Shown one piece after another: positions 1 through 64,000 of a stretch of 64,000 bases of DNA. The stretch lies in contig CAZVJY010000001.1 of assembly GCA_964626685.1 (NCBI GenBank), forward strand, positions 7,683 to 71,682. Reading direction: 5' to 3'. The number at the start of each line of letters is the position of its first letter. The first letter of the stretch is position 1. The notes below the pieces were generated by a model. It was not told the origin of the DNA, did no database searches, and saw only the letters and a list, made by a program, of their open reading frames with translations. The position numbers were made by a program, and so were the translations under genes. This DNA comes from an uncultured Flavobacteriaceae bacterium (GTDB taxonomy: Bacteria > Bacteroidota > Bacteroidia > NS11-12g > UBA955).

Positions 1-907
1 CTTCCCGGCTTAGTTTGGCCGCCGCCGTTTTGGCTGCGGTTAAATCCACAATATCCATACCCGGAAGGGCACGTTTTACCACGCCAAATTCCACCAGATC
101 CTTCACAATTTTCTTTACAATATTCACAGGAATGGCAAATCCGTAGCCGGCATAACTGCCAGTATTGCTCTGAATGGCGGTATTAATACCCACCAGCTGC
201 CCGCTGGTATTCACCAGAGCTCCTCCTGAGTTCCCGGGATTGATGGCTGCATCGGTTTGAATAAAGCTCTCAATCGGAAACTGATTCTGCACAATGTTGA
301 TATTACGCCCCTTGGCACTGACAATACCTGCAGTAACCGTGCTTGTGAGGTTAAAAGGATTTCCCACTGCCAGTACCCAGTCGCCCACCTGCACATCATC
401 GCTGTTGGCCATCACGATAGCCGGCAGATTATCGGCTTCTATTTTAAGCAATGCCAGATCGGCTCCGGGTTCTGTACCCACCACCTTGGCGGTAAACTCC
501 TGTTTTTGTTTATTCAGCACCACCGTAATCTTATTGGCGTTGGCTATTACGTGTTGGTTGGTGACAATGTATCCGTCTTTGCTCACAATTACACCGCTGC
601 CGGTAGAGGTAGCCTCTCCACGGCTGCCAAACGGATCAAAATCCCAAAACCATCCAAACGGACTTTGCATCTGAACGGTACTTTGGGTTTTAATGAACAC
701 CACAGAAGGCGTGCTGATAGCAGAAGCTTTTACAAAGCCATTGGGCAATTCTGACAGGTTAACATTGCGGTAGGCACCGGAAGTTGCCGTATTGGCATAC
801 ATTTCAGCCTTCGCTGACCTGCTCACAAAAATCCAGGCGCCGCCAAAACCGCATGCAATGGGCAGCAGCACTGAAAAAACCAGTATGTTGGAAAATCTTT
901 TTCTCAT
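1..907 (-). CDS. htrA: Trypsin-like serine protease of the DegP/HtrA family. The N-terminal ~302 aa are present; the C-terminus runs off the window start.
   Basis: Reverse-strand translation from the ATG at 907 gives MRKRFSNILVFSVLLP... (signal peptide). Catalytic triad contexts are present: TNQHVI, GADLALLK and GNSGGALVNTSGQLVGINTAI. The + strand ORFs at 257-754 and 294-674 are antisense artefacts. Confidence 0.85.
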   Translation of the reverse strand, partial: MRKRFSNILVFSVLLPIACGFGGAWIFVSRSAKAEMYANTATSGAYRNVNLSELPNGFVKASAISTPSVVFIKTQSTVQMQSPFGWFWDFDPFGSRGEATSTGSGVIVSKDGYIVTNQHVIANANKITVVLNKQKQEFTAKVVGTEPGADLALLKIEADNLPAIVMANSDDVQVGDWVLAVGNPFNLTSTVTAGIVSAKGRNINIVQNQFPIESFIQTDAAINPGNSGGALVNTSGQLVGINTAIQSNTGSYAGYGFAIPVNIVKKIVKDLVEFGVVKRALPGMDIVDLTAAKTAAAKLSRE

Positions 908-977
908 GGTTTACACGATTGGGTGATTTATATATGATCAACAAAAAATGTGCCTGATGGATTTAGGTTGATTACAT

Positions 978-1451
978 TTGCATTCAATGCGAAGTTTACC
1001 TGTCTTCATTTTTTCGGCTGTTTTGCTTTTTATGGCTGGCTGTAACCGTGAGTGCCGCAACCTGGATAACACCGAATCCGGTGGCATTGTGAAGGCCTAT
1101 AATTTTGGCGATTGCTTTCTTTATACCGCACTGGACAGCCAAAATGTCATAGACGATGCCGTAAAATGGACGGAGTTCAAACAGAAAAACCTCAAGTTTT
1201 GCGACACCCAAAAACTGGAAAACATTGATTTTTCGCAACACATGCTGGTGGGATATAAACTAAAAGTATATGCGTGCAATGTTGCCTTTCACAGAAAACT
1301 GATTATTGACGACAACGCCAAAACCTACACCTACAACATAGAAATGGAATTGTGCAGGGGCTGTAATTCAGAACTGAGCAGTCCTAACTGGGTTATCATG
1401 CCTAAACTGCCGGCGGGATATACGATGGTGTTTAGGAATAAGGTGAGGTAG
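978..1451 (+). CDS. Hypothetical lipoprotein (signal peptide plus lipobox LFMAGC)
   Basis: 157-aa ORF. The N-terminus MHSMRSLPVFIFSAVLLFMAGCNRE has a lipobox cysteine. No recognisable catalytic motif. Confidence 0.45.
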   Translation: MHSMRSLPVFIFSAVLLFMAGCNRECRNLDNTESGGIVKAYNFGDCFLYTALDSQNVIDDAVKWTEFKQKNLKFCDTQKLENIDFSQHMLVGYKLKVYACNVAFHRKLIIDDNAKTYTYNIEMELCRGCNSELSSPNWVIMPKLPAGYTMVFRNKVR

Positions 1452-1703
1452 GTAGTGGTTTTTTAGGTTCCGTAAGATTGGTCTTTGCCAGGCGAGACCA
1501 AATACGATTCGGCATAACAACGAACCCCTAAACACAAAAGGCATCAGCTTTTGTGTTCAGGCCAAACACGTATATCAAATGATGGTTGATCAACAAAAAG
1601 TTCCAATTATGTAAACCATATGTAAACCGGTCAATACATTCATTGTTATTCAGGCATGAATAAACTGCTGACGCTGCACTTCTAATTTTTAACTCAAGCT
1701 GAG

Positions 1704-1763
1704 GGTTACTCGCTCGTCGCCCTCGCTCGTGAACTTTAGAGGGTGGCCTCAACCACAAAAGCC
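1704..1763 (+). repeat. Copy 1 of a ~60-bp intergenic direct repeat (ggttactcgctcgtcgccctcgctcgtgaactttagagggtggcctcaaccacaaaagcc), followed by a hairpin (aaaagcc...ggctttt)
   Basis: Near-identical to 1849-1908, with about 5 mismatches. Each copy ends in the motif caaccacaaaagcc, which forms the 5' arm of a stem-loop followed by a T-run. Confidence 0.8.
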
Positions 1764-1848
1764 AAAAGCCGCTGCACGTCTCCAGGCTTTTACACGCACT
1801 GCCTACGCTTACTCCATGCTTTGCCAGGGCAGACTGGGCCATGCGATT

Positions 1849-1908
1849 GGTTACTCGCTCGTTGCTCTCGCTCGTGAACTTTAGGGGATGGCCTCAACCA
1901 CAAAAGCC
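1849..1908 (+). repeat. Copy 2 of the ~60-bp direct repeat, followed by the hairpin aaaagcccgggc-tatc-gccccggctttt and then tatttttcc
   Basis: Direct sequence comparison with 1704-1763. The hairpin plus a downstream T-tract at 1903-1940 resembles an intrinsic terminator. Confidence 0.8.
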
Positions 1909-1976
1909 CGGGCTATCGCCCCGGCTTTTATTTTTCCGCCCTTCACCTTCAAGCAAGCTTGGGATCGGGCGGAAAA

Positions 1977-2008
1977 ACAAAAGCCCACACTGTCGTGTGG
2001 GCTTTTGT
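1977..2008. terminator. Bidirectional intrinsic-terminator-like hairpin (caaaagcccacac-tgtcg-tgtgggcttttg), immediately 3' of tRNA-Pro
   Basis: Perfect 13-bp stem with a 5-nt loop, flanked by an A-run on the 5' side and a T-run on the 3' side. It abuts the 3' end of the minus-strand tRNA at 2012. Confidence 0.6.
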
Positions 2009-2011
2009 GGT

Positions 2012-2088
2012 TGGTCGGGATGACAAGATTCGAACTTGCGACCCCTTGCACCCCATGCAAGTGCGCTACCGGGCTGCGCTACATCCCG
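2012..2088 (-). tRNA. tRNA-Pro (anticodon GGG)
   Basis: The reverse complement folds as a cloverleaf: acceptor CGGGATG/CATCCCG, D-arm GCGC-AGCCCGGTA-GCGC, anticodon arm CTTGC-AUGGGGU-GCAAG (positions 34-36 = GGG), T-arm GCAAG-TTCGAAT-CTTGT, and an encoded 3' ACCA. Confidence 0.75.
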
Positions 2089-2244
2089 ATGTGTTTCTTT
2101 TTTCCGGTATCTGCGACACTTTCTGCCGCCGGCATGGGATCGGGTCTCCCGTTAAGGGGCTGCAAAATTAAGGTAAAGTTGCCAATTGCACAAAAGTTCA
2201 TTGCAGTTTCATTCGGTATACAACTGTTTTCCTATCTTTGAACT

Positions 2245-2868
2245 ATGTACACAGGATTCTTACACATGCACAAAACGGCCGTTATCCTCTTTCTGGCCCT
2301 GTATCTCTTTAAATGGATTGCCCTCACTTTCAATGTGGAAGGATTGAAAACATTCTTCGCCAAAAAAGGCCTGCGCATCTTTGAAATGGTCATCAGCACC
2401 CTGTTTCTGTTTACCGGCATCTACCTGATGGCAAACCTGGCTCCCGAAATACGATCAAACCTGCTGTGGATTAAAATTGCCCTGGTGCTTACCTCCATCC
2501 CCCTTGCCGTTGTTGGCTTCAAACGCAACAATAAAATTCTGGCTACCCTCAGCGTGCTGCTTATTGTATTTTCCTACGGCCTCGCCGAAATGCACAAAAA
2601 ACGCCCTGCCGGCAATAAAGAAGAAATCGCAGCGGCTACCACAGGTGAAGAAATCTACAAAGCCAATAACTGTGCGGTTTGCCACGGCGAAGACGGTAAA
2701 CTCATGCTGAATGGTGCTAAAGACCTTACCGCATCTACCCTCAGCCGTGACGAAACGAAACACCAGATTATGAACGGCAAAAACGCAATGCCCGCTTACA
2801 AAAATTCACTGTCATCCGAACAACTGGAAGCACTCACCGACTACGTGGAAACGCTCCGTAAAAAGTAA
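2245..2868 (+). CDS. Membrane-anchored c-type cytochrome: N-terminal transmembrane helices and a C-terminal class-I cytochrome c domain
   Basis: CAVCHGEDG is a CXXCH haem-binding motif, and a downstream Met (MNGKNAMPAY) is a candidate axial ligand. Three or four hydrophobic helices lie in the N-terminal half. The true start may be the internal MHKTAVILF. Confidence 0.6.
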   Translation: MYTGFLHMHKTAVILFLALYLFKWIALTFNVEGLKTFFAKKGLRIFEMVISTLFLFTGIYLMANLAPEIRSNLLWIKIALVLTSIPLAVVGFKRNNKILATLSVLLIVFSYGLAEMHKKRPAGNKEEIAAATTGEEIYKANNCAVCHGEDGKLMLNGAKDLTASTLSRDETKHQIMNGKNAMPAYKNSLSSEQLEALTDYVETLRKK

Positions 2869-2931
2869 ATCACATTAGGATAATACTAAATCGCAATATT
2901 GCGATTTAGCATACCCATAGGATTTTACAGC

Positions 2932-4167
2932 TTATACCAGATCGGTCAAACTCAATTCCAGGCCTTTGGCACTGATACCCGTTTGTTTGGGATTGAACTG
3001 GTGCAGACGCATCACCGATCCGTGAATAATTTTGCTCACATCCTTAAAGATAGCCACATCGGTTACTTCGGCATCTTTCTTCATGAGATAGGCAAATACA
3101 CGCGCCATACCACAGTTGGCGATAAAATCGGGAATAACCGCCATGCGGCTATCAGCAAGCCTGCTGATGGGACCCATAAATATTTCCTTATCGGCAAAAG
3201 GCACATTGGCACCACAGCTTACCACTTCCATGCCGGCTGCGGCCATGCGGTTTACCTGGTCTTCGGTAACCAGCCTGCTGGCAGCACCGGGGATGAAAAT
3301 CTCCGCGGGTAAGTCCCAAATTTTGGCATTCACTTCTTCATAACTCAGCATATTATCCGCCACCAGTTTGTTGCCATCACGGTTTAAAAACAACTGCCTT
3401 ACTTCTTCCTCACCCAGGCCGTTGGGAGCAATGATGCCACCCTCGCGGTCGATGATACCGGCCACACGCACACCATACTTGGTCAGGTAATAGGCAGCGG
3501 CGGCAGCCACATTGCCCCAGCCCTGAATGATGGCCAGCTTGCCGTTCATAAAGCCGCCGTATATTTCATAGTAATGGCGTACGGCTTCACATACGCCCCA
3601 TCCGGTAATCATATCGGCTACGGTGTAGCCACGGGCCACATCCGGACTAAGCCTTTCATCGGTTATGGGCAACACCACACCTTCCTGCAGGCGGGATATA
3701 GCACGCAGCCGCTCTTCGGCAGTATAATGCTTCAAATGCCCGTTTACCGTGCCTTCCTGGGGGTGCAGCAATCCGTTGGCTGCAGTGTAAGGAATAACTT
3801 CGTGAATTTCATCCACGTTCAGGTCGCCTCCTGTGCCATAGTAATGCTTCAGTAAGGGATGCACGGCCTTATACCAGCGTTCCAGCACGCCTTTTTTGCG
3901 TGGATCTGCGGGATCGAAATTGATGCCGCTTTTGGCACCACCAATGGGTGGACCGGCCACGGTAAATTTTACTTCCATGGTTTTGGCAAGACTCTCCACT
4001 TCCCTCTTGTCAAGCCCTTTGCGCATGCGGGTTCCGCCGCCTGCCGAGCCGTTTCGGAGCGAATTGATTACCACCCAGCCTTCGGCTTCGGTTTCGCTGT
4101 CTTTCCATTCAAATACAATTTCGGGGCGCTTGCCTTCGAATTTGGCTATCAGTTGATCTAATTTCAC
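2932..4167 (-). CDS. gdh: Glu/Leu/Phe/Val dehydrogenase family, probably NAD(P)-glutamate dehydrogenase
   Basis: 411 aa. Family motif GGGTRMRKG followed by KFTVAGPPIGGAKSGINFDP, and a Rossmann region GWGNVAAAAAYYL. Confidence 0.85.
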   Translation of the reverse strand: MKLDQLIAKFEGKRPEIVFEWKDSETEAEGWVVINSLRNGSAGGGTRMRKGLDKREVESLAKTMEVKFTVAGPPIGGAKSGINFDPADPRKKGVLERWYKAVHPLLKHYYGTGGDLNVDEIHEVIPYTAANGLLHPQEGTVNGHLKHYTAEERLRAISRLQEGVVLPITDERLSPDVARGYTVADMITGWGVCEAVRHYYEIYGGFMNGKLAIIQGWGNVAAAAAYYLTKYGVRVAGIIDREGGIIAPNGLGEEEVRQLFLNRDGNKLVADNMLSYEEVNAKIWDLPAEIFIPGAASRLVTEDQVNRMAAAGMEVVSCGANVPFADKEIFMGPISRLADSRMAVIPDFIANCGMARVFAYLMKKDAEVTDVAIFKDVSKIIHGSVMRLHQFNPKQTGISAKGLELSLTDLV

Positions 4168-4177
4168 GTTGTGTAGG

Positions 4178-5260
4178 TTAAAATAAGTTTGAGAAATCGC
4201 CGTCCAGCGAGCCGCTAACGCAGGCGCGCGAGGCTCCGGTGGCCGAATGGCGAATATTGGGCATGTTTTTCACACGCATGGCGCCCAGCAGGGCAAAAAT
4301 GAGGGCCTCTTTATAATCAACCAGGGATGCTTCGGGAACCACAATCTCCGCCTCGGTCTCAGCGCGCAGGTGATCTATGAGGGAGGTATTGTGCGCCCCG
4401 CCGCCTGTCACCAGCACCGCACGTCCGGCACCGTTATCGCCGTGCAGGGCATTGAGTGAAGCACCAATCTGACGGGCAATGTGCACCACCAGGGTTTTCA
4501 TGCGGTCTGCTGCGGGCTCTTCGTCAAAATCGCGCACAATATGCCAGAAACCTTTGTTGATCCACTCTCGGCCCAGGCTTTTAGGACCGCGCTGCCTGTA
4601 GTATTCAATATCATTAAGGCGGTTCAGCAAGGGAAATATAATTTGTCCGCTTTCCGCGATTTGTCCGTCTTCATCGTAGGATTGACCCAGTTCGCGTGCC
4701 ACACGGTTCAGCACAATATTGCAGGGCGCGATATCGTAGGCAACGCGGCGGCCATCCGCCTCGGCGCTGATGTTGCAGAAACCACCCAGGTTCAGGCAGC
4801 TATCGTATTCCGGGAATAACAGTTCATCGCCAATACCCACAAGCGGTGCACCCTGACCGCCCAACGCCACATCGGCACGGCGAAAATTGGAAACCACGGG
4901 AAGGCCACATATAGCACTGAGGGTGGCACCATCACCCACCTGTGCGGTTAGCCGGTGTTCGGGATTGTGAAAAATGGTGTGTCCGTGCGAAGCCACCATA
5001 TCGGGCTTTACACCGGTTTCCTTGCAGAATGTATTGACCAGTTCACCCAGGTAATGCCCGTAAAAGACGTCTGTTTTGGCATACAGTTCAGGATTCTGGT
5101 ATTTAAGCTGTGACAACCGAACCCGCCACTTTTCATTGTAGGGATAGGTTTTGGCGGTTTCAACCCGGGCAGTCCATTCACTGCCGTTGAATTGCACATC
5201 ACAAAGAGCCAGATCTGCACCATCCATGCTGGTCCCGCTCATTATTCCAATCACTTTCAT
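4178..5260 (-). CDS. anmK: Anhydro-N-acetylmuramic acid kinase
   Basis: The N-terminus MKVIGIMSGTSMDGADLAL is typical of AnmK. The start was chosen at the internal MKVIG rather than the upstream extension that overlaps the neighbouring gene. Length is about 360 aa. Confidence 0.8.
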   Translation of the reverse strand: MKVIGIMSGTSMDGADLALCDVQFNGSEWTARVETAKTYPYNEKWRVRLSQLKYQNPELYAKTDVFYGHYLGELVNTFCKETGVKPDMVASHGHTIFHNPEHRLTAQVGDGATLSAICGLPVVSNFRRADVALGGQGAPLVGIGDELLFPEYDSCLNLGGFCNISAEADGRRVAYDIAPCNIVLNRVARELGQSYDEDGQIAESGQIIFPLLNRLNDIEYYRQRGPKSLGREWINKGFWHIVRDFDEEPAADRMKTLVVHIARQIGASLNALHGDNGAGRAVLVTGGGAHNTSLIDHLRAETEAEIVVPEASLVDYKEALIFALLGAMRVKNMPNIRHSATGASRACVSGSLDGDFSNLF

Positions 5261-5356
5261 AGCCGCGAGGTTTGTGCCGCAAAAATAGGGGTTAAACTGC
5301 AAACCCGAACGACAGGGAAAGCCGGCAATTTTTGTATGTTTGTATTGATTACAGGC

Positions 5357-6625
5357 ATGAAACGAAAATCTTTCCTCACCGCAGCAGCACTTATGGCAGC
5401 TGCAGGCAGCAAGGCGGGCATCCGGGATGTATTTTCAGTGATACCCGCTGCCACCGACGACGAACAATACTGGTCGGCCCTACGGGCCTCGCTGTTTCCC
5501 ATTGAAAACGGCCGGATTTTTCTGAATAACGGCACCATGGGGATTACCCCATATCCTGTGCTTTCTGCCCTGCAAAACGGGTTTGAAAATGCCGCCACCA
5601 AAGGCGCCTACCCCGGGCATACAGACGATTTGCAAAAAGCCATTGCCGAACTAATTGGCTGTGATTTTGAAGAAATTGCCATTACCAAAAATGTGAGTGA
5701 AGGCATCAACCACGCTTGCTGGGGCATTCCCATGAGCAAAGGTGATGAAGTGCTGATGACAACCCACGAACATGCCGGTGGCTGCATCGCCTGGCTTCAC
5801 CGGGCTAATGTGGATGGCATTGTCATCAAAACCTTTCCGCTAGGCAAAACCGCCGATGAAACGCTGGCCAACCTGGAAAAAGCCATTACCAAGAAAACCC
5901 GGGTGATTGCCGTGCCTCATATTCCCTGCACCATAGGGCAAATTTTGCCGGTGAAGGAAATCTGTGCGCTGGCCAAAAGCCGCAATATTGTTACCGCCAT
6001 AGACGGGGCCCACCCGCTGGGTATGATCCGCTTCAATGTGCACGAAATAGACTGCGATTACTACAGCGGCTGCCTGCACAAATGGGCCCTGGGGCCATTG
6101 GGGATGGGCTTTTTCTATGTGCGAAAGGATATGCTCGCAAAAACCCGCTGCACCCATGTGGCGGCCTATTCCAGCAACGAATTCAATATGGCTGCCAATC
6201 CCCCTACGGGCGGCAAACTGGTGGACACAGCCCACCGTTTTTACTACGGCACCTTCTGCGGGCCCATGTATGAGGCCGGTTTGGAGGCGTTGAAGCTCTA
6301 CAAAAAAATCGGGCCGGAACGCATAGAAAACCGGGTGCGTAGCCTGGCTAACTATCTGCAGGAATCGCTGATGGCACTGGGCGATAAAATCACCATGCTC
6401 ACCCCCACGGAAGCCAAAAGCCGCGGTGCACAGGTGGCATTTCGCATCAACAATGGCAACCCCAAGGCGAGTTCGGAGTTCGTGACTGGACTGTACAGCA
6501 AAAAAATCACGCTGCGCTATGTTGGAGAAAACAACGTGGACTGCGTTCGTGTGAGCACCCACTACTACAACAGCCGCGAGGAGATTGACACGCTGGTTTC
6601 CGAAGTTAAAAAAGCATTGGGATAA
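5357..6625 (+). CDS. PLP-dependent aminotransferase class V (cysteine desulfurase / isopenicillin-N-epimerase-like) with a Tat/Sec-like N-terminus
   Basis: Class-V fold motifs are present (ITKNVSEGIN, HKWALGPLGMGF). The start was set at MKRKSFLTAAALMAAAGS (KRKSFL resembles a Tat motif) rather than the upstream ATG that overlaps anmK. Confidence 0.7.
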   Translation: MKRKSFLTAAALMAAAGSKAGIRDVFSVIPAATDDEQYWSALRASLFPIENGRIFLNNGTMGITPYPVLSALQNGFENAATKGAYPGHTDDLQKAIAELIGCDFEEIAITKNVSEGINHACWGIPMSKGDEVLMTTHEHAGGCIAWLHRANVDGIVIKTFPLGKTADETLANLEKAITKKTRVIAVPHIPCTIGQILPVKEICALAKSRNIVTAIDGAHPLGMIRFNVHEIDCDYYSGCLHKWALGPLGMGFFYVRKDMLAKTRCTHVAAYSSNEFNMAANPPTGGKLVDTAHRFYYGTFCGPMYEAGLEALKLYKKIGPERIENRVRSLANYLQESLMALGDKITMLTPTEAKSRGAQVAFRINNGNPKASSEFVTGLYSKKITLRYVGENNVDCVRVSTHYYNSREEIDTLVSEVKKALG

Positions 6626-7597
6626 GTGCTTACACAGGAAGCTGAAAACATCATCCGGCAGTGGCGTTCAGGGCAAACTGAATTCCCTGTGAGCAGCAGC
6701 GGAACCACCGGCGAACCGGGCTTGTTTCTGCTGAAACGCAACCTCATTGAACTGAGCTGCAGCATCACTGGCGATGCACTGTCCGTGAACGCTGAAGACC
6801 GCATCCATTGCTGTTTGCCCTTAACCAAAGTAGGCGGACTGATGCAGCTGTTTCGTTCTGAAGTCTGGGGCGTGCCAACAGACGTTGCAGAACCTGCAGC
6901 AAATCCATTGCTGAATTACGAAGGGACCGCCACTATCATATCCCTAACACCCATGCAGCTTTCGCATATCTGGGCCCATGAAAGCAGCCGCAATGCTTTA
7001 TTGAAATTCAGGATTGTGCTGCTGGGCGGGGCAGGTATAGCTGCAGCACTGGAAAAAGAAATTTCGGCACTCAAAAAACCCCTGTTTTTGCATACCTATG
7101 GCATGACCGAAACATACAGCCACGTAGCCTTGCGCAGTATAGACGAACCGGGTTTCCGGTTTTTGCTTCCGACCACAGCAACCCTCAGCGAAAATGGCTG
7201 TCTGCAGTTCAGCAATGCGATTACGGAAAATCGTGTATTAAAAACGAACGATGTTGTGGTTTTTGCAAAAGACGGTTCGTTTTCCATAACCGGACGTGCC
7301 GACAACATCATCAATTCCGGAGGCGTAAAAATCGCGGCAGAAGTAGTGGAAGCCCTTATACAAAAGCATTCCGGATTGACAGAAGGTACTTTTTTCTGTG
7401 CGGGTGTAGCCGATGAAATACTGGGAGAAAAGCTTGTTTTGGTCATACAAAAGGGCATTTCACCCCCCGATTTGCAAAAAATACCATTTGAACCCTCCTA
7501 CCTGAGGCCGAAAGCCATTCTAACTGCAAAACAGTTTTTATTTACGGAAACGGATAAAATTAAGCGCAAAGAAACGCTGGCGCTTATTTATAAATAA
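6626..7597 (+). CDS. Short ANL-superfamily AMP-binding enzyme, possibly o-succinylbenzoate-CoA ligase-like
   Basis: Contains the SSGTTGEPG adenylation motif, TYGMTETYS, and a C-terminal SGGVKIAAEVVE segment. At only 323 aa it resembles the compact MenE-type ligases. Confidence 0.55.
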   Translation: MLTQEAENIIRQWRSGQTEFPVSSSGTTGEPGLFLLKRNLIELSCSITGDALSVNAEDRIHCCLPLTKVGGLMQLFRSEVWGVPTDVAEPAANPLLNYEGTATIISLTPMQLSHIWAHESSRNALLKFRIVLLGGAGIAAALEKEISALKKPLFLHTYGMTETYSHVALRSIDEPGFRFLLPTTATLSENGCLQFSNAITENRVLKTNDVVVFAKDGSFSITGRADNIINSGGVKIAAEVVEALIQKHSGLTEGTFFCAGVADEILGEKLVLVIQKGISPPDLQKIPFEPSYLRPKAILTAKQFLFTETDKIKRKETLALIYK

Positions 7598-8489
7598 CGG
7601 GTGAGACCCGGTAACCGAGGCGCCTGAAGCTCGCTACCAGTCCATCCTCCCGCATGAGGTGTGCGGCACCAACGGCCACAAAACAGCGTTCTTTTTCAAG
7701 CAATGTCTCCAGCTTTTTAACCCACATACTGTTTCTCTCTTCCAGCAACTGCCTGTTCCAGGCCAGCTCTTCCGCATCGCCGGTAACGGCTAAATCCACA
7801 ATTTTGGAAATGCTGTCTGTAGCCTGCTTTTCATAGTATTCGGGCAACTTTAAACTGCGGCTTACATACACCTGCATGGCGCTGTCTTCCTCGCCATTCA
7901 GCAGGCGCCGCAAAGATCGAAACTGCAGGGAAAGCGAGGGCTTTACAAACATCAATTCGAACTGGCTTTCGGCAGTCTCCAAATAATCGCGGGCAAACCC
8001 GTTTTTGAAGGCATAATCGTCAATTCCCTGATCCATGGGAAGGGTATTGTCCTGCCCAAATTCTTTATATACATCGCCATACAACTTTATCACCGCCACA
8101 GACTCTGCCAGGGCTGGCTTAAAATTTTCATACACAGAAGCGCTCACGGGTGGATCTCCCTTTTGCAGGAGGCTGTCCAATCTGCGCCACTGTCTACGGG
8201 TTAAACTGTCGGAAAGCTTTATCCCTTCGGGCATGGCGGCATAGCGAAACATGGTAAACATGGCTCCGCGATCACTCATCTCGGCCTCTGTGATAACCCG
8301 GGCGCATTTCTTCAGGCTGTCCAGCGGAGCCGGATGCTTTTCAAAATAACTGAAACCTGCCAGGTGCATGGTTCCGAAGAGAAAAGACGATTTCTGCGTA
8401 ACCGGATGGGTTACGCGCCAAAGCAGCTGCGCGTTGACAGTATCGGCAAACCAGGCAATACAGAACAAGGCGGCCAGTACCTTCTTCAT
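7584..8489 (-). CDS. TraB/GumN family protein with a signal peptide
   Basis: MKKVLAALFCIAWFADTVNAQLLWRVTHPVTQKSSFLFGTMHLA matches the N-terminal signature of GumN/TraB family proteins. Confidence 0.65.
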   Translation of the reverse strand: MKKVLAALFCIAWFADTVNAQLLWRVTHPVTQKSSFLFGTMHLAGFSYFEKHPAPLDSLKKCARVITEAEMSDRGAMFTMFRYAAMPEGIKLSDSLTRRQWRRLDSLLQKGDPPVSASVYENFKPALAESVAVIKLYGDVYKEFGQDNTLPMDQGIDDYAFKNGFARDYLETAESQFELMFVKPSLSLQFRSLRRLLNGEEDSAMQVYVSRSLKLPEYYEKQATDSISKIVDLAVTGDAEELAWNRQLLEERNSMWVKKLETLLEKERCFVAVGAAHLMREDGLVASFRRLGYRVSPVIYK

Positions 8490-8887
8490 CGCGAGGCAGT
8501 AGGGTTGTACTTATACATTTCGCCCAGCAGAAAGTTACAAAATACATCAGCCTTCTCTGAGCACTGTTTGGAGTAAATCCAGGTAAAGGTCTTCTCCAAA
8601 CCCTTGTTGCACCATACAATGGATTTAAAGAGATTATACGGCAGATCTCTGAAATAGCCACAGGCAATGCGACCCGGCATGGGGTTTAGGTGAATATATA
8701 TTGAATCAAACTGTTCTCGACGGTAAATTTCACCATTCGGAAGCATGTAAAAATGGGTATATGCGCCCGTAATACCGCCACCTTCGCCTATCATCAGCCA
8801 CTTCTTGATTTTGGCAGTATTGGTAATGGAGCAGGATGCCAATAGAGACATACAGATAATTCCGGAGATAATAATGCAGTACATCAC
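8486..8887 (-). CDS. Hypothetical lipoprotein
   Basis: N-terminus MMYCIIISGIICMSLLASCS (lipobox). Overlaps the upstream gene by 4 bp in an operon-like arrangement. Confidence 0.4.
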   Translation of the reverse strand: MMYCIIISGIICMSLLASCSITNTAKIKKWLMIGEGGGITGAYTHFYMLPNGEIYRREQFDSIYIHLNPMPGRIACGYFRDLPYNLFKSIVWCNKGLEKTFTWIYSKQCSEKADVFCNFLLGEMYKYNPTASR

Positions 8888-9303
8888 AGCGGAAATTGAC
8901 GGGTTTGAATCAGGTAAATAAATCCGGCCGCCACCAGGATTATGGCCACTATTTTTATTACGGAGGATGCAATAAACTTTTTTATAAAAAAATCGGGCAT
9001 ACCGGCCGCTTTCAGCTTGCGTAAAACCATGGCAACAATAACCCCGTTATTGAAAAACAGCAAAGCACCGATATAAGATCCGAAAAGTAAAGCGAAGGAA
9101 AGATTACCGGCACGTGAAGCAAACAAGAACAATGCGATGATACCGATTAAAAAAATCAGAGACCATTTCCTAACGGATAGGCTAATTTCAAGAAAACGGC
9201 CTTTATCCTCCGCACTCAGGCTATCAAGCCCTTTATTGAGGACCGTTCTGGCATATATGAGCGCGGCGAGGTAGAGCCCAAGACATATGATTAACCCTGT
9301 CAT
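8884..9303 (-). CDS. Hypothetical integral membrane protein with about four TM helices
   Basis: 139 aa with four hydrophobic segments. Shares a 4-bp start/stop overlap with the downstream ORF. Confidence 0.4.
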   Translation of the reverse strand: MTGLIICLGLYLAALIYARTVLNKGLDSLSAEDKGRFLEISLSVRKWSLIFLIGIIALFLFASRAGNLSFALLFGSYIGALLFFNNGVIVAMVLRKLKAAGMPDFFIKKFIASSVIKIVAIILVAAGFIYLIQTRQFPL

Positions 9304-9352
9304 CTACTGCAAATTTGCACGTAATTGAACGGAATACCAAACTGGGAGGGAG

Positions 9353-11014
9353 TTAGGAAAAGCCCAGCGCGTGCGAACTTTGGTGGTTCCACTTTTCAGA
9401 ATCACAAAGGCGGCAGATGAGATCAAATTCCGGGGTGCGCTGATTCAGCAGAGACTGCACAGCCAGCTTGCGGGCTATATTGTAAATTTCTGCAGCACTC
9501 AGCCTGTAGCGGATTGACAGATGCTCTGCCTCATGCAATTTGAGGGATGGCACCGCCTGTTTCCATAACTTAACCGCCACGGTTGTTTCAGGCAATTCAA
9601 ACTGAATCTTATACAGAAAACGGCGCTCAAATGCATCATCCAGGTTACGGGTCATGTTGGTGGTGGCGATGAGGATCCCATCAAAGTTTTCCAGCGCTTC
9701 CAGCAAAATATTTTGCAGTGCATTGTTCATCTGATCAACGGAAGAATTGACCGCCATGCGGCGCATCAGCAAACCATCGCATTCATTCAGCAGCAGGATG
9801 GGCTCGGGGCTAATGTAATGCAATGCTCGGCCATAGTCATGAAAAAATGATTTAAGGTTCTTTTCAGAATCACCCACCCATTTGCTCATGATGTGCGTTA
9901 CATCCAGCCTAAAAACCGCACGACCTGTTTGTCTTGCCAGTTGCAGTGCCAGCTCTGTCTTGCCTGTTCCCGGGGCTCCGTGAAAAAGAATCGTCAGACC
10001 GCTCATACGTCCTTGTGAAGGCATTTTGCGTTTAAATTCCCTGAATTTACCGGGGCGAATCAGGCGGTGCAAATCGCGTACCTGGCCTTCTACATCCGGA
10101 TTGAACAGCAAGGTTGCCGGCTTTATCTTTTTGGGATCAATGGCGTTTGGTGGCAGCGTTTTGAAGCGCTCCTTCAGGCTTTCTTCCAGTTCTGCCTTAA
10201 CTTCTGGCAGCAATGTCTCAATCCCTTTGGTGGTAAGCTCCAGCTCCATATCATCATTCATGAGGGCGCTGCCCGCGTGCTGCACCATCCCTGCCTTGAT
10301 GGGCCCCCAGGCATTGGATGCAATCTGTTGCTTCAGTGAGGCAAAGCCGGCTCCGGCGCGAACAAACCGTTCTATGTAGCGCAGTTCAAACGGCCGGTTT
10401 TCAATCAGGAAGCGCGCCACAATAGCACACAGCACAAAACGGTGCAGCACATTCAGGCTGCTGCGCATCTTCTTTACCAGTGTCAGGTTTTCATTCACGG
10501 CAAAGAGAAACTCAAGCTCTTCGTGAAGCTCCCGCTCATTTAAAAAATCGTGATCCAGCAGGTTGAAACGAAAATACTCCATCATGCGCATCACGCCGAT
10601 GGGCTTGAGTTCACGTATAAAATTGATATCGTTTTTGCGTGCAGCCGACCATACCGCACGCTGCAGCACAATCTTGGGCTCCGACATCGGATGATCTGCC
10701 TCGGATACCACCCTCAGGCGTTTGAAGCTGTATACCACGTCAAAAGCATCTCCGCGATTGCCCATAAGCCTTTCGGCAAGGTCATACAGGCGGTTTTCCT
10801 CAATGGGTTTAATACGGAACTGATGGTGAAAAATCAAAGCAAACACCACCAGCTCATCGCGGGTCATGTTCAAGGTTTTGGCATATACATCCAGTTCATT
10901 ATCCTGCTTCAAGGATTGGGCATCTGCCTTTCCGGAAACGGTTTTTCGGTATACGGCAGCAAAACAATCTGCCAGGGTGGGGAATTGTTCTAAAATCGGG
11001 TTGTTTGATTTCAT
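9353..11014 (-). CDS. AAA-family ATPase with an uncharacterised ~320-aa N-terminal domain
   Basis: Walker A GAPGTGKT, Walker-B-like LLLNECDGL, sensor-1 ATTNMTRNLD and an arginine finger AFERRF all lie in the C-terminal half. The N-terminal half has no recognisable motif. Confidence 0.75.
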   Translation of the reverse strand: MKSNNPILEQFPTLADCFAAVYRKTVSGKADAQSLKQDNELDVYAKTLNMTRDELVVFALIFHHQFRIKPIEENRLYDLAERLMGNRGDAFDVVYSFKRLRVVSEADHPMSEPKIVLQRAVWSAARKNDINFIRELKPIGVMRMMEYFRFNLLDHDFLNERELHEELEFLFAVNENLTLVKKMRSSLNVLHRFVLCAIVARFLIENRPFELRYIERFVRAGAGFASLKQQIASNAWGPIKAGMVQHAGSALMNDDMELELTTKGIETLLPEVKAELEESLKERFKTLPPNAIDPKKIKPATLLFNPDVEGQVRDLHRLIRPGKFREFKRKMPSQGRMSGLTILFHGAPGTGKTELALQLARQTGRAVFRLDVTHIMSKWVGDSEKNLKSFFHDYGRALHYISPEPILLLNECDGLLMRRMAVNSSVDQMNNALQNILLEALENFDGILIATTNMTRNLDDAFERRFLYKIQFELPETTVAVKLWKQAVPSLKLHEAEHLSIRYRLSAAEIYNIARKLAVQSLLNQRTPEFDLICRLCDSEKWNHQSSHALGFS

Positions 11015-11159
11015 AAGGCAAATTTTTAAGTTGTAATCGCAACCTATTCGCGAAGTGAAAAATGATTACGACCAGATTAATTCATGCTTTTCATTATTAA
11101 TTCACCATGGCAATATTAAAACCTAGCTTTTTTTCTTAGGTAGTCATAAATAACTAAAA

Positions 11160-11480
11160 TTGGGTATCATTGCAGGCATGAGCAACCCACATGAAATAAC
11201 CCTGGCCGAAGCCATCACCATGACCCATGCATACCAAAACGACACCTTGTTTACCGGCCAGACCGTGGCAGCTAAAATTTCTGCCGATGCCTACCGGGAA
11301 ATCATAAACCAGCAAGATTGCGAAGCGGTAAGAACGTACTTTGCCAAAAATGCAACAGGCGAGTTAACCCTGGTGATTGTGGGTGTGGACAGTAATGGCA
11401 ACGATATGACTTCCGGGAAAATTATGAACAGGGCTGTCAATTGCCCTATAATTTGTTCTCAAAATTCTCCGTTGCTTTAA
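11160..11480 (+). CDS. Hypothetical small protein
   Basis: 106-aa ORF with moderate GC. No motif recognised. Confidence 0.3.
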   Translation: MGIIAGMSNPHEITLAEAITMTHAYQNDTLFTGQTVAAKISADAYREIINQQDCEAVRTYFAKNATGELTLVIVGVDSNGNDMTSGKIMNRAVNCPIICSQNSPLL

Positions 11481-12106
11481 TCCAATCCATTTTTTCATTG
11501 ACATACAGCTATTTAGCTCTTTTGTTATTTACCGTTTTTTCAGGGGTAAGGAATCTTTTAAAAAATGGTATGCATCGCTCCACATCTACGGTTCATATGT
11601 ATGTCTATACATGCCTTATTTTTGATTTTTTATTTGCTCAAAAAAACGATCCGAATTTAAATTTTATTTTTAGCGATAATAATGATTCTTCTATTGAGTT
11701 TCTGTACAACATATTCTTCCCAATTTGCCTTTCAATAAGCGTCATTGCGAGATTAACCGACCATTATATTAAATACATTTTTGGCTTTTTAACAGGAATG
11801 GCAGTGTTATTTTCTTTGTTAGACAACATACTTTTTTTTAATATCAACTTTACATTGTGCATGGCCGGCATATTGCTGCTGCTGATTAAAACGGCTAATC
11901 GGAAATCACTTCGACTTGTTAATTTAATTGATATATTAATATTTTTGGGATTATATTATCAATCTTTAATGAATTTAATGATAAATTCAAAAATCAACTG
12001 GCACGAATCCTTGCTGTCAAGTAAGTTAAGTTTTGTTTATTGGCCTTTAATGTACTCAACTTTAATTCTCATCAATGTTAAACTGCGGCGACCTTTTACT
12101 CAGTGA
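11441..12106 (+). CDS. Multi-pass membrane protein, possibly a detached sensor domain of the downstream histidine kinase
   Basis: 221 aa with about six hydrophobic helices in a very AT-rich stretch. It ends in a different frame 32 nt inside the start of the kinase ORF. Confidence 0.4.
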   Translation: MPYNLFSKFSVALIQSIFSLTYSYLALLLFTVFSGVRNLLKNGMHRSTSTVHMYVYTCLIFDFLFAQKNDPNLNFIFSDNNDSSIEFLYNIFFPICLSISVIARLTDHYIKYIFGFLTGMAVLFSLLDNILFFNINFTLCMAGILLLLIKTANRKSLRLVNLIDILIFLGLYYQSLMNLMINSKINWHESLLSSKLSFVYWPLMYSTLILINVKLRRPFTQ

Positions 12107-12842
12107 AATCTTTTTCCTTTTACTGCCCGGTGCAATGATGCTTTCGGGCACGCTGTTGATTTCTTATTTTTACATCAAGAGATATATACGGATTTTCAGA
12201 AGGTATAAAATCCGGGAATTGGAGAAAATTGAAACTGAAAGAAAGCGCATAGCCAACGATTTGCATGATTTTGTAGCGGGCAAATTGCTGAAGATTAAAA
12301 GCGAACTGCATGACAGCCTCAAGAAGTCTGGCGAACCCGTTATGTATAGCCATATTTCGCAGGGAATTTCAGATTTGAACCGGTTTCATGATGACCTGAG
12401 ATACCTGGTGGAATACATTTACCCAAAGGAACTTATGTCGGGCAATATCAAACAGGGGTTTTTGAGGCTGGCCTCTGACATGAGCACATCTGCCACCGAA
12501 ATCATCATGGATATTGAATTTGAAAACCAGCATTCACAAGAGAGCATGCACCAGCTGTACAGGCTCATGCAGGAGAAAATATCCAATATTGCATCGCATG
12601 CAAAACCACCCAAAATCTTCATAGGCCTGTTTGAAAATACCGATGATAAAGAGGTTTTGATTTCCATCTCATATCAAAACGAGACTGAGGGCAAAAGCAG
12701 AACCCGAAAAACCCCAAGGGAGGGCCGTGGGGTATCCACCATTCGGGAAAGATTGAATCTTCTCAAAGCCCGCGTTCAAACAGAATACAAGGATGGTTTT
12801 TACAAAGAAAGCATTATCTTCCCGATTCATAGGAATAAATGA
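12075..12842 (+). CDS. Sensor histidine kinase core, NarL/LuxR-type (HisKA_3 plus HATPase)
   Basis: H-box ERKRIANDLHDFVAGKLLKI is the HisKA_3 signature. One N-terminal TM helix, and a C-terminal ATPase region with a glycine-rich REGRGVSTIRERL segment. Confidence 0.65.
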   Translation: MLNCGDLLLSEIFFLLLPGAMMLSGTLLISYFYIKRYIRIFRRYKIRELEKIETERKRIANDLHDFVAGKLLKIKSELHDSLKKSGEPVMYSHISQGISDLNRFHDDLRYLVEYIYPKELMSGNIKQGFLRLASDMSTSATEIIMDIEFENQHSQESMHQLYRLMQEKISNIASHAKPPKIFIGLFENTDDKEVLISISYQNETEGKSRTRKTPREGRGVSTIRERLNLLKARVQTEYKDGFYKESIIFPIHRNK

Positions 12843-13456
12843 AAATACTCATTCTGGAAGACCACCCCGGCATTGCGCACTTGCTGGAAATGATTATCAG
12901 GGAAATTGCAAATAACATAGAAATAGAATTTTTTACTGCATGGGAAACTGCACTGGAAAGCATAAACCGGGCCTCACCCGATTTTGTTATTACCGACATA
13001 CAGATAGGCGATTACAAACAGCTGGAGCTGCCGGAAGCATGCCATAAAAAGAAAATTCCGTTCATGGTTTTTACCGGTTTCATTAATCCTACTATTATTG
13101 ACCATTGCGATCAATTCAAGGCCAGGGTGGTTGTCTCCAAGTCTTCAGACATGGAGGACCTGAAGCAGGGAGTGAAAAGCCTGATAAACAACCTTTATTT
13201 CCGCTGTTCTGTTTGCAGCGATATTTCCCATTCAAAAAGCCGTATCTCCGAAGAAACCCCTAGGTTACTGTTTAGCCCTTCCGAAGAATTTGTTATCCTG
13301 GCTCAGATTGAGGGAAAATCTACAGTGCAACTATCTCAGGAGACCAAAAAATCAAAATATACCATACGGAATCAACGCATGAAACTGATGGAGAAAAACG
13401 CCTGCACAATGGAAGAAATTGCGCGCAGGTATTTGTTCTGGTACACCAAAGGCTGA
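12839..13456 (+). CDS. Response regulator with a receiver domain and a LuxR/NarL-type HTH
   Basis: MKILILEDHP...ITDIQIGD is a receiver domain carrying the phospho-acceptor Asp. The C-terminal TVQLSQETKKSKYTIRNQRMKLMEK matches a LuxR-family HTH. It overlaps the kinase stop by 4 bp. Confidence 0.7.
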   Translation: MKILILEDHPGIAHLLEMIIREIANNIEIEFFTAWETALESINRASPDFVITDIQIGDYKQLELPEACHKKKIPFMVFTGFINPTIIDHCDQFKARVVVSKSSDMEDLKQGVKSLINNLYFRCSVCSDISHSKSRISEETPRLLFSPSEEFVILAQIEGKSTVQLSQETKKSKYTIRNQRMKLMEKNACTMEEIARRYLFWYTKG

Positions 13457-13667
13457 AAATCAAGTAAGCGTCAGGCTGTCGCTGCAGTTGCGCCACGCGC
13501 TTAAATCAATGTGAGCGCGTGCACGCACATGCACAATTAATATAAGCCAATTTTTAAAAACCGCTTGTTTTTGTCAAGGTTGACAGAATGGAGCCCGGCA
13601 TCCTGAACCGCTGAATATTTGTGCTCAATTCAAATTTTTTATTCACCTTTTAAACATCCAAAACACC

Positions 13668-14303
13668 ATGACAAATGCTCAAAACACCCAGATTGCAAAC
13701 GCCGTAAACCTTTTTATCATCGACGAAAGCGGCTCGATGGCATCCATGACCCAAAGCACCAAAGAAACCTTTATCGGCTTGCTCGAAAAAATCAAAATGG
13801 AACAGACCGATTTGCCTGAACTGCAGCAGTATGTGAATCTGTGGACTTTTGCCGACAACCGCTTCAACGAACGTCTGATTTTTCAGGAGGTGCAGCGCTG
13901 GAACGGAGAAGCACCGCAATACAGGCCCATGGGTGGAACACCCCTGAACGATGCCATAGGCGGCGCACTGAAAAAACTGGAAAACTACCTATTTGTAAAG
14001 AACCTGTCAGCAGAAAACACCCGCATAAGTGTATTTATTCTCACCGATGGAGAAGAGAACAGCAGCCGGGAATGGACCATATCCGGCATTCGGCAGTACA
14101 TCACAGAGTGTGAAGCAAAAGGCTGGGAGTTTACCTATTACGGTGCAGACCATGATGTGTGGCGCGCAGCTGAGGAGCTGAATATCAAAAATTACCGCAA
14201 TTTCAGCAAGAGCAGTGCCGGTATGAAAACGATGATGGACGACTACAACAATGAAGCCTACAACGGGAAAATGGCTTTCCTGAGCCGGTTCAAAAAACCT
14301 TGA
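13668..14303 (+). CDS. Stand-alone von Willebrand factor type A (vWA) domain protein
   Basis: MIDAS motif elements IIDESGSM (DxSxS), GGTPLNDAIG (Thr) and ILTDGEEN (Asp). 211 aa with no signal peptide. Confidence 0.65.
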   Translation: MTNAQNTQIANAVNLFIIDESGSMASMTQSTKETFIGLLEKIKMEQTDLPELQQYVNLWTFADNRFNERLIFQEVQRWNGEAPQYRPMGGTPLNDAIGGALKKLENYLFVKNLSAENTRISVFILTDGEENSSREWTISGIRQYITECEAKGWEFTYYGADHDVWRAAEELNIKNYRNFSKSSAGMKTMMDDYNNEAYNGKMAFLSRFKKP

Positions 14304-15566
14304 TTAACCCGGTAACATGAATTTCCTATCGCAGGCAATGCGATAGGGCTGGTTCCGCCCCCCGGAAATGATGTATGGCTTAATGTTCCATTCGCTCATC
14401 CGGGAGCGGAACCTTGCTTTTATTCGGGAAATCGCCTGATTCATGCTTCCGTTGTCTTTCGACAAAATAAACATAGGCTCAAGAACCGCATTGATTTGGG
14501 TATCATCATTACCGGTCACATTGCGGTATAAAACACGCATCTCATCAAGGTAGCGCTGACGCTCACTGAGCCGAAAACCCTTGGGATGATTATAAAACAG
14601 CCGATACAGGGCAAAATCCAGTTTTTTAAGGGGTATGACAATATCCAGTTCCGGAAAATCCACACTGTTATTAAACGGATTGATGCGCAAACGATGGGGC
14701 TCTTCACGGTCCTGTCCGATAATATTCGCAAGGTATGGTGCCATTCGGTATGCCTCATTTGGCATTTCGTAATAAACTTCCTGCAGCAATCCGCGTATGA
14801 TTTTGAAGAAACCCTTCTCTGTTTCAGTTTGCTGAAGCGCCTGCAAGGTGTTTAGCACATCCTGATCCTGGAGCAAAGCCTGCCTGTCCCATTGTTCAAA
14901 ATCGGGATCCTCTTCCTGCTGCTGTTTAAATTGCAGCCCAAACAGCTGTAATAGTTTTAGTCTGGTACCGGAAGATTTAGCATTATAGGACTCCTCCGCC
15001 GACTCATTCATACTGTAGCTAACGGCTAAATTCCGCTCATTGTAAATCCATGGAAAAATGCCGGTATGGGAAACATGAATCATCAGATTGGTCATGTTTA
15101 CCTCTGACTGAAATTCAGATTCATTGCAACACCAGGCCCCGTCATGCCCAAAATACAGCAAATAATGTTCTTGGTTGGCCGGAATATTCAGTTTACGCAG
15201 TATTAGAAGCCCGGCCATTTTTAAATCAACCCCACGCAACAGCTCACCCACCAGAATACCCTGTTTGCGTCGGTGGAGGTTTTTCAAACCGGGAAAATGG
15301 TAGGTCCAGTAATCCTCATCAGACCTGGATAGATCCAATGTATCGTTTTCCAGATCGGGGGGAAATGCCAGCGAAAGGCCGCGTTGTTCTAACTGCTCGC
15401 AAAGTGAGAAACGCCTGTTGGCAGGCAACCGACCAGTTGATTCTGCACTTAGGTTGATGTAGACAAAGCTGTCGGGGGGGAATAAAAAGTTGAGCCTATC
15501 AGAAACATTTTTAAAGACGCGGCTGGGTATCATGAGAACGTATTTTCCCAAAAATACAATCACCAT
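14304..15566 (-). CDS. Hypothetical protein, 420 aa
   Basis: Long ORF convergent with the vWA gene. Acidic and Gln-rich linker regions; no recognisable motif. Confidence 0.45.
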   Translation of the reverse strand: MVIVFLGKYVLMIPSRVFKNVSDRLNFLFPPDSFVYINLSAESTGRLPANRRFSLCEQLEQRGLSLAFPPDLENDTLDLSRSDEDYWTYHFPGLKNLHRRKQGILVGELLRGVDLKMAGLLILRKLNIPANQEHYLLYFGHDGAWCCNESEFQSEVNMTNLMIHVSHTGIFPWIYNERNLAVSYSMNESAEESYNAKSSGTRLKLLQLFGLQFKQQQEEDPDFEQWDRQALLQDQDVLNTLQALQQTETEKGFFKIIRGLLQEVYYEMPNEAYRMAPYLANIIGQDREEPHRLRINPFNNSVDFPELDIVIPLKKLDFALYRLFYNHPKGFRLSERQRYLDEMRVLYRNVTGNDDTQINAVLEPMFILSKDNGSMNQAISRIKARFRSRMSEWNIKPYIISGGRNQPYRIACDRKFMLPG

Positions 15567-15758
15567 TGTTAAAAACCATAGGGATAACCCTAAAAAATAG
15601 CATGATCCACAATTTAAATATGGCCATTGAAATCATTTAGCTTATTATGACAGCTCAAACAAAGGCAATAATGGCGAGCTATGGCAAAAAATACCATAAC
15701 CGTTTTAAGATTAAAGTAAATGGACAAGTATAGCCCACAAGACAAAAATGTATCTGTC

Positions 15759-16244
15759 TCAGGGATTGGGATTGGTACAGTCGCATTTGCTGTAATCTCT
15801 CATGAGCCTTACTGCTCCTGATTCCATAATGGGGGTAACCGATACTATTTTGCGTTTTAAATCAGGAATAACAAGCAATACGTAATAGTGCTGTCTGGGC
15901 TCTGCATTTATACTCAAAGACGCTTCTCTCATTTCCTCACCGGCCCTCAAAGATTTATTAAGTACTGCAAAAACAGTGTGCTCGCCCTGATTAAGCGCGA
16001 ATGTTGTATAACCTGCATCGGGGATGATACACGTTTTTTTACCGTTGATGTACAATTTCGGTTTTTGAACTTTCGATTTTGGATCCGCATTGCGAATTAT
16101 GGTAATAAGTGCTGCGTTATCTGACTGCTGCGCCATCGATGATTCCGGATAAATAATGAGCAGTAGCAACGCAGTTATTACCCATGATTTTATGGTGAAA
16201 TAAAATGAAAACATAATTTTGACTGGGTTCAAAAAAACAACCAC
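15759..16244 (-). CDS. Hypothetical secreted protein
   Basis: 161 aa. An N-terminal hydrophobic signal is followed by an AQQ cleavage-like site. Confidence 0.4.
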   Translation of the reverse strand: MVVFLNPVKIMFSFYFTIKSWVITALLLLIIYPESSMAQQSDNAALITIIRNADPKSKVQKPKLYINGKKTCIIPDAGYTTFALNQGEHTVFAVLNKSLRAGEEMREASLSINAEPRQHYYVLLVIPDLKRKIVSVTPIMESGAVRLMRDYSKCDCTNPNP

Positions 16245-16329
16245 CTACATACACAACTTATGGACTAAAGTCATATTAGGCAGAAGCCATGATCATGCCT
16301 TTTACATTATAAAAAGCCTGAAAAAGCTA

Positions 16330-18342
16330 TTATTGCCTGCTTCGGGCATAAAAGCGGTGCATAGCCCAAACGTGTGGTAAACTCAGGCAAGCCAAGAAAA
16401 CAAAGAAAACTGAAATCCAATGATTATTTAACCATGGCAATACACCTTTATAAACAAGCAAAAACAACAACATGAGCAACAGCAACGCACCCATTGTGAA
16501 TGGAAGTGCCTTACGAAACAAGGTTATACCTGCTGCCCCCATCCCTTTTTGCAAATGCGACCAACCGTTCAGGCTGTGCTGACCTATAAAATACAGCCCA
16601 AAAGCAGAAAGCAAGGGCAACTGTATGCCTATTACGAGCATTAGCAGACTCCAAATAACATTAGGCTTTTTCTCAAACAATGCCCAAATAAGTGTTGCCA
16701 AAATCAATACATATACTAAATTCCCTACAGGAATAGTCCCAGCAATAGCCACGCCCATTCCTTCAATCACAGCCATTGCTTCCACGGGGTGCGAAAACAG
16801 GATGATGCCAAGTATACCCGTCCCCCATAAAAACGACTTCAGGTGGCGGTATTGGCTAATTTGCCACTCCTGAATATCCGACTGTCCGAAATGAAAAGCG
16901 GAATACCCTAGAAACAAAGCCATTGCAATTACAGGCTGCAGCCACCAAAGCAGGAGATACAGCAACATAATTCCCAGGTATTTTGCAATAAATACTGGTT
17001 CAGGTCTTCCCTCTACCCTCCGCGTCTCCAGTAAATAATCCAGTGCGCCATGGGGAATTCCTACAATAAACAGCCCTACCGAAAGCAAAGCCCACTGCAG
17101 TGGAACAAAAACAGCAGGAAACAAGGCATAAGCAAACCACAGCAACAGAGACAGCAACGTTAGCATGATAGGCTTTGAAATGGCTGGCGGATTGTATCTG
17201 AGATCTTGTCTAAGAGCACCTAAAAAAGGGCGAAACGGCAAGCTCAGCAGGATACCCGCATCCTGAAAAAAGGAGGTTTTCTCATCCAGAAACTGAAGGA
17301 TTCGCGGGGTGCTGTTTCTTCTGAATAATTGCTGGAATATAGGCTTACCCCTGCTTGGGCTTGTAGCGAGAATCCAAAGTAGCAGGCGATCATAGAATTT
17401 GAAGCGCACAGCATTAAAGTCAGTAGTAAAAAACTGTTTGTCCTTTAACTGTGTGGTTATTTCAACGGCCTGCCTGTGCATGTTTTTAAACGCATATCCT
17501 GTTCCGGGCTTAATCGCGCCTGCCCTGCTTCCCAGTCGGACCACCCCTTGCAATTCCTTGACTTCAAGCAGAGCAGAACACATGGGAATGCAACCGGTCT
17601 CTGTTTCCAGAATCTGTGCATTTCCAAAATGCTGCTGTATATAATTCTCCAGCACCGGCGCAGCTTCCTGTTCGGTTATCTTATTTACCCCAAAACGGGT
17701 AAGCTCCACGAGCGCTTTTCTTTCAGATAAGGGAAGCACATACATAAACTGGGTGGCACCCTGTTGTTCAACACCAAAATCCATCATATCCATGGAATCA
17801 GTATTCTCAATGGGGTGCTCAGGTTCAATCATGTATCCGATAAATGATTGAAACAGGCTGCTTTCATTGGGTTTTGGAGCCGAAAAACCGGCAGGCCTGC
17901 TATCGAATACACGGGATGCTATATAGGAGCCGATACCGGTAAACACTACCACACCCGAATCGTCCGTGGCAATGGATGTAACCGCGGCTTTGACCAGCTC
18001 TATGCCATTGCGCGCGGCCAGGGATTGCATGGCATCCTGCATTTGCATCCCTGATATGTAATGGTACTGAAGGGGTTTAAGCGGTGTTTCAGCGCCTCTG
18101 TCGATACGCAGATGATTCCATGTTTTTTGAATTAGCCCTTGACAATCCTGCACAATATCGTCTTCGGGATTTGCCCAGAAACAAAAAGTTTTGTGGCTCA
18201 ATGATTCGAAATCAGTATCCACAAGCACCACTTTCTTTCCGGCGAGTAAACCTGCCTTTTCCATCCGCATAAGCAGCAGTGTGGCAGAAGCACCGGCACC
18301 GGCGAAGAGATAATCACAGTTTATGTGGCTTTTTTTCATCAT
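16330..18342 (-). CDS. Fusion protein: lycopene beta-cyclase (CrtY family, N-terminal ~380 aa) plus a Brp/Blh-family beta-carotene 15,15'-dioxygenase membrane domain (C-terminal ~290 aa)
   Basis: The N-terminus DYLFAGAGASATLLLMRMEKAG is the FAD-binding fold of CrtY, and FMYVLPLSERKALVELTRFG resembles the CrtY FVYxLPLS region. The C-terminal half has more than 7 TM helices with conserved His/Asp (GIPHGALDYLLE, HFGQSD, HPVEA) as in Blh. It lies 65 bp downstream of the rhodopsin gene on the same strand. Confidence 0.7.
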   Translation of the reverse strand: MMKKSHINCDYLFAGAGASATLLLMRMEKAGLLAGKKVVLVDTDFESLSHKTFCFWANPEDDIVQDCQGLIQKTWNHLRIDRGAETPLKPLQYHYISGMQMQDAMQSLAARNGIELVKAAVTSIATDDSGVVVFTGIGSYIASRVFDSRPAGFSAPKPNESSLFQSFIGYMIEPEHPIENTDSMDMMDFGVEQQGATQFMYVLPLSERKALVELTRFGVNKITEQEAAPVLENYIQQHFGNAQILETETGCIPMCSALLEVKELQGVVRLGSRAGAIKPGTGYAFKNMHRQAVEITTQLKDKQFFTTDFNAVRFKFYDRLLLWILATSPSRGKPIFQQLFRRNSTPRILQFLDEKTSFFQDAGILLSLPFRPFLGALRQDLRYNPPAISKPIMLTLLSLLLWFAYALFPAVFVPLQWALLSVGLFIVGIPHGALDYLLETRRVEGRPEPVFIAKYLGIMLLYLLLWWLQPVIAMALFLGYSAFHFGQSDIQEWQISQYRHLKSFLWGTGILGIILFSHPVEAMAVIEGMGVAIAGTIPVGNLVYVLILATLIWALFEKKPNVIWSLLMLVIGIQLPLLSAFGLYFIGQHSLNGWSHLQKGMGAAGITLFRKALPFTMGALLLLMLLFLLVYKGVLPWLNNHWISVFFVFLACLSLPHVWAMHRFYARSRQ

Positions 18343-18407
18343 TTTGAGCTTAAAAAAAGGGGTTCATGATTGCATCAGAACCCCTTTTTCGTAATGAGTG
18401 TATTGAA

Positions 18408-19133
18408 TTAGTCTTCGCTTCTGCTCAGGGCATATACAACCAGACCAAATCCGATTTTGTTAACGGCATCACCAATGTTGTAGATGATGTCCATGTTCAG
18501 GTTCCAGTTCTTGCAGAACTCATACCACTGACCATCGGCAGTACCTACCAGGTAACCCAAGGGATAAATACCCCATCCGATAACAACAAATTTCAACAAA
18601 GAATCAATGGCTTTCTGCACAGCAGGGCTGCTGGCTTTGGACAGCTGGGCAACTTCGCCTTTCCATACCATCCAAACAATCCAGAAATAAGCCAGACCTG
18701 AAACCAGACCCCAGAAGGCAGCCTGATTGCGGGCAACTGCTTCACCCCAGTAGCCAGTAACCAGCATGATTACAGAGGCGAGGATGAGTTTCCACAACAG
18801 ACCTACTTTGGCACCCGCCTTTTTAGTAATGAGGTAGAATTCTACGCACATCAAAGGCACAGTCAGCAACCAGTCCACATAGCGAAAGAATACGGGAGAT
18901 TCTCCACCGGTTTCGAGGTTGTAGCCACGCATGTAGTAGTAGTGCACAGCTGCAATGAAGGTAATAATACCGGAAACAAGAACAGAAGTTCTCCAGTCTT
19001 TTGAGGTGTTACCCAATTCAAAGAAGAAGAACACAGAAGCGGCCATCATGGCCATGGTGCCGATGAAAAACGTAAATGCTACGTAGTTGTCGGCTGCGAT
19101 GACGTTAGACGTCAATAGGTTGAAATGTTCCAT
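18408..19133 (-). CDS. Proteorhodopsin-type microbial rhodopsin, predicted light-driven proton pump (DTE motif)
   Basis: Seven TM helices. Helix C RYVDWLLTVPLMCVEFYLI carries the D/T/E proton acceptor and donor positions, and helix G IIYNIGDAVNKIGFGLVVY carries the retinal Schiff-base Lys and counter-ion Asp. Met at the PR-105 tuning position suggests green absorption as in flavobacterial PRs. The start was set at MEHFNLL. Confidence 0.85.
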   Translation of the reverse strand: MEHFNLLTSNVIAADNYVAFTFFIGTMAMMAASVFFFFELGNTSKDWRTSVLVSGIITFIAAVHYYYMRGYNLETGGESPVFFRYVDWLLTVPLMCVEFYLITKKAGAKVGLLWKLILASVIMLVTGYWGEAVARNQAAFWGLVSGLAYFWIVWMVWKGEVAQLSKASSPAVQKAIDSLLKFVVIGWGIYPLGYLVGTADGQWYEFCKNWNLNMDIIYNIGDAVNKIGFGLVVYALSRSED

Positions 19134-19658
19134 ACGTGTATGTATTTTAATGATGTACACAAATGAACATAGAAAAGATAATTGTGTTTGCCTTGTGCAG
19201 ATTTTTTTTGTATATTACGAACCATCTTCCACAATTATCAACACAAAAAAGAGCACAATAAATTCAGATAATCGAATCCGATAAGAGCATTATAATTGAC
19301 TTTCAATGACTTTTACCTCGGAAATAAAACCCAAAACAGGGCGGATGATTGTTTTTCAAAATGTGGATAACTATACTTGACAAAAAGTCGAATTTATCAT
19401 GTTCATGCATCAGAAAGTAGTGATAATGATATTTTTGAATTTCAGTAAAAAACAAAGAAAATGGCGATGTAAAAACCACCATTGCAATCACACAGGCACC
19501 TATTTTACTAAAAAAATTGATATGCTTTTAACAACACACACGACATAAAGCAATGAAAAGACCCTGTGCTACACATTCTGAAACTTGGCTCCAAGACGCT
19601 ATCAGCACCGGTTAAAACTAAAAACAAGGTTACGCGGATTAAAATATAAATTCGCAGC

Positions 19659-22600
19659 ATGGGGTTTAGCTGCCAAAATCAAGAGTGCTCAATGGCCATC
19701 GCAAAGGCCGTGTTCCCTTCGGAGATAAAAAATTGTCCTGTTTGCAGTCTGCCATTGTTCGATCCTACAGCCTTGAATGATGAAGAAATTCAATTAATAC
19801 GGGAATTGCCCTATGTCATTGCCTACCCCCTGAGACAAGCCCTGCAGGAAAAGCACGCATGGACAAAAATAAACCTGCTGAAGGATACATTTCTTAATTA
19901 TCTGAAATACACTGGCCTGATCACGGCTTCTGAATTTTTTAACAGCCAGTTTAAGGACAGAAATATGGTTGCTCTTTTTCACAAAACCATTGCAGAGCCC
20001 TCCTTTGGCTCTTGGAATGAGTTTATCAGAGAAACCATCAAGTACCTAAAAGAAGAACAACACACCTTTTTCGACACAGGAATTTTCAACCACTACGAAC
20101 GGGTTGAAACCGGCAAAAGAAGAAAATTATTCAATGGAGAAATTGAATACTCTGATATCAACGGCGATATTCAATTGAAGAGACAGGAGGCCACCGGCAT
20201 TGGAATGCTCATCAACTTCCGCAACAGATACCTGGGCCATGGGCTAACACTGAATGAAATTACATCTCAAAAAATCTGGCAAGAATACTATCCAATCTTT
20301 AAATACCTGCTAACAGACTTAATCCAATCAAAACCCTTTCCAATGTTCAAACATGAGCACGGAGAAACATACCTGCTAAAGTCAGCTGAAATTCACATTG
20401 TGGAGAAAGGACAGCAACAATCCGCAAGGGTATGGATTGAAAACCAAAATAATGAACAGTTTGATATTCTGCCTTTTTATATCGTCCCAGGCGAAGTGTC
20501 TGTTTCTAAAGAAGACAAGGAACAAATATTCATTTACGAATCCCACACCGGTAAAACCATCAAATTTTTCAGCCCGGAAGGCACCGAAAAACAGACCTCA
20601 GGCAAGGTGCTGGAAAGGCTTAACCTGCTACTCAGGGAAAAACGGAATGAAACAAGCTATTCTTCCGGAGAATTTGACAGGAACACCTTTATCAATCGTA
20701 TTGCAGCCGAAAACAAGCTGGTTATTGAAACCCTCATCAATGAAAAGAAAGTACTTCCGGAGGTTTACGTAAATCGCAAAGACCTGGAGGCAAAACTCCA
20801 TGAATGGATTGGTGCCCAAGCAAGCATCTTTTTTATAGCGGCAGAGGCTGGTAGCGGAAAAACCAATCTGCTTGCTGAAATCCAACGGCAATACAACAAA
20901 CTTGACCTGCCCTGCCTGCTAATCAGGGCTGGCAGAATGGAAAAACAAACACTGACCGAGCAAATAGCCTTTGTTTTAAACATCAACCCAACGACCGGAC
21001 TGGAAGAATATCAGGCTATAGCCGGCAGCCAGGACAAACCCACTGTTGTTTTGATTGATGGACTCAATGAGGCAATTAATGCAGAAGAAGTGTGGGAGGA
21101 AATCCTTGCTATAAGCAAAATTTTTAATGGCGGGACTTTAAAATTTGTAGTCACCAGCCGGGCCAATACAGGGGCCGATATTCATCGTTTTAAATTAAAT
21201 GAAAGTGACCAGGAATTGCTGTTTGGCGATAATCCGGAAGGGGAAACCGGCCTTCATGCCTACATCAATTGGTTAACCGCCATGAACATGGTTGAATTGC
21301 AAGAAGCCTGGAATATTTACACCAAGAAAAACAAAAACAAATTCAACCCACGATTTACCTTTTCGGATATTGCAGATTTTGACCGTTCCATTTACAATCA
21401 AATCAACAACCCTCTGGTATTGAGGCTTTTCCTTGAAACCTACCATCAAAAAACGCTGCCAAAAAACAGCAACAAATACCTCAACATCTGGCGTGACTGG
21501 CTTGAATCCTTTTCTGCAAAAGAACGTGTATTCATGGAGCTGCTGGTAGAAGCTGTATGGGAAAAAGGAGAAAATGAACTGTTACTGGACGATTTGATCA
21601 ATTCGGATAGGCTGAAACCTTACTTTAACTCAGATGTTCAAAATGATCCATATCCCCGTCTAAAAAATCTGGGATGGCTGAGCCGTTACACCAAAGACTT
21701 GCACGGCTATGTTTCATTCACAGTTGAAGGTGCGTTGCTTTACATGCTGGGCGAGTTCCTTCGAAAACAGAAACCTGCCATAACTCTTAATAGTGCGCTG
21801 ACCTTACTGAGTAAAGGAACAAAACTTAAACGGTTTGCATTGGAAGCCATGCTTTGCGAACAGGCTTTGGATGACAATTTTACCCTAACAACGGAACTCA
21901 TTGATGCCGGCAACAATCATCTGGAAGTTTGCATTAAACCTTCACTGCTTTACTTAAAAACCTTCGGGGTGTCAAAAACCCTGAATAAATTACTGCAGCA
22001 AGGAACAGCAAACGACTGGAAAGTAATGCTTGAAATAGACAGCAACCTCTCAAAATTGCGGCTGCATACCTTGCGGAAAGAATTCCTCACTGAATTAATG
22101 AAGCAAAATGAATTCAGGCATATAGAATCTGTATGGCTCGGGTTAATTGCAATCATCACCTATTTTGACAAAAAACAGGCTGTTCAATACCTAGCCGAAA
22201 TTCACAAATCACAAGCCCTTATTGAAAGCGATCACAACCTGTTAAGTTTACTTGGAAAGTGTGTTGCAAAATATGGCAAATACGACCAGGCACTTGTATT
22301 TTATCACAAAAGTCTGGACATCAAAATGAAACTCCTGGGCGAAAACGACCCCTCGGTATCTGGATTGCTGAATAATATTGCCTTAGCACTTGTAAAAAAA
22401 GAAGAACTGGACAAAGCCTTGGAATTCTATCAGAAAAGCGTTGATTTAAAGTTAAAACGACTTGGAGGAATGCATCCTTCTCTGTCTGCTTCCTACAGCA
22501 ACATTGGTGCGGTGTGGCGAAAAAAAGGAGAATATGAGAAAGCCCTTTCCTATTACGAAAAGAGCATTTATATTAAGTTAAAAGTACTTGGCGAAGACAA

Positions 22601-23177
22601 CAATTCATTGGCACCCGTATACAATAATGTGGGTTTTTTATGGGCCGACCAAGGAAAATACGACCTGGCACTTGAATGGTACTCAAAAAGCCTGAAAATT
22701 AAAATAAAGAACTTTGGTACAGACCATTTTTCACTTGCCTCATCCTACAGAAACATAGGCTCTGCATGGCGAAAAAAAGGAGAGTATGACAAAGCTGTAG
22801 AATTTTACGAAAAGAGCCTTGACCTTAAAAAGAAATTCCTTGGCAACGACCATACAGATGTAGCAGATATCTTGTATTCTCTCGGAGATTGTTATCAGGC
22901 AACAAACCAGCATCCAAAAGCGATTGACCATTTTTCGGAAGCTTTTGAATTGCAAAAAAAGGGAAAACACCTATTGCGTATTGGAGAATGCCATGAATCA
23001 CTAAAAAATGCAAAAGAAGCGCTCAAATTTTATATTCTGGCAGCAGAGACATTTAAGAATGATCAGGAATTTACAATCAGTCACAATCTGACGCGAAGTT
23101 CAATTGAGAAAGCCATGCAGCTGTCCAAAGAACTGCAAAGTGAAAATGAATTGCCTGTTTGGATGCTCCAAAATTGA
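19659..23177 (+). CDS. STAND NTPase: N-terminal zinc ribbon plus unknown domain, a NACHT-type P-loop NTPase, and C-terminal TPR repeats
   Basis: CQNQEC...CPVC zinc ribbon. Walker A AAEAGSGKTNLL and the NACHT-type Walker B VVLIDGLNEA. The C-terminal ~350 aa are kinesin-light-chain-like TPR repeats (ALVFYHKSLDIKMKLLG, ALEFYQKSVDLKLKRLG, ALSYYEKSIYIKLKVLG, ALEWYSKSLKIKIKNFG, AVEFYEKSLDLKKKFLG). The gene is AT-rich. Confidence 0.75.
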   Translation: MGFSCQNQECSMAIAKAVFPSEIKNCPVCSLPLFDPTALNDEEIQLIRELPYVIAYPLRQALQEKHAWTKINLLKDTFLNYLKYTGLITASEFFNSQFKDRNMVALFHKTIAEPSFGSWNEFIRETIKYLKEEQHTFFDTGIFNHYERVETGKRRKLFNGEIEYSDINGDIQLKRQEATGIGMLINFRNRYLGHGLTLNEITSQKIWQEYYPIFKYLLTDLIQSKPFPMFKHEHGETYLLKSAEIHIVEKGQQQSARVWIENQNNEQFDILPFYIVPGEVSVSKEDKEQIFIYESHTGKTIKFFSPEGTEKQTSGKVLERLNLLLREKRNETSYSSGEFDRNTFINRIAAENKLVIETLINEKKVLPEVYVNRKDLEAKLHEWIGAQASIFFIAAEAGSGKTNLLAEIQRQYNKLDLPCLLIRAGRMEKQTLTEQIAFVLNINPTTGLEEYQAIAGSQDKPTVVLIDGLNEAINAEEVWEEILAISKIFNGGTLKFVVTSRANTGADIHRFKLNESDQELLFGDNPEGETGLHAYINWLTAMNMVELQEAWNIYTKKNKNKFNPRFTFSDIADFDRSIYNQINNPLVLRLFLETYHQKTLPKNSNKYLNIWRDWLESFSAKERVFMELLVEAVWEKGENELLLDDLINSDRLKPYFNSDVQNDPYPRLKNLGWLSRYTKDLHGYVSFTVEGALLYMLGEFLRKQKPAITLNSALTLLSKGTKLKRFALEAMLCEQALDDNFTLTTELIDAGNNHLEVCIKPSLLYLKTFGVSKTLNKLLQQGTANDWKVMLEIDSNLSKLRLHTLRKEFLTELMKQNEFRHIESVWLGLIAIITYFDKKQAVQYLAEIHKSQALIESDHNLLSLLGKCVAKYGKYDQALVFYHKSLDIKMKLLGENDPSVSGLLNNIALALVKKEELDKALEFYQKSVDLKLKRLGGMHPSLSASYSNIGAVWRKKGEYEKALSYYEKSIYIKLKVLGEDNNSLAPVYNNVGFLWADQGKYDLALEWYSKSLKIKIKNFGTDHFSLASSYRNIGSAWRKKGEYDKAVEFYEKSLDLKKKFLGNDHTDVADILYSLGDCYQATNQHPKAIDHFSEAFELQKKGKHLLRIGECHESLKNAKEALKFYILAAETFKNDQEFTISHNLTRSSIEKAMQLSKELQSENELPVWMLQN

Positions 23178-23402
23178 TTTTGTTCTCATCGGTGGATTTC
23201 AATAACATCTGAATCTTTCAAAAAATTGCCTTTTCTTTTTATACCACACTTTGAAAGAAAAGCATGTACATAATCAAAAGTGATAGATACAAATTGGTTT
23301 CTTACTGGCTCTGTCAATGTAATTCCAGGTAACCACTTTGTTTAGGGTAATTCAAAACCGATAACTGATTCCTTTTGCAACTTTCAAAGCCATAGATTAT
23401 CA

Positions 23403-24254
23403 TTGAACGTTTTTAAAATGAATACGCTTTCCAAAAATTTTTGCCATCCAATTTACTTTCGCATTTGCACGCTTGTAGCCCTCATAACAGTAAACATAAA
23501 CCTTAATGCACAAATCCTAAATATTGACAGTGAACTGCAGGATTCCCTGACCAAAACGCGCTATTTGCTCCTTTCAGGATCTTTCAGCCACGACAAGCAA
23601 AAGAGAAGTATAAATGATGCTGAATGTTACGTGGAGATGCTGCAAAAAGCCAAAAACCGCTATGCAGGTGTTTTTGTAGGGCAGCTAAATACAGTGTTAT
23701 CCGGCAGGGAGATTGTGCAGAATGAAGGCTTTTTCCAATTGCGATACCGTGATCTGGATACGCGAAAAACCAGCATGGAAGCGTATCTTCAGTATCAGTG
23801 GAATGGCTTATGGGGCATGCAGGAGCGCAAACTGGCAGGCATGAATGTGCGGCAGAAGGTGCTTGACAAAAAAAGCGGCGATTTTTACGTGGGGCTAGGC
23901 GGATTTTATGAAATGGAAACATGGAATTACAAAGGCGTTGAGGACACAAGTAAATACAAGCCGGGCACACCACCGGTTCAGCAAAACAGGCTGCGGGCGA
24001 ATAGCTATATAAAAGTTGCCAAGAAGCTATTCCGCAACTGTGATGTAATCGCAGAGTCATTCATACAGGCCAATGCGTTTTCACTGGCCAATAACCCTTC
24101 GGTGCGCTGGTTTTTACTGGGTCGAATCAATTACAACCTGACCGAAAAATTACAGCTATCAGTTAATTATGACCACATATATAACCAAAGCCCGCCGGTT
24201 CCGGTAAAAAAACTATACGCAGGATATGCGTTTAGATTCAACGTGAAACTATAA
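23403..24254 (+). CDS. Hypothetical outer-membrane beta-barrel-like protein with a signal peptide
   Basis: An N-terminal signal (LVALITVNINLNAQ), alternating amphipathic strands, and a C-terminal YAFRFNVKL ending in an aromatic-rich last strand. Confidence 0.4.
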   Translation: MNVFKMNTLSKNFCHPIYFRICTLVALITVNINLNAQILNIDSELQDSLTKTRYLLLSGSFSHDKQKRSINDAECYVEMLQKAKNRYAGVFVGQLNTVLSGREIVQNEGFFQLRYRDLDTRKTSMEAYLQYQWNGLWGMQERKLAGMNVRQKVLDKKSGDFYVGLGGFYEMETWNYKGVEDTSKYKPGTPPVQQNRLRANSYIKVAKKLFRNCDVIAESFIQANAFSLANNPSVRWFLLGRINYNLTEKLQLSVNYDHIYNQSPPVPVKKLYAGYAFRFNVKL

Positions 24255-24258
24255 CTTT

Positions 24259-24555
24259 ATGAAGCAATTACTTACGCTGACCATTCTGTTTTACCGGTGG
24301 GCCATTAAACCATTTTACAAACGCACTTGCCTTTTTTGTGTCAGTTGTTCACAGGAAGTCCTCAACGAAGCCAGACAGAATGGCTTCCGAGCAGGAATTA
24401 ACACGCTGAATACAAGGTTGAAGTACTGCAGGCCGGGTTTTCTTTGGGGTAAAAATCCAGTAACAGGCAAACAAAGACTTATCTTCCCGGATGGAAAATA
24501 CCTGGAAGAGAAAGAAATATCATTTGAAATCCTCAACCTCATACAAAACCCATAA
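24259..24555 (+). CDS. yidD: YidD-like membrane protein insertion efficiency factor (haemolytic domain, PF01809-like) with a ~25-aa C-terminal extension
   Basis: ILFYRWAIKPFYKRTCLFCVSCSQEVLNEARQNGFRAGINTLNTRLKYC matches the YidD pattern Y-x3-I-x-P-x5-C-x-F-x2-[ST]-C-S...G...KC. Confidence 0.6.
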   Translation: MKQLLTLTILFYRWAIKPFYKRTCLFCVSCSQEVLNEARQNGFRAGINTLNTRLKYCRPGFLWGKNPVTGKQRLIFPDGKYLEEKEISFEILNLIQNP

Positions 24556-24585
24556 TCACCCTTATCATAAAACCATTTATTTAAT

Positions 24586-27500
24586 ATGAAAATTCCTTTT
24601 TCATTACCCGGAAGTTTTGAGAAAACCATACATGAGCTGGCCAGAACCAGAGAAAAAGCAGCCAAACAAAAATACCTGCTGGATCTGGGCGAAAGCCTGG
24701 TAATGCACCTATGTTCCTTTATACTTGGAGAATACAAGGAAAGCAAGCTTGTATCTATAGAACTGGAAAAATCGTTTTTAAAGAATAATAAAAATATTAG
24801 CTTCGGCATTTATCTTGGATGGCTGAGGGAATCCTCAAAATTTTTATACAAATCCAATACCCCATCCCGCATCCACAGTCTCATTCATGGAAGTAACGAA
24901 TGGAGCGAAGTATGGAAATTCATCAAAGGTTTTGAAGCGCTAAAATCGCAGATTGACAAAGGTGCTTCTGAAGGATTTGAAACCATGGTTCAGGACGCTC
25001 TTCGCAACAACCCATCCAAGGTGAACATTATTCAGTTTTTTGACACTTTTATACAATTGCGGAACCGGGTTGCCCATCCCCATAAAGAAGTGAACGGAAT
25101 CAACATTAGCTGGCCATTTTCCGAAGATTATTTCGACACACTGAACCCCCTGCTTGAAGGGGCACTGCAAAGAACCATGCAGGAACTTAATCAGATTTGG
25201 GAATACAGAAAATACACCATTGAAAGCAATGAGGATGGCATTCTCCTGCTGTTGAACGAAGACTCCGGAGAATTTGAAGAATTTGCGGTAAAAACAGACA
25301 TCACCGATGGCATAAAAGTATTTGCCAATGCCGAAAACAATATTCTTATCTCTGACTGGAAAGTTTTACTGAAAGCCGGAGACAAGGCATTGGAAGAAAT
25401 ACGAAAAGAGGAAGAAACACTTCGAAACAAAGCCAGCATTGAAGAACTGAAAGAATCTATCAAAGCTGCATTGGATGACGGCCAAATCAGCCTGGAAGAA
25501 TTTAACTTTTTTGAATCGCTGGGTAAAACCAAACTGGGGCTGAACAGGCAAGACCTCAAAAATCTCATTATGGAGGTTGCTTCGTCCATGCAGATTGAAG
25601 ATCCATTTCCTGAAGTAGACAAGCGATTTGTTGCCGCAATTGATGAAGCCATCCGAAACAAAACCTACAACGACTTTATTCTAAAACTTACAGGACAACA
25701 GTATGGGGTGGATGCCGAACAGTTCGAAAAGGTTTTTGCGGAGAGAGCAGCTGCGCTGGGTGCAGATCCGGAAGACGTGAAAAAAAACAGAATCCTTCAG
25801 TTCAGCCATGATGAACTTAAAACCTTTCAGGGCCTGCTCATGGCATGGCAGTGGCTGGGGAATATTTATTTGTTCAACAAAAACAACACTGAGAGCCAGT
25901 ATAAAATTACCGGCGACTCTCATGAATATGGCACAAAAGAATACTGGCACAGGAATGCGTTTCAGGCAGTAGATCAATTTGTGCAATCAAGGCTTGCAAA
26001 AATCGCATTAACAGATGACACCATATGGGACACAAAGCAAAACAACTGGCAAATAGGGGTAATGACAAGTTATGCATGGTGCTCTGCCTTTCCCAAGGAT
26101 GCAGTTTCCCTGAGAATTCTGTCATTGCACTTCAGTCTGTATGCAGACAGATGCGCCGCAATTGGTTTTCTGCCTGACTGGAAAGATTACAAACTGCTGG
26201 AAAAGTATGGATTAATGCTGGATGTGTTTTGCAGACACCTAAAAGATTTTACAGTTGAGTATGAAAATGAGCTAAGGAAATACAACAACCTTTTTCTATG
26301 GGATGGCGTGAACAACAAGCCCCTACATTCCTTTAGTGAGATGATGCGGTCTAATGAATGGTATTTTCAGCATATGTATAACTTTGACCAGATTCAGTTC
26401 TATTATTCAGGAAAAGAAATAGAATCCAATCCGGCAATACTGCTGGAAGGATTTGACATTGTTTTCAACCTGTTTGGCGGATTGTTTGAAAGAGTAAATC
26501 GGGATTATTTAAACCTGTTAAATGACACAACCGAAATAGAAACCAAAAAAGAAACAGTAGTTAAAAAACTGCAAGGACTTATCGCCACCCTCGCTAATTT
26601 TGGATTAACAACAACGGAGGGAGCTATTGCTACCAGCAACCCCGATGAAGTCATCATTCCGGAGGACAATTCCGAGCACGGCACCCATGGCCTAAAAGGC
26701 AACAGCCAACTGGGTTATTACGCTATTGAATTTAAAGAAAAAATCAAAGGATATCCGGTCTTGCTTGTCTTCCAGTTCAGGCAAAATTATATATCAGGGA
26801 AACTAAACTTCAACACCATTATTTCGGTTGCCGGCGATTCGGAAAACACCATTCATGTGCCGGCTGCACATGTATTGGAGAAATTAACAGAACATGCTTT
26901 TACAGGTTGTAAAGCGCACCAATACAAAGGCAAATTTGTTTTAAACTGCGAAGTAGAGGATATCATTGATTTTGATCCAAACCCCATTGTATTGGTTTTT
27001 ATGGAAAAATTCACAGCATTGCTTGCGGAATATAAACTCGATGTTCTGGGTATCAGCATTCACGACCCTCTTTTTGAGAAAGAAAAAGAGCAAATCAATG
27101 AAAAGCTGAATGCACTGCAAGTAAATATAGCTCCTCATTTTTCAAACCAGATATATCAGGAAAGAAACATCATGAAGGGTAAACGTTACATTGATTACGT
27201 TTACTCAAATAAAAAAGTAACACATTACCTGGGATGGGGCAATGAGCTTACACAAAATGGCCTTAAGGACATATTGATTTTCCACGTAAAAGACACCATT
27301 AAGGGAGCTCATTTGGTGCAGCTGATGCAGGATTTTGCAAAAGACCGACCGGAATGGGAATATCGTGAAACCGATAGCGCAGAAAGAGAAGAGGCAATAT
27401 GGCTGGGTGAATGTATGCGTGAACAGGAATTGACGGCATCCTCGGAATACAATCGCAATTATGCTGCCAGGCATGCCGTTATTGATAACCCTAAAAACTA

Positions 27501-27933
27501 CTGGTGTGCCAAAGTGAAAGACAACAAACAGTGGTTTCAGGTAAAACTGCGTGAAATTGCTGAAATAACTGCCATCAAGCTGCAGGGATCTCCAAATCAA
27601 AACGCATTCATTCAGCAATTTGACCTGATGCATTCCATCAATGGAAAAGAATGGAAAACCCTCCACGCCATAAGTGGATTAGACCCCTCAAATACCGAAA
27701 AGGAAATTGTTCTTGAAAAGCCGGTTAAAGCCGTTTTCATAAGAATTATACCGACAGTGTTCAGTGGCTATCCAGCCTTAAGAATAGATGTAAAAAAGCG
27801 TAACCTCACAGCTGGAGCTGCCGAATTGTGCTATCGATGCCAGAGGAACGCAGTCGAAGACAATTCTATGCCCAACATTGAAAAGCAAATTGAGGTGTTT
27901 TTGCCATTGTTCAGAAACCATATTGGCTTTTAA
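24586..27933 (+). CDS. Large multidomain protein: N-terminal HEPN-like region (Rx4H motif), central coiled-coil, and a C-terminal F5/8 type C (discoidin) domain
   Basis: FIQLRNRVAHPHKEV carries the R-N-x3-H motif of HEPN and Abi_2-type domains. The C-terminus WFQVKLREIAEITAIKLQGSPNQNAFIQQFDLMHSINGKEWKTL...VFIRIIP is typical of discoidin domains. No signal peptide. Confidence 0.55.
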   Translation: MKIPFSLPGSFEKTIHELARTREKAAKQKYLLDLGESLVMHLCSFILGEYKESKLVSIELEKSFLKNNKNISFGIYLGWLRESSKFLYKSNTPSRIHSLIHGSNEWSEVWKFIKGFEALKSQIDKGASEGFETMVQDALRNNPSKVNIIQFFDTFIQLRNRVAHPHKEVNGINISWPFSEDYFDTLNPLLEGALQRTMQELNQIWEYRKYTIESNEDGILLLLNEDSGEFEEFAVKTDITDGIKVFANAENNILISDWKVLLKAGDKALEEIRKEEETLRNKASIEELKESIKAALDDGQISLEEFNFFESLGKTKLGLNRQDLKNLIMEVASSMQIEDPFPEVDKRFVAAIDEAIRNKTYNDFILKLTGQQYGVDAEQFEKVFAERAAALGADPEDVKKNRILQFSHDELKTFQGLLMAWQWLGNIYLFNKNNTESQYKITGDSHEYGTKEYWHRNAFQAVDQFVQSRLAKIALTDDTIWDTKQNNWQIGVMTSYAWCSAFPKDAVSLRILSLHFSLYADRCAAIGFLPDWKDYKLLEKYGLMLDVFCRHLKDFTVEYENELRKYNNLFLWDGVNNKPLHSFSEMMRSNEWYFQHMYNFDQIQFYYSGKEIESNPAILLEGFDIVFNLFGGLFERVNRDYLNLLNDTTEIETKKETVVKKLQGLIATLANFGLTTTEGAIATSNPDEVIIPEDNSEHGTHGLKGNSQLGYYAIEFKEKIKGYPVLLVFQFRQNYISGKLNFNTIISVAGDSENTIHVPAAHVLEKLTEHAFTGCKAHQYKGKFVLNCEVEDIIDFDPNPIVLVFMEKFTALLAEYKLDVLGISIHDPLFEKEKEQINEKLNALQVNIAPHFSNQIYQERNIMKGKRYIDYVYSNKKVTHYLGWGNELTQNGLKDILIFHVKDTIKGAHLVQLMQDFAKDRPEWEYRETDSAEREEAIWLGECMREQELTASSEYNRNYAARHAVIDNPKNYWCAKVKDNKQWFQVKLREIAEITAIKLQGSPNQNAFIQQFDLMHSINGKEWKTLHAISGLDPSNTEKEIVLEKPVKAVFIRIIPTVFSGYPALRIDVKKRNLTAGAAELCYRCQRNAVEDNSMPNIEKQIEVFLPLFRNHIGF

Positions 27934-27970
27934 TCCCACTTAAGGATTCCATAAAGGGCTGAACAACCCT

Positions 27971-28456
27971 TTATCTTTTTTTCAATAGAATATATTGATC
28001 CCAGAAAGCCACTGCCCTGCTTAACTCTTCCGGCTCCATACCATTGTGGGGAAAGGCAGGTGCATAACCACCGGGAAACACCGTTATTAAAGTGCAAACA
28101 TCGTTATCTCTGCTACAAATGACGGTAACCAGTGATGTGGAAGGAAGTTCTTCCGCTTCTGCGTACTCCACAAAAAGTCCGTTTCGGTTCTCCTTAACTA
28201 TTTTTTGGTCAGCATATTCAGCTTTAAAACCCAAACCTAGACTACCACATGCCCCAATATCTGACAAATTATAGGTATGTGCCTCCCTTCCGGCAGCCTG
28301 CAGAATAATATCATGCGGATTCCTTTTCTCAAGGGTAAAGAGCAAATCATCTACCGCAGGAAAAACCTCCGGATAAAAACAACTTCCTGCTTTTTCCTGT
28401 TTTCCGAAATGGATGGCGATGTGCTGCCTGGTTTCAGAGCTCAGCAAATACTTCAT
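27971..28456 (-). CDS. Hypothetical protein, 161 aa
   Basis: Complete ORF. Its start overlaps the stop of the upstream 465-aa ORF by 4 bp (translational coupling). No motif recognised. Confidence 0.4.
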   Translation of the reverse strand: MKYLLSSETRQHIAIHFGKQEKAGSCFYPEVFPAVDDLLFTLEKRNPHDIILQAAGREAHTYNLSDIGACGSLGLGFKAEYADQKIVKENRNGLFVEYAEAEELPSTSLVTVICSRDNDVCTLITVFPGGYAPAFPHNGMEPEELSRAVAFWDQYILLKKR

Positions 28457-37121: not shown

Positions 37122-37574
37122 AGACCATTTTGGAAGACAAATCTTCCAAACGAGGGTGCAAAAATAACATCTTTACCCCAAGCTTGCAAAAAGGATTTAA
37201 AAATAATGATGCAAATCCGCTATTCGGCCCTAATCACCAGCATCATACACAGTCCACCCCAAAACAGTATGTACAGCCCGGAACCCGCTCCGGGCAGCCG
37301 CAACGACCATCCCCGTCCGTGCAACTCCAATATAAATGGCCTCTGCGAGCCCGACAATCCCATGGTCGGCTTGCCCAATGCCGTTTTATAATCCTGGTTG
37401 CTGTTGTTATCCCAGCGCCAGCTATCCTTCTGCAGTGTAGGAATGGCTTTGCATATAGCATTGAGACGCCGCAGATGCTGGTGCACCTTTTGGTTAGGTG
37501 CATGGACCATGTCATTCCCAAAATAGCCCTTGCCGGTGATACCCCTGGACAAAGGCGTCGCCTGACTTATGCTA

Positions 37575-38957
37575 TCACTTTCCGATACAGAATTTACCAA
37601 AGATGCTTCCCAGCAGATCCTCGGTTGTGATCTCACCGGTAATCTCACCCAGCGCAGCCAGGGCTTCTCGCAAATCAAAAGCAAGCATTTCTTTGGATAT
37701 GCCAGCTTCAATCGCTCCTAAAACGCGCAATAGGGCTTCCTCGGCCTTCATAAACGCGTGAAGGTGCCGATGGTTGGTTATCAGTGTTTGATCGCTTAAA
37801 ACAGCTTTATATGCCGTATTCTCATGCAAATAATCACGCAGTCTCTGCCTGTCATTTCGGTTTTTACCGGAGACGCCAATTATCCCTGACGCACCGCCGG
37901 CCATTGCCGCCGCTTGCCATTCACTGTAATCCCAATCCTGAATCAAATCGGTTTTATTACCAACTACCCACACATGCTGCACCTTGCCGGTAAGTTTCCT
38001 AAGATCTTCGGTAAGTTCAATGTGAGTAGTAACAGAAACATCTGCCACATAAAGTACCATGGCACTCCCCTGCATGTACTGCCAGGTTCGTTCTATACCC
38101 ATACGCTCTATCGTGTCTGCAGCCTCGCGTATGCCGGCCGTATCAATTAGCCTGTAACGCATTCCTTCCACCATCAACACATCCTCCAGCGCATCGCGGG
38201 TAGTGCCGGCTATATCTGAAACGATAGCCCTTTCCTCCTGCAGCAACAAGTTAAACAAGGTACTTTTGCCTGCATTGGGTCTGCCAGCAAACACCACCTG
38301 CACGCCTTCCTTCACGGCATTGCCTAACGCAAAGGTTTCCAGCAACGCCCTAATTTTCTCCAGTGCTTCATTTACCTGAGCAATCAGCTCATCCCTGCGG
38401 GCAAATTCCACATCTTCCTCGCTGAAATCCAGCTCAAGTTCTATCAGTGCAGCAAAATCTATCAGCCGTGTACGCATGAGGGATATTTCTTCTGAAATAC
38501 CTCCCCTCAACTGCCCCAATGCAGCCTTGTGCGAAGCTGCAGATTCTGAAGAAATCAAATCTGCAACTGCCTCTGCCTGTGCCAAATCCAGTTTTCCATT
38601 GAGAAAAGCCCTCAAAGTAAATTCACCCGGTTCAGCAGGCCTGGCACCCTGCCTGCATAGAGACTGAATCAGCCTGTCTACTATATAGGGCGAGCCATGC
38701 GTACTGATTTCCACGGTATCGTCGCCGGTATAACCATGCGGAGCCCTGAAAACCGTAAGCAAAGCCTCATCCAATAATCCTTCCTCATCCCACAATGCCC
38801 TGAAATGAGCAGTGTGGCTGTTTACTGAAGAAACAGGTTTTTTCAGCAACCGGTCAACCAGAGATAACACGCCCGGCCCGCTCACACGCACCACGGCCAC
38901 TGCTCCTACACCGGCAGGTGTTGCCCGCGCTACGATAATATCCTGTCTGTTTTTCAA
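37575..38957 (-). CDS. mnmE: tRNA modification GTPase MnmE (TrmE)
   Basis: N-terminus IIVARATPAGVGAVAVVRVSG, G-domain GRPNAGKSTLFNLL and DTAGIRE, and the hallmark C-terminus FCIGK. Confidence 0.9.
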   Translation of the reverse strand: MKNRQDIIVARATPAGVGAVAVVRVSGPGVLSLVDRLLKKPVSSVNSHTAHFRALWDEEGLLDEALLTVFRAPHGYTGDDTVEISTHGSPYIVDRLIQSLCRQGARPAEPGEFTLRAFLNGKLDLAQAEAVADLISSESAASHKAALGQLRGGISEEISLMRTRLIDFAALIELELDFSEEDVEFARRDELIAQVNEALEKIRALLETFALGNAVKEGVQVVFAGRPNAGKSTLFNLLLQEERAIVSDIAGTTRDALEDVLMVEGMRYRLIDTAGIREAADTIERMGIERTWQYMQGSAMVLYVADVSVTTHIELTEDLRKLTGKVQHVWVVGNKTDLIQDWDYSEWQAAAMAGGASGIIGVSGKNRNDRQRLRDYLHENTAYKAVLSDQTLITNHRHLHAFMKAEEALLRVLGAIEAGISKEMLAFDLREALAALGEITGEITTEDLLGSIFGKFCIGK

Positions 38958-39024
38958 CGATACAAAGGTACAAACAAAAAACCCCGGCGGGTGGCCGGGG
39001 CTCTTTGTTTAATGACTATTTTAA

Positions 39025-42000
39025 TTAGTTGGCACGTATCAGGTTCACTGATCCGGATACATACTTCTGTTCTTTGCCCTTGAAACGATAGGTCAATTGA
39101 TAGAAGTAAGTGCCTTCAGGAACCTCAGGGCCATCGTTATTCACTTGACCATTCCAGCCAATCTTGGGATTTTCGGTGCGGAACACACGCTCACCCCAGC
39201 GGTTGAAGATTTTAAGTTCGAAGAGATCCTGGCCCTGGATTGGCACTCGGTAGGTATCATTTTTACCGTCGGCTTTTCCGGGAGTAAATACGTTAGCCAG
39301 ATAGATGAACAAATCAACTACAACCGGCTTACAAATTGTATCTACACATCCTGAGGCATTTTTCGCAATCAGACACACCCAGTATTTACCGCTGCTGTCA
39401 TAAGAGTAGCAAACCTTCTTGTCGTTGCTGTTATTTTGCTCGAAGAAGTCTTTAGGCAGGGTGTTCTTGATATCGTTTGCGTGAGAGAAGCCCCAGCGCC
39501 ACTGCGTGCCATTTACATCCGTGCGGGTAAAGCAGAAGTCAGGCTTACCACTCGAATCTATATCAAAGTCCGCTTTTACGCTGTCAACCAGGAAGGTATC
39601 AATCACAGCTGGCGTGGGACAGTAAGGTTGAGGATGGGTAATTCCGTAATCTGCCAAATGTGTAACCCGATATTGGCCTGGCACAGTAAACTGGCGTTTG
39701 TAATTTTTCGTAGTCACCGTTACAGTATCAACCTTACCTGTGCTCAGGTTTTCAAACCGCCATTTGTAGGACTTAAAGATGGTATCCGAATTGTCAACAA
39801 ATTCGTTTGAATCATTAGGACAAATAGCAGGCTTAACAATAAATCCTCTAACCGTGTCGCGCTTAATTACATTCACGATAAAAGCCTTTTGACCACCGGC
39901 GGTATCAGGGAAAGTAGCGGGGCAGAAACGTTTCAGGTTTGGCGGAATGAACAAGGTATCATACTGCTCAAGGAATACGAAGTATTTACCAGGCTTATTG
40001 TAAACATGGGTAATAAATGTATCCTTTTTGTTGGCAACAGCACCATCACCAAACAACCAGTTCCAGTCAGCACCATTGGTAGCCGAATCGGTCATATTTT
40101 TGAATCTAACAGGGTTTCCTACGCAGATGGTGATCTCATTTCCTGCAAAATCTGCATATTCAAATCTGGGACGGGGACCTGGAATTTTAATCCAGCGCTT
40201 GATGGTATCTGCGCAACCCTGGTCAGTTGTGGCAAACAGGGTTATCTGGAACCAGCCATTTCTTGTGTACTTGTGCGCAAGACTTGGTGGCAACAGCTCG
40301 TCAGAAGATTTTGAACGGGAGAAATAGTTTGTTTTTCCATCACCCCAGTCAATAAAATACTCACGAATAAAATCACACTCAATCGGAGCCGGACCGTTAC
40401 AGTTCTTGATAGCCCAGTTACATGGATCAAAAAGTTTAGTACTGTCAAACAATTCTATAATTGAGTTACAGGATGGAACTGCAAGATTCAAGGCAAAGTT
40501 TACATCCAGACGGCTTATGAATAGGCGACGAGTCAATGTATCACGACAACCAGTTGAGTCACCCACAGCCACACGGAATGTATAAACACCGGAGTCATTC
40601 TTGTAGTAAATGGTCTTGGGATCAGTAGGACCGCCACCGAGCTGGAACCAAGGAGAAGTCAAAGTACCTACCCCTACTGCGCCGTAAGGAGCGCCACCGA
40701 AACGGGTAGCTGCATTATTGGGATCATCATCCTTTTTGCTCCAATCCCAGCGAGTAAATGACTCACGGTTAGGCACACCGGCAAAGATATCTGCCTGACG
40801 CTTTGCATCACGCCAGTAATCAAATGGATCCCAGGTTCCTACTTGCGGATCGGGGTGGAAATAACGAAGGTCCAGCCTTGCACTCAGGTTGGTTGCCTGA
40901 TCCTGACATATAGTTGAGTCAGGTAATTCAATAAAGGCGGCAAAACCTACTATCACAGGAAGCGCGAGGAATTCATCACACTTACCGTTTGCAGATGTCA
41001 TACTCAATTCAACAGTATGGAATCCAGCCCAGGGTGAGCGGAAAGTGTATGCCTTCAGTTTATTACCGCCAACAACAGCAGAATCCAAAGGACGGATATT
41101 GGTGTCTCTGGGGTGAATAATTTTCTTAAAGTTGGTATCAGGTCTAAGGTAGAAGCGAATGAAACGACCGAAACCATTGGTATCGATACAACCTTCAGCG
41201 CCGGTGGCAGGCTGACCGATGATCCCTTTGTTGTTCCAAATCATGCGGGTAATCTGGGCTGCATCGAGAGCAAATGGATCAAAGCCACGTGATTCAACAC
41301 GTTCCTTAATTCTATCCCAGACAGCAGAAACATCGGCTGCGGTGTCCCATTTGCCAATAATGGCTGTAACAATGGTATCAGGGGTTTTATCCAATTTCCC
41401 GCCATGTTTTCCGTCATCCCACGCAACTGCACGGTCATTTCTGGAGTCATCCTGCCATTCCATTGAACAAGGAACGGGCTCAGGTCGGGTTTCGAAACGG
41501 CTCTGAATAAGTATGTTGTAAATCTTATTACTGCTTGAATCTTTAAGACGAATACCTCTTTGATAATCTTCAACAATCTGGTAATTCCACTGCTTGCTGT
41601 ATGAAGGACTAGCATTGCCGGTACCAAACTGCCAGCGCAGGCTCTTCAAATCATCGGTCTTGGTCTTATTATTGGCTACTGGTCTAACCACCACGCGATC
41701 GTTCTTACAAATCTTGCGAACGCCGGCAGAATTAGGAGTAGGAGTAACAATCTCAAATGAAGGATCAATTACGGGGAAGCAGGCAAACTTATCGTAGTAC
41801 TGGGTATCAGCACACAAGGGAGGATCACCAACGGTTCCACCTTTGGCCACACCATTACCTACGATAATTCCTACCGTAATACAGCCATTGGGGTTACATA
41901 CCTCAGCTGCTGTATATTGCTTGGAGAACCTTGAAGGCGGGTTTGATGCTATCTGATAACCCATGTAAGGCATACCGGGAGGCCTGTTACCTGGTGTCAA

Positions 42001-44376
42001 ACCGGATGTCAGGGTAGTCCAGGTGGTGGGCTTGCAGAAAGTATCATAGTTGATGCCTACATAAGAGAAAGTACAACCCGGTTTTAGGTCACTCAAAATA
42101 AACGTGATACCGTACTGCTGGTTTTTACTGCCAAGACACTCGATCGCATCTTTCACCAGACCGGATCCTACCCCGCCGGCATTGGCATGAAGCATAGACA
42201 ACTGTTTGGTGGCTTCAGAAGTACACTTAAGCGGGTGGCAGGTATCGTAGTGCGTCAGTCTTACGTTGTTACACTGGGGAATTCTTGCATAGTAAAGCTC
42301 TCTCCAGCGCTTGTAATCCACTTTGTAATCCAGTCCTGCTGTTCCGGGGAAGGTACGTTTGATAAATCCAACGATTCTGGGATTTTCACCTTTCTTGGTG
42401 CGTATGCGCAGCAAGGGTGCCGGCAGGGTATCCTTTTTCAGGAAAACGGTAAACAGGAACCGGAATGAATCAGTTTTGCTTGTCAGTTTTATCACCTGTC
42501 TTGGTGCTAGACTTAAAGTTTTGGGACCTATGTGACGTGTAAACGGACCATTTTGGGGACCTACAAAAGCGGTATCACCAGCCTTTAGCTCCACATCTAC
42601 ATTGTTCGTAATAAAGCGTTCTGCCGGACCTTTAATCCCTTTTTCCCAGAGGAAGGTTTTTGTCTTGTTGGCAGCATATTTGGGCTGGTTCGCCAGAATA
42701 CTGTCAGCCATACTCTTGGGAACCACCAGCAAAGTATCTTCTATGATAAAGTTGGTGTCAGAAGGCCAAATATTGATACGCTTACAAAGCTTGCTGCTCT
42801 CGATAAAAATAGCATCCTCCATAGGCGCATTTTTAAAGTCGGATAGCATTACCAGATCCCAGCTCTTGTAGTAATGTGAGGGGAGCGAATCATGACTGTA
42901 TTGACAGTTAACATTTACGTTTTTGTTATTCAAACGGTCAGTGGTACATCTCGGAGCATAGTTGTCTCCAAAATTCCAAATTCTCACAGCGCATACTCGC
43001 TGACGGAACAAGGGATCAACAAAACCACGGGGCCTAACCCAAGTTTGGCTGTTGTCAAATACATGTCCGGGGTGATTGTTTCCTGGCCACTTTTTGAATG
43101 TACTGTCATCATTCCACATGTTTTTATCGTTGTGATAGAACTTGGAAAAGTTCTTAAAGTGAACCGTATCCTGTACATCTTTGGGACACTGGAAAACCTC
43201 AAACTCAGCAATGCGGTTAAACGGAATTTCAATAGTCGATTGAGGACCAATAATCATTATTGTATCGAATGCCCTTTTGGTTCTGGTTCTTCCACCACAT
43301 ACAATATCATAGGTAAATGATATTTGAAAAGGACCGAGCCCGCTGAAGGCATGCTCAGCAGAATAGGTTCGGTTGTTAAAGTTTAACGGACCTGTGGGGG
43401 GATCTCCGAAATTCCAGAGGAAACTGGATATACCTACCACAGGCTGAGGTACCAGGCTGAATTTAATATTGGGATCGGAAATACAGGTAGAATCTCTGTC
43501 AGCCACAATCTGATACTCCCCTTTAAGCACCTGCGCAGCCGCCTTCATCTCGAATGAATCAATACAACCATCGGTGGTTTCAATAATCATTTTGATATTG
43601 TAAACACCGGGAGACGTATACTTCTTCTGAATATTGGGGCCCCATTGGTTACTGGTTGTACCATCACCCCAAAACCAGGTGATTGTCTTTACCTTACTTT
43701 GGGCAATCCTAGAAATATTTCTGATTAGCGCTGTTACTGAGTCGCAGTCTACAGGCTTATTACTGGTAAACGCCGGACCGATTGCTTCACGCACTTTGGC
43801 TGCACAGCTGATGGTATCACTTGCCGCGCAACCATTGGCATCTGTATATTCCACATAGAGATCAAAACAACCTCCGCGTACATCCTTGATCGAGTAACAG
43901 AAAGGATTAATAGCACTGCTGTTCTGGAAAAACTGACCGTCACCCACAACATACTTGGCAGAACGAATGGGAGATCCATTGGGGTTCTTGGTTGAATCAC
44001 TGAAACAGAAAAGGTTGCCCCGGAAACACTGTTCGGGCTGGCTTATCAATTTTAAATTGGGCACAGGGCTTGTCTTGATGGTAAGCTGAATAATCGAAGT
44101 ACATCTTGAACCGTTGATGGTAGTAATGTACCGGATATTCTTAAGTCCTGGAGTTTTAAAGGCATAATTCAGGTTTCTGAGGCCTGAAGATGTATTTTCA
44201 CCATTAAAATCCCAGTCATGGGTTGTGCCTGTACTTGCTCCTGTAAAAGCGATAGGCGAACCAACGCATAATGCCCCACTGTACTGAATGGTGCACTGTG
44301 CCGTGGCATAGCTGCCTGCAAACAGCAGGGCAATAACCGGCACAATTTTTTTGAAGATGGCTGTATAACCTTTCAT
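39025..44376 (-). CDS. Very large secreted adhesin-like protein with PKD-like repeats and a T9SS type-B C-terminal domain (gliding-motility-associated CTD)
   Basis: The start was set at MKGYTAIFKKIVPVIALLFAGSYATAQ (signal peptide). The C-terminus ANVFTPGKADGKNDTYRVPIQG...YFYQLTY matches the type-B CTD consensus (FTPNGDGxND). It is about 1783 aa and Gly/Thr/Asp-rich. Confidence 0.7.
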   Translation of the reverse strand: MKGYTAIFKKIVPVIALLFAGSYATAQCTIQYSGALCVGSPIAFTGASTGTTHDWDFNGENTSSGLRNLNYAFKTPGLKNIRYITTINGSRCTSIIQLTIKTSPVPNLKLISQPEQCFRGNLFCFSDSTKNPNGSPIRSAKYVVGDGQFFQNSSAINPFCYSIKDVRGGCFDLYVEYTDANGCAASDTISCAAKVREAIGPAFTSNKPVDCDSVTALIRNISRIAQSKVKTITWFWGDGTTSNQWGPNIQKKYTSPGVYNIKMIIETTDGCIDSFEMKAAAQVLKGEYQIVADRDSTCISDPNIKFSLVPQPVVGISSFLWNFGDPPTGPLNFNNRTYSAEHAFSGLGPFQISFTYDIVCGGRTRTKRAFDTIMIIGPQSTIEIPFNRIAEFEVFQCPKDVQDTVHFKNFSKFYHNDKNMWNDDSTFKKWPGNNHPGHVFDNSQTWVRPRGFVDPLFRQRVCAVRIWNFGDNYAPRCTTDRLNNKNVNVNCQYSHDSLPSHYYKSWDLVMLSDFKNAPMEDAIFIESSKLCKRINIWPSDTNFIIEDTLLVVPKSMADSILANQPKYAANKTKTFLWEKGIKGPAERFITNNVDVELKAGDTAFVGPQNGPFTRHIGPKTLSLAPRQVIKLTSKTDSFRFLFTVFLKKDTLPAPLLRIRTKKGENPRIVGFIKRTFPGTAGLDYKVDYKRWRELYYARIPQCNNVRLTHYDTCHPLKCTSEATKQLSMLHANAGGVGSGLVKDAIECLGSKNQQYGITFILSDLKPGCTFSYVGINYDTFCKPTTWTTLTSGLTPGNRPPGMPYMGYQIASNPPSRFSKQYTAAEVCNPNGCITVGIIVGNGVAKGGTVGDPPLCADTQYYDKFACFPVIDPSFEIVTPTPNSAGVRKICKNDRVVVRPVANNKTKTDDLKSLRWQFGTGNASPSYSKQWNYQIVEDYQRGIRLKDSSSNKIYNILIQSRFETRPEPVPCSMEWQDDSRNDRAVAWDDGKHGGKLDKTPDTIVTAIIGKWDTAADVSAVWDRIKERVESRGFDPFALDAAQITRMIWNNKGIIGQPATGAEGCIDTNGFGRFIRFYLRPDTNFKKIIHPRDTNIRPLDSAVVGGNKLKAYTFRSPWAGFHTVELSMTSANGKCDEFLALPVIVGFAAFIELPDSTICQDQATNLSARLDLRYFHPDPQVGTWDPFDYWRDAKRQADIFAGVPNRESFTRWDWSKKDDDPNNAATRFGGAPYGAVGVGTLTSPWFQLGGGPTDPKTIYYKNDSGVYTFRVAVGDSTGCRDTLTRRLFISRLDVNFALNLAVPSCNSIIELFDSTKLFDPCNWAIKNCNGPAPIECDFIREYFIDWGDGKTNYFSRSKSSDELLPPSLAHKYTRNGWFQITLFATTDQGCADTIKRWIKIPGPRPRFEYADFAGNEITICVGNPVRFKNMTDSATNGADWNWLFGDGAVANKKDTFITHVYNKPGKYFVFLEQYDTLFIPPNLKRFCPATFPDTAGGQKAFIVNVIKRDTVRGFIVKPAICPNDSNEFVDNSDTIFKSYKWRFENLSTGKVDTVTVTTKNYKRQFTVPGQYRVTHLADYGITHPQPYCPTPAVIDTFLVDSVKADFDIDSSGKPDFCFTRTDVNGTQWRWGFSHANDIKNTLPKDFFEQNNSNDKKVCYSYDSSGKYWVCLIAKNASGCVDTICKPVVVDLFIYLANVFTPGKADGKNDTYRVPIQGQDLFELKIFNRWGERVFRTENPKIGWNGQVNNDGPEVPEGTYFYQLTYRFKGKEQKYVSGSVNLIRAN

Positions 44377-44515
44377 AATATTTGTTTTCCTTTTTTGGGA
44401 AGCCTCAAAAATATCGTTTTTGGAGGAATTTTCAACATTCACACCGATATTTTTTTGGTCATCTTTTTGTTTTATCGCATTCATCTGCATGGTAAAATTT
44501 TCTGTTAATATTCAT

Positions 44516-45565
44516 TTATCTGTTTAAAATCACGGACTTGGTATACGTTACAGATTGCTTTGCTGTAGCCGTTTTGTAGGTCACAAAAACCCTGTATGTG
44601 CCTGATGGACAATCATCTGAAGCACTTTTCCCGTTCCAGCGATGCGCAGGATTATTGCTCGTAAATACCTGTTTTCCATTTTTGTCCGTAACAATCATAT
44701 TGAACTGCACTGACTCCGGCAGGGTAATCACGAGTTCGTCATTTAACCCATCTCCATTGGGTGTAATTACATCGGGTATGCTGAGTCCTTTGTGTAGCTG
44801 TCGAGTTACAACCCTGTAAACACCTGAATCCATACAGCTCGCAGACCTAAATACCAGCACCTTAACTTCATATTCTGCATTCACATCGGCATACTGGTGC
44901 TGTACCGGATTACCGGTTCCTGTTTCACCATCACCGAAAAACCAGGAGCAATGCGATCCGGCAGGCACAACAGGAATACTGAAAGACCAGTTATTATCAC
45001 CACTGGCTTTTCCTGCCGCAACTTTCAAAAGCCTTCCACACAAAGGGATTGAGTTGACACTATGTTCCTCCACCAGAAGCGGACCAGCATTTTTTACCTG
45101 GTCTGCAGGTTGGATAGCCTGATCTCTACCGTCCGCTGATACTTCGGCAGAAACAAGATCTGATTGGGTTGTCATTTCGGACGGTTTGCTTTGTTCGTTG
45201 TTTGCCGGTTTTAACGGAATTGACTGCTGCACCTTTGCCTCTTCTCCTTGACTGATCTGCATATTTTGATTGGCAGCATCTCCTTTGGCAGGCAATTCAG
45301 CGGAAGGTGTTTTAGCAGTTTGCTCTACAACAGCCGGGGATTCCTGCTTTTCAGACGAAAAAACTGCAACCAGACCACCAACAAGAATACAACCCGAAAC
45401 AACCCAGGTCCACACAGATTTTACCACCACGGAAATAAGTCCGGTCGGGGCTGCGGCGGGCAAACCTGCAGAAACAGCCTCCCATACACCCGAAGGAGGC
45501 GTCAGTCCGCCATCTTTTAATCCGTTCCGGAACAATTCATCTATGGGATTTTGTTCGTTGGTCAT
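44516..45565 (-). CDS. Membrane-anchored protein with a T9SS type-B C-terminal domain, in the position of an anti-sigma factor
   Basis: A ~40-aa cytoplasmic N-terminus followed by the TM helix ISVVVKSVWTWVVSGCILVGGLVAVF. The C-terminus IPDVITPNGDGLNDELVI...GTYRVFVTY is a type-B CTD. The gene lies 3 bp downstream of an ECF sigma gene. Confidence 0.6.
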   Translation of the reverse strand: MTNEQNPIDELFRNGLKDGGLTPPSGVWEAVSAGLPAAAPTGLISVVVKSVWTWVVSGCILVGGLVAVFSSEKQESPAVVEQTAKTPSAELPAKGDAANQNMQISQGEEAKVQQSIPLKPANNEQSKPSEMTTQSDLVSAEVSADGRDQAIQPADQVKNAGPLLVEEHSVNSIPLCGRLLKVAAGKASGDNNWSFSIPVVPAGSHCSWFFGDGETGTGNPVQHQYADVNAEYEVKVLVFRSASCMDSGVYRVVTRQLHKGLSIPDVITPNGDGLNDELVITLPESVQFNMIVTDKNGKQVFTSNNPAHRWNGKSASDDCPSGTYRVFVTYKTATAKQSVTYTKSVILNR

Positions 45566-45568
45566 GAT

Positions 45569-46114
45569 TTATCGGTTTCCGCTGAGTTTTAACTGCAACA
45601 TTCTTCTGGCCTTAAAAAGCTGGGTTTTACTGGTGTTTTCGCTAATGCCAAGGAGTTCTGCAATTTGCCCATGGTTGTAACCTTCAATCGCATAGAGGTT
45701 AAATACGGTTCGGTAACCCACGGGCAGTGTCTGCAATATATCAAGAAGATCTTTCAGACCAAGTGCCGGAAACACAGAGGCATCCGCACCCATCTCTACG
45801 TGATTGTCAAGCTCATCGGTATACGGTTCCTGTTTTAGTTTTTTAATAAAATCAAGACAGGTTGTTACGGCAATACGTTTTGCCCAACCCTCGAAAGAGC
45901 CCTGAAATCTGAATTTACTCAGACTTTCAAACAACTTTATGAAGGATTCCTGCAACATGTCTTTGGCGTTATCAGCAGATCCGCAATACCGCATACAAAT
46001 GGCGTACATTACCGGTGCATACTTTTGATACAGCGCTTGCTGGGAACGGGTATCCCCACCCAAACAGGCCCTGACCAGTTCGCTCTCCGTGATGTCCGCA
46101 TTCAATGATGCCAT
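45569..46114 (-). CDS. ECF-type RNA polymerase sigma-70 family factor
   Basis: Region 2 YAICMRYCGSADNAKDMLQESFIKLF and region 4 YRTVFNLYAIEGYNHGQIAELLGISENTSKTQLFKARRMLQ. Confidence 0.8.
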   Translation of the reverse strand: MASLNADITESELVRACLGGDTRSQQALYQKYAPVMYAICMRYCGSADNAKDMLQESFIKLFESLSKFRFQGSFEGWAKRIAVTTCLDFIKKLKQEPYTDELDNHVEMGADASVFPALGLKDLLDILQTLPVGYRTVFNLYAIEGYNHGQIAELLGISENTSKTQLFKARRMLQLKLSGNR

Positions 46115-46190
46115 GCAGGTATTTCATAGACCCTGAATACCCTAAAGAAGAATTGCGGTATCAAAGGGTTGCTTGCGTTTGAAAATATTT

Positions 46191-47288
46191 TTAAAACAGC
46201 TTACTTATCTTGAATGACAAATCGGTAAAGATCATTTTGATGTTGCCATTTCGTTCTACTTCATAAACAGCAGCATCCAGTGCCTCGAATATGCTGACTA
46301 TTTTTTTATTGGATAAAAGTTTACCCAGTTTTGACACAAACTCTTTTTCACTATCATTGAGCCCGTTTCTTTCACCGAGGTAATCCATCACAGTGATTGC
46401 TCTCATAATTTCGATGCCATAAAGCAGTAGTCCTTTTATGTATTCCCTGCCTCTCCCGCTAATCTCCTCTGTCCATTTGGACGACTGGTATAAATTCTTC
46501 TTATAGCAATAAAGCATCCACTGCCTGAATGGTTCCATATACGGACTTTCGGCATTGGAAACCAGTTCCAGGGCTTTAAGCAAATCACCTCCCGACATCA
46601 TGGAAAAACGGGAAGCATCTTCGGTGGAAATTTCCAGGGTAGCTGATAAATGGCTGGCCAGATCAGACTCATCAATGGGAGGTACACGCACGAGCTGCGT
46701 GCGCGAAACAATAGTGCTGAGCAATTTATCCGGCTGGCTACACACTAGTAAAAACAAGGTGTCCGGAGGAGGTTCTTCTAAAAATTTCAGCAGCACATTG
46801 CCTTCCTTTCCCAGGTATTCCGGCAACCAGAGCAGTAAAATCTTGTACTTGCTCTCATATGCTTTCATGGAAAGGTTCCTGATAATAGCCCGGCATTCCA
46901 GTATGGGTATATTTCCTTGCTTGTTTTCAGCATTCAGCTGCCGCATCCATGATTCATAGCTAAGGTAGGGTTGTGTCTGCAAAGCCTTTCTCCACTGGGG
47001 ATATAAATCCACACAGGTATCCCCCAGCGTAGATGGAAACGGAAATGAAAAATGCAAATCGGGGTGGGTAAAAGATTGCATCTTTTTGCAGGCATCACAG
47101 GTACCACAGCTGTCTTCGGGTGTGGGGTTTTTGCACAGCAAATAGGATGCAAAGGCCAAAGCAACGGGTAAGTTTCCGGCACCGGAATGGCCGAGAACCA
47201 GCTGCGCATGTGGCACCCTACCGCCAGCGGCGATAGAAGCCAGCTTGGCTTTCAGTGCATGTTGTCCTGCAACCTGATTAAACTGCAT
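46191..47288 (-). CDS. holB: DNA polymerase III subunit delta' (clamp-loader AAA+ subunit)
   Basis: FNQVAGQHALKAKL...HAQLVLGHSGAGNLPVALAFASYLLC, followed by the zinc module CGTCDACKK. The start was set at the internal MQFNQ. Confidence 0.65.
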   Translation of the reverse strand: MQFNQVAGQHALKAKLASIAAGGRVPHAQLVLGHSGAGNLPVALAFASYLLCKNPTPEDSCGTCDACKKMQSFTHPDLHFSFPFPSTLGDTCVDLYPQWRKALQTQPYLSYESWMRQLNAENKQGNIPILECRAIIRNLSMKAYESKYKILLLWLPEYLGKEGNVLLKFLEEPPPDTLFLLVCSQPDKLLSTIVSRTQLVRVPPIDESDLASHLSATLEISTEDASRFSMMSGGDLLKALELVSNAESPYMEPFRQWMLYCYKKNLYQSSKWTEEISGRGREYIKGLLLYGIEIMRAITVMDYLGERNGLNDSEKEFVSKLGKLLSNKKIVSIFEALDAAVYEVERNGNIKMIFTDLSFKISKLF

Positions 47289-48060
47289 GCGTTTTGATGG
47301 TTTTACGGTAACGCCAGATGAAAACAATCATACAAACGGAGAATACTGCGATAGCAATCGCCTGGCTGTGGCTGAGCATTCCGTTCAGCACAAATCCACG
47401 CTCCTCATCACCACGGTACTTCTCGGTGAAAAATCTGCCGATGGCATAAACCAATCCATAGATTAAGAAAAGCTGACCGTCAAACCATTTTTTTCTTTTC
47501 ATCCCTATCATCAGACCAATGGCAATAAACAGTATCATTGCATCCCACAGCTGGGTAGGATATAACGGCGTATTCAAAGGGGAGGCATGGCAATTGGGAT
47601 CGGTAAAAATTATTGAATTGGGACCATTGCTTACCTTTCCATGGCAACAGCCCGCCAAGAGACAACCCAGTTTCCCAAACGCATGCACCAGCGCCCCGGC
47701 GATACCTGCGTAATCAAAACCAACCCAGGGATCTATATTTTTTCTTTTAAACCAGAGAATTAGCACCGGGACAGTAGCCAGAAATGAGCCGTAAAAAACA
47801 AAGCCATTGCCAAATGACCTGAAAAGTTTTGCAGGTTCGTTCACATAGGCACCTGGATCTTCAAGCCAGTAAAATATTTTACCACCCACAATCACCGATG
47901 CAAAACACCATAGAAACATCTCACTTACTTCGTCAGATTTGAGGCCATGGTGTCTGAGATTAGCCAGCATGTATGCATAGCCAAGCATTACCCCGATAAA
48001 TATCATTAAACCATATCCCTGAACGGTAAATGGGCCCAGCGAAAAAATCTCGGGATACAT
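47278..48060 (-). CDS. lgt: Prolipoprotein diacylglyceryl transferase
   Basis: MYPEIFSLGPFTVQGYGLMIFIGVMLGYAY is the Lgt N-terminal signature. Multi-TM, 260 aa. Confidence 0.75.
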   Translation of the reverse strand: MYPEIFSLGPFTVQGYGLMIFIGVMLGYAYMLANLRHHGLKSDEVSEMFLWCFASVIVGGKIFYWLEDPGAYVNEPAKLFRSFGNGFVFYGSFLATVPVLILWFKRKNIDPWVGFDYAGIAGALVHAFGKLGCLLAGCCHGKVSNGPNSIIFTDPNCHASPLNTPLYPTQLWDAMILFIAIGLMIGMKRKKWFDGQLFLIYGLVYAIGRFFTEKYRGDEERGFVLNGMLSHSQAIAIAVFSVCMIVFIWRYRKTIKTHAV

Positions 48061-48084
48061 GAAACAAAGATAAAAAACAATGCC

Positions 48085-48483
48085 TTAAGCGGCAGTATGT
48101 GTGCGTATTTTTTCTGCAACAGACGTCAGTTCTTCCTGCGAAGGTTTGAGTTTGGGTCTGGTAAAATTGATATCCCCGATCTCATTCATGGGCACGAGGT
48201 GAATGTGTGCATGCGGCACTTCAAGCCCAATAACAGCTATCCCAATTCGTTTACAGGGAATAGCACTTTTCAGTCCTTTTGCCACTTGCTGCGCAAAAAC
48301 CCATAAGCCTTTGTATTCCTCTGAATCGAGATCAAAAATGTAATCTGTTTCTCTTTTAGGAATAACGAGTACATGTCCATGGACCAGTGGCATCACATCT
48401 AAAAATGCGAGAAAATTATCTGTTTCGGCCACCTTGTGACAGGGAATCTCTCCCGAAACGATGCGGCTGAAGATACTGGCCAT
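48085..48483 (-). CDS. HIT (histidine triad) family hydrolase
   Basis: MASIFSRIVSGEIP...HVLVIPK and the histidine triad HAHIHLVP. Confidence 0.8.
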   Translation of the reverse strand: MASIFSRIVSGEIPCHKVAETDNFLAFLDVMPLVHGHVLVIPKRETDYIFDLDSEEYKGLWVFAQQVAKGLKSAIPCKRIGIAVIGLEVPHAHIHLVPMNEIGDINFTRPKLKPSQEELTSVAEKIRTHTAA

Positions 48484-48486
48484 CGT

Positions 48487-48960
48487 TTACAGCGTAATAT
48501 CCAGAATTTCCAGTTTCACTTTTCCTGCCGGAACGCTTATCTCTACTACCTCACCTTTGGCTTTACCAAGCAAACCGGCGCCAATAGCACTCTTCACGCT
48601 GATCTTATTTTCTTTCAGATTCGCTTCTGTTTCACTCACCAGCTGATATACTGCTTCTTTACCTACATTGTGATTCATTACTTTCACCTTGCAAAGAATT
48701 GAAACCTTACTTGTATCAAGCTGAGAACTATCGATCACGCGAGCATTGGCTATCAGTGTTTCCATCTGTCTGATTTTATCTTCCAGATGTCCTTGTGCTT
48801 CCTTGGCAGCATCGTACTCCGCATTTTCACTAAGATCGCCTTTATCCCTTGCCTCAGCTATGGCCTGTGTTATACGGGTTCTTTCTTCTGTTTTCAGAAA
48901 GTGTAATTCCTGCCTGATTTTCTCAAGCCCTTCTTTGGTAAAATATTGAATCTCGCTCAT
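48487..48960 (-). CDS. greA: Transcription elongation factor GreA
   Basis: MSEIQYFTKEGLEKIRQELHFLK...SENAEYDAAKEAQ is the GreA N-terminal coiled coil, and a C-terminal FKBP-like domain is present. The start was set at MSEIQ. Confidence 0.85.
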   Translation of the reverse strand: MSEIQYFTKEGLEKIRQELHFLKTEERTRITQAIAEARDKGDLSENAEYDAAKEAQGHLEDKIRQMETLIANARVIDSSQLDTSKVSILCKVKVMNHNVGKEAVYQLVSETEANLKENKISVKSAIGAGLLGKAKGEVVEISVPAGKVKLEILDITL

Positions 48961-49043
48961 AGGTATGTTCTTAAAAAAAAGGTTGCACCCATGTTTTACA
49001 AAGGTGCAACACTGCAAAGTTAATAATAAATCCTGTTTTGTTC

Positions 49044-50159
49044 TTAGTCTTCTCCGCCGCCAAGTCCGATACGCAGTCCAAATGAATGGGTACCATTAAA
49101 AGGATTGGTAGCACGGTAGCTATAGTCCAAAGAAATAACGTTGGATTTTGATTTGATATCATAGCTCAAACCGCCGCAAAGTCCGGTAAAGGCACTGGTA
49201 CGGTTTTCCGCATCAAATGCTCCTTCCTGGTAAACAAATGCTGTTCTTACAGAAATGAAGTTCTTGTAAGAGTACTCAAGACCAAGGGTTGTTTGGTTGG
49301 TCGTAAATGCATGGTTGGTAAAGCCAAATCCAATAGTAAGCTTATTGTTATATGCATCAGCGTCTTTATCCAGCCTGATATCATAAGAACCACTGATGTT
49401 CAGCAGCGATGGAAGCTTGATTTTGTCCACTTTGGGCTGCATAGTTTTGGTAAAATCTCCGTTTGAGATAATAGCCTTATAGCTGAGACCATCCCCTTGG
49501 TGACGCATATCAGGTCCGATATTCTTCATAGAAACACCAAACTTAATATCATTCTGCTTAATCTTGTTGGCAGTTGGTCTAAGGGTGGTTGTGTACTGTA
49601 CTCCCGCATCCAGGCTCATGCCCATGGCTCTTGCATCGGGAATCCCTTCGTTGACAGCCCTCACAACCAAACCGGCTGAGATATTATTGCTGAATGATTT
49701 ACTGTAGGCAAGGCCGATGTTTGTCATGTTCACGCGGTATGTACCTATTCCACCATAGGGATTGCTTTCGGTTGTGATTTCAATCGGTTTGATACCAAAC
49801 TGCATTACGCTAACACCAAATGTGCCCTTGTCGCCGTCTTCACCCATTTTTTGGCTGAAACCAAAGTTATTGATAGCGATACCGGAACCTACCAGCCACT
49901 GGGTTCTGTGAAAGGCGAGTTCGGTTCTGCTTGCACTGCGATCTAGGCCGGCTGCGTTCATATACATGGCTTCTACGCCACTCACACCGCCACCGTTGGC
50001 CCAACCCCAGCCGCTGCTACGAGCCCAACCATTTATGGTTAGTTGCATGGCTCCTGCCTGACCCTGACGCTCAGGATTTCCTGCACGCAGGGCAGAAAAA
50101 CCTGCCAGCATGCTTATGGTTATTACTGCTATATATTTAGTTTTCACTGTGTTTTTCAT
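49044..50159 (-). CDS. FadL/OmpP1-like outer-membrane beta-barrel, possibly T9SS PorV (LptO)
   Basis: Signal peptide, Gly/aromatic-rich beta strands and a C-terminal GLRIGLGGGED. Its size (371 aa) and position directly downstream of a ~1300-aa CTD-bearing protein match the conserved porU-porV gene pair. Confidence 0.4.
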   Translation of the reverse strand: MKNTVKTKYIAVITISMLAGFSALRAGNPERQGQAGAMQLTINGWARSSGWGWANGGGVSGVEAMYMNAAGLDRSASRTELAFHRTQWLVGSGIAINNFGFSQKMGEDGDKGTFGVSVMQFGIKPIEITTESNPYGGIGTYRVNMTNIGLAYSKSFSNNISAGLVVRAVNEGIPDARAMGMSLDAGVQYTTTLRPTANKIKQNDIKFGVSMKNIGPDMRHQGDGLSYKAIISNGDFTKTMQPKVDKIKLPSLLNISGSYDIRLDKDADAYNNKLTIGFGFTNHAFTTNQTTLGLEYSYKNFISVRTAFVYQEGAFDAENRTSAFTGLCGGLSYDIKSKSNVISLDYSYRATNPFNGTHSFGLRIGLGGGED

Positions 50160-50165
50160 TTAAGT

Positions 50166-53100
50166 TTAGTAAGTATCCAGGTCTATGGCGTGCATAATAC
50201 CATACCAGCGGACAATTTTCTCTCCAAGGCCGGGTGCTTTTACATGAATCAGATATAGACCACTGGCAATGGGCACATTGCTGCCATTCTTCAAATCCCA
50301 TTCGAAGTAGGTCTTTTCATCAGCCTTGTTGATTTTGCGGATAAAATTACCGGCCATATCATATATTGTGATGGTACAGGTTGGAGGCAGGTTGGTAATT
50401 TTCACCCTGGTGTCGATGGGGCTGTTTTCGTATTCGCTGTAGGCCCTGTATGGGTTTGGAACCACATTAACCAAATCCAGGCTCTTTTTACCTACCTCTT
50501 TGCTAATAGTAGGTGCAATATCAGCCGCATCAAAGGTGTACATTGGTCTGCTATTATTCAGTGTGCTTCCGGTATTGAAAGTTGTGTAAGCCTTCTGGAT
50601 ATTGATTTTGAATTTCACATCGGTTGGCGGCACACCATTGGTCATGCTGTAACCCGGAGCCATGTATGTAGGGATAACCCACATTGCCTGGCTTAGGAAA
50701 CGGCGCTTTTCCAATGTTCCGGTAGGCACGTTTGCAAGACCTGTGCGGAAGCGGTTGAAATTGCCATCGTCTTCACCATAGTAACGTTCACCTTTGATTG
50801 CACGGTTGGTCATGGACAAACCTGTTCCGAACACGTATATGAAGTGCTTGCCACCCAAGGCAGGATAGTTACCATTATCATTGAATAACTGATCCGTTGG
50901 GTTCCAAATCATATCACGGCCATTTTCACCTGCCAGATAGCTGTCCTCGCTGAATGCAATGTTAAGACGCTCGCCTGTTTCCATGTTAATGGCATATCCG
51001 GGGAACCAGCTGAGTCCGGTGCTTCCTGACTGGGGATTCAGGTTGCGGTCGCGGGAAGTACCGGCACGCATTGAGAACTTGTAAATAGACCCTTCATTGC
51101 TATTTCTTACTTCGTCATCAGACATTTCAAGTACAGCACAACGGGTCCACTTGCTTCTGTCCTTGGTTATAACCAGTTCGATGCTGGCAATTTCAGACAT
51201 TGGGTTATCCGTGCTACCGCTGCTTGCCCAGGCAAAACCATAGGTATTGCGGCCGTTGCTCGGGTTGAATGCGGTACGGGCTGCGAGAGCGTAAGGAGCT
51301 ATACGACCGTTCCAAATTCTTTCATAAGCCTGACCCGGATCCAGTGGGTTTCCACTGGCATCGGTGAAGTCATGCAGATGACCATCGAATGTTGAACCGC
51401 GACCATTGGTTCCAGAACGAATCCAGTTTTGCCAGAGTGCACCGCTGGTGGCAGTACTTTGCGCGTCGTTATCCGTCACGGCAGTAAGCCATTGTTTGCC
51501 ATTATCTTCCCATTCAACAGACCATGAAACCATGCTGTTAGAAGGATCCGCTTCTGCATTTTCACCCGGATTTTTTACCTGATTAATCTCGACACTGAGG
51601 CCCCAATCGGCAAGGGTTACTCCGGGATTGGCGTTATTGAAACTACGACGATTCCCTTTATTGACAGCAATTTCAAATCGACGACCTTGCAACGATTCAA
51701 ACTTTGTTGCAATGGTTGTATCGCCTGCGATGGTGTCACCGGTAGTTTTGTTTACCAGCACCCAGTATGCATTGGCCGTCATTGAATCGCGGAGCAGTGT
51801 TCCGTTGGAAGCGCTGCGCTCCTTGAAGAACAACTCGAATTTAGCATTGGGAACCTTCAGTGGATCTACCACTTTTACAGTTACGGGTCCCATTCCACCC
51901 ATGTAAGTTGGATTGTTGCTGATTCCGTTATTCAAAATCTCATTGATTGTTTCTTTGGTAAACTCCAGCACATTGCCACCGTTTCCGCGTCCTTCAATTC
52001 TGGTAAGTTTAGGACCGCTGCCATAGCTGCTGTTAAGAGCAGTACCAAAGTTCTCAGGCTCGGTTTTGTGAGGAACTGCCCTGTAAACCCTGATATTTCT
52101 GCGACCTGCCAGGAACTGATTAGGATCAACCTGCAGGGGATCATCCGAAATGATTGCATAGGAAAGTACCAGATAATAATAGGGTTTGAAGTCTACAAGA
52201 TCTGTATTGGAACCGGTAGCAAACAAATCCGTTTTGATGCTGAAGCTATGCTGCACACCTTTATCGGCACCATCTACCTTTTCTACAGGAATTAGCGTTG
52301 CGAGCTTGGGATCAAACACTTTATTTATAATTTGTGCTCTGTTGTTTTTCATATCACACTGGAACAACAGACGGGCCTTATCAATATTTTCGAGATCACC
52401 GGTATTAACGGTTCCGTCTTTTAATTGATAAATCATGTATCCCTCAAATTTGTATGTTTTGGTTTGGTTATTGGCATCCTTGTACGTTTCCTGGTATGCT
52501 TCAACTTTGTCAGAACCGGTATTCAACAGTTTCATTACCAGTTGCTGGTTAAGTTCCTGAATTTCCACATCGGGAGCATTTGGTCCATCAAGAATTTTAA
52601 AGTTGTTGTTAAACAATGTCTGTGCCTTGTCTGAAGCAAGTTTTAGCAGATTCAGAGAACCCAGGGCACCGCCGCTGGTTGTTCTTGCCCAAACCACGCC
52701 TACAGTTATGCGCTGCACCTGACCTCTTTTCAATTCGAAAGGTCCTGTGCTTTGAATGAAACGACGGTCACCAGGTTTGTTTCCGCTTGATTTTTCAGTC
52801 CAGCTGCTTCCCAGGTAATCCGGATCGGTATCATCGGGGAACATATATTTGGCAGGTTGGCTGCCACCAAAACCGGTTCCGCCTCTGGTTACGGTCTGAC
52901 CACCAAGCCACTTACCCTGCAGCAGGTTATAAAACTCAGGGGCGAGATCCGGGTTACCGCGAATGGGGTCATTATCATTATTATAGTACATAAAGTGACT
53001 GAGGCCCATTTGTTTACCTGCAGTGTCGGTTGGTCCTTCAAAGTAATCCACACCGATAGTAGGAGGATTTAATCCATAACCCAATACACCTTCATCGTCA

Positions 53101-54077
53101 TCATCACCGTTGTAGCAATAGCCAAGGCTTCTGTTTACGTCACAACCAACATAATCATCTGCATAGTTACCCAAATCGGCATCTACCCACTGACCCATGT
53201 AGCAGTCATTCAGGGTTGTGAAACCGCGGTTGATAATTTTGGTTGTGTAAAAGGTCATGTTATTTACTTCATCGTTGGTAGCAAAAGCAAAACCGGTTGT
53301 CTGACACTCTACACCAATTGGCTGGCCCTGGGTTTCCGAGTGAATATTACCACGGTCATTGAACACCCACCATATAAACATATCTGGCTGCCTGTCAACT
53401 CCATTTTCGCTTGCAGGGCGTCTTTCATCCAGCACAGGATGCTCACCCAGATCCGGTTCATAAACACCGTCATTGTCAATATCCTTGAATGGGGCCAGGT
53501 AACGGGCTTCATTTCCGGTCTTGGTTGCACGGTCTCTGCCGGCTGGCCACTCACGTATATCATTGGTCTGAGATATGAACTTGCTCTCTTCGAACTGTTC
53601 CAGGTCATCGCGGGTAACCTTCCACATACGGTTGTAGTTTTTACAACGCACGGGATCTGTTGCCGCAGTTGTTGTATCCAGTGGGCCAGGCCAGAAATCT
53701 GAACCGCGCTGACGGTACGTCATTGCAGCTAGTTTAAGGCTTCCGCCGTTATCCCTGCCACCAATCCATATGGCACCTGAAAACAAGGAATGTTTACGCA
53801 CTGCATTGGGATCGGTAACCTTGGGTATTTCATACTTGGGGTTATTTAAATCCCACCACATATCACCGCCATTGAGCAGCTTGGTTCTTACGTTATTTAT
53901 ATCAAGGTCAGCGCTCGTTGAAGCCGGCTCGCAGGTATTTGCGAACATAATGAGGCGCTGGTCGTTGTTTTGTGTAGGACGAATCCTGGAGGTTCCTACC
54001 ACGGGTCTGGCATCAACAGCCGCAGACAACAGGGCGGTCGCTAAGAACAAAACACTTTTCAATTGCTTGGTTTTCAT
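50166..54077 (-). CDS. Large secreted protein with a T9SS type-A C-terminal sorting domain, possibly T9SS sortase PorU
   Basis: Signal peptide MKTKQLKSVLFLATALLSAAV. The C-terminus TITIYDMAGNFIRKINKADEKTYFEWDLKNGSNVPIASGLYLIHVKA is Por_Secre_tail-like. 1303 aa, 7 bp upstream of the beta-barrel gene. Confidence 0.4.
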   Translation of the reverse strand: MKTKQLKSVLFLATALLSAAVDARPVVGTSRIRPTQNNDQRLIMFANTCEPASTSADLDINNVRTKLLNGGDMWWDLNNPKYEIPKVTDPNAVRKHSLFSGAIWIGGRDNGGSLKLAAMTYRQRGSDFWPGPLDTTTAATDPVRCKNYNRMWKVTRDDLEQFEESKFISQTNDIREWPAGRDRATKTGNEARYLAPFKDIDNDGVYEPDLGEHPVLDERRPASENGVDRQPDMFIWWVFNDRGNIHSETQGQPIGVECQTTGFAFATNDEVNNMTFYTTKIINRGFTTLNDCYMGQWVDADLGNYADDYVGCDVNRSLGYCYNGDDDDEGVLGYGLNPPTIGVDYFEGPTDTAGKQMGLSHFMYYNNDNDPIRGNPDLAPEFYNLLQGKWLGGQTVTRGGTGFGGSQPAKYMFPDDTDPDYLGSSWTEKSSGNKPGDRRFIQSTGPFELKRGQVQRITVGVVWARTTSGGALGSLNLLKLASDKAQTLFNNNFKILDGPNAPDVEIQELNQQLVMKLLNTGSDKVEAYQETYKDANNQTKTYKFEGYMIYQLKDGTVNTGDLENIDKARLLFQCDMKNNRAQIINKVFDPKLATLIPVEKVDGADKGVQHSFSIKTDLFATGSNTDLVDFKPYYYLVLSYAIISDDPLQVDPNQFLAGRRNIRVYRAVPHKTEPENFGTALNSSYGSGPKLTRIEGRGNGGNVLEFTKETINEILNNGISNNPTYMGGMGPVTVKVVDPLKVPNAKFELFFKERSASNGTLLRDSMTANAYWVLVNKTTGDTIAGDTTIATKFESLQGRRFEIAVNKGNRRSFNNANPGVTLADWGLSVEINQVKNPGENAEADPSNSMVSWSVEWEDNGKQWLTAVTDNDAQSTATSGALWQNWIRSGTNGRGSTFDGHLHDFTDASGNPLDPGQAYERIWNGRIAPYALAARTAFNPSNGRNTYGFAWASSGSTDNPMSEIASIELVITKDRSKWTRCAVLEMSDDEVRNSNEGSIYKFSMRAGTSRDRNLNPQSGSTGLSWFPGYAINMETGERLNIAFSEDSYLAGENGRDMIWNPTDQLFNDNGNYPALGGKHFIYVFGTGLSMTNRAIKGERYYGEDDGNFNRFRTGLANVPTGTLEKRRFLSQAMWVIPTYMAPGYSMTNGVPPTDVKFKINIQKAYTTFNTGSTLNNSRPMYTFDAADIAPTISKEVGKKSLDLVNVVPNPYRAYSEYENSPIDTRVKITNLPPTCTITIYDMAGNFIRKINKADEKTYFEWDLKNGSNVPIASGLYLIHVKAPGLGEKIVRWYGIMHAIDLDTY

Positions 54078-54103
54078 TTATTTTCTGTAATTGAAGTAAA
54101 ACA

Positions 54104-57100
54104 TTAATTAAAATTCATACGTATACCTAAACGGGCATTTCTGGGGGCACCAAAATTACCGGTTTGTGAATTCAAGAGGATTTTGTAAAGATCGGTGTAG
54201 CTCTGTGCATCAATCTGGTTGCGCACAAGCAGCTGACCGGCCTGAGAGTTAAGGAATCCGTCATCCATAGGCTGACCGGTGAAGGGGAACACACCCACAA
54301 CGTTTCTGGTGTTGAGTATGTTCTGCACCCACAGGAAGACATTCAACTGCAAAGGATTGTCTTTCCCGGAGCGTTTCAGGCTGAAACCTTTGGTAATATT
54401 GATATCAATGGTTTGCTGCCATGGCAAACGGGCACCAAAAGGAACACCTTTAATCTGAGCCCTGTCAACCGCACCAATCTGAACAGGACGGGTTGTTGGG
54501 GTGTAAGGAGCGCCGCTGTAAGCGTTGGCAATGATATTGAAGCTGGTAAACTTGAAGATCTCTTTTCCGCCTACAATGGGTCCGGTGTAAAGGTTCTTCT
54601 TGGTTTTAAAGTCTTTACCTCCACCCCAAGCCCAGGTTGCTGATAACTTCACGTTGTGACGAATGTCCAGTTCACCGAGCGGAATTACATTTCTGAGGTT
54701 AGGCTGGTTGCTGGCAATCAGTGCAGCCTGCGAGTTGATATTAGAACCGGTACCGTCTGCAAACTGCATCATGTAGCTGGCGAGCAGGCTCAACGGACCT
54801 ATTTCTTCCATAACGAATGTTCCGCGGAATCCGGTGATGGTTGCGAAATCGATATTACGGAAAGTAGTGTAGGTAACAGGGAAACCTTGCGCAATCTGGT
54901 AAAGACCAAAGTCGCGGCGAATTTCTGAATAAGAAGCAGCCATTTCAAGACCTTTGTTCTTTTTACGTCCAAACAGTTGTTTGTAACCTACTTCGTAGTC
55001 GGTTTTCACACGGCTCTTCAGATCACCGTTTGAAATGGTGGCACCTTGACGGTTTTTGAGGTAATACAATTCATCAATGGTGAGGAATGATGCACCGCTG
55101 TTAGGTCTTTGTGCCAGCACGTCATAGCTCACATAGAATGTTTTGCGACCGGGTTCCAGCGGGAAGCTAAACCAAATACGGGGCAGGAAATTCAGGGCCG
55201 GGGTAAAGTCACGAAGAGCTTCTTTACCCAGCACGAGGCTATCGGTATTGGTAGCTACTAGATAAGGAGCAATACGGCCGTTTGAAGTCTGGTTCGCCAG
55301 GAATTCAGGGTTGCGCTGTTCGCTTCCGTCGGCATTATACCAGCGGTCTCCGTTGCGATAACCCACAATTTTGGTAGGGGATTTCAGGTCATTTACATAA
55401 ACGGCATAGTTGCTGCCAATATTGCCAGGGTGGTTTACATCCAGACCATTGATCTGCTTAACTTCAGCAGCCGTGCGAATAGGGTGCAGGGTGTAAGGAT
55501 CTTTCAGCACAAACTGGTTTGCATCGTAGCTCTCCATACGCAGACCCAAACGGAATACCAGATCCTTGAACTGGAACTGATCCTGTATCCAGGCAGCCAT
55601 ATAAACAGGCCTGAAGGCACCGATGGTGCGCATGGTTGGATTGTTAAGAAACTCTTCGATAGCAGGCTTTCTGAATACTTTGTTACCCATGTGGTCGTAA
55701 CCAAAATAGTTAACCACTCCATTACCATTGTTAAGCAACTCATCGGCTGTAAACATGTCAATAGAGAAGTCTCCGGGTTTGTAGCTGTTTATGTCTACAA
55801 AAGTGCGCTCATCCACTGAGTTGCCGTACACGTCGCGGGCTCCCTGCGAAATCAGTTTGTTTCGGAAAGAGCGGTCAAAATTGCTTTGGTCTGCAACGTT
55901 AACCAGACGATTGTAGCGAACCGTGTCGGTAAATATACCATTGGCATCATAGCTCAATATAGGATTGTTGCGGTCCAGTTCAGAGATATGGCGGTTCATC
56001 AGCTGGCCCATCAGGATCCAAAGACCATTGGCACTAAGGCCATAGCCGCGTGAAATCTGCTGTTCGTAGTAGATACCGGCCTGAAGGTCATGTGGAGTGC
56101 GTTCACGGCCACCTACAGTTTTGGGTTTAACCTGCATCTGTCCAATCGCAAACAGCGAGAAACGCTGGGACTGGTTTTTATTGTAGCCGCTGGTAATTCC
56201 ACCCGGAGTGCCCCATAGAGAATAAATGTTGTTGGGATTAAAACCGTTCATCAAACCCTGGCTCTGAATCACCTGAGAGGAATTTCTCACGCTAAAACCG
56301 CGGCTTGCATAATAATCATAAACATTTTGGGTATAGCGAGCCCTTACAGGGTTAAGATTACTGGGGGTAAATGTCATCAAAGTATCTGAATAGCCCACAA
56401 GCTCCCAGTAGTTTCTCAGCTGTACTGTGTTGCCAAACTGATCTGTAACTGTGCGAGGTTCTTTGTTTGGATTTTGCTGCTGGTCGTAATTCGAGAATTG
56501 ATAAACGGGCATTGGGTATGACTGGAACGTTCCCACATACCCATAATCGAAGATATTGTCCAGGTGGTTGGCATCGCGGCCCATACCTGATGCATCCTGA
56601 TATTCAAGACGGGCGGTGTAAAAGGCACTCTTGATGCTGCTGTTTTTGTCTACCTTAAAGTTTTGGGTAAACTGCAGGTAACTTCTGAAAGTAGTATTGT
56701 CTGAACGTGCGTTGTTCTTATAGTTCATAACAGAGTTGCTGGCAGCAAGACCCTGGCTGTAGAAATACGAAGCGTAACCCGTTACAGTTACCTGATTGTT
56801 GGGGCGGAATTCAAGCTTACCGATGAAGTTACCTTGATATAAAGGAGAATTGGGACGGGCTTTCAGACGTTCAAAATCGCTTTCGCGCAGGTAAGAACCG
56901 CGGTGTATGAAGCCACTGGGGGTCATCATCAGTGGATTTTCCTCCAGCTCGCGGAGTTTATCTTCCTTCACGACGTATACACCGGTGCGTGTAGGTGCTG
57001 GATCCTTGAAATACCCGAGGTTACCGTTCAGAACAAAACCCAATTTCACGAGTTCTTTGGTGGTACCTGTTTCGTCCTTGTATTTCTTTTTCCAAAGTGG

Positions 57101-57856
57101 ACCCGACACAAAACCTTCCAGTGTATTATATCCGAAAGGATCAAGTCCCTGAGAAGTAATTCCTTCAACTGCTGTAACCAATTTGGCTGTAGCACCGCGC
57201 GAGGTATAGCTGAAAGCACCACCGGTAAGGTCACCGTACATGGCAGGAATACCGCCAATGTTGGCAGCAATCGCATCTGTTCCGAGTGTGGGCAATGCAC
57301 CTGAACCAATCACACGCATACCATCAATAAATGTTCCGTTACCATCGGCACGTGTACCCCTTACGGATACACCCTGGGTAGTAGCAACAACAGCAGCGTT
57401 GGTAGAGATTACCGCATTCAGACCACGCTGACTGCCTTGCAGCAGTTGCTTGTTGGATACGGAACGCTCGTTTTTGATGAGATCTACCGGAGATTTCTTG
57501 GCAACACCGGTAATTACGAGTGTTCCCATTCCCTGGGTAAGAGATACATCCTGCTGTGGGTTAAGACCTACAGAGAGAGGTATCTCGAGTTTAACCGGGT
57601 TGTAGCCGCCCTTTTCCACTTCCATTTCGTAGGTTCCGGGATCCAGGGTCTGGAATACACAATAACCATCGCTGTCTGTGGTGTCGGTTTTTACCAAAAT
57701 GTCATTTTTGGACATTTTGATAATGGCACCTGAAACAGACGCCCCTTTAAAAGTCACTTTAACACGGAAGTCAGCAAAACTGGTTTGTGCTTTGGCCGCC
57801 GCCGCGCTGAGACTGAGGATGGTTACAAAAAGAAACTTAAGTATAGTTCTGTTCAT
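54104..57856 (-). CDS. TonB-dependent-receptor-like outer-membrane protein with an N-terminal carboxypeptidase-regulatory-like domain
   Basis: The start was set at MNRTILKFLFVTILSLSAAAAKAQ (signal). VKVTFKGASVSGAIIKMSKNDILVKTDTTDSDGYCVF is CarbopepD_reg-like, and FIDGMRVIGSG is plug-like. It has a long beta-barrel and a C-terminal aromatic residue. Confidence 0.5.
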   Translation of the reverse strand: MNRTILKFLFVTILSLSAAAAKAQTSFADFRVKVTFKGASVSGAIIKMSKNDILVKTDTTDSDGYCVFQTLDPGTYEMEVEKGGYNPVKLEIPLSVGLNPQQDVSLTQGMGTLVITGVAKKSPVDLIKNERSVSNKQLLQGSQRGLNAVISTNAAVVATTQGVSVRGTRADGNGTFIDGMRVIGSGALPTLGTDAIAANIGGIPAMYGDLTGGAFSYTSRGATAKLVTAVEGITSQGLDPFGYNTLEGFVSGPLWKKKYKDETGTTKELVKLGFVLNGNLGYFKDPAPTRTGVYVVKEDKLRELEENPLMMTPSGFIHRGSYLRESDFERLKARPNSPLYQGNFIGKLEFRPNNQVTVTGYASYFYSQGLAASNSVMNYKNNARSDNTTFRSYLQFTQNFKVDKNSSIKSAFYTARLEYQDASGMGRDANHLDNIFDYGYVGTFQSYPMPVYQFSNYDQQQNPNKEPRTVTDQFGNTVQLRNYWELVGYSDTLMTFTPSNLNPVRARYTQNVYDYYASRGFSVRNSSQVIQSQGLMNGFNPNNIYSLWGTPGGITSGYNKNQSQRFSLFAIGQMQVKPKTVGGRERTPHDLQAGIYYEQQISRGYGLSANGLWILMGQLMNRHISELDRNNPILSYDANGIFTDTVRYNRLVNVADQSNFDRSFRNKLISQGARDVYGNSVDERTFVDINSYKPGDFSIDMFTADELLNNGNGVVNYFGYDHMGNKVFRKPAIEEFLNNPTMRTIGAFRPVYMAAWIQDQFQFKDLVFRLGLRMESYDANQFVLKDPYTLHPIRTAAEVKQINGLDVNHPGNIGSNYAVYVNDLKSPTKIVGYRNGDRWYNADGSEQRNPEFLANQTSNGRIAPYLVATNTDSLVLGKEALRDFTPALNFLPRIWFSFPLEPGRKTFYVSYDVLAQRPNSGASFLTIDELYYLKNRQGATISNGDLKSRVKTDYEVGYKQLFGRKKNKGLEMAASYSEIRRDFGLYQIAQGFPVTYTTFRNIDFATITGFRGTFVMEEIGPLSLLASYMMQFADGTGSNINSQAALIASNQPNLRNVIPLGELDIRHNVKLSATWAWGGGKDFKTKKNLYTGPIVGGKEIFKFTSFNIIANAYSGAPYTPTTRPVQIGAVDRAQIKGVPFGARLPWQQTIDINITKGFSLKRSGKDNPLQLNVFLWVQNILNTRNVVGVFPFTGQPMDDGFLNSQAGQLLVRNQIDAQSYTDLYKILLNSQTGNFGAPRNARLGIRMNFN

Positions 57857-58044
57857 ATGTCTTTTTCGTTTGGTCGATGAAACCGGGCTTTTTATCCGGA
57901 GTTTCGTTTGCAAGTTTACCCAAAAAACAACGATTAAACAAACCAATAAATCAAGGTTGCCAAAACCTGCTTTTTTTATGACAAAAAGATTGATATACAG
58001 GCCTAAAGCAACAATGCTATGACAAAACAATATGTCCCTTGACT

Positions 58045-58995
58045 TTACAATGTCATTCTGCGACACACTTCGGCAGCGAGTACCTCTGAAATTTTGCGGT
58101 AGCTTTCATGGGTCCATCCCCCAATATGTGGGGCCAGCACTACACGCGGATTCCGAATCAACGCATTAAACCATCTGTTTTCGGTCTCTGTAAACTTAGG
58201 CAGCTGCTCATTCTCCAGCACATCAGCTGCAAATCCGGCAATATGGTTATTTTCCATAGCTTCAACCACATCGGTAGTTTTGACAACCTCTCCCCGGCTG
58301 AGGTTCAGCAGATAAAAGGGCTTCCGGCATTCAACAATGAAAGACTGATTTACCATGAAGCGGGTTTCATCGGTCAATGGCACATGCAGGGTAATGATAT
58401 CTGCTACCTCTTGCAACTCGCTCAGTTCCACTTCTTTTACTCGTTTACTGCCAAAATTTTTCTTGTACTTATCATAGGCTATTATGTTTACACCAAAGCC
58501 TTGCAAGCACTGCGCCACAGCACTTCCTGTATTCCCATAACCGATAATACCAACGGTTTTCCCCTTCAACTCTGTTCCGCGGTTTTCTTCCCGTCGCCAT
58601 ATGCGTTGTCTTACCTCGGCATCTGCCCGGGCCAGGTTGTGCAGCAAGGAAAGAAGCATTCCCACGGTGTGTTCAGCAACGGCATCCGCATTGGCCGCAG
58701 CTGCATTAAACAATTCTACACCCAGCATGGATGCTGCCTTTTCATCCAAATTATCCATGCCTGATCCTCCGCGTGCCACCCATTTCAATAGCGGTGAAGC
58801 TTGCAGCAATTCTATGTCTACGGGTGTTTTACTCCGAATAACCAGACCGGTAAAAGCCTTCGTAAGCAATTCCAGAATGCGCGCTCTGTCGGCCTCCGGT
58901 TCGTAAACAAATTGAATCCCCTCAGATGTGAGAGTATCGGTCAGAAACGGATGAAAATCATCCACAATCAAAACGGCATGCTGTGCGGGTTTCAT
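58045..58995 (-). CDS. D-isomer-specific 2-hydroxyacid dehydrogenase (phosphoglycerate dehydrogenase-like)
   Basis: NAD-binding GKTVGIIGYGNTGSAVAQ and the catalytic region ITLHVPLTDETRFMVN...HIGGWT. Confidence 0.75.
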   Translation of the reverse strand: MKPAQHAVLIVDDFHPFLTDTLTSEGIQFVYEPEADRARILELLTKAFTGLVIRSKTPVDIELLQASPLLKWVARGGSGMDNLDEKAASMLGVELFNAAAANADAVAEHTVGMLLSLLHNLARADAEVRQRIWRREENRGTELKGKTVGIIGYGNTGSAVAQCLQGFGVNIIAYDKYKKNFGSKRVKEVELSELQEVADIITLHVPLTDETRFMVNQSFIVECRKPFYLLNLSRGEVVKTTDVVEAMENNHIAGFAADVLENEQLPKFTETENRWFNALIRNPRVVLAPHIGGWTHESYRKISEVLAAEVCRRMTL

Positions 58996-59006
58996 GCCTG
59001 ACAGAA

Positions 59007-60512
59007 TTAAGAGTAATAGCTTTTACGGTTTTTCAGCCAGGCGCTTTCCGAAGAAGCCGTGGCAGAAGCTTCTGAAGCTGCTTTTGATCCCTGAAAAAAG
59101 CCTACTGCGGCCATGGCTGCTGCGCTTTGCTCCTCAGCAGAAAGCACATCGCCTGTTTGATCTTCAGGGTTGTAATGTTTGGCAATGAAATGGGTATCAA
59201 ATTTGCCTGCCCTGAAGTCGGGATGATTGAGAACAAATTTTCCAAAATCGAGTGTGGTTTCAATACCTGTGATTCTGTATTCATCAATAGCGCGAATGAG
59301 CCTGGCAATGGCTGTTTCACGGTCTTCGCCCCAGGCAATGAGTTTTGAAATCATGTTGTCATAGAAAATAGGTATTTCCATGCCGGCTTCCATACAGTCA
59401 TCCACGCGCAATCCGGGGCCTTTGGGTATGGCGTAATCGGTGAGGGTACCTACACTGGGCAGGAAGTTGTTGCGCGGATCTTCAGCGCACACGCGCAATT
59501 CAACCGCATGTCCATTCATTTTCAGCTCATCCTGTGAAAAGGCCAATGGCAGCCCTGCAGCCACCCTTATCTGCTCTTTTACCAGATCCAGACCGGTTAT
59601 GCATTCCGTAACAGGATGTTCCACCTGCAGTCGCGTATTCATTTCCAGGAAATAAAAATTCCCGTCATCACCAAGCAAAAACTCCACTGTTCCGGCACCG
59701 GTATAGTTGCAGGCCCTGGCGACATTTACAGCCGCTTCACCCATGCGATCTCTCAATTCAGGCGTAAGAACCGCACTGGGGGCTTCTTCCACCAGTTTCT
59801 GATGGCGGCGCTGAATGCTGCACTCGCGCTCAAACAGGTGGCAAACATTCCCCAGCGTATCCGCCATAATCTGAAACTCTATGTGTCGGGGGCCACTTAC
59901 ATATTTTTCAATAAAAACACTGTCATCGCCAAAAGCACTTCTTGCCTCGCTGCGGGCGGTTTGAACTGCCTGTGCAAATTCATTTTCAGCATACACCACA
60001 CGCATCCCTTTTCCGCCGCCGCCGGCACTGGCTTTTACCAGCACCGGAAAACCTACCTGTTTTGCAATCTGCAAAGCCGCGCCGTCATCGGTAATGGCAT
60101 CATTGATTCCGGGAACCAGCGGAACTCCATACTTCTCAACGGCCTGTTTGCTGCGGATTTTATCTCCCATCATATCCATACTCTCAGGCGAAGGACCAAT
60201 CAGGGTAATGCCGTTTTCACGCAAGAGACGGGCAAATGTGGCATTCTCACTCAGAAAACCATAGCCGGGGTGCACTGCATCCACACCGGCTTTTTGTATA
60301 ACTTCCAGAATTCGGTCCTGCCGAAGGTAGCTGTCTGCTGAAGCTGCAGTTCCAATACAATAGGCTTCATCGGCGTACCGCACATGGAGGGCGTTTTTGT
60401 CGGCCTCGGAGTAGACCGCCACGGTTGGGATGCCAAGCTCCCTGCAGGTGCGCATGACACGAATGGCAATTTCACCGCGGTTGGCAATCAGTATTTTCTT
60501 GAAGTGAGGCAT
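59007..60512 (-). CDS. accC: Biotin carboxylase subunit of acetyl/propionyl-CoA carboxylase, with a ~50-aa C-terminal Ala/Ser-rich extension
   Basis: MPHFKKILIANRGEIAIRVMRTCRELGIPTVAVYSEAD, the ATP-grasp motif GGGGKGMRVV and EMNTRLQVEHPVTE. Confidence 0.85.
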   Translation of the reverse strand: MPHFKKILIANRGEIAIRVMRTCRELGIPTVAVYSEADKNALHVRYADEAYCIGTAASADSYLRQDRILEVIQKAGVDAVHPGYGFLSENATFARLLRENGITLIGPSPESMDMMGDKIRSKQAVEKYGVPLVPGINDAITDDGAALQIAKQVGFPVLVKASAGGGGKGMRVVYAENEFAQAVQTARSEARSAFGDDSVFIEKYVSGPRHIEFQIMADTLGNVCHLFERECSIQRRHQKLVEEAPSAVLTPELRDRMGEAAVNVARACNYTGAGTVEFLLGDDGNFYFLEMNTRLQVEHPVTECITGLDLVKEQIRVAAGLPLAFSQDELKMNGHAVELRVCAEDPRNNFLPSVGTLTDYAIPKGPGLRVDDCMEAGMEIPIFYDNMISKLIAWGEDRETAIARLIRAIDEYRITGIETTLDFGKFVLNHPDFRAGKFDTHFIAKHYNPEDQTGDVLSAEEQSAAAMAAVGFFQGSKAASEASATASSESAWLKNRKSYYS

Positions 60513-60590
60513 TGTATAAGGTATTGGCGCAGGTTCGTTATTATAATGAATGATTGAATTACCTTCGCGAAGGTAAAACAGAATTTCTGC

Positions 60591-61253
60591 ATGCAAAACG
60601 GTATTCGAAGGTTTTGGATTTTGGTAAACAATGAGATTGCTGCCGATTTGCGCAAGCCCTTTTTTCTCTCTGCGACAGTGCTTCAGCTGCTCACCATAGG
60701 CATGCTTTGTTACCTGGGGAATAACAACATACAGATAAAAACCTGGAATAGCCTGTTTTGGATCTCGCTCATTTTCAGCACCTTTCAGTCTATTTCACGC
60801 GGATTTACAGGTGTTTCCCGCAACCGTTGGATTTACCTGAATCAGCTTGCTTCGCCGTTTATGACGGTAATATCCAAAATCACGTACCATGGCCTGCTCA
60901 TGGCTTTTTTCAGCATACTAAACCTGCTCATTTTCTCGCTGCTGCTGGGCTATCCGGTACTACATGGTGTGGTTTACATGGCTGCTCTGTTTCTTACCAG
61001 CCTGGGCATTTCTACCATTTTCACCATGATCTCTGCCATTGCAGGTAAAACGCATCAACCCGGAATTATAGCACCCGTGCTATCACTCCCTGTCATATTA
61101 CCCCTGATTCTGGTTGGAATGCAGGCAAGCCAAAAGGCATTGCAACCTTTGCTGGTCAGTTCCGTATACAAAGATTTAATGCTGCTGGCAGCCCTGAATT
61201 TTTTGGTTCTGGTGCTCGCCGGCATTCTGTTTACGCCACTCTGGCGCGACTGA
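60591..61253 (+). CDS. Polytopic membrane protein, possibly a CcmB-like ABC exporter permease
   Basis: 220 aa with about six TM helices. Its size and hydropathy resemble haem exporter protein B. The annotated start overlaps the accC start, so the true start may lie downstream. Confidence 0.35.
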   Translation: MQNGIRRFWILVNNEIAADLRKPFFLSATVLQLLTIGMLCYLGNNNIQIKTWNSLFWISLIFSTFQSISRGFTGVSRNRWIYLNQLASPFMTVISKITYHGLLMAFFSILNLLIFSLLLGYPVLHGVVYMAALFLTSLGISTIFTMISAIAGKTHQPGIIAPVLSLPVILPLILVGMQASQKALQPLLVSSVYKDLMLLAALNFLVLVLAGILFTPLWRD

Positions 61254-61258
61254 TTCGC

Positions 61259-63349
61259 TTATTTCAGCAGATCCTGCATCATCAGAATAGCCTGATCCAG
61301 CCAGGCATCCTTCGCATACATCTTCAACCATTCCTTGCGCTGGGCTTCGCGTACTGCATCCCCTTTCACTTCTTCCAAATCAGAGAGCAGCGCTTCAATC
61401 TTTCGTTCCATAGGTTTGTAGGCACTATCAGAGAAGCGCTTTTCCTCATCCTTGAGTGACTTTTGCTGGGCCGTATATTTCTTCAGGTTCAGGCTCCATG
61501 TATAGCTATCGCGCATCGCTGCCAGGCTCTTCGATCTTTTTTGAACGTTGTTGAAGTGTTCGGAACCGGCAATCCTGTTTTTCGCGGCCTGCACGGCAGC
61601 AGGGAACTGTGCCGTGTGGGCAGCGGTGAAAGGTGCGTAGGACGCAGGTTTGATTTTATCGAAAGCCAGGTGGTGCTTCATTTCCCGTTCACCCTGAGGA
61701 ATTTCATCGTATAAATCCGGGATAATAACATCCGGCGTTACCCCATTAAGCTGGGTGGTTCCACCATTAATGCGGTAGAACTTCTGAATGGTCACCTTCA
61801 ACTGACCAAATCCACGGGGAAAGTCTGCAGAGCTGCCACCGCCTATTGGAATAAAGGTTTGAACAGTACCTTTCCCAAACGTACTTTTCGATCCTACAAT
61901 CAGGGCTCGTTTGTAGTCCTGCATGGCTGCTGCCAAAATTTCGCTTGCAGAAGCGCTGTAGGTATTTGTGAGTATGAGCAAGGGACCGCTGTATACAATA
62001 TTGGGATCGGGATCACCGGGAGCGTCAACCCCACCGCGCGGCTCGCGCACCTGTACAATGGGACCCTCCTTGATAAACAAGCCGCCCATATCGATGGCAT
62101 CGGCCAAAGAGCCGCCGCCATTGTTGCGCAAATCGAGCATAATGCCCTCAGCACCTGCATCTTGCAGCTTAAGCAACTCCATGTACACATCCTGTGATGA
62201 GTGACGGCCGCGGCCCTTCTCACTAAAATCTGCATAAAAACTTGGCAACTGTATGATGCCCATTTTTTTACCGCCAAATTCAATGATGGCGCTGCGCGCA
62301 TAGCTTTCTTCTATAACCACCACTTCGCGGATGATTGGAATAACTTTGACGGATCCATCAGGTTTTTTCACGGTAAGGCGCACTTCTGTTCCTTTTTTGC
62401 CTCGGATGAGCTGAATGGCATCATCCAGTTTCATATCTACCACATCCACCGGTTCGGCTGCACCCTGCGCCACTTTGATAATCAAATCGCCGGCCTTCAG
62501 TTCGCCTTGCCTGTAACTGGCACTGCCGGGCACAATCCGTTCTACTTTGATGTAACCATCGCGCTCAGACAGTGTAGCACCGATACCTTCCAGTTTACCG
62601 GTCATGCTGATATCGAAATTGGCTTTGTCTTCGGGTGGATAGTAATTTGTATGGGGATCGTACAGTTCGGTTATGGTATTGACGTAAAAAGAAATTTTAT
62701 CGCGTTTATCCATTTTGCGCCAGCGCTTAAACCAGTCTGTACAGAACTTACGGGTTTCTTCACGGGCTTTGGTTTCCAGTGTATCAAAGGGTTTACGGGC
62801 ACCAGCAGTAGAATCCTTGGCATTGCGCATTGCCTCCTGCTTTCGGTAAAGCCGGTCAACGGTCTGATACTGCAGCCATAAGGTCCAGTCATCTTTCAGG
62901 GCCTTGATATTCGGCTGGTATTTTTCTGTCGTTTCACGAACTGTGTAAGTGGCATTTTGCTCATAGTTAAATGGCTTGTCCAGTGTGGCATTGAAATGGG
63001 CCTCCAGTACAGCAAGGCGGTTCATCAGAATATCCCATGCAGAGTCATAGAAATCATAGCGACCTGCCTTAATCTGATCATCCAGTGAATACTGGTACTT
63101 TTCCAGTTTCCTGATATCTTCCTGGGTAAAGAAATGCTTATCATCGTCCAGCTTTTCCAAAACATTGTCATACAGTTTTTTGGAAAATTCATCGTTGATT
63201 TTAACAGGAGCATAATGCTTCTCCGCGAGTATGCCGGTAACGCGCACCAGCAATGAATCGCCGGCAGTGAATTTTTTATTGCTGCAAAAAACCAGCAGGG
63301 TTAATGCGGTACCTACTGTAAAAAAGGAAATCCAGGATTTTATTCTCAT
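61259..63349 (-). CDS. S41-family carboxy-terminal processing protease (Tsp/Prc-like)
   Basis: PDZ region GDLIIKVAQGAAEPVDV, the catalytic Ser context TNTYSASASEILAAAMQD, and the Lys context GSKSTFGKGTVQ. Signal peptide present. Confidence 0.8.
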   Translation of the reverse strand: MRIKSWISFFTVGTALTLLVFCSNKKFTAGDSLLVRVTGILAEKHYAPVKINDEFSKKLYDNVLEKLDDDKHFFTQEDIRKLEKYQYSLDDQIKAGRYDFYDSAWDILMNRLAVLEAHFNATLDKPFNYEQNATYTVRETTEKYQPNIKALKDDWTLWLQYQTVDRLYRKQEAMRNAKDSTAGARKPFDTLETKAREETRKFCTDWFKRWRKMDKRDKISFYVNTITELYDPHTNYYPPEDKANFDISMTGKLEGIGATLSERDGYIKVERIVPGSASYRQGELKAGDLIIKVAQGAAEPVDVVDMKLDDAIQLIRGKKGTEVRLTVKKPDGSVKVIPIIREVVVIEESYARSAIIEFGGKKMGIIQLPSFYADFSEKGRGRHSSQDVYMELLKLQDAGAEGIMLDLRNNGGGSLADAIDMGGLFIKEGPIVQVREPRGGVDAPGDPDPNIVYSGPLLILTNTYSASASEILAAAMQDYKRALIVGSKSTFGKGTVQTFIPIGGGSSADFPRGFGQLKVTIQKFYRINGGTTQLNGVTPDVIIPDLYDEIPQGEREMKHHLAFDKIKPASYAPFTAAHTAQFPAAVQAAKNRIAGSEHFNNVQKRSKSLAAMRDSYTWSLNLKKYTAQQKSLKDEEKRFSDSAYKPMERKIEALLSDLEEVKGDAVREAQRKEWLKMYAKDAWLDQAILMMQDLLK

Positions 63350-63368
63350 TGATTTATCTATCTTGTTA

Positions 63369-64000
63369 TTAATTATCTAGACCCAACACATCTGTTCCCT
63401 GTTCAAAAATAAGGTCTACGGGAATGCCCGCTTTTTCAATGGCGGACAAATCTGTCTTGAGGGTATCTGAAATAACGGCCCGGGTATCCAGCATATTGGA
63501 TACACCCTGCATATTTCCATCGCCCTGAAGCGTGAGCAGTTCGGCAGCAAGGCTGCTGATGACCTTTTTCATTTCCGGCACTTTCACGGTGTATTTCCCA
63601 TCTTTCTGACGGCTGACAGCTCCTTTGGCAATCAAGGTATTGAAAATGATCATATTGGCTTTGCCATGGGCGCTTGCGGCACCAAAACGTACACTGCGAA
63701 AGGTTCCTGCCACAAATGTGATGTAAAAGTCCTCCACATTGCCATCCAGGTCGCCGTTTTCCAGCAACTTGGTTACCATGTAAAGTCCAAGCACATCGGC
63801 CTTGCACTCTTCAATGGGAGAAAAACCGGCACCCAGTACTTCCCTCACCGTTCCTTTTCCATTCACCGTATTTTTCACACCCAATCCGTGCGCCACTTCA
63901 TGAAACATAACATTGTTGAAGAAGGCATCAAAGTTCACCTTCGCTGCCTGTGCTTCACTTAACATGAGGTTCGCAATGGGTTTTACCATGTTATCAAATT
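63369..64000 (-). CDS. Zinc metallopeptidase, M49 (dipeptidyl-peptidase III)-like. Only the C-terminal part is in the window; the N-terminus lies beyond it.
   Basis: FHEVAHGLG is an HExxH-type zinc motif, and the downstream EECKAD is the second zinc-binding motif (EExR/KAE/D) characteristic of M49. Confidence 0.5.
   Translation of the reverse strand, partial: FDNMVKPIANLMLSEAQAAKVNFDAFFNNVMFHEVAHGLGVKNTVNGKGTVREVLGAGFSPIEECKADVLGLYMVTKLLENGDLDGNVEDFYITFVAGTFRSVRFGAASAHGKANMIIFNTLIAKGAVSRQKDGKYTVKVPEMKKVISSLAAELLTLQGDGNMQGVSNMLDTRAVISDTLKTDLSAIEKAGIPVDLIFEQGTDVLGLDN

Follow-up and report, generated by a model that had tools for sequence, protein, structure and literature searches.

A proteorhodopsin gene beside a single-gene CrtY-Blh fusion: a probable retinal photosystem cassette of freshwater Bacteroidota

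Overview of the locus

The proteorhodopsin gene and the adjoining fused lycopene cyclase-dioxygenase gene described here are, taken as a whole, very likely best explained as a two-gene retinal photosystem cassette that is typical of freshwater Bacteroidota. This cassette is an ordinary and widespread variant of a known system, not a rarity. Both genes are located on a 64,000-nucleotide stretch of DNA, termed the window in the following, and both were recovered from its list of open reading frames (ORFs). The original prediction had described an opsin gene and a fused crtY-blh ORF, 65 bp apart on the same strand, and the coordinates as well as the domains of the two genes agree with this description. 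Their location on the minus strand is absent from that prediction. The locus comprises the following features:

18408..19133, minus strand: proteorhodopsin gene, 241 aa plus stop codon
16330..18342, minus strand: CrtY-Blh fusion in one ORF (putative 'retinal synthase'), 670 aa, no internal stop
18343..18407, minus strand: opsin-fusion spacer of exactly 65 bp, with the opsin gene upstream of the fusion gene
19134..19242, minus strand: conserved block 5' of the opsin gene, which likely holds its promoter and a short 5' UTR, with TTCATTTG
18352..18390, minus strand: terminator-like hairpin (intrinsic type) in the spacer, GAAAAAGGGGTTCTGAT-GCA-ATCAtGAACCCCTTTTTTT
17221..18315, minus strand: N-terminal FAD-type lycopene cyclase (CrtY-like) domain, fusion aa 10-374, Pfam Lycopene_cycl
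16342..17175, minus strand: C-terminal Brp/Blh domain, polytopic membrane, fusion aa about 390-667, Pfam BCD at aa 423-662

A Pfam search of the 48 other window ORFs of at least 150 aa yielded no carotenoid-synthesis family (crtE, crtB, crtI or crtZ), in agreement with the earlier statement that crtE, crtB and crtI are missing from the window.

The proteorhodopsin and its leader

With a GTG start, the opsin ORF extends over 18408..19160, while the ATG at 19133 yields a protein of 241 aa. The latter start matches homologous gene calls as well as tblastn alignments, which start at residue 1. The protein matches PF01036 (Bac_rhodopsin) with 138 bits (GA 24.6; 4.2e-40), and a PDB search returned 9jov, 'Proteorhodopsin', as its top solved relative (E 4.6e-83) along with green proteorhodopsin (E 1e-49). 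Functional residues were placed by HMMER alignment to the green proteorhodopsin structures 7b03, 8cnk and 2l6x. In this alignment, D87/T91/M95/E98 of the motif RYVDWLLTVPLMCVEFYLI coincide column for column with D97/T101/L105/E108 of green proteorhodopsin, and D222/N225/K226 with D227/N230/K231, K226 being the Schiff-base lysine that the DAVNK segment of helix G holds. In addition, His75 of green proteorhodopsin is kept as H64. Green-type proteorhodopsins are characterized by Leu or Met instead of Gln at position 105 (PMC8386455), which is occupied by Met (M95) in the present opsin. The alignment thus bears out the predicted DTE motif, Schiff-base lysine and Met at the tuning site. Judged from these residues, the opsin is predicted to be a green-absorbing proteorhodopsin that pumps protons outward.

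The block immediately upstream of the opsin gene (19134..19242) is 80-84% identical to its counterparts in the related loci L001, L006 and L008, and identity falls below 65% further upstream. Within this block, the elements CGTAATATACAAAAAAAAT..GCAAACA..TTCATTTGTGTACATCATTAAAATACATACACGT are common to L001-L008, and TTCATTTG sits approximately 27 nt 5' of the opsin ATG; a promoter role of the block is likely. An Rfam search with the window leader gave no match even at E<=1, which indicates that the DUF805 RNA of relatives is absent from the window.

The two halves of the fusion protein

The N-terminal half of the fusion matches the Pfam family Lycopene_cycl (PF05834) with 143 bits (GA 23.4; 1.8e-41) over aa 10-374, and the match covers positions 1-376 of the 380 profile positions, i.e., nearly the full length. 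The more specific NCBIfam models score below their cutoffs: TIGR01790, the lycopene cyclase subfamily, at 84.3 bits (cutoff 209.5), the CrtY equivalog TIGR01789 at 54.5 (cutoff 215.2) and the CrtL equivalog NF045687 at 26 (cutoff 500). Stand-alone Bacteroidota cyclases of about 400 aa also remain below the NCBIfam cutoffs by the same margin (76-96 bits); hence, the N-terminal half belongs to a divergent subfamily and not to the proteobacterial CrtY equivalog. A stand-alone cyclase of 410 aa (P0263) is 32% identical to the fusion over aa 2-379. In an alignment of 97 sequences, which comprises at least 110 invariant columns distributed over both halves, G15, G17 and A18 of the dinucleotide-binding motif DYLFAGAGASA are invariant, as are E213, T215, K278, P279, T281, G282 and Y283 and the blocks FMYVLP...VELTRFG and KPGTGYAFKNM.

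The C-terminal half scores 136.4 bits against the NCBIfam Brp/Blh model TIGR03753, above the cutoff of 95.25, and 119 bits against PF15461 (BCD; GA 28; 2.9e-34), where profile positions 2-264 of 267 are matched. It is therefore a member of the Brp/Blh family, as had been proposed, and not a generic membrane anchor. About eight hydrophobic segments were found in this half. The AF2 model of the fusion is confident (mean pLDDT 85.9); it begins with a flavoprotein fold, to which a helical bundle in the membrane is attached, and is all-helical from aa 390 onward. Five histidines of the C-terminal half are invariant among the 97 sequences (431, 484, 518, 589 and 657). The proposed Fe2+ site of Blh 66A03 consists of His-21/78/188/256 (bioRxiv 10.64898/2026.08.06.743266), to which H431/H484/H589/H657 correspond when judged from order and spacing only. 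The position of His-192 of Blh 66A03 is taken by G593 in the fusion, and a near-invariant His is present at 596 instead.

A profile search of the PDB returned no solved relative for either half. Foldseek against the PDB recovered only the generic flavoprotein fold of the N-terminal half; the hits of its model include geranylgeranyl reductases of the FAD-dependent type and flavoproteins with the PHBH fold (E about 1e-11 to 1e-12).

According to these assignments, lycopene would be supplied by crtE, crtB and crtI elsewhere in the genome and would be converted to beta-carotene by the cytoplasmic, FAD-binding CrtY-type domain. This domain would join the first transmembrane helix of the Brp/Blh non-haem-iron dioxygenase with almost no linker, and the latter would cut beta-carotene at the 15,15' bond, giving rise to two molecules of all-trans-retinal in the membrane beside the opsin. 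By anchoring the cyclase to its partner in the membrane, the fusion probably commits the beta-carotene made there to retinal. The sequence of the N-terminal half is compatible with bicyclic beta-carotene as well as with monocyclic gamma-carotene as its product.

The fusion and its neighbours in related genomes

Homologs of the fusion are numerous: 1219 were found at E<=1e-10, and all 120 listed among them carry PF05834 together with PF15461 in a protein of about 670 aa. GTDB species-representative genomes hold 464 relatives, of which the best 80 are without exception full-length fusions. The carriers are nearly all metagenome-assembled genomes (MAGs) of freshwater Bacteroidota. The arrangement had been considered uncommon, which is not supported by these numbers, as it represents the prevailing layout in this large freshwater set. 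The contrast that had been drawn to canonical operons holds insofar as the layout does differ from them, while its supposed rarity does not.

The fusion is preserved over its whole length, including the junction between the halves. Independent assemblies encode homologs of 38-98% identity that stay collinear across this junction, 17 diverse homologs show no gap at it, and the segment FLDEKT..D..L..LP..PFL.A located there is strongly conserved. Moreover, the query segment of aa 300-470, which spans the junction, was matched in one stretch by about 120 of the best 150 representatives of clusters formed at 50% identity, and the stand-alone cyclases of about 400 aa end exactly at this point. The assembly-index look-up found no exact copy of the window fusion protein; P0002, a protein encoded on a syntenic contig, is 78% identical to it. 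A phage-borne cassette was considered as well but dropped, since a scan of viral contigs did not find the fusion.

Among the 80 related loci, a proteorhodopsin gene lies next to the fusion gene on the same strand in 68, namely upstream in 47 and downstream in 21, whereas the fusion occurs without an adjacent opsin gene in six. No carotenoid genes recur as neighbours in the 80 loci. Other genes in the vicinity include a photolyase (12 loci) and a flavin-reductase-like gene (10 loci), though the opsin alone recurs, and because the remaining neighbours vary, the cassette itself emerges as the conserved unit. The pipeline labels of the fusion read either 'lycopene beta-cyclase' or 'Brp/Blh dioxygenase' but never both. 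Since each label covers one half, surveys which score crtY and blh separately or by product name miscount genomes.

The spacer and the expression of the two genes

The spacer between the two genes contains a hairpin, which is a new detail of the cassette. It was missed by the promoter and terminator scan because of a bulge, and was revealed by sequence reading combined with folding. The RNA has an MFE of -21.7 kcal/mol (z = -4.2), with one of 200 shuffles being as stable, and the hairpin is followed by a T7 run that ends 9 nt 5' of the fusion ATG. Essentially all of the 47 opsin-first loci feature a GC-stem hairpin plus T-run in the same spacer, with a gap of 5-40 nt from T-run to fusion ATG in relatives; the stems differ in sequence while the structure is kept. 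A terminator was also looked for 3' of the fusion gene, where the fold is unremarkable (z -1.4). The two genes furthermore differ in codon usage: among the 21 window genes, the opsin gene is the second most biased (Nc 42.7) and the fusion gene the least biased (Nc 56.4).

The simple co-transcription that the original prediction implies is made less straightforward by the strong and conserved terminator-like hairpin in the spacer. Taken together, the hairpin and the contrast in Nc suggest an abundant opsin and a scarce enzyme that is obtained by leaky read-through. The conserved promoter region and the strong codon bias would provide for a high opsin output, the conserved hairpin would stop most transcripts after the opsin gene, and the fusion gene with its unbiased codons would most likely be translated from read-through transcripts only, resulting in little enzyme. 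Expression of opsin and enzyme is thus probably unequal by design. Because the order of the genes is reversed in 21 loci, read-through from the opsin gene is not universal. Alternatively, the fusion gene could possess a promoter of its own that overlaps the 3' end of the opsin gene.

Alternative explanations

An artefact, in which a frameshift or assembly error joined a separate crtY and blh, might be suspected since the window is one sequence and since canonical proteorhodopsin clusters contain the two as separate genes (PMC5887021). Nevertheless, it is next to inconceivable that hundreds of assemblies, obtained independently from different lakes and with different pipelines, should arrive at the same collinear protein with a junction segment kept at the protein level; moreover, dN of the fusion gene is far below dS between genomes, which places the whole ORF under purifying selection. 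A different objection concerns the role of the N-terminal domain, which might be a monocyclase, another FAD-dependent carotenoid modifier, or a silent module that binds carotenoids and delivers them to Blh, with beta-carotene being provided by another crtY. The wide margin by which the CrtY and CrtL equivalogs are missed and a fold shared with many non-cyclase flavoproteins are compatible with this proposal, and Blh takes other carotenoids according to a preprint (bioRxiv 10.64898/2026.08.06.743266). On the contrary, the almost complete Lycopene_cycl match and the equally low NCBIfam scores of stand-alone cyclases of the same subfamily oppose it, and the invariant glycines together with the FMYVLP...ELT and KPxTGY blocks argue for a working active site. 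In view of the lasting pairing with Blh and opsin, a step that feeds Blh is the simplest reading of the N-terminal domain, and a role other than that of a beta-cyclase is quite improbable.

Less remote, albeit still unlikely, is the notion that opsin and fusion are independent transcription units separated by a full terminator, with a distinct promoter for the fusion gene and with adjacency reflecting co-inheritance only. Such an organization would account for the strong hairpin and T7 run between the genes, for the loci in which the fusion stands without an adjacent opsin gene, and for the 21 reversed loci, where spacers of 125-430 bp accompany a separate opsin leader with the DUF805 RNA. It is opposed by the gap between T-run and fusion ATG, which is too short to accommodate a promoter plus UTR (9 nt in the window; 5-40 nt in related loci), and by the orientation of adjacent opsin-fusion pairs, 68 of 69 of which share one strand. 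The two-gene cassette with partial read-through remains the preferred reading. A more far-reaching version of it regards CrtY-Blh as a dedicated, substrate-channelling 'retinal synthase', which together with the opsin would form a minimal two-gene photosystem needing only lycopene, in which the leaky terminator would set a high opsin:enzyme ratio and the opsin gene would pass from lineage to lineage by exchange or sweeps, irrespective of the fusion. The last point derives from the opsin dS of 0.3-0.5, as opposed to saturation in the adjacent fusion gene. This version as a whole is tentative and falls somewhat short of being probable.

Relation to known systems

Marine Gammaproteobacteria reportedly possess an operon of the order PR-crtE-crtI-crtB-crtY-blh. 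The present cassette resembles this operon in its DTE-type, presumptive proton-pumping opsin, its CrtY-type cyclase and its Blh, which are encoded beside the opsin on one strand. In the operon, however, crtY and blh exist as two genes and every step of the pathway from GGPP onward is encoded, whereas here the two are combined in one polypeptide, the 64 kb of the window lack crtE, crtB and crtI, and the opsin gene is parted from the enzyme gene by a terminator hairpin. A second point of reference is the PR-blh pair of Flavobacteriia like Dokdonia, Polaribacter and Flavobacterium sp. TH167, members of the same phylum with a closely related opsin, in which Met is typical at position 105 and the retinal-forming gene lies beside the opsin gene with the crt genes elsewhere. 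In these marine and freshwater Flavobacteriia, blh stands alone in opposite orientation to the proteorhodopsin gene, and crtY is a separate gene located elsewhere (PMC5887021). By contrast, blh of the present cassette is fused to crtY and shares the strand of the opsin gene.

Blh of the uncultured marine bacterium 66A03 (Q4PNI0) is a biochemically characterized Brp/Blh dioxygenase. The C-terminal half of the fusion belongs to the same family and is likewise a polytopic helical membrane protein, but Blh 66A03 is a stand-alone enzyme of about 275 aa, whereas the corresponding domain here constitutes one half of a 670-aa protein. Multi-domain carotenoid fusions occur in eukaryotes, i.e., CrtI-CrtB-CrtYc/d-Blh of Thecamonas trahens and CrtIBY of thraustochytrids (PMC10016063), and provide a precedent for lycopene cyclase and Blh in one polypeptide that is tied to the retinal supply of rhodopsin. 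These eukaryotic proteins include CrtI and CrtB and employ a membrane cyclase of the heterodimeric CrtYc/d type, which is unrelated to CrtY; the present fusion, in contrast, is bacterial and consists of two domains only, with a cyclase of the FAD-type (PF05834). Full-text literature searches found no paper on a CrtY-Blh fusion that occurs naturally in bacteria. They turned up only eukaryotic CrtIBY(-Blh), artificial fusions and unrelated uses of the term 'fusion'.

Significance

Known biology is not overturned by these observations, as the parts and the pathway have been known before. Rhodopsin-based phototrophy requires retinal, and the freshwater Bacteroidota, a large group of ecological importance, appear, as far as can be read from their genes, to meet this need through a single bifunctional gene next to that of the opsin. 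Artificial Blh fusions have performed poorly so far (PMC12226859). The natural cyclase-dioxygenase fusion is of practical interest, as strains for optogenetics or retinoid production could use this one gene to get from lycopene to retinal; if the proposed activities are true, it would be a ready single-gene part for retinal production in engineered hosts. The conserved terminator, in turn, offers a testable model in which the opsin is abundant and the cleavage enzyme scarce. If this holds, a retinal synthase in combination with a leaky terminator would constitute a design principle, so far undescribed, of rhodopsin-based phototrophy in lakes.

The opsin and the adjoining fused gene

The two genes of the cassette are both encoded on the minus strand of the window, and the arrangement of an opsin followed on the same strand, 65 bp downstream, by one open reading frame joining CrtY and Blh, as originally predicted, agrees with the mapped coordinates:

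19133..18408, minus: opsin, 241 aa from ATG (open reading frame from GTG at 19160)
18342..16330, minus: CrtY-Blh fusion, 670 aa, uninterrupted, 65 bases downstream of the opsin
19659-23177, plus: 1172-aa protein with a P-loop/NPHP3-like NTPase region and C-terminal TPR arrays, divergent, upstream of the opsin
2015-2088, minus: tRNA gene (Rfam gathering-level match)
37049-37121, minus: tRNA gene (Rfam gathering-level match)
39025-44490, minus: large PKD-domain protein ending in a CHU_C type IX secretion signal
44516-45565, minus: large PKD-domain protein ending in a CHU_C type IX secretion signal

The opsin start is placed at ATG 19133, which is used by homologous gene calls and at whose residue 1 the tblastn alignments of relatives begin. 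The 1172-aa protein has a STAND/NACHT-like architecture and is syntenic in a close relative (L081), the two tRNA genes are the only gathering-level Rfam matches within the window, and the CHU_C-ended PKD proteins fit a Bacteroidota origin. A scan of 48 other window ORFs, each 150 aa or longer, detected none of the crtE, crtB, crtI or crtZ families, as had been anticipated for the first three; hence, lycopene must come from elsewhere in the genome.

The opsin belongs to the Pfam family Bac_rhodopsin (4.2e-40). Its closest solved structures are 9jov and 9jou, deposited as 'Proteorhodopsin' (E ~5e-83), followed by green-absorbing proteorhodopsin (PR; 1e-49). In a HMMER alignment, D87/T91/M95/E98 of the opsin correspond to D97/T101/L105/E108 of green PR, H64 to H75, and D222/N225/K226 to D227/N230/K231, which confirms the DTE motif, the Schiff-base lysine and the tuning methionine read from the unaligned sequence. 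Since DTE is the proton-pump motif and Leu or Met at position 105 marks the green type (PMC8386455), the prediction of a green-absorbing outward proton pump is well supported by these aligned residues.

Domain architecture of the fused enzyme

Profile searches identified both halves of the fusion: aa 10-374 match Pfam Lycopene_cycl (1.8e-41, profile positions 1-376 of 380), and aa 423-662 match Pfam BCD, the Brp/Blh dioxygenase family (2.9e-34). The C-terminal half is thus of Brp/Blh type rather than a generic membrane anchor, and the fusion also passes the NCBIfam Brp/Blh model TIGR03753 with 136.4 bits (cutoff 95.25). An AlphaFold2 model based on an alignment of 97 sequences reaches a confident mean pLDDT of 85.9 (pTM 0.67) and comprises an alpha/beta N-terminal half up to approximately aa 385 and an all-helical C-terminal half from aa 390. 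By Foldseek, the modelled N-terminal half resembles FAD-dependent geranylgeranyl reductases and PHBH-class flavoenzymes (E ~1e-11 to 1e-12), so that its predicted fold is of the class expected for a CrtY-type cyclase. A profile search of the PDB returned no solved relative of either half.

Within the 97-sequence alignment, the dinucleotide-binding glycines as well as the FMYVLP...VELTRFG and KPxTGYAFKNM blocks of the N-terminal half are invariant. This half misses the NCBIfam lycopene cyclase cutoff (84 versus 209.5 bits) together with the CrtY and CrtL equivalog cutoffs. Stand-alone relatives of ~400 aa miss the lycopene-cyclase cutoffs by an equal margin, and one of them, P0263, aligns to the fusion over aa 2-379 with 32% identity. 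Therefore, the N-terminal half is filed, on profile and alignment grounds, in the Pfam lycopene-cyclase family as a divergent Bacteroidota-type subfamily and not as an equivalog of proteobacterial CrtY; its product may be either bicyclic or monocyclic.

The C-terminal half contains ~8 hydrophobic segments and five histidines that are invariant in the same alignment (431, 484, 518, 589 and 657). According to a 2026 preprint, Blh has no determined structure, and the iron site proposed there for Blh 66A03 comprises His-21/78/188/256 (bioRxiv 10.64898/2026.08.06.743266). Judged by order and spacing, we infer that H431/H484/H589/H657 would correspond to these residues.

Distribution of the fusion

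A search of 5.8 billion proteins yielded 1219 homologs at E<=1e-10, and among the matches listed all 120 of 120 were ~670 aa long and carried both Pfam domains at 44-98% identity. The junction is gap-free across 17 diverse aligned members, in which the bridging segment between the halves is conserved (FLDEKT..D..L..LP..PFL.A), and more than 110 invariant columns are distributed across both halves of the 97-sequence alignment. For a fusion-specific count, aa 300-470, which straddle the junction, were queried against 1.84 billion 50%-identity cluster representatives; approximately 120 of the best 150, 650-700 aa in length, matched the entire query in one stretch. Stand-alone cyclases of ~400 aa match only its first 80 residues and end precisely where the Blh half begins, and therefore the two enzymes are joined end to end, essentially without a linker.

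Scanning a single genome for each GTDB species revealed 464 relatives. The best 80 are full length without exception (38-78% identity) and all derive from metagenome-assembled genomes, mostly of lakes, reservoirs and rivers by isolate name; the labels are for the most part Chitinophagaceae, Ferruginibacter, Flavobacteriales, Crocinitomicaceae, Saprospiraceae and similar groups, and a few of the 80 carry implausible species labels. Hence, a genuine single-gene fusion is upheld by the uninterrupted frame, the two domains and the conserved junction, while its description as uncommon does not hold in this habitat and phylum. A scan of viral contigs revealed no fusion. In the protein listing (P0002-P0150), several MAG records are assigned to organisms that are implausible for this gene of Bacteroidota (Streptomyces griseus, Rhizobium sp., Sphingomonadales). 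A subgroup labelled Saprospirales/Chitinophagales (L037 and L047, fusion at 6001-8001; P0060, P0063) features a predicted N-terminal extension of ~45 aa, giving 717 aa in total.

Conservation of the two-gene unit

A same-strand proteorhodopsin directly adjoins the fusion in 68 of the 80 loci, upstream in 47, as in the window, and downstream in 21; the remainder comprise one divergent opsin, six loci truly lacking an adjacent one and five with too little flank to judge. Clustering of all flanking ORFs of the 80 loci revealed no other recurrent neighbour, and in L084, a distant carrier, the surrounding genes bear no relation to those of the window; L081, a close relative, is syntenic with the window. 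The conserved unit is the two genes, opsin and fusion. Physical linkage is not universal, since no rhodopsin occurs within 6 kb on either side of the L037 and L047 fusions.

Near fusion-first cassettes, 12 loci carry a photolyase/cryptochrome gene (PF00875+PF03441) and 10 a flavin-reductase-like gene (PF01613), located 2-5 kb downstream of the cassette (L054, L056, L059, L064 and others); both genes relate to light or flavin. A flavin reductase could supply the reduced FAD that CrtY-type cyclases reportedly require. In addition, the gene after the fusion P0041 encodes a phage-type integrase on one contig and GAPDH on another (L085 11409-12626 versus L084 12553-13551), which hints at a rearrangement or mobile element beside the cassette in this lineage.

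Opsin divergence, leader RNA and expression

Between the window and its eight closest relatives (L001-L008), opsin identity amounts to 94-99% for protein and 88-94% for DNA (dS 0.30-0.52, dN 0.005-0.035); for the adjacent fusion these values are 56-78% and 65-76% (dS 1.3 to saturated, dN 0.15-0.40). The block of high identity (18408-19242) begins ~90 bp ahead of the opsin ATG, covers the coding sequence and ends with the stop codon. Such low divergence could reflect strong constraint at the codon level in a gene that is highly expressed, or else recombination or sweeps between lineages confined to the opsin.

The opsin 5' UTR of more distant relatives harbours the DUF805 RNA (RF03081; 57-75 bits, gathering threshold 51.1), an Rfam cis-regulatory candidate of unknown function. 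Of 62 related opsin leaders, 48 contain the core of this RNA, at ~22 nt from the ATG, and its first hairpin displays compensatory changes, as judged by eye. An Rfam search of the window's opsin leader detected nothing, and the element is absent from the window and its nearest clade; a literature search found no work naming both 'DUF805' and 'rhodopsin'.

DUF805 RNA in opsin leaders of related loci
L010: 5122-5187
L013: 8073-8140
L015: 8080-8148
L022: 5122-5187
L029: 8075-8144
L046: 8143-8208
L053: 8096-8164
L077: 5004-5071

The spacer between the two window genes contains a further element:

18390..18352, minus: terminator-like hairpin, GAAAAAGGGGTTCTGAT-GCA-ATCAtGAACCCCTTTTTTT

This hairpin (-21.7 kcal/mol, z = -4.2) precedes seven T, the last of them 9 nt before the fusion ATG, and was overlooked by a pattern scan owing to a one-base bulge. 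Folding of the spacers of ~47 opsin-first loci revealed that essentially every one contains a GC-rich stem with a T-run, in many cases with an A-run ahead of the stem. The stems vary (GGGGTTC.., GGGTTCTTC.., GGCGAATC.., GGGGGCT..); conservation extends to the structure but not to the sequence. The flanking A-run and T-run confer the shape of a bidirectional terminator in most opsin-first loci.

With an Nc of 42.7, the opsin ranks in the top two of 21 window genes for codon bias, whereas the fusion is the least biased (56.4). Together, the conserved hairpin and this contrast suggest that most transcripts would stop after the opsin and a minority would read through into the fusion gene, which would suit the need for a stoichiometric opsin and a catalytic enzyme. 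Alternatively, the fusion may be transcribed from its own promoter, which would overlap the 3' end of the opsin gene, and the reversed gene order in 21 loci indicates that partial read-through is not the sole solution.

Comparison with known systems

In function, the cassette is the familiar module of PR and retinal synthesis; it differs in that crtY and blh are fused, that it is reduced to two genes, that both lie on the same strand and that a terminator separates them. Flavobacterium sp. TH167 and 'other PR-containing Bacteroidetes' possess a separate blh divergent from PR, with crtY elsewhere (PMC5887021), in contrast to the fused, same-strand layout described here. The departure from textbook layouts claimed in the original prediction accordingly stands, though not the rarity. 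The closest earlier example of a cyclase joined to Blh is eukaryotic, the CrtI-CrtB-CrtYc/d-Blh protein of Thecamonas, whose cyclase type is unrelated to that of the window (PMC10016063). No published account of a bacterial CrtY-Blh fusion was found in the full text searched, which covers a minority of subscription journals. Annotation pipelines name the fusion after one half only; across P0002-P0150, JGI uses 'lycopene beta-cyclase' and NCBI 'beta-carotene 15,15'-dioxygenase, Brp/Blh family' or 'hypothetical protein'. The window's copy is an ordinary member of a large family that is already sequenced but apparently uncharacterised; a specialist would be unsurprised by the biology, and the fused enzyme constitutes a neat, testable object.

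Follow-up and report, generated by a model that had tools for sequence, protein, structure and literature searches.

HEPN RNases require a composite active site formed by paired domains. The animal antiviral STAND-like proteins SAMD9 and SAMD9L combine a SAM domain, a nucleic-acid-targeting domain, a P-loop NTPase, and TPRs. In Avs proteins, trigger-induced oligomerization assembles the effector (Lee et al. 2026, PMC13581612). The bNACHT survey (Kibby et al., preprint 10.1101/2022.07.19.500537) covers bacterial NACHT/NLR-related proteins with enzymatic N-terminal effectors and TPR C-termini of "antigen-receptor type", and it lists HEPN RNases, zinc ribbons, and TPRs among their domains. N-terminal HEPN-STAND proteins and "STAND-ATPase, TPR, S1" fusions of Swt1/Abi2-like HEPN have also been described, with Npun_F6454, MED222_16016, and Desac_1927 named as examples, and HEPN-STAND fusions are predicted to be RNases in abortive defense (Anantharaman et al. 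2013, PMC3710099). This type of architecture (HEPN-STAND and HEPN-NACHT fusions) is thus already predicted in the literature, and for that reason our analysis leaves the general picture unchanged.

The window (the whole 64,000-nucleotide stretch of DNA analyzed here) contains a candidate of this type, carried by the genome of a freshwater Flavobacteriales. Judged from sequence, the reading that we favor on balance is a self-contained NLR-like STAND switch, in which a HEPN-type RNase effector would be freed by a trigger bound to the TPRs. The first-pass annotation had described one STAND gene, laid out as an N-terminal module, a STAND NTPase, and a C-terminal TPR array. Both the layout and the gene are confirmed: a single ORF of 1172 aa spans 19659-23177 on the + strand, and its ATG start position is kept across homologs. 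Compared with a 77%-identical ortholog at locus L004, dN/dS is ~0.06-0.09 in all domains with dS not fully saturated (dS 1.1-2.2), which rules out a chance ORF and shows that the gene is functional. Promoter and terminator scans returned nothing exceeding chance. The features are as follows.

19659..23177, + strand: whole gene, with zinc ribbon (ZnR), HEPN-like domain, beta domain, NACHT-like STAND NTPase, helical arm, TPR array, and variable tail (1172 aa plus stop)
19659..19763, + strand: C4 zinc ribbon (aa 1-35; C5, C10, C26, C29), from the cysteine pattern and model strands
19764..20342, + strand: helical HEPN-like domain, predicted RNase effector (aa 36-228), from AF2, family conservation, sub-threshold HEPN matches, and compact Rx4H homologs
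20127..20195, + strand: beta-hairpin insert inside the helical domain (aa 157-179), from AF2; missing from compact relatives
20208..20243, + strand: LINFRNRYLGHG motif (aa 184-195), predicted catalytic Rx5H, from family conservation
20343..20597, + strand: beta-rich domain (aa 229-313), from AF2 at lower confidence (pLDDT 58-74)
20598..20753, + strand: helical linker ahead of the NTPase (aa 314-365), from AF2
20754..21218, + strand: NACHT-like STAND P-loop NTPase core (aa 366-520), from motifs and HMM searches
20838-20867, + strand: Walker A motif AAEAGSGKTN (aa 394-403), with K401 as the Walker A lysine
21045-21071, + strand: Walker B motif VVLIDGLNE (aa 463-471)
21144-21167, + strand: NACHT-typical TSR motif FVVTSRAN (aa 496-503)
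21219..22238, + strand: helical arm joining the NTPase to the repeats (aa 521-860), the best-conserved part relative to L004 (84% identity)
22239..22868, + strand: five 42-residue kinesin-light-chain-type TPR units (aa 861-1070), presumed ligand-binding sensor, from Pfam and the repeat register
22869..23177, + strand: degenerate TPRs and C-terminal tail (aa 1071-1172) plus stop codon, hypervariable relative to L004

The helical domain is probably an unannotated, divergent RNase effector of the HEPN superfamily. The first-pass annotation had seen no recognizable motif in the N-terminal region and had left the effector type undetermined; Pfam is also blank here, with no match to aa 1-380 of the window protein even at E<=10, and neither NCBIfam nor PADLOC finds a known domain in this segment. 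The structure modeling that it had recommended was informative: the ~330-aa region before the NTPase splits into a helical domain, modeled confidently by AF2 (aa 36-228; pLDDT 91.8, pTM 0.88) as eight helices and one hairpin insert, and then the small beta-rich domain, for which Foldseek gives weak similarity only, to eS4 and LytTR beta folds. Within the helical domain, the motif R188-N-R-Y-L-G-H194 precedes a helix at 200-223 and has the form Rx5H (F-R-N-x-x-x-G-H-G). The pattern F-R-N-[RK]-x-x-G-H is present in about 100 family sequences. In compact homologs that head other NACHT-TPR proteins (hmmsearch E 1e-9 to 1e-7), the motif has the canonical form FRNxYAHG (Rx4H). The adjoining 1115-aa protein bears LRNRVAH, and its domain family aligns with the helical-domain family at 95.4% hhalign probability (E 1.7e-8), in an alignment that comprises the N-terminal half and ends before the motif.

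Sub-threshold profile matches point in the same direction. Among Pfam models, various members match HEPN_MAE_28990 (best 0.0019), HEPN_RiboL-PSP (0.012), Csm6 HEPN (0.009), and DUF4209. In PADLOC, seven Csx1, CARF_HEPN, or Csm6 models match P0201 (best 1.8e-4), and Csx1 matches a compact version across aa 22-160. The only models that match the helical domain recurrently, in at least eight family members, are HEPN models (4 from Pfam and 8 from PADLOC), and these matches always cover the motif and the last helix.

The helical domain could instead be a non-catalytic adaptor, sensor, or oligomerization module, with killing carried out elsewhere, for instance by a nearby CorA-like membrane protein, although we consider this unlikely. 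Every HMM match is sub-threshold and covers little beyond the motif, and neither Pfam nor PADLOC gives a threshold-level match to any recognized HEPN family. Foldseek likewise matches the domain to no solved HEPN structure. PDB sequence searches with three family profiles or single sequences returned nothing relevant, and two further large-database searches for a bridge to annotated HEPN families gave unannotated relatives only. In addition, a CorA-like gene lies <=10 kb away at 13 of 48 loci, with u161, u283, and a DUF4407 cassette as further recurrent neighbors of homologs. However, the immediate neighbors of homologs are mostly non-recurrent, and non-Bacteroidota or distant members have none of the recurrent neighbor genes. 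R188, N189, and H194 vary little or not at all in the family alignment while the rest of the domain diverges, which points to catalysis. Many relatives carry a tandem duplication of the domain with the motif retained in both copies, a pattern consistent with the HEPN active site being dimeric. Finally, unrelated architectures also begin with this domain, and it exists as a 198-aa standalone version, as is typical of effector domains.

The N-terminal cap is exchangeable. The C4 zinc ribbon that had been proposed is borne out by two knuckles, C5-x4-C10 and C26-x2-C29 (CQNQEC...CPVC), and by the short beta strands modeled there by AF2. Its cysteine pattern is kept in about 65 homologs; Pfam zinc-ribbon models do not match the window protein. 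Elsewhere in the family, a SAM domain, another HEPN-like copy, or a small beta module replaces the ribbon. The interchangeable cap (zinc ribbon, SAM, or second HEPN copy) probably helps effectors to pair, promotes higher-order assembly, or contributes to RNA binding.

The NTPase carries the motifs of the NACHT clade. STAND/NACHT proteins have a Walker B of the form hhhhDGhDE and a downstream TSR(P)-type motif. In the window protein, the Walker A, Walker B, and TSR motifs support the NACHT module of the first-pass annotation, and HMM searches support the label loosely: Pfam NACHT (PF05729) reaches 15.5 bits, below its cut-off of 26.7, and NPHP3_N (PF24883) scores 25.6 bits against a cut-off of 24.8 on a fragment and 23.6 on the whole protein. 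Several homologs have precomputed NACHT (PF05729) matches.

The C-terminal region combines regular repeats with a variable end. Pfam TPR_12 scores 173.8 bits over the TPR region, where five clean units of 42 aa in register are followed by degenerate ones, in agreement with the five or more TPRs expected. The repeat number ranges from 5 to 19 or more across members. Fungal NLRs have recombining DNA-level repeats; no DNA-level tandem repeats were found within this TPR array. The C-terminal tail is hypervariable relative to L004 (pN 0.405), and synteny with L004 breaks within this segment, at nt 22875.

The distribution and the neighborhoods of the family suggest a role in conflict. Hundreds of clusters make up the family, with no annotation beyond "hypothetical" or "TPR protein" and no functional assignment for any of them. 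Its close clade comes mostly from freshwater MAGs of Bacteroidota, where it is chromosomal and patchily distributed, with more than one copy in some genomes. Homologs neighbor AbiE, HsdR, reverse transcriptase, PDDEXK, WYL, other NACHT-TPR, and MoxR-vWA genes. In PADLOC, the NTPase is closest to Avs2, whose models (about 1500 positions) give the only Avs matches, local ones of 40.2 and 27.1 bits over aa 366-501, the stronger spanning about 120 residues. Together with the defense-type neighbors and the multiple or tandem copies, this supports a conflict role. Of the proposed Avs-like character, therefore, the effector/STAND/TPR layout stands, while membership in a defined Avs family does not: the PADLOC check gave no full-length match of the window protein to Avs1-5. 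The refuting case, a LuxR/MalT-type regulator, is also not what we find, because Pfam, NCBIfam, and PADLOC detect no HTH or other DNA-binding family in the window protein and because the family, with its patchy spread and occasional multiple copies, does not look like a housekeeping one. The protein is a plausible candidate for a single-protein anti-phage sensor, with the antiviral role inferred from its architecture and the mixed neighborhoods of its homologs.

A STAND switch outside defense is improbable in our view, but it draws on the genomic setting. Such a resident chromosomal gene would serve cellular regulation, for example stress- or signal-dependent RNA turnover. The STAND gene opens a 10.7-kb low-GC stretch (GC 0.402 over 19161-29900; the left and right flanks have 0.467 and 0.461). 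The low GC of the proposed AT-rich island is therefore real, if modest, but its status as a mobile island is not borne out, and the stretch keeps its position in a related species (L004). A mobile island at tRNA-Phe was rejected, as there is no repeat of the tRNA 3' end and no integrase among the neighboring ORFs scanned. Rfam finds two tRNAs and nothing else, and no family relatives were found in IMG/VR, INPHARED (phage), or PLSDB (plasmid). This absence of mobile-element signatures agrees with a regulatory role, as do purifying selection, the canonical protein-scaffold type of the TPRs, the position of the STAND gene beside rhodopsin/blh genes in two species (those of the window and of L004), and the distant family members that sit amid housekeeping genes. 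Against it stand the patchy spread, with 67 loci among 185,579 species representatives in a scan seeded with close-clade patterns, and the paralogs or tandem arrays of family genes in certain genomes. The swapped N-terminal caps, varying repeat number, and hypervariable tail also argue against it, as does the adjacency of homologs to conflict systems.

It is very unlikely that the STAND gene is part of a larger multi-gene system of a Bacteroidota hotspot, acting with u283, a CorA-like + 161-aa pair, and/or a DUF4407-OmpA-DUF350 cassette: recurrent neighbor families do span Flavobacteriales, Chitinophagaceae, and other Bacteroidota at just 25-45% identity, and u283 (a 283-aa beta-barrel-like protein) lies 226 bp downstream of the STAND gene on the same strand in the window, but order, strand, and distance vary from locus to locus with no family as a consistent immediate neighbor, L004 retains the STAND gene without u283, the YidD-like gene, and the 1115-aa gene, and all such genes are missing from non-Bacteroidota members. 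An obligatory partner gene was rejected on neighbor statistics. As a separate observation, some homologs have immediately upstream a membrane protein, c19, that bears "IRNKTRGHG"; the match of c19 to the domain HMM is not significant.

Under the favored reading of a self-contained switch, the TPR array and the variable C-terminal tail would bind the trigger, most likely a phage protein. Binding would lift autoinhibition, and the NTPase would then drive oligomerization. This would unite at least two HEPN-like domains, whose Rx5H motifs may form a composite active site. RNA cleavage could then arrest either the invader or the cell itself, in the manner of abortive infection. Since HEPN RNases need pairing, the family, if this reading is right, would be a clean model of how STAND oligomerization activates an effector.

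If the assignment holds, a probable RNase function would be given to a domain left unannotated by all current libraries, one that heads several hundred large STAND proteins, mainly from uncultured freshwater Bacteroidota. A HEPN-armed NLR-like candidate would also join a class whose characterized members use DNases, NADases, or proteases. The recurrent neighbor families around homologs point to a conserved variable hotspot of Bacteroidota that catalogs of defense systems barely cover. A broader reading, which we find doubtful, would join these threads. The N-terminal domain would be a widespread, previously unrecognized HEPN clade with hairpin Rx5H and compact Rx4H forms, serving as a modular "warhead" on Bacteroidota NACHT-TPR, discoidin-domain, and standalone chassis. 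NTPase-driven pairing would activate it in the NACHT-TPR proteins, and SAM or zinc-ribbon caps would nucleate higher-order assemblies, giving a bacterial layout parallel to that of animal SAMD9. The conserved hotspot, which also contains the CorA-like/beta-barrel module and the DUF4407-OmpA-DUF350 cassette, would in that case be a Bacteroidota immune island not yet charted, with more new systems inside it.

The window protein can be compared with several known systems. Like Avs proteins such as Avs2, it joins an N-terminal effector to a STAND NTPase and a TPR-like C-terminal sensor in a single chain. However, its sensor is built of short, regular kinesin-light-chain-type TPRs, whereas that of Avs is large and irregular, and its effector is HEPN-like rather than of the Mrr or Cap4 type. 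With bNACHT proteins, it shares the tripartite order of effector, NACHT-like NTPase, and superstructure-forming repeats, including a NACHT-type Walker A, a DGhxE Walker B, and a TSR motif, but it falls below the Pfam NACHT gathering threshold and its effector matches no HEPN model at threshold.

SAM-bearing family members share with SAMD9 and SAMD9L the order SAM, RNA-targeting domain, STAND NTPase, and TPR, as a layout analogy only; the window protein itself bears a zinc ribbon and no SAM domain. HEPN dimers and tandem pairs (Csm6/Csx1, Cas13, HepT, and RNase L/Ire1 KEN) resemble the helical domain in being all-alpha with R-[N]-x(4-5)-H before the last helix, and the family also has tandem duplicates and marginal Csx1/Csm6 profile similarity at the motif. 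Against these systems, there is no threshold-level sequence or Foldseek similarity, and the proposed trigger is NTPase-driven oligomerization rather than cyclic oligoadenylate, crRNA, or kinase dimerization. Relative to the HEPN-STAND fusions (PMC3710099), compared by description, the window protein has an Rx5H motif with a 23-residue beta-hairpin insert, the domain is capped in its family by a zinc ribbon or SAM, and a beta-rich domain follows in place of a recognizable S1 or cold-shock domain. What they share is the N-terminal HEPN-type domain with Rx4-6H, the STAND NTPase, and the TPRs.

The gene at 19659-23177 (+) is a single open reading frame of 1172 amino acids, whose ATG start codon and first residues align with the starts of its homologs. 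We show that its domain order and motifs are those of a NACHT-TPR protein, as the first-pass annotation had described it, with the zinc-ribbon cysteines, both Walker motifs and the TPR units now located. The N-terminal boundaries below come from an AF2 model of aa 1-380 based on the family alignment (pLDDT 81, pTM 0.76).

C5, C10, C26 and C29: zinc-ribbon cysteines, in the first part of the AF2 model
aa 41-223: eight-helix domain, with a beta-hairpin insert at aa 157-179
aa 229-313: beta-rich domain, modelled at lower confidence, followed by a helical linker
aa 394-403: Walker A, AAEAGSGKTN
aa 463-471: Walker B, VVLIDGLNE
aa 496-503: FVVTSRAN, typical of NACHT
aa 861-1070: five 42-residue kinesin-light-chain-type TPR units, in register, with degenerate units after them

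The C-terminus matches Pfam TPR_12 at 173.8 bits. HMM support for the "NACHT" label lies at or below threshold: Pfam NACHT scores 15.5 bits (cut-off 26.7) and NPHP3_N 25.6 on a fragment (cut-off 24.8). There are no Pfam matches to aa 1-380, even with E ≤ 10 allowed.

An ortholog, conserved synteny and purifying selection mark this as a genuine gene. Synteny with a Flavobacteriales MAG (locus L004) extends over ~11.0-35.6 kb of the window, and that MAG carries a STAND ortholog in the matching position, adjoining a rhodopsin gene 99% identical to that of the window. The two STAND proteins share 76.6% identity. We show from this sequence comparison that the gene is under purifying selection, with dN/dS at ~0.06-0.09 in all computable domains and dS saturated or nearly so; only the final ~100 residues depart from this (pN 0.405). 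DNA-level synteny is lost within the gene, at nt 22875 (aa ~1072), and returns only at 29930, at the thioesterase gene. The neighbouring features are as follows.

16330-19160 (-): proteorhodopsin-type gene (Bac_rhodopsin, E 5e-40) and CrtY-Blh, a fused lycopene cyclase / beta-carotene 15,15'-dioxygenase gene, divergent and directly upstream
23403-24254 (+): u283, a 283-aa protein with a signal peptide and a beta-barrel look
24259-24555 (+): YidD-like gene (Pfam YidD, E 5e-9)
24586-27933 (+): 1115-aa protein with a discoidin domain (Pfam F5/8 type C) at aa 949-1058
27971-28456 (-): u161, a soluble 161-aa protein
28453-29850 (-): CorA-like 465-aa protein with two C-terminal TM helices and weak PADLOC CorA matches (E 3e-6)
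32364-36387 (+): five-gene cassette encoding DUF4407, a DUF4407-like membrane protein, an OmpA-domain protein, a ~520-550-aa membrane protein and DUF350

Window 22875-29930 corresponds to L004 13217-15455, where u283, the YidD-like gene and the 1115-aa protein gene have no counterparts. The CorA-like protein and u161 are 43-45% identical between the two genomes, against 88-99% for the flanking genes. On sequence comparison, this interval resembles a slot for variable cassettes, with its left edge inside the sensor's C-terminal tail. The rhodopsin gene and CrtY-Blh form a compact light-harvesting pair, supplying retinal plus opsin; the neighbours of the rhodopsin gene are ~77% identical to their L004 counterparts.

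The first-pass annotation had also placed the gene in an AT-rich island. The low GC content stands (0.402 in 19161-29900 versus 0.46-0.47 on either side). No sign of island mobility emerged, with neither an integrase nor a repeat of the tRNA-Phe 3' end found within the window.

The eight-helix domain is likely to be HEPN-like and is predicted to be an RNase effector, a part of the protein to which no effector type had been assigned before. Its conserved core is LINFRNRYLGHG, in which R188, N189 and H194 vary little or not at all, and F-R-N-[RK]-x-x-G-H is found in ~100 family sequences. The motif is of the Rx5H type, has N following R and lies immediately ahead of the last long helix, which matches the arrangement that defines HEPN domains (PMC3710099). 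Modelled by itself, the domain reaches pLDDT 91.8 and pTM 0.88. Compact homologs have no hairpin and carry the canonical Rx4H. One group of these, with FRNxYAHG, forms the N-termini of further large NACHT-TPR proteins encoded at the loci retrieved (E 1e-9 to 1e-7 in hmmsearch). The other heads the discoidin-domain protein two genes downstream, whose N-terminal ~200 aa contain LRNRVAH within FIQLRNRVAHPH (R159-H164). The domain HMM matches this protein at E 0.008 and a relative in L032 at 1.9e-8; profile-profile comparison (hhalign) of its family with the STAND domain family gives 95.4% probability (E 1.7e-8), in an alignment spanning the N-terminal half of the domain only. The island thus holds two proteins armed with HEPN-like domains on different chassis.

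Marginal matches point the same way. When 58 family sequences were scanned against Pfam and 10 against PADLOC, the models recurring on this domain across members were HEPN models, always at the motif and last helix, and none reached threshold. From Pfam these were HEPN_MAE_28990 (E 0.0019, 0.024, 0.046), HEPN_RiboL-PSP (0.012, 0.036, 0.054) and Csm6 HEPN (0.009), with DUF4209 also marginal. One family protein (P0201) matched seven Csx1, CARF_HEPN or Csm6 models from PADLOC (best 1.8e-4), and a Csx1 model covers aa 22-160 of one compact version. Against a HEPN identity speak the absence of any threshold-level match, the absence of HEPN matches for the STAND protein itself, and Foldseek against PDB and BFVD as well as PDB sequence and profile searches, all of which returned nothing. 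In its favour, many relatives have the domain twice in tandem with the motif intact in each, as expected of a domain that builds its active site from a pair of copies.

A further point in favour is a standalone version of the domain: at L073 10001-11346 (P0210), the gene for a 198-aa protein shares 4 bp with the beginning of a calcineurin-like metallophosphatase gene, and this overlap suggests a two-gene module. At L016, L033 and L036 (e.g., L036 7510-9771), the STAND homolog is immediately preceded, in the same orientation, by the gene for a ~750-aa protein whose N-terminal half is multi-TM. Near its C-terminus, "YIRNKTRGHG" resembles the HEPN-like signature; the domain HMM is not significant.

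The family is large and its N-terminal cap is interchangeable. A query with aa 1-380 retrieved only 65 relatives, every one an unannotated metagenomic protein, and an exhaustive HMMER search with the family profile gave 701 cluster representatives at E ≤ 1e-3 (110 below 1e-30), mostly of 1100-2100 aa. The layout is identical in all five full-length relatives inspected, with 7 to 19 TPR_12 stretches. The cap is a zinc ribbon in ~65 retrieved proteins, SAM in 16 (Pfam SAM_1, SAM_2) and a second HEPN-like copy in several; in high-GC members it is a small "GFPxPDGxxVLD" beta module, and a Pro/Ala-rich linker comes next.

Scanning a single genome for each species turned up 67 loci, nearly all in freshwater Bacteroidota MAGs (Flavobacteriales, Crocinitomicaceae, Chitinophagaceae, Saprospiraceae, Cryomorphaceae), with at least two copies or tandem arrays in several genomes; the scan used close-clade peptide patterns and is therefore little informative on distant members. 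The IMG/VR, phage and plasmid collections searched yielded no relatives. Neighbourhoods are mixed and include AbiEii/AbiEi-like proteins, an HsdR-like helicase, reverse transcriptase, PDDEXK nucleases, DUF2357 with PDDEXK_7, WYL regulators, SbcC-like ATPases, other NACHT-TPR proteins and MoxR-vWA (DUF2201) pairs. Distant members lie among ordinary metabolic genes or beside another STAND gene. At many loci, several genes that neighbour it in the window turn up again no more than 10 kb from homologs, at only 25-45% identity and in shuffled order: those for the CorA-like protein (13 of 48 loci), u161, u283 and the 4HBT thioesterase, and the DUF4407 cassette with its 523-aa protein. The immediate neighbours are mostly non-recurrent, the sole repeat being a 187-aa gene directly downstream (6/41), so we take the STAND gene to be a stand-alone module occupying a conserved variable hotspot, rather than a subunit of an obligate operon. 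A role as a LuxR/MalT-type regulator, which the first-pass annotation named as the alternative, is rejected, since Pfam, NCBIfam and PADLOC scans gave no DNA-binding family and the distribution is patchy.

Several of these neighbours form recurrent groups. The genes for u283, u161 and the CorA-like protein recur near STAND homologs at many Bacteroidota loci (also L014, L026, L029, L033, L036, L059, L070). u283 precedes the CorA-like gene on one strand at five loci (L027, L029, L033, L036, L070), u161 follows the latter in ~9, and L014 and L070 have the three side by side; they may form an uncharacterised module. The DUF4407 cassette, found at ~10 loci (among them L015, L025, L026, L043, L045 and L064) and often followed by the thioesterase, is covered by no PADLOC family; its OmpA-domain protein has weak ZorB/MotB matches there, and the cassette may be a housekeeping or a conflict system. 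YidD-like genes also occur in the STAND-bearing islands of L002 (16997-17314), L019 and L028, an unusual site for a membrane-insertion accessory factor. MoxR-type AAA (AAA_5) and DUF2201 vWA/metallopeptidase pairs, with a third gene of 907 aa or larger, lie close to STAND homologs (L033, L034, L036, L045, L070) and resemble the vWA-MoxR ternary conflict systems of Bacteroidetes (PMC7159879).

Established STAND and HEPN biology suggests how the protein might act. The TPR array and variable tail would bind a trigger, upon which the NTPase would oligomerise, as in the tetramerisation of Avs (PMC13581612). The N-terminal HEPN-like domains could then pair, in line with the HEPN composite active site (PMC3710099), and cleave RNA, with abortive infection or arrested growth as the outcome. 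The cap, whether zinc ribbon or SAM, may help pairing or RNA binding. We lean modestly towards this chain as a whole, and the protein stays a candidate antiviral sensor.

The proposed Avs-like membership was not borne out: the only PADLOC hit is a 40-bit local match to the NTPase core, which leaves the protein outside the defined Avs families. Its architecture is nevertheless of a known kind. Proteins joining an N-terminal HEPN domain to STAND, and HEPN fusions of the "STAND-ATPase, TPR, S1" kind, were noted in 2013 (PMC3710099), HEPN is listed as an enzymatic effector for bacterial NACHT proteins (10.1101/2022.07.19.500537), and a 2026 survey puts the number of STAND clades at 589 and associates 198 of them with defence, the latter mostly carrying TPR-like sensors (PMC13581612). 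An experimentally characterised HEPN-NACHT protein was absent from the literature searched. What is new is that the predicted effector belongs to a HEPN-like clade without annotation in Pfam, NCBIfam or PADLOC, one that includes an Rx5H form bearing a hairpin insert, has interchangeable N-terminal caps and is reused on other chassis in the same island.
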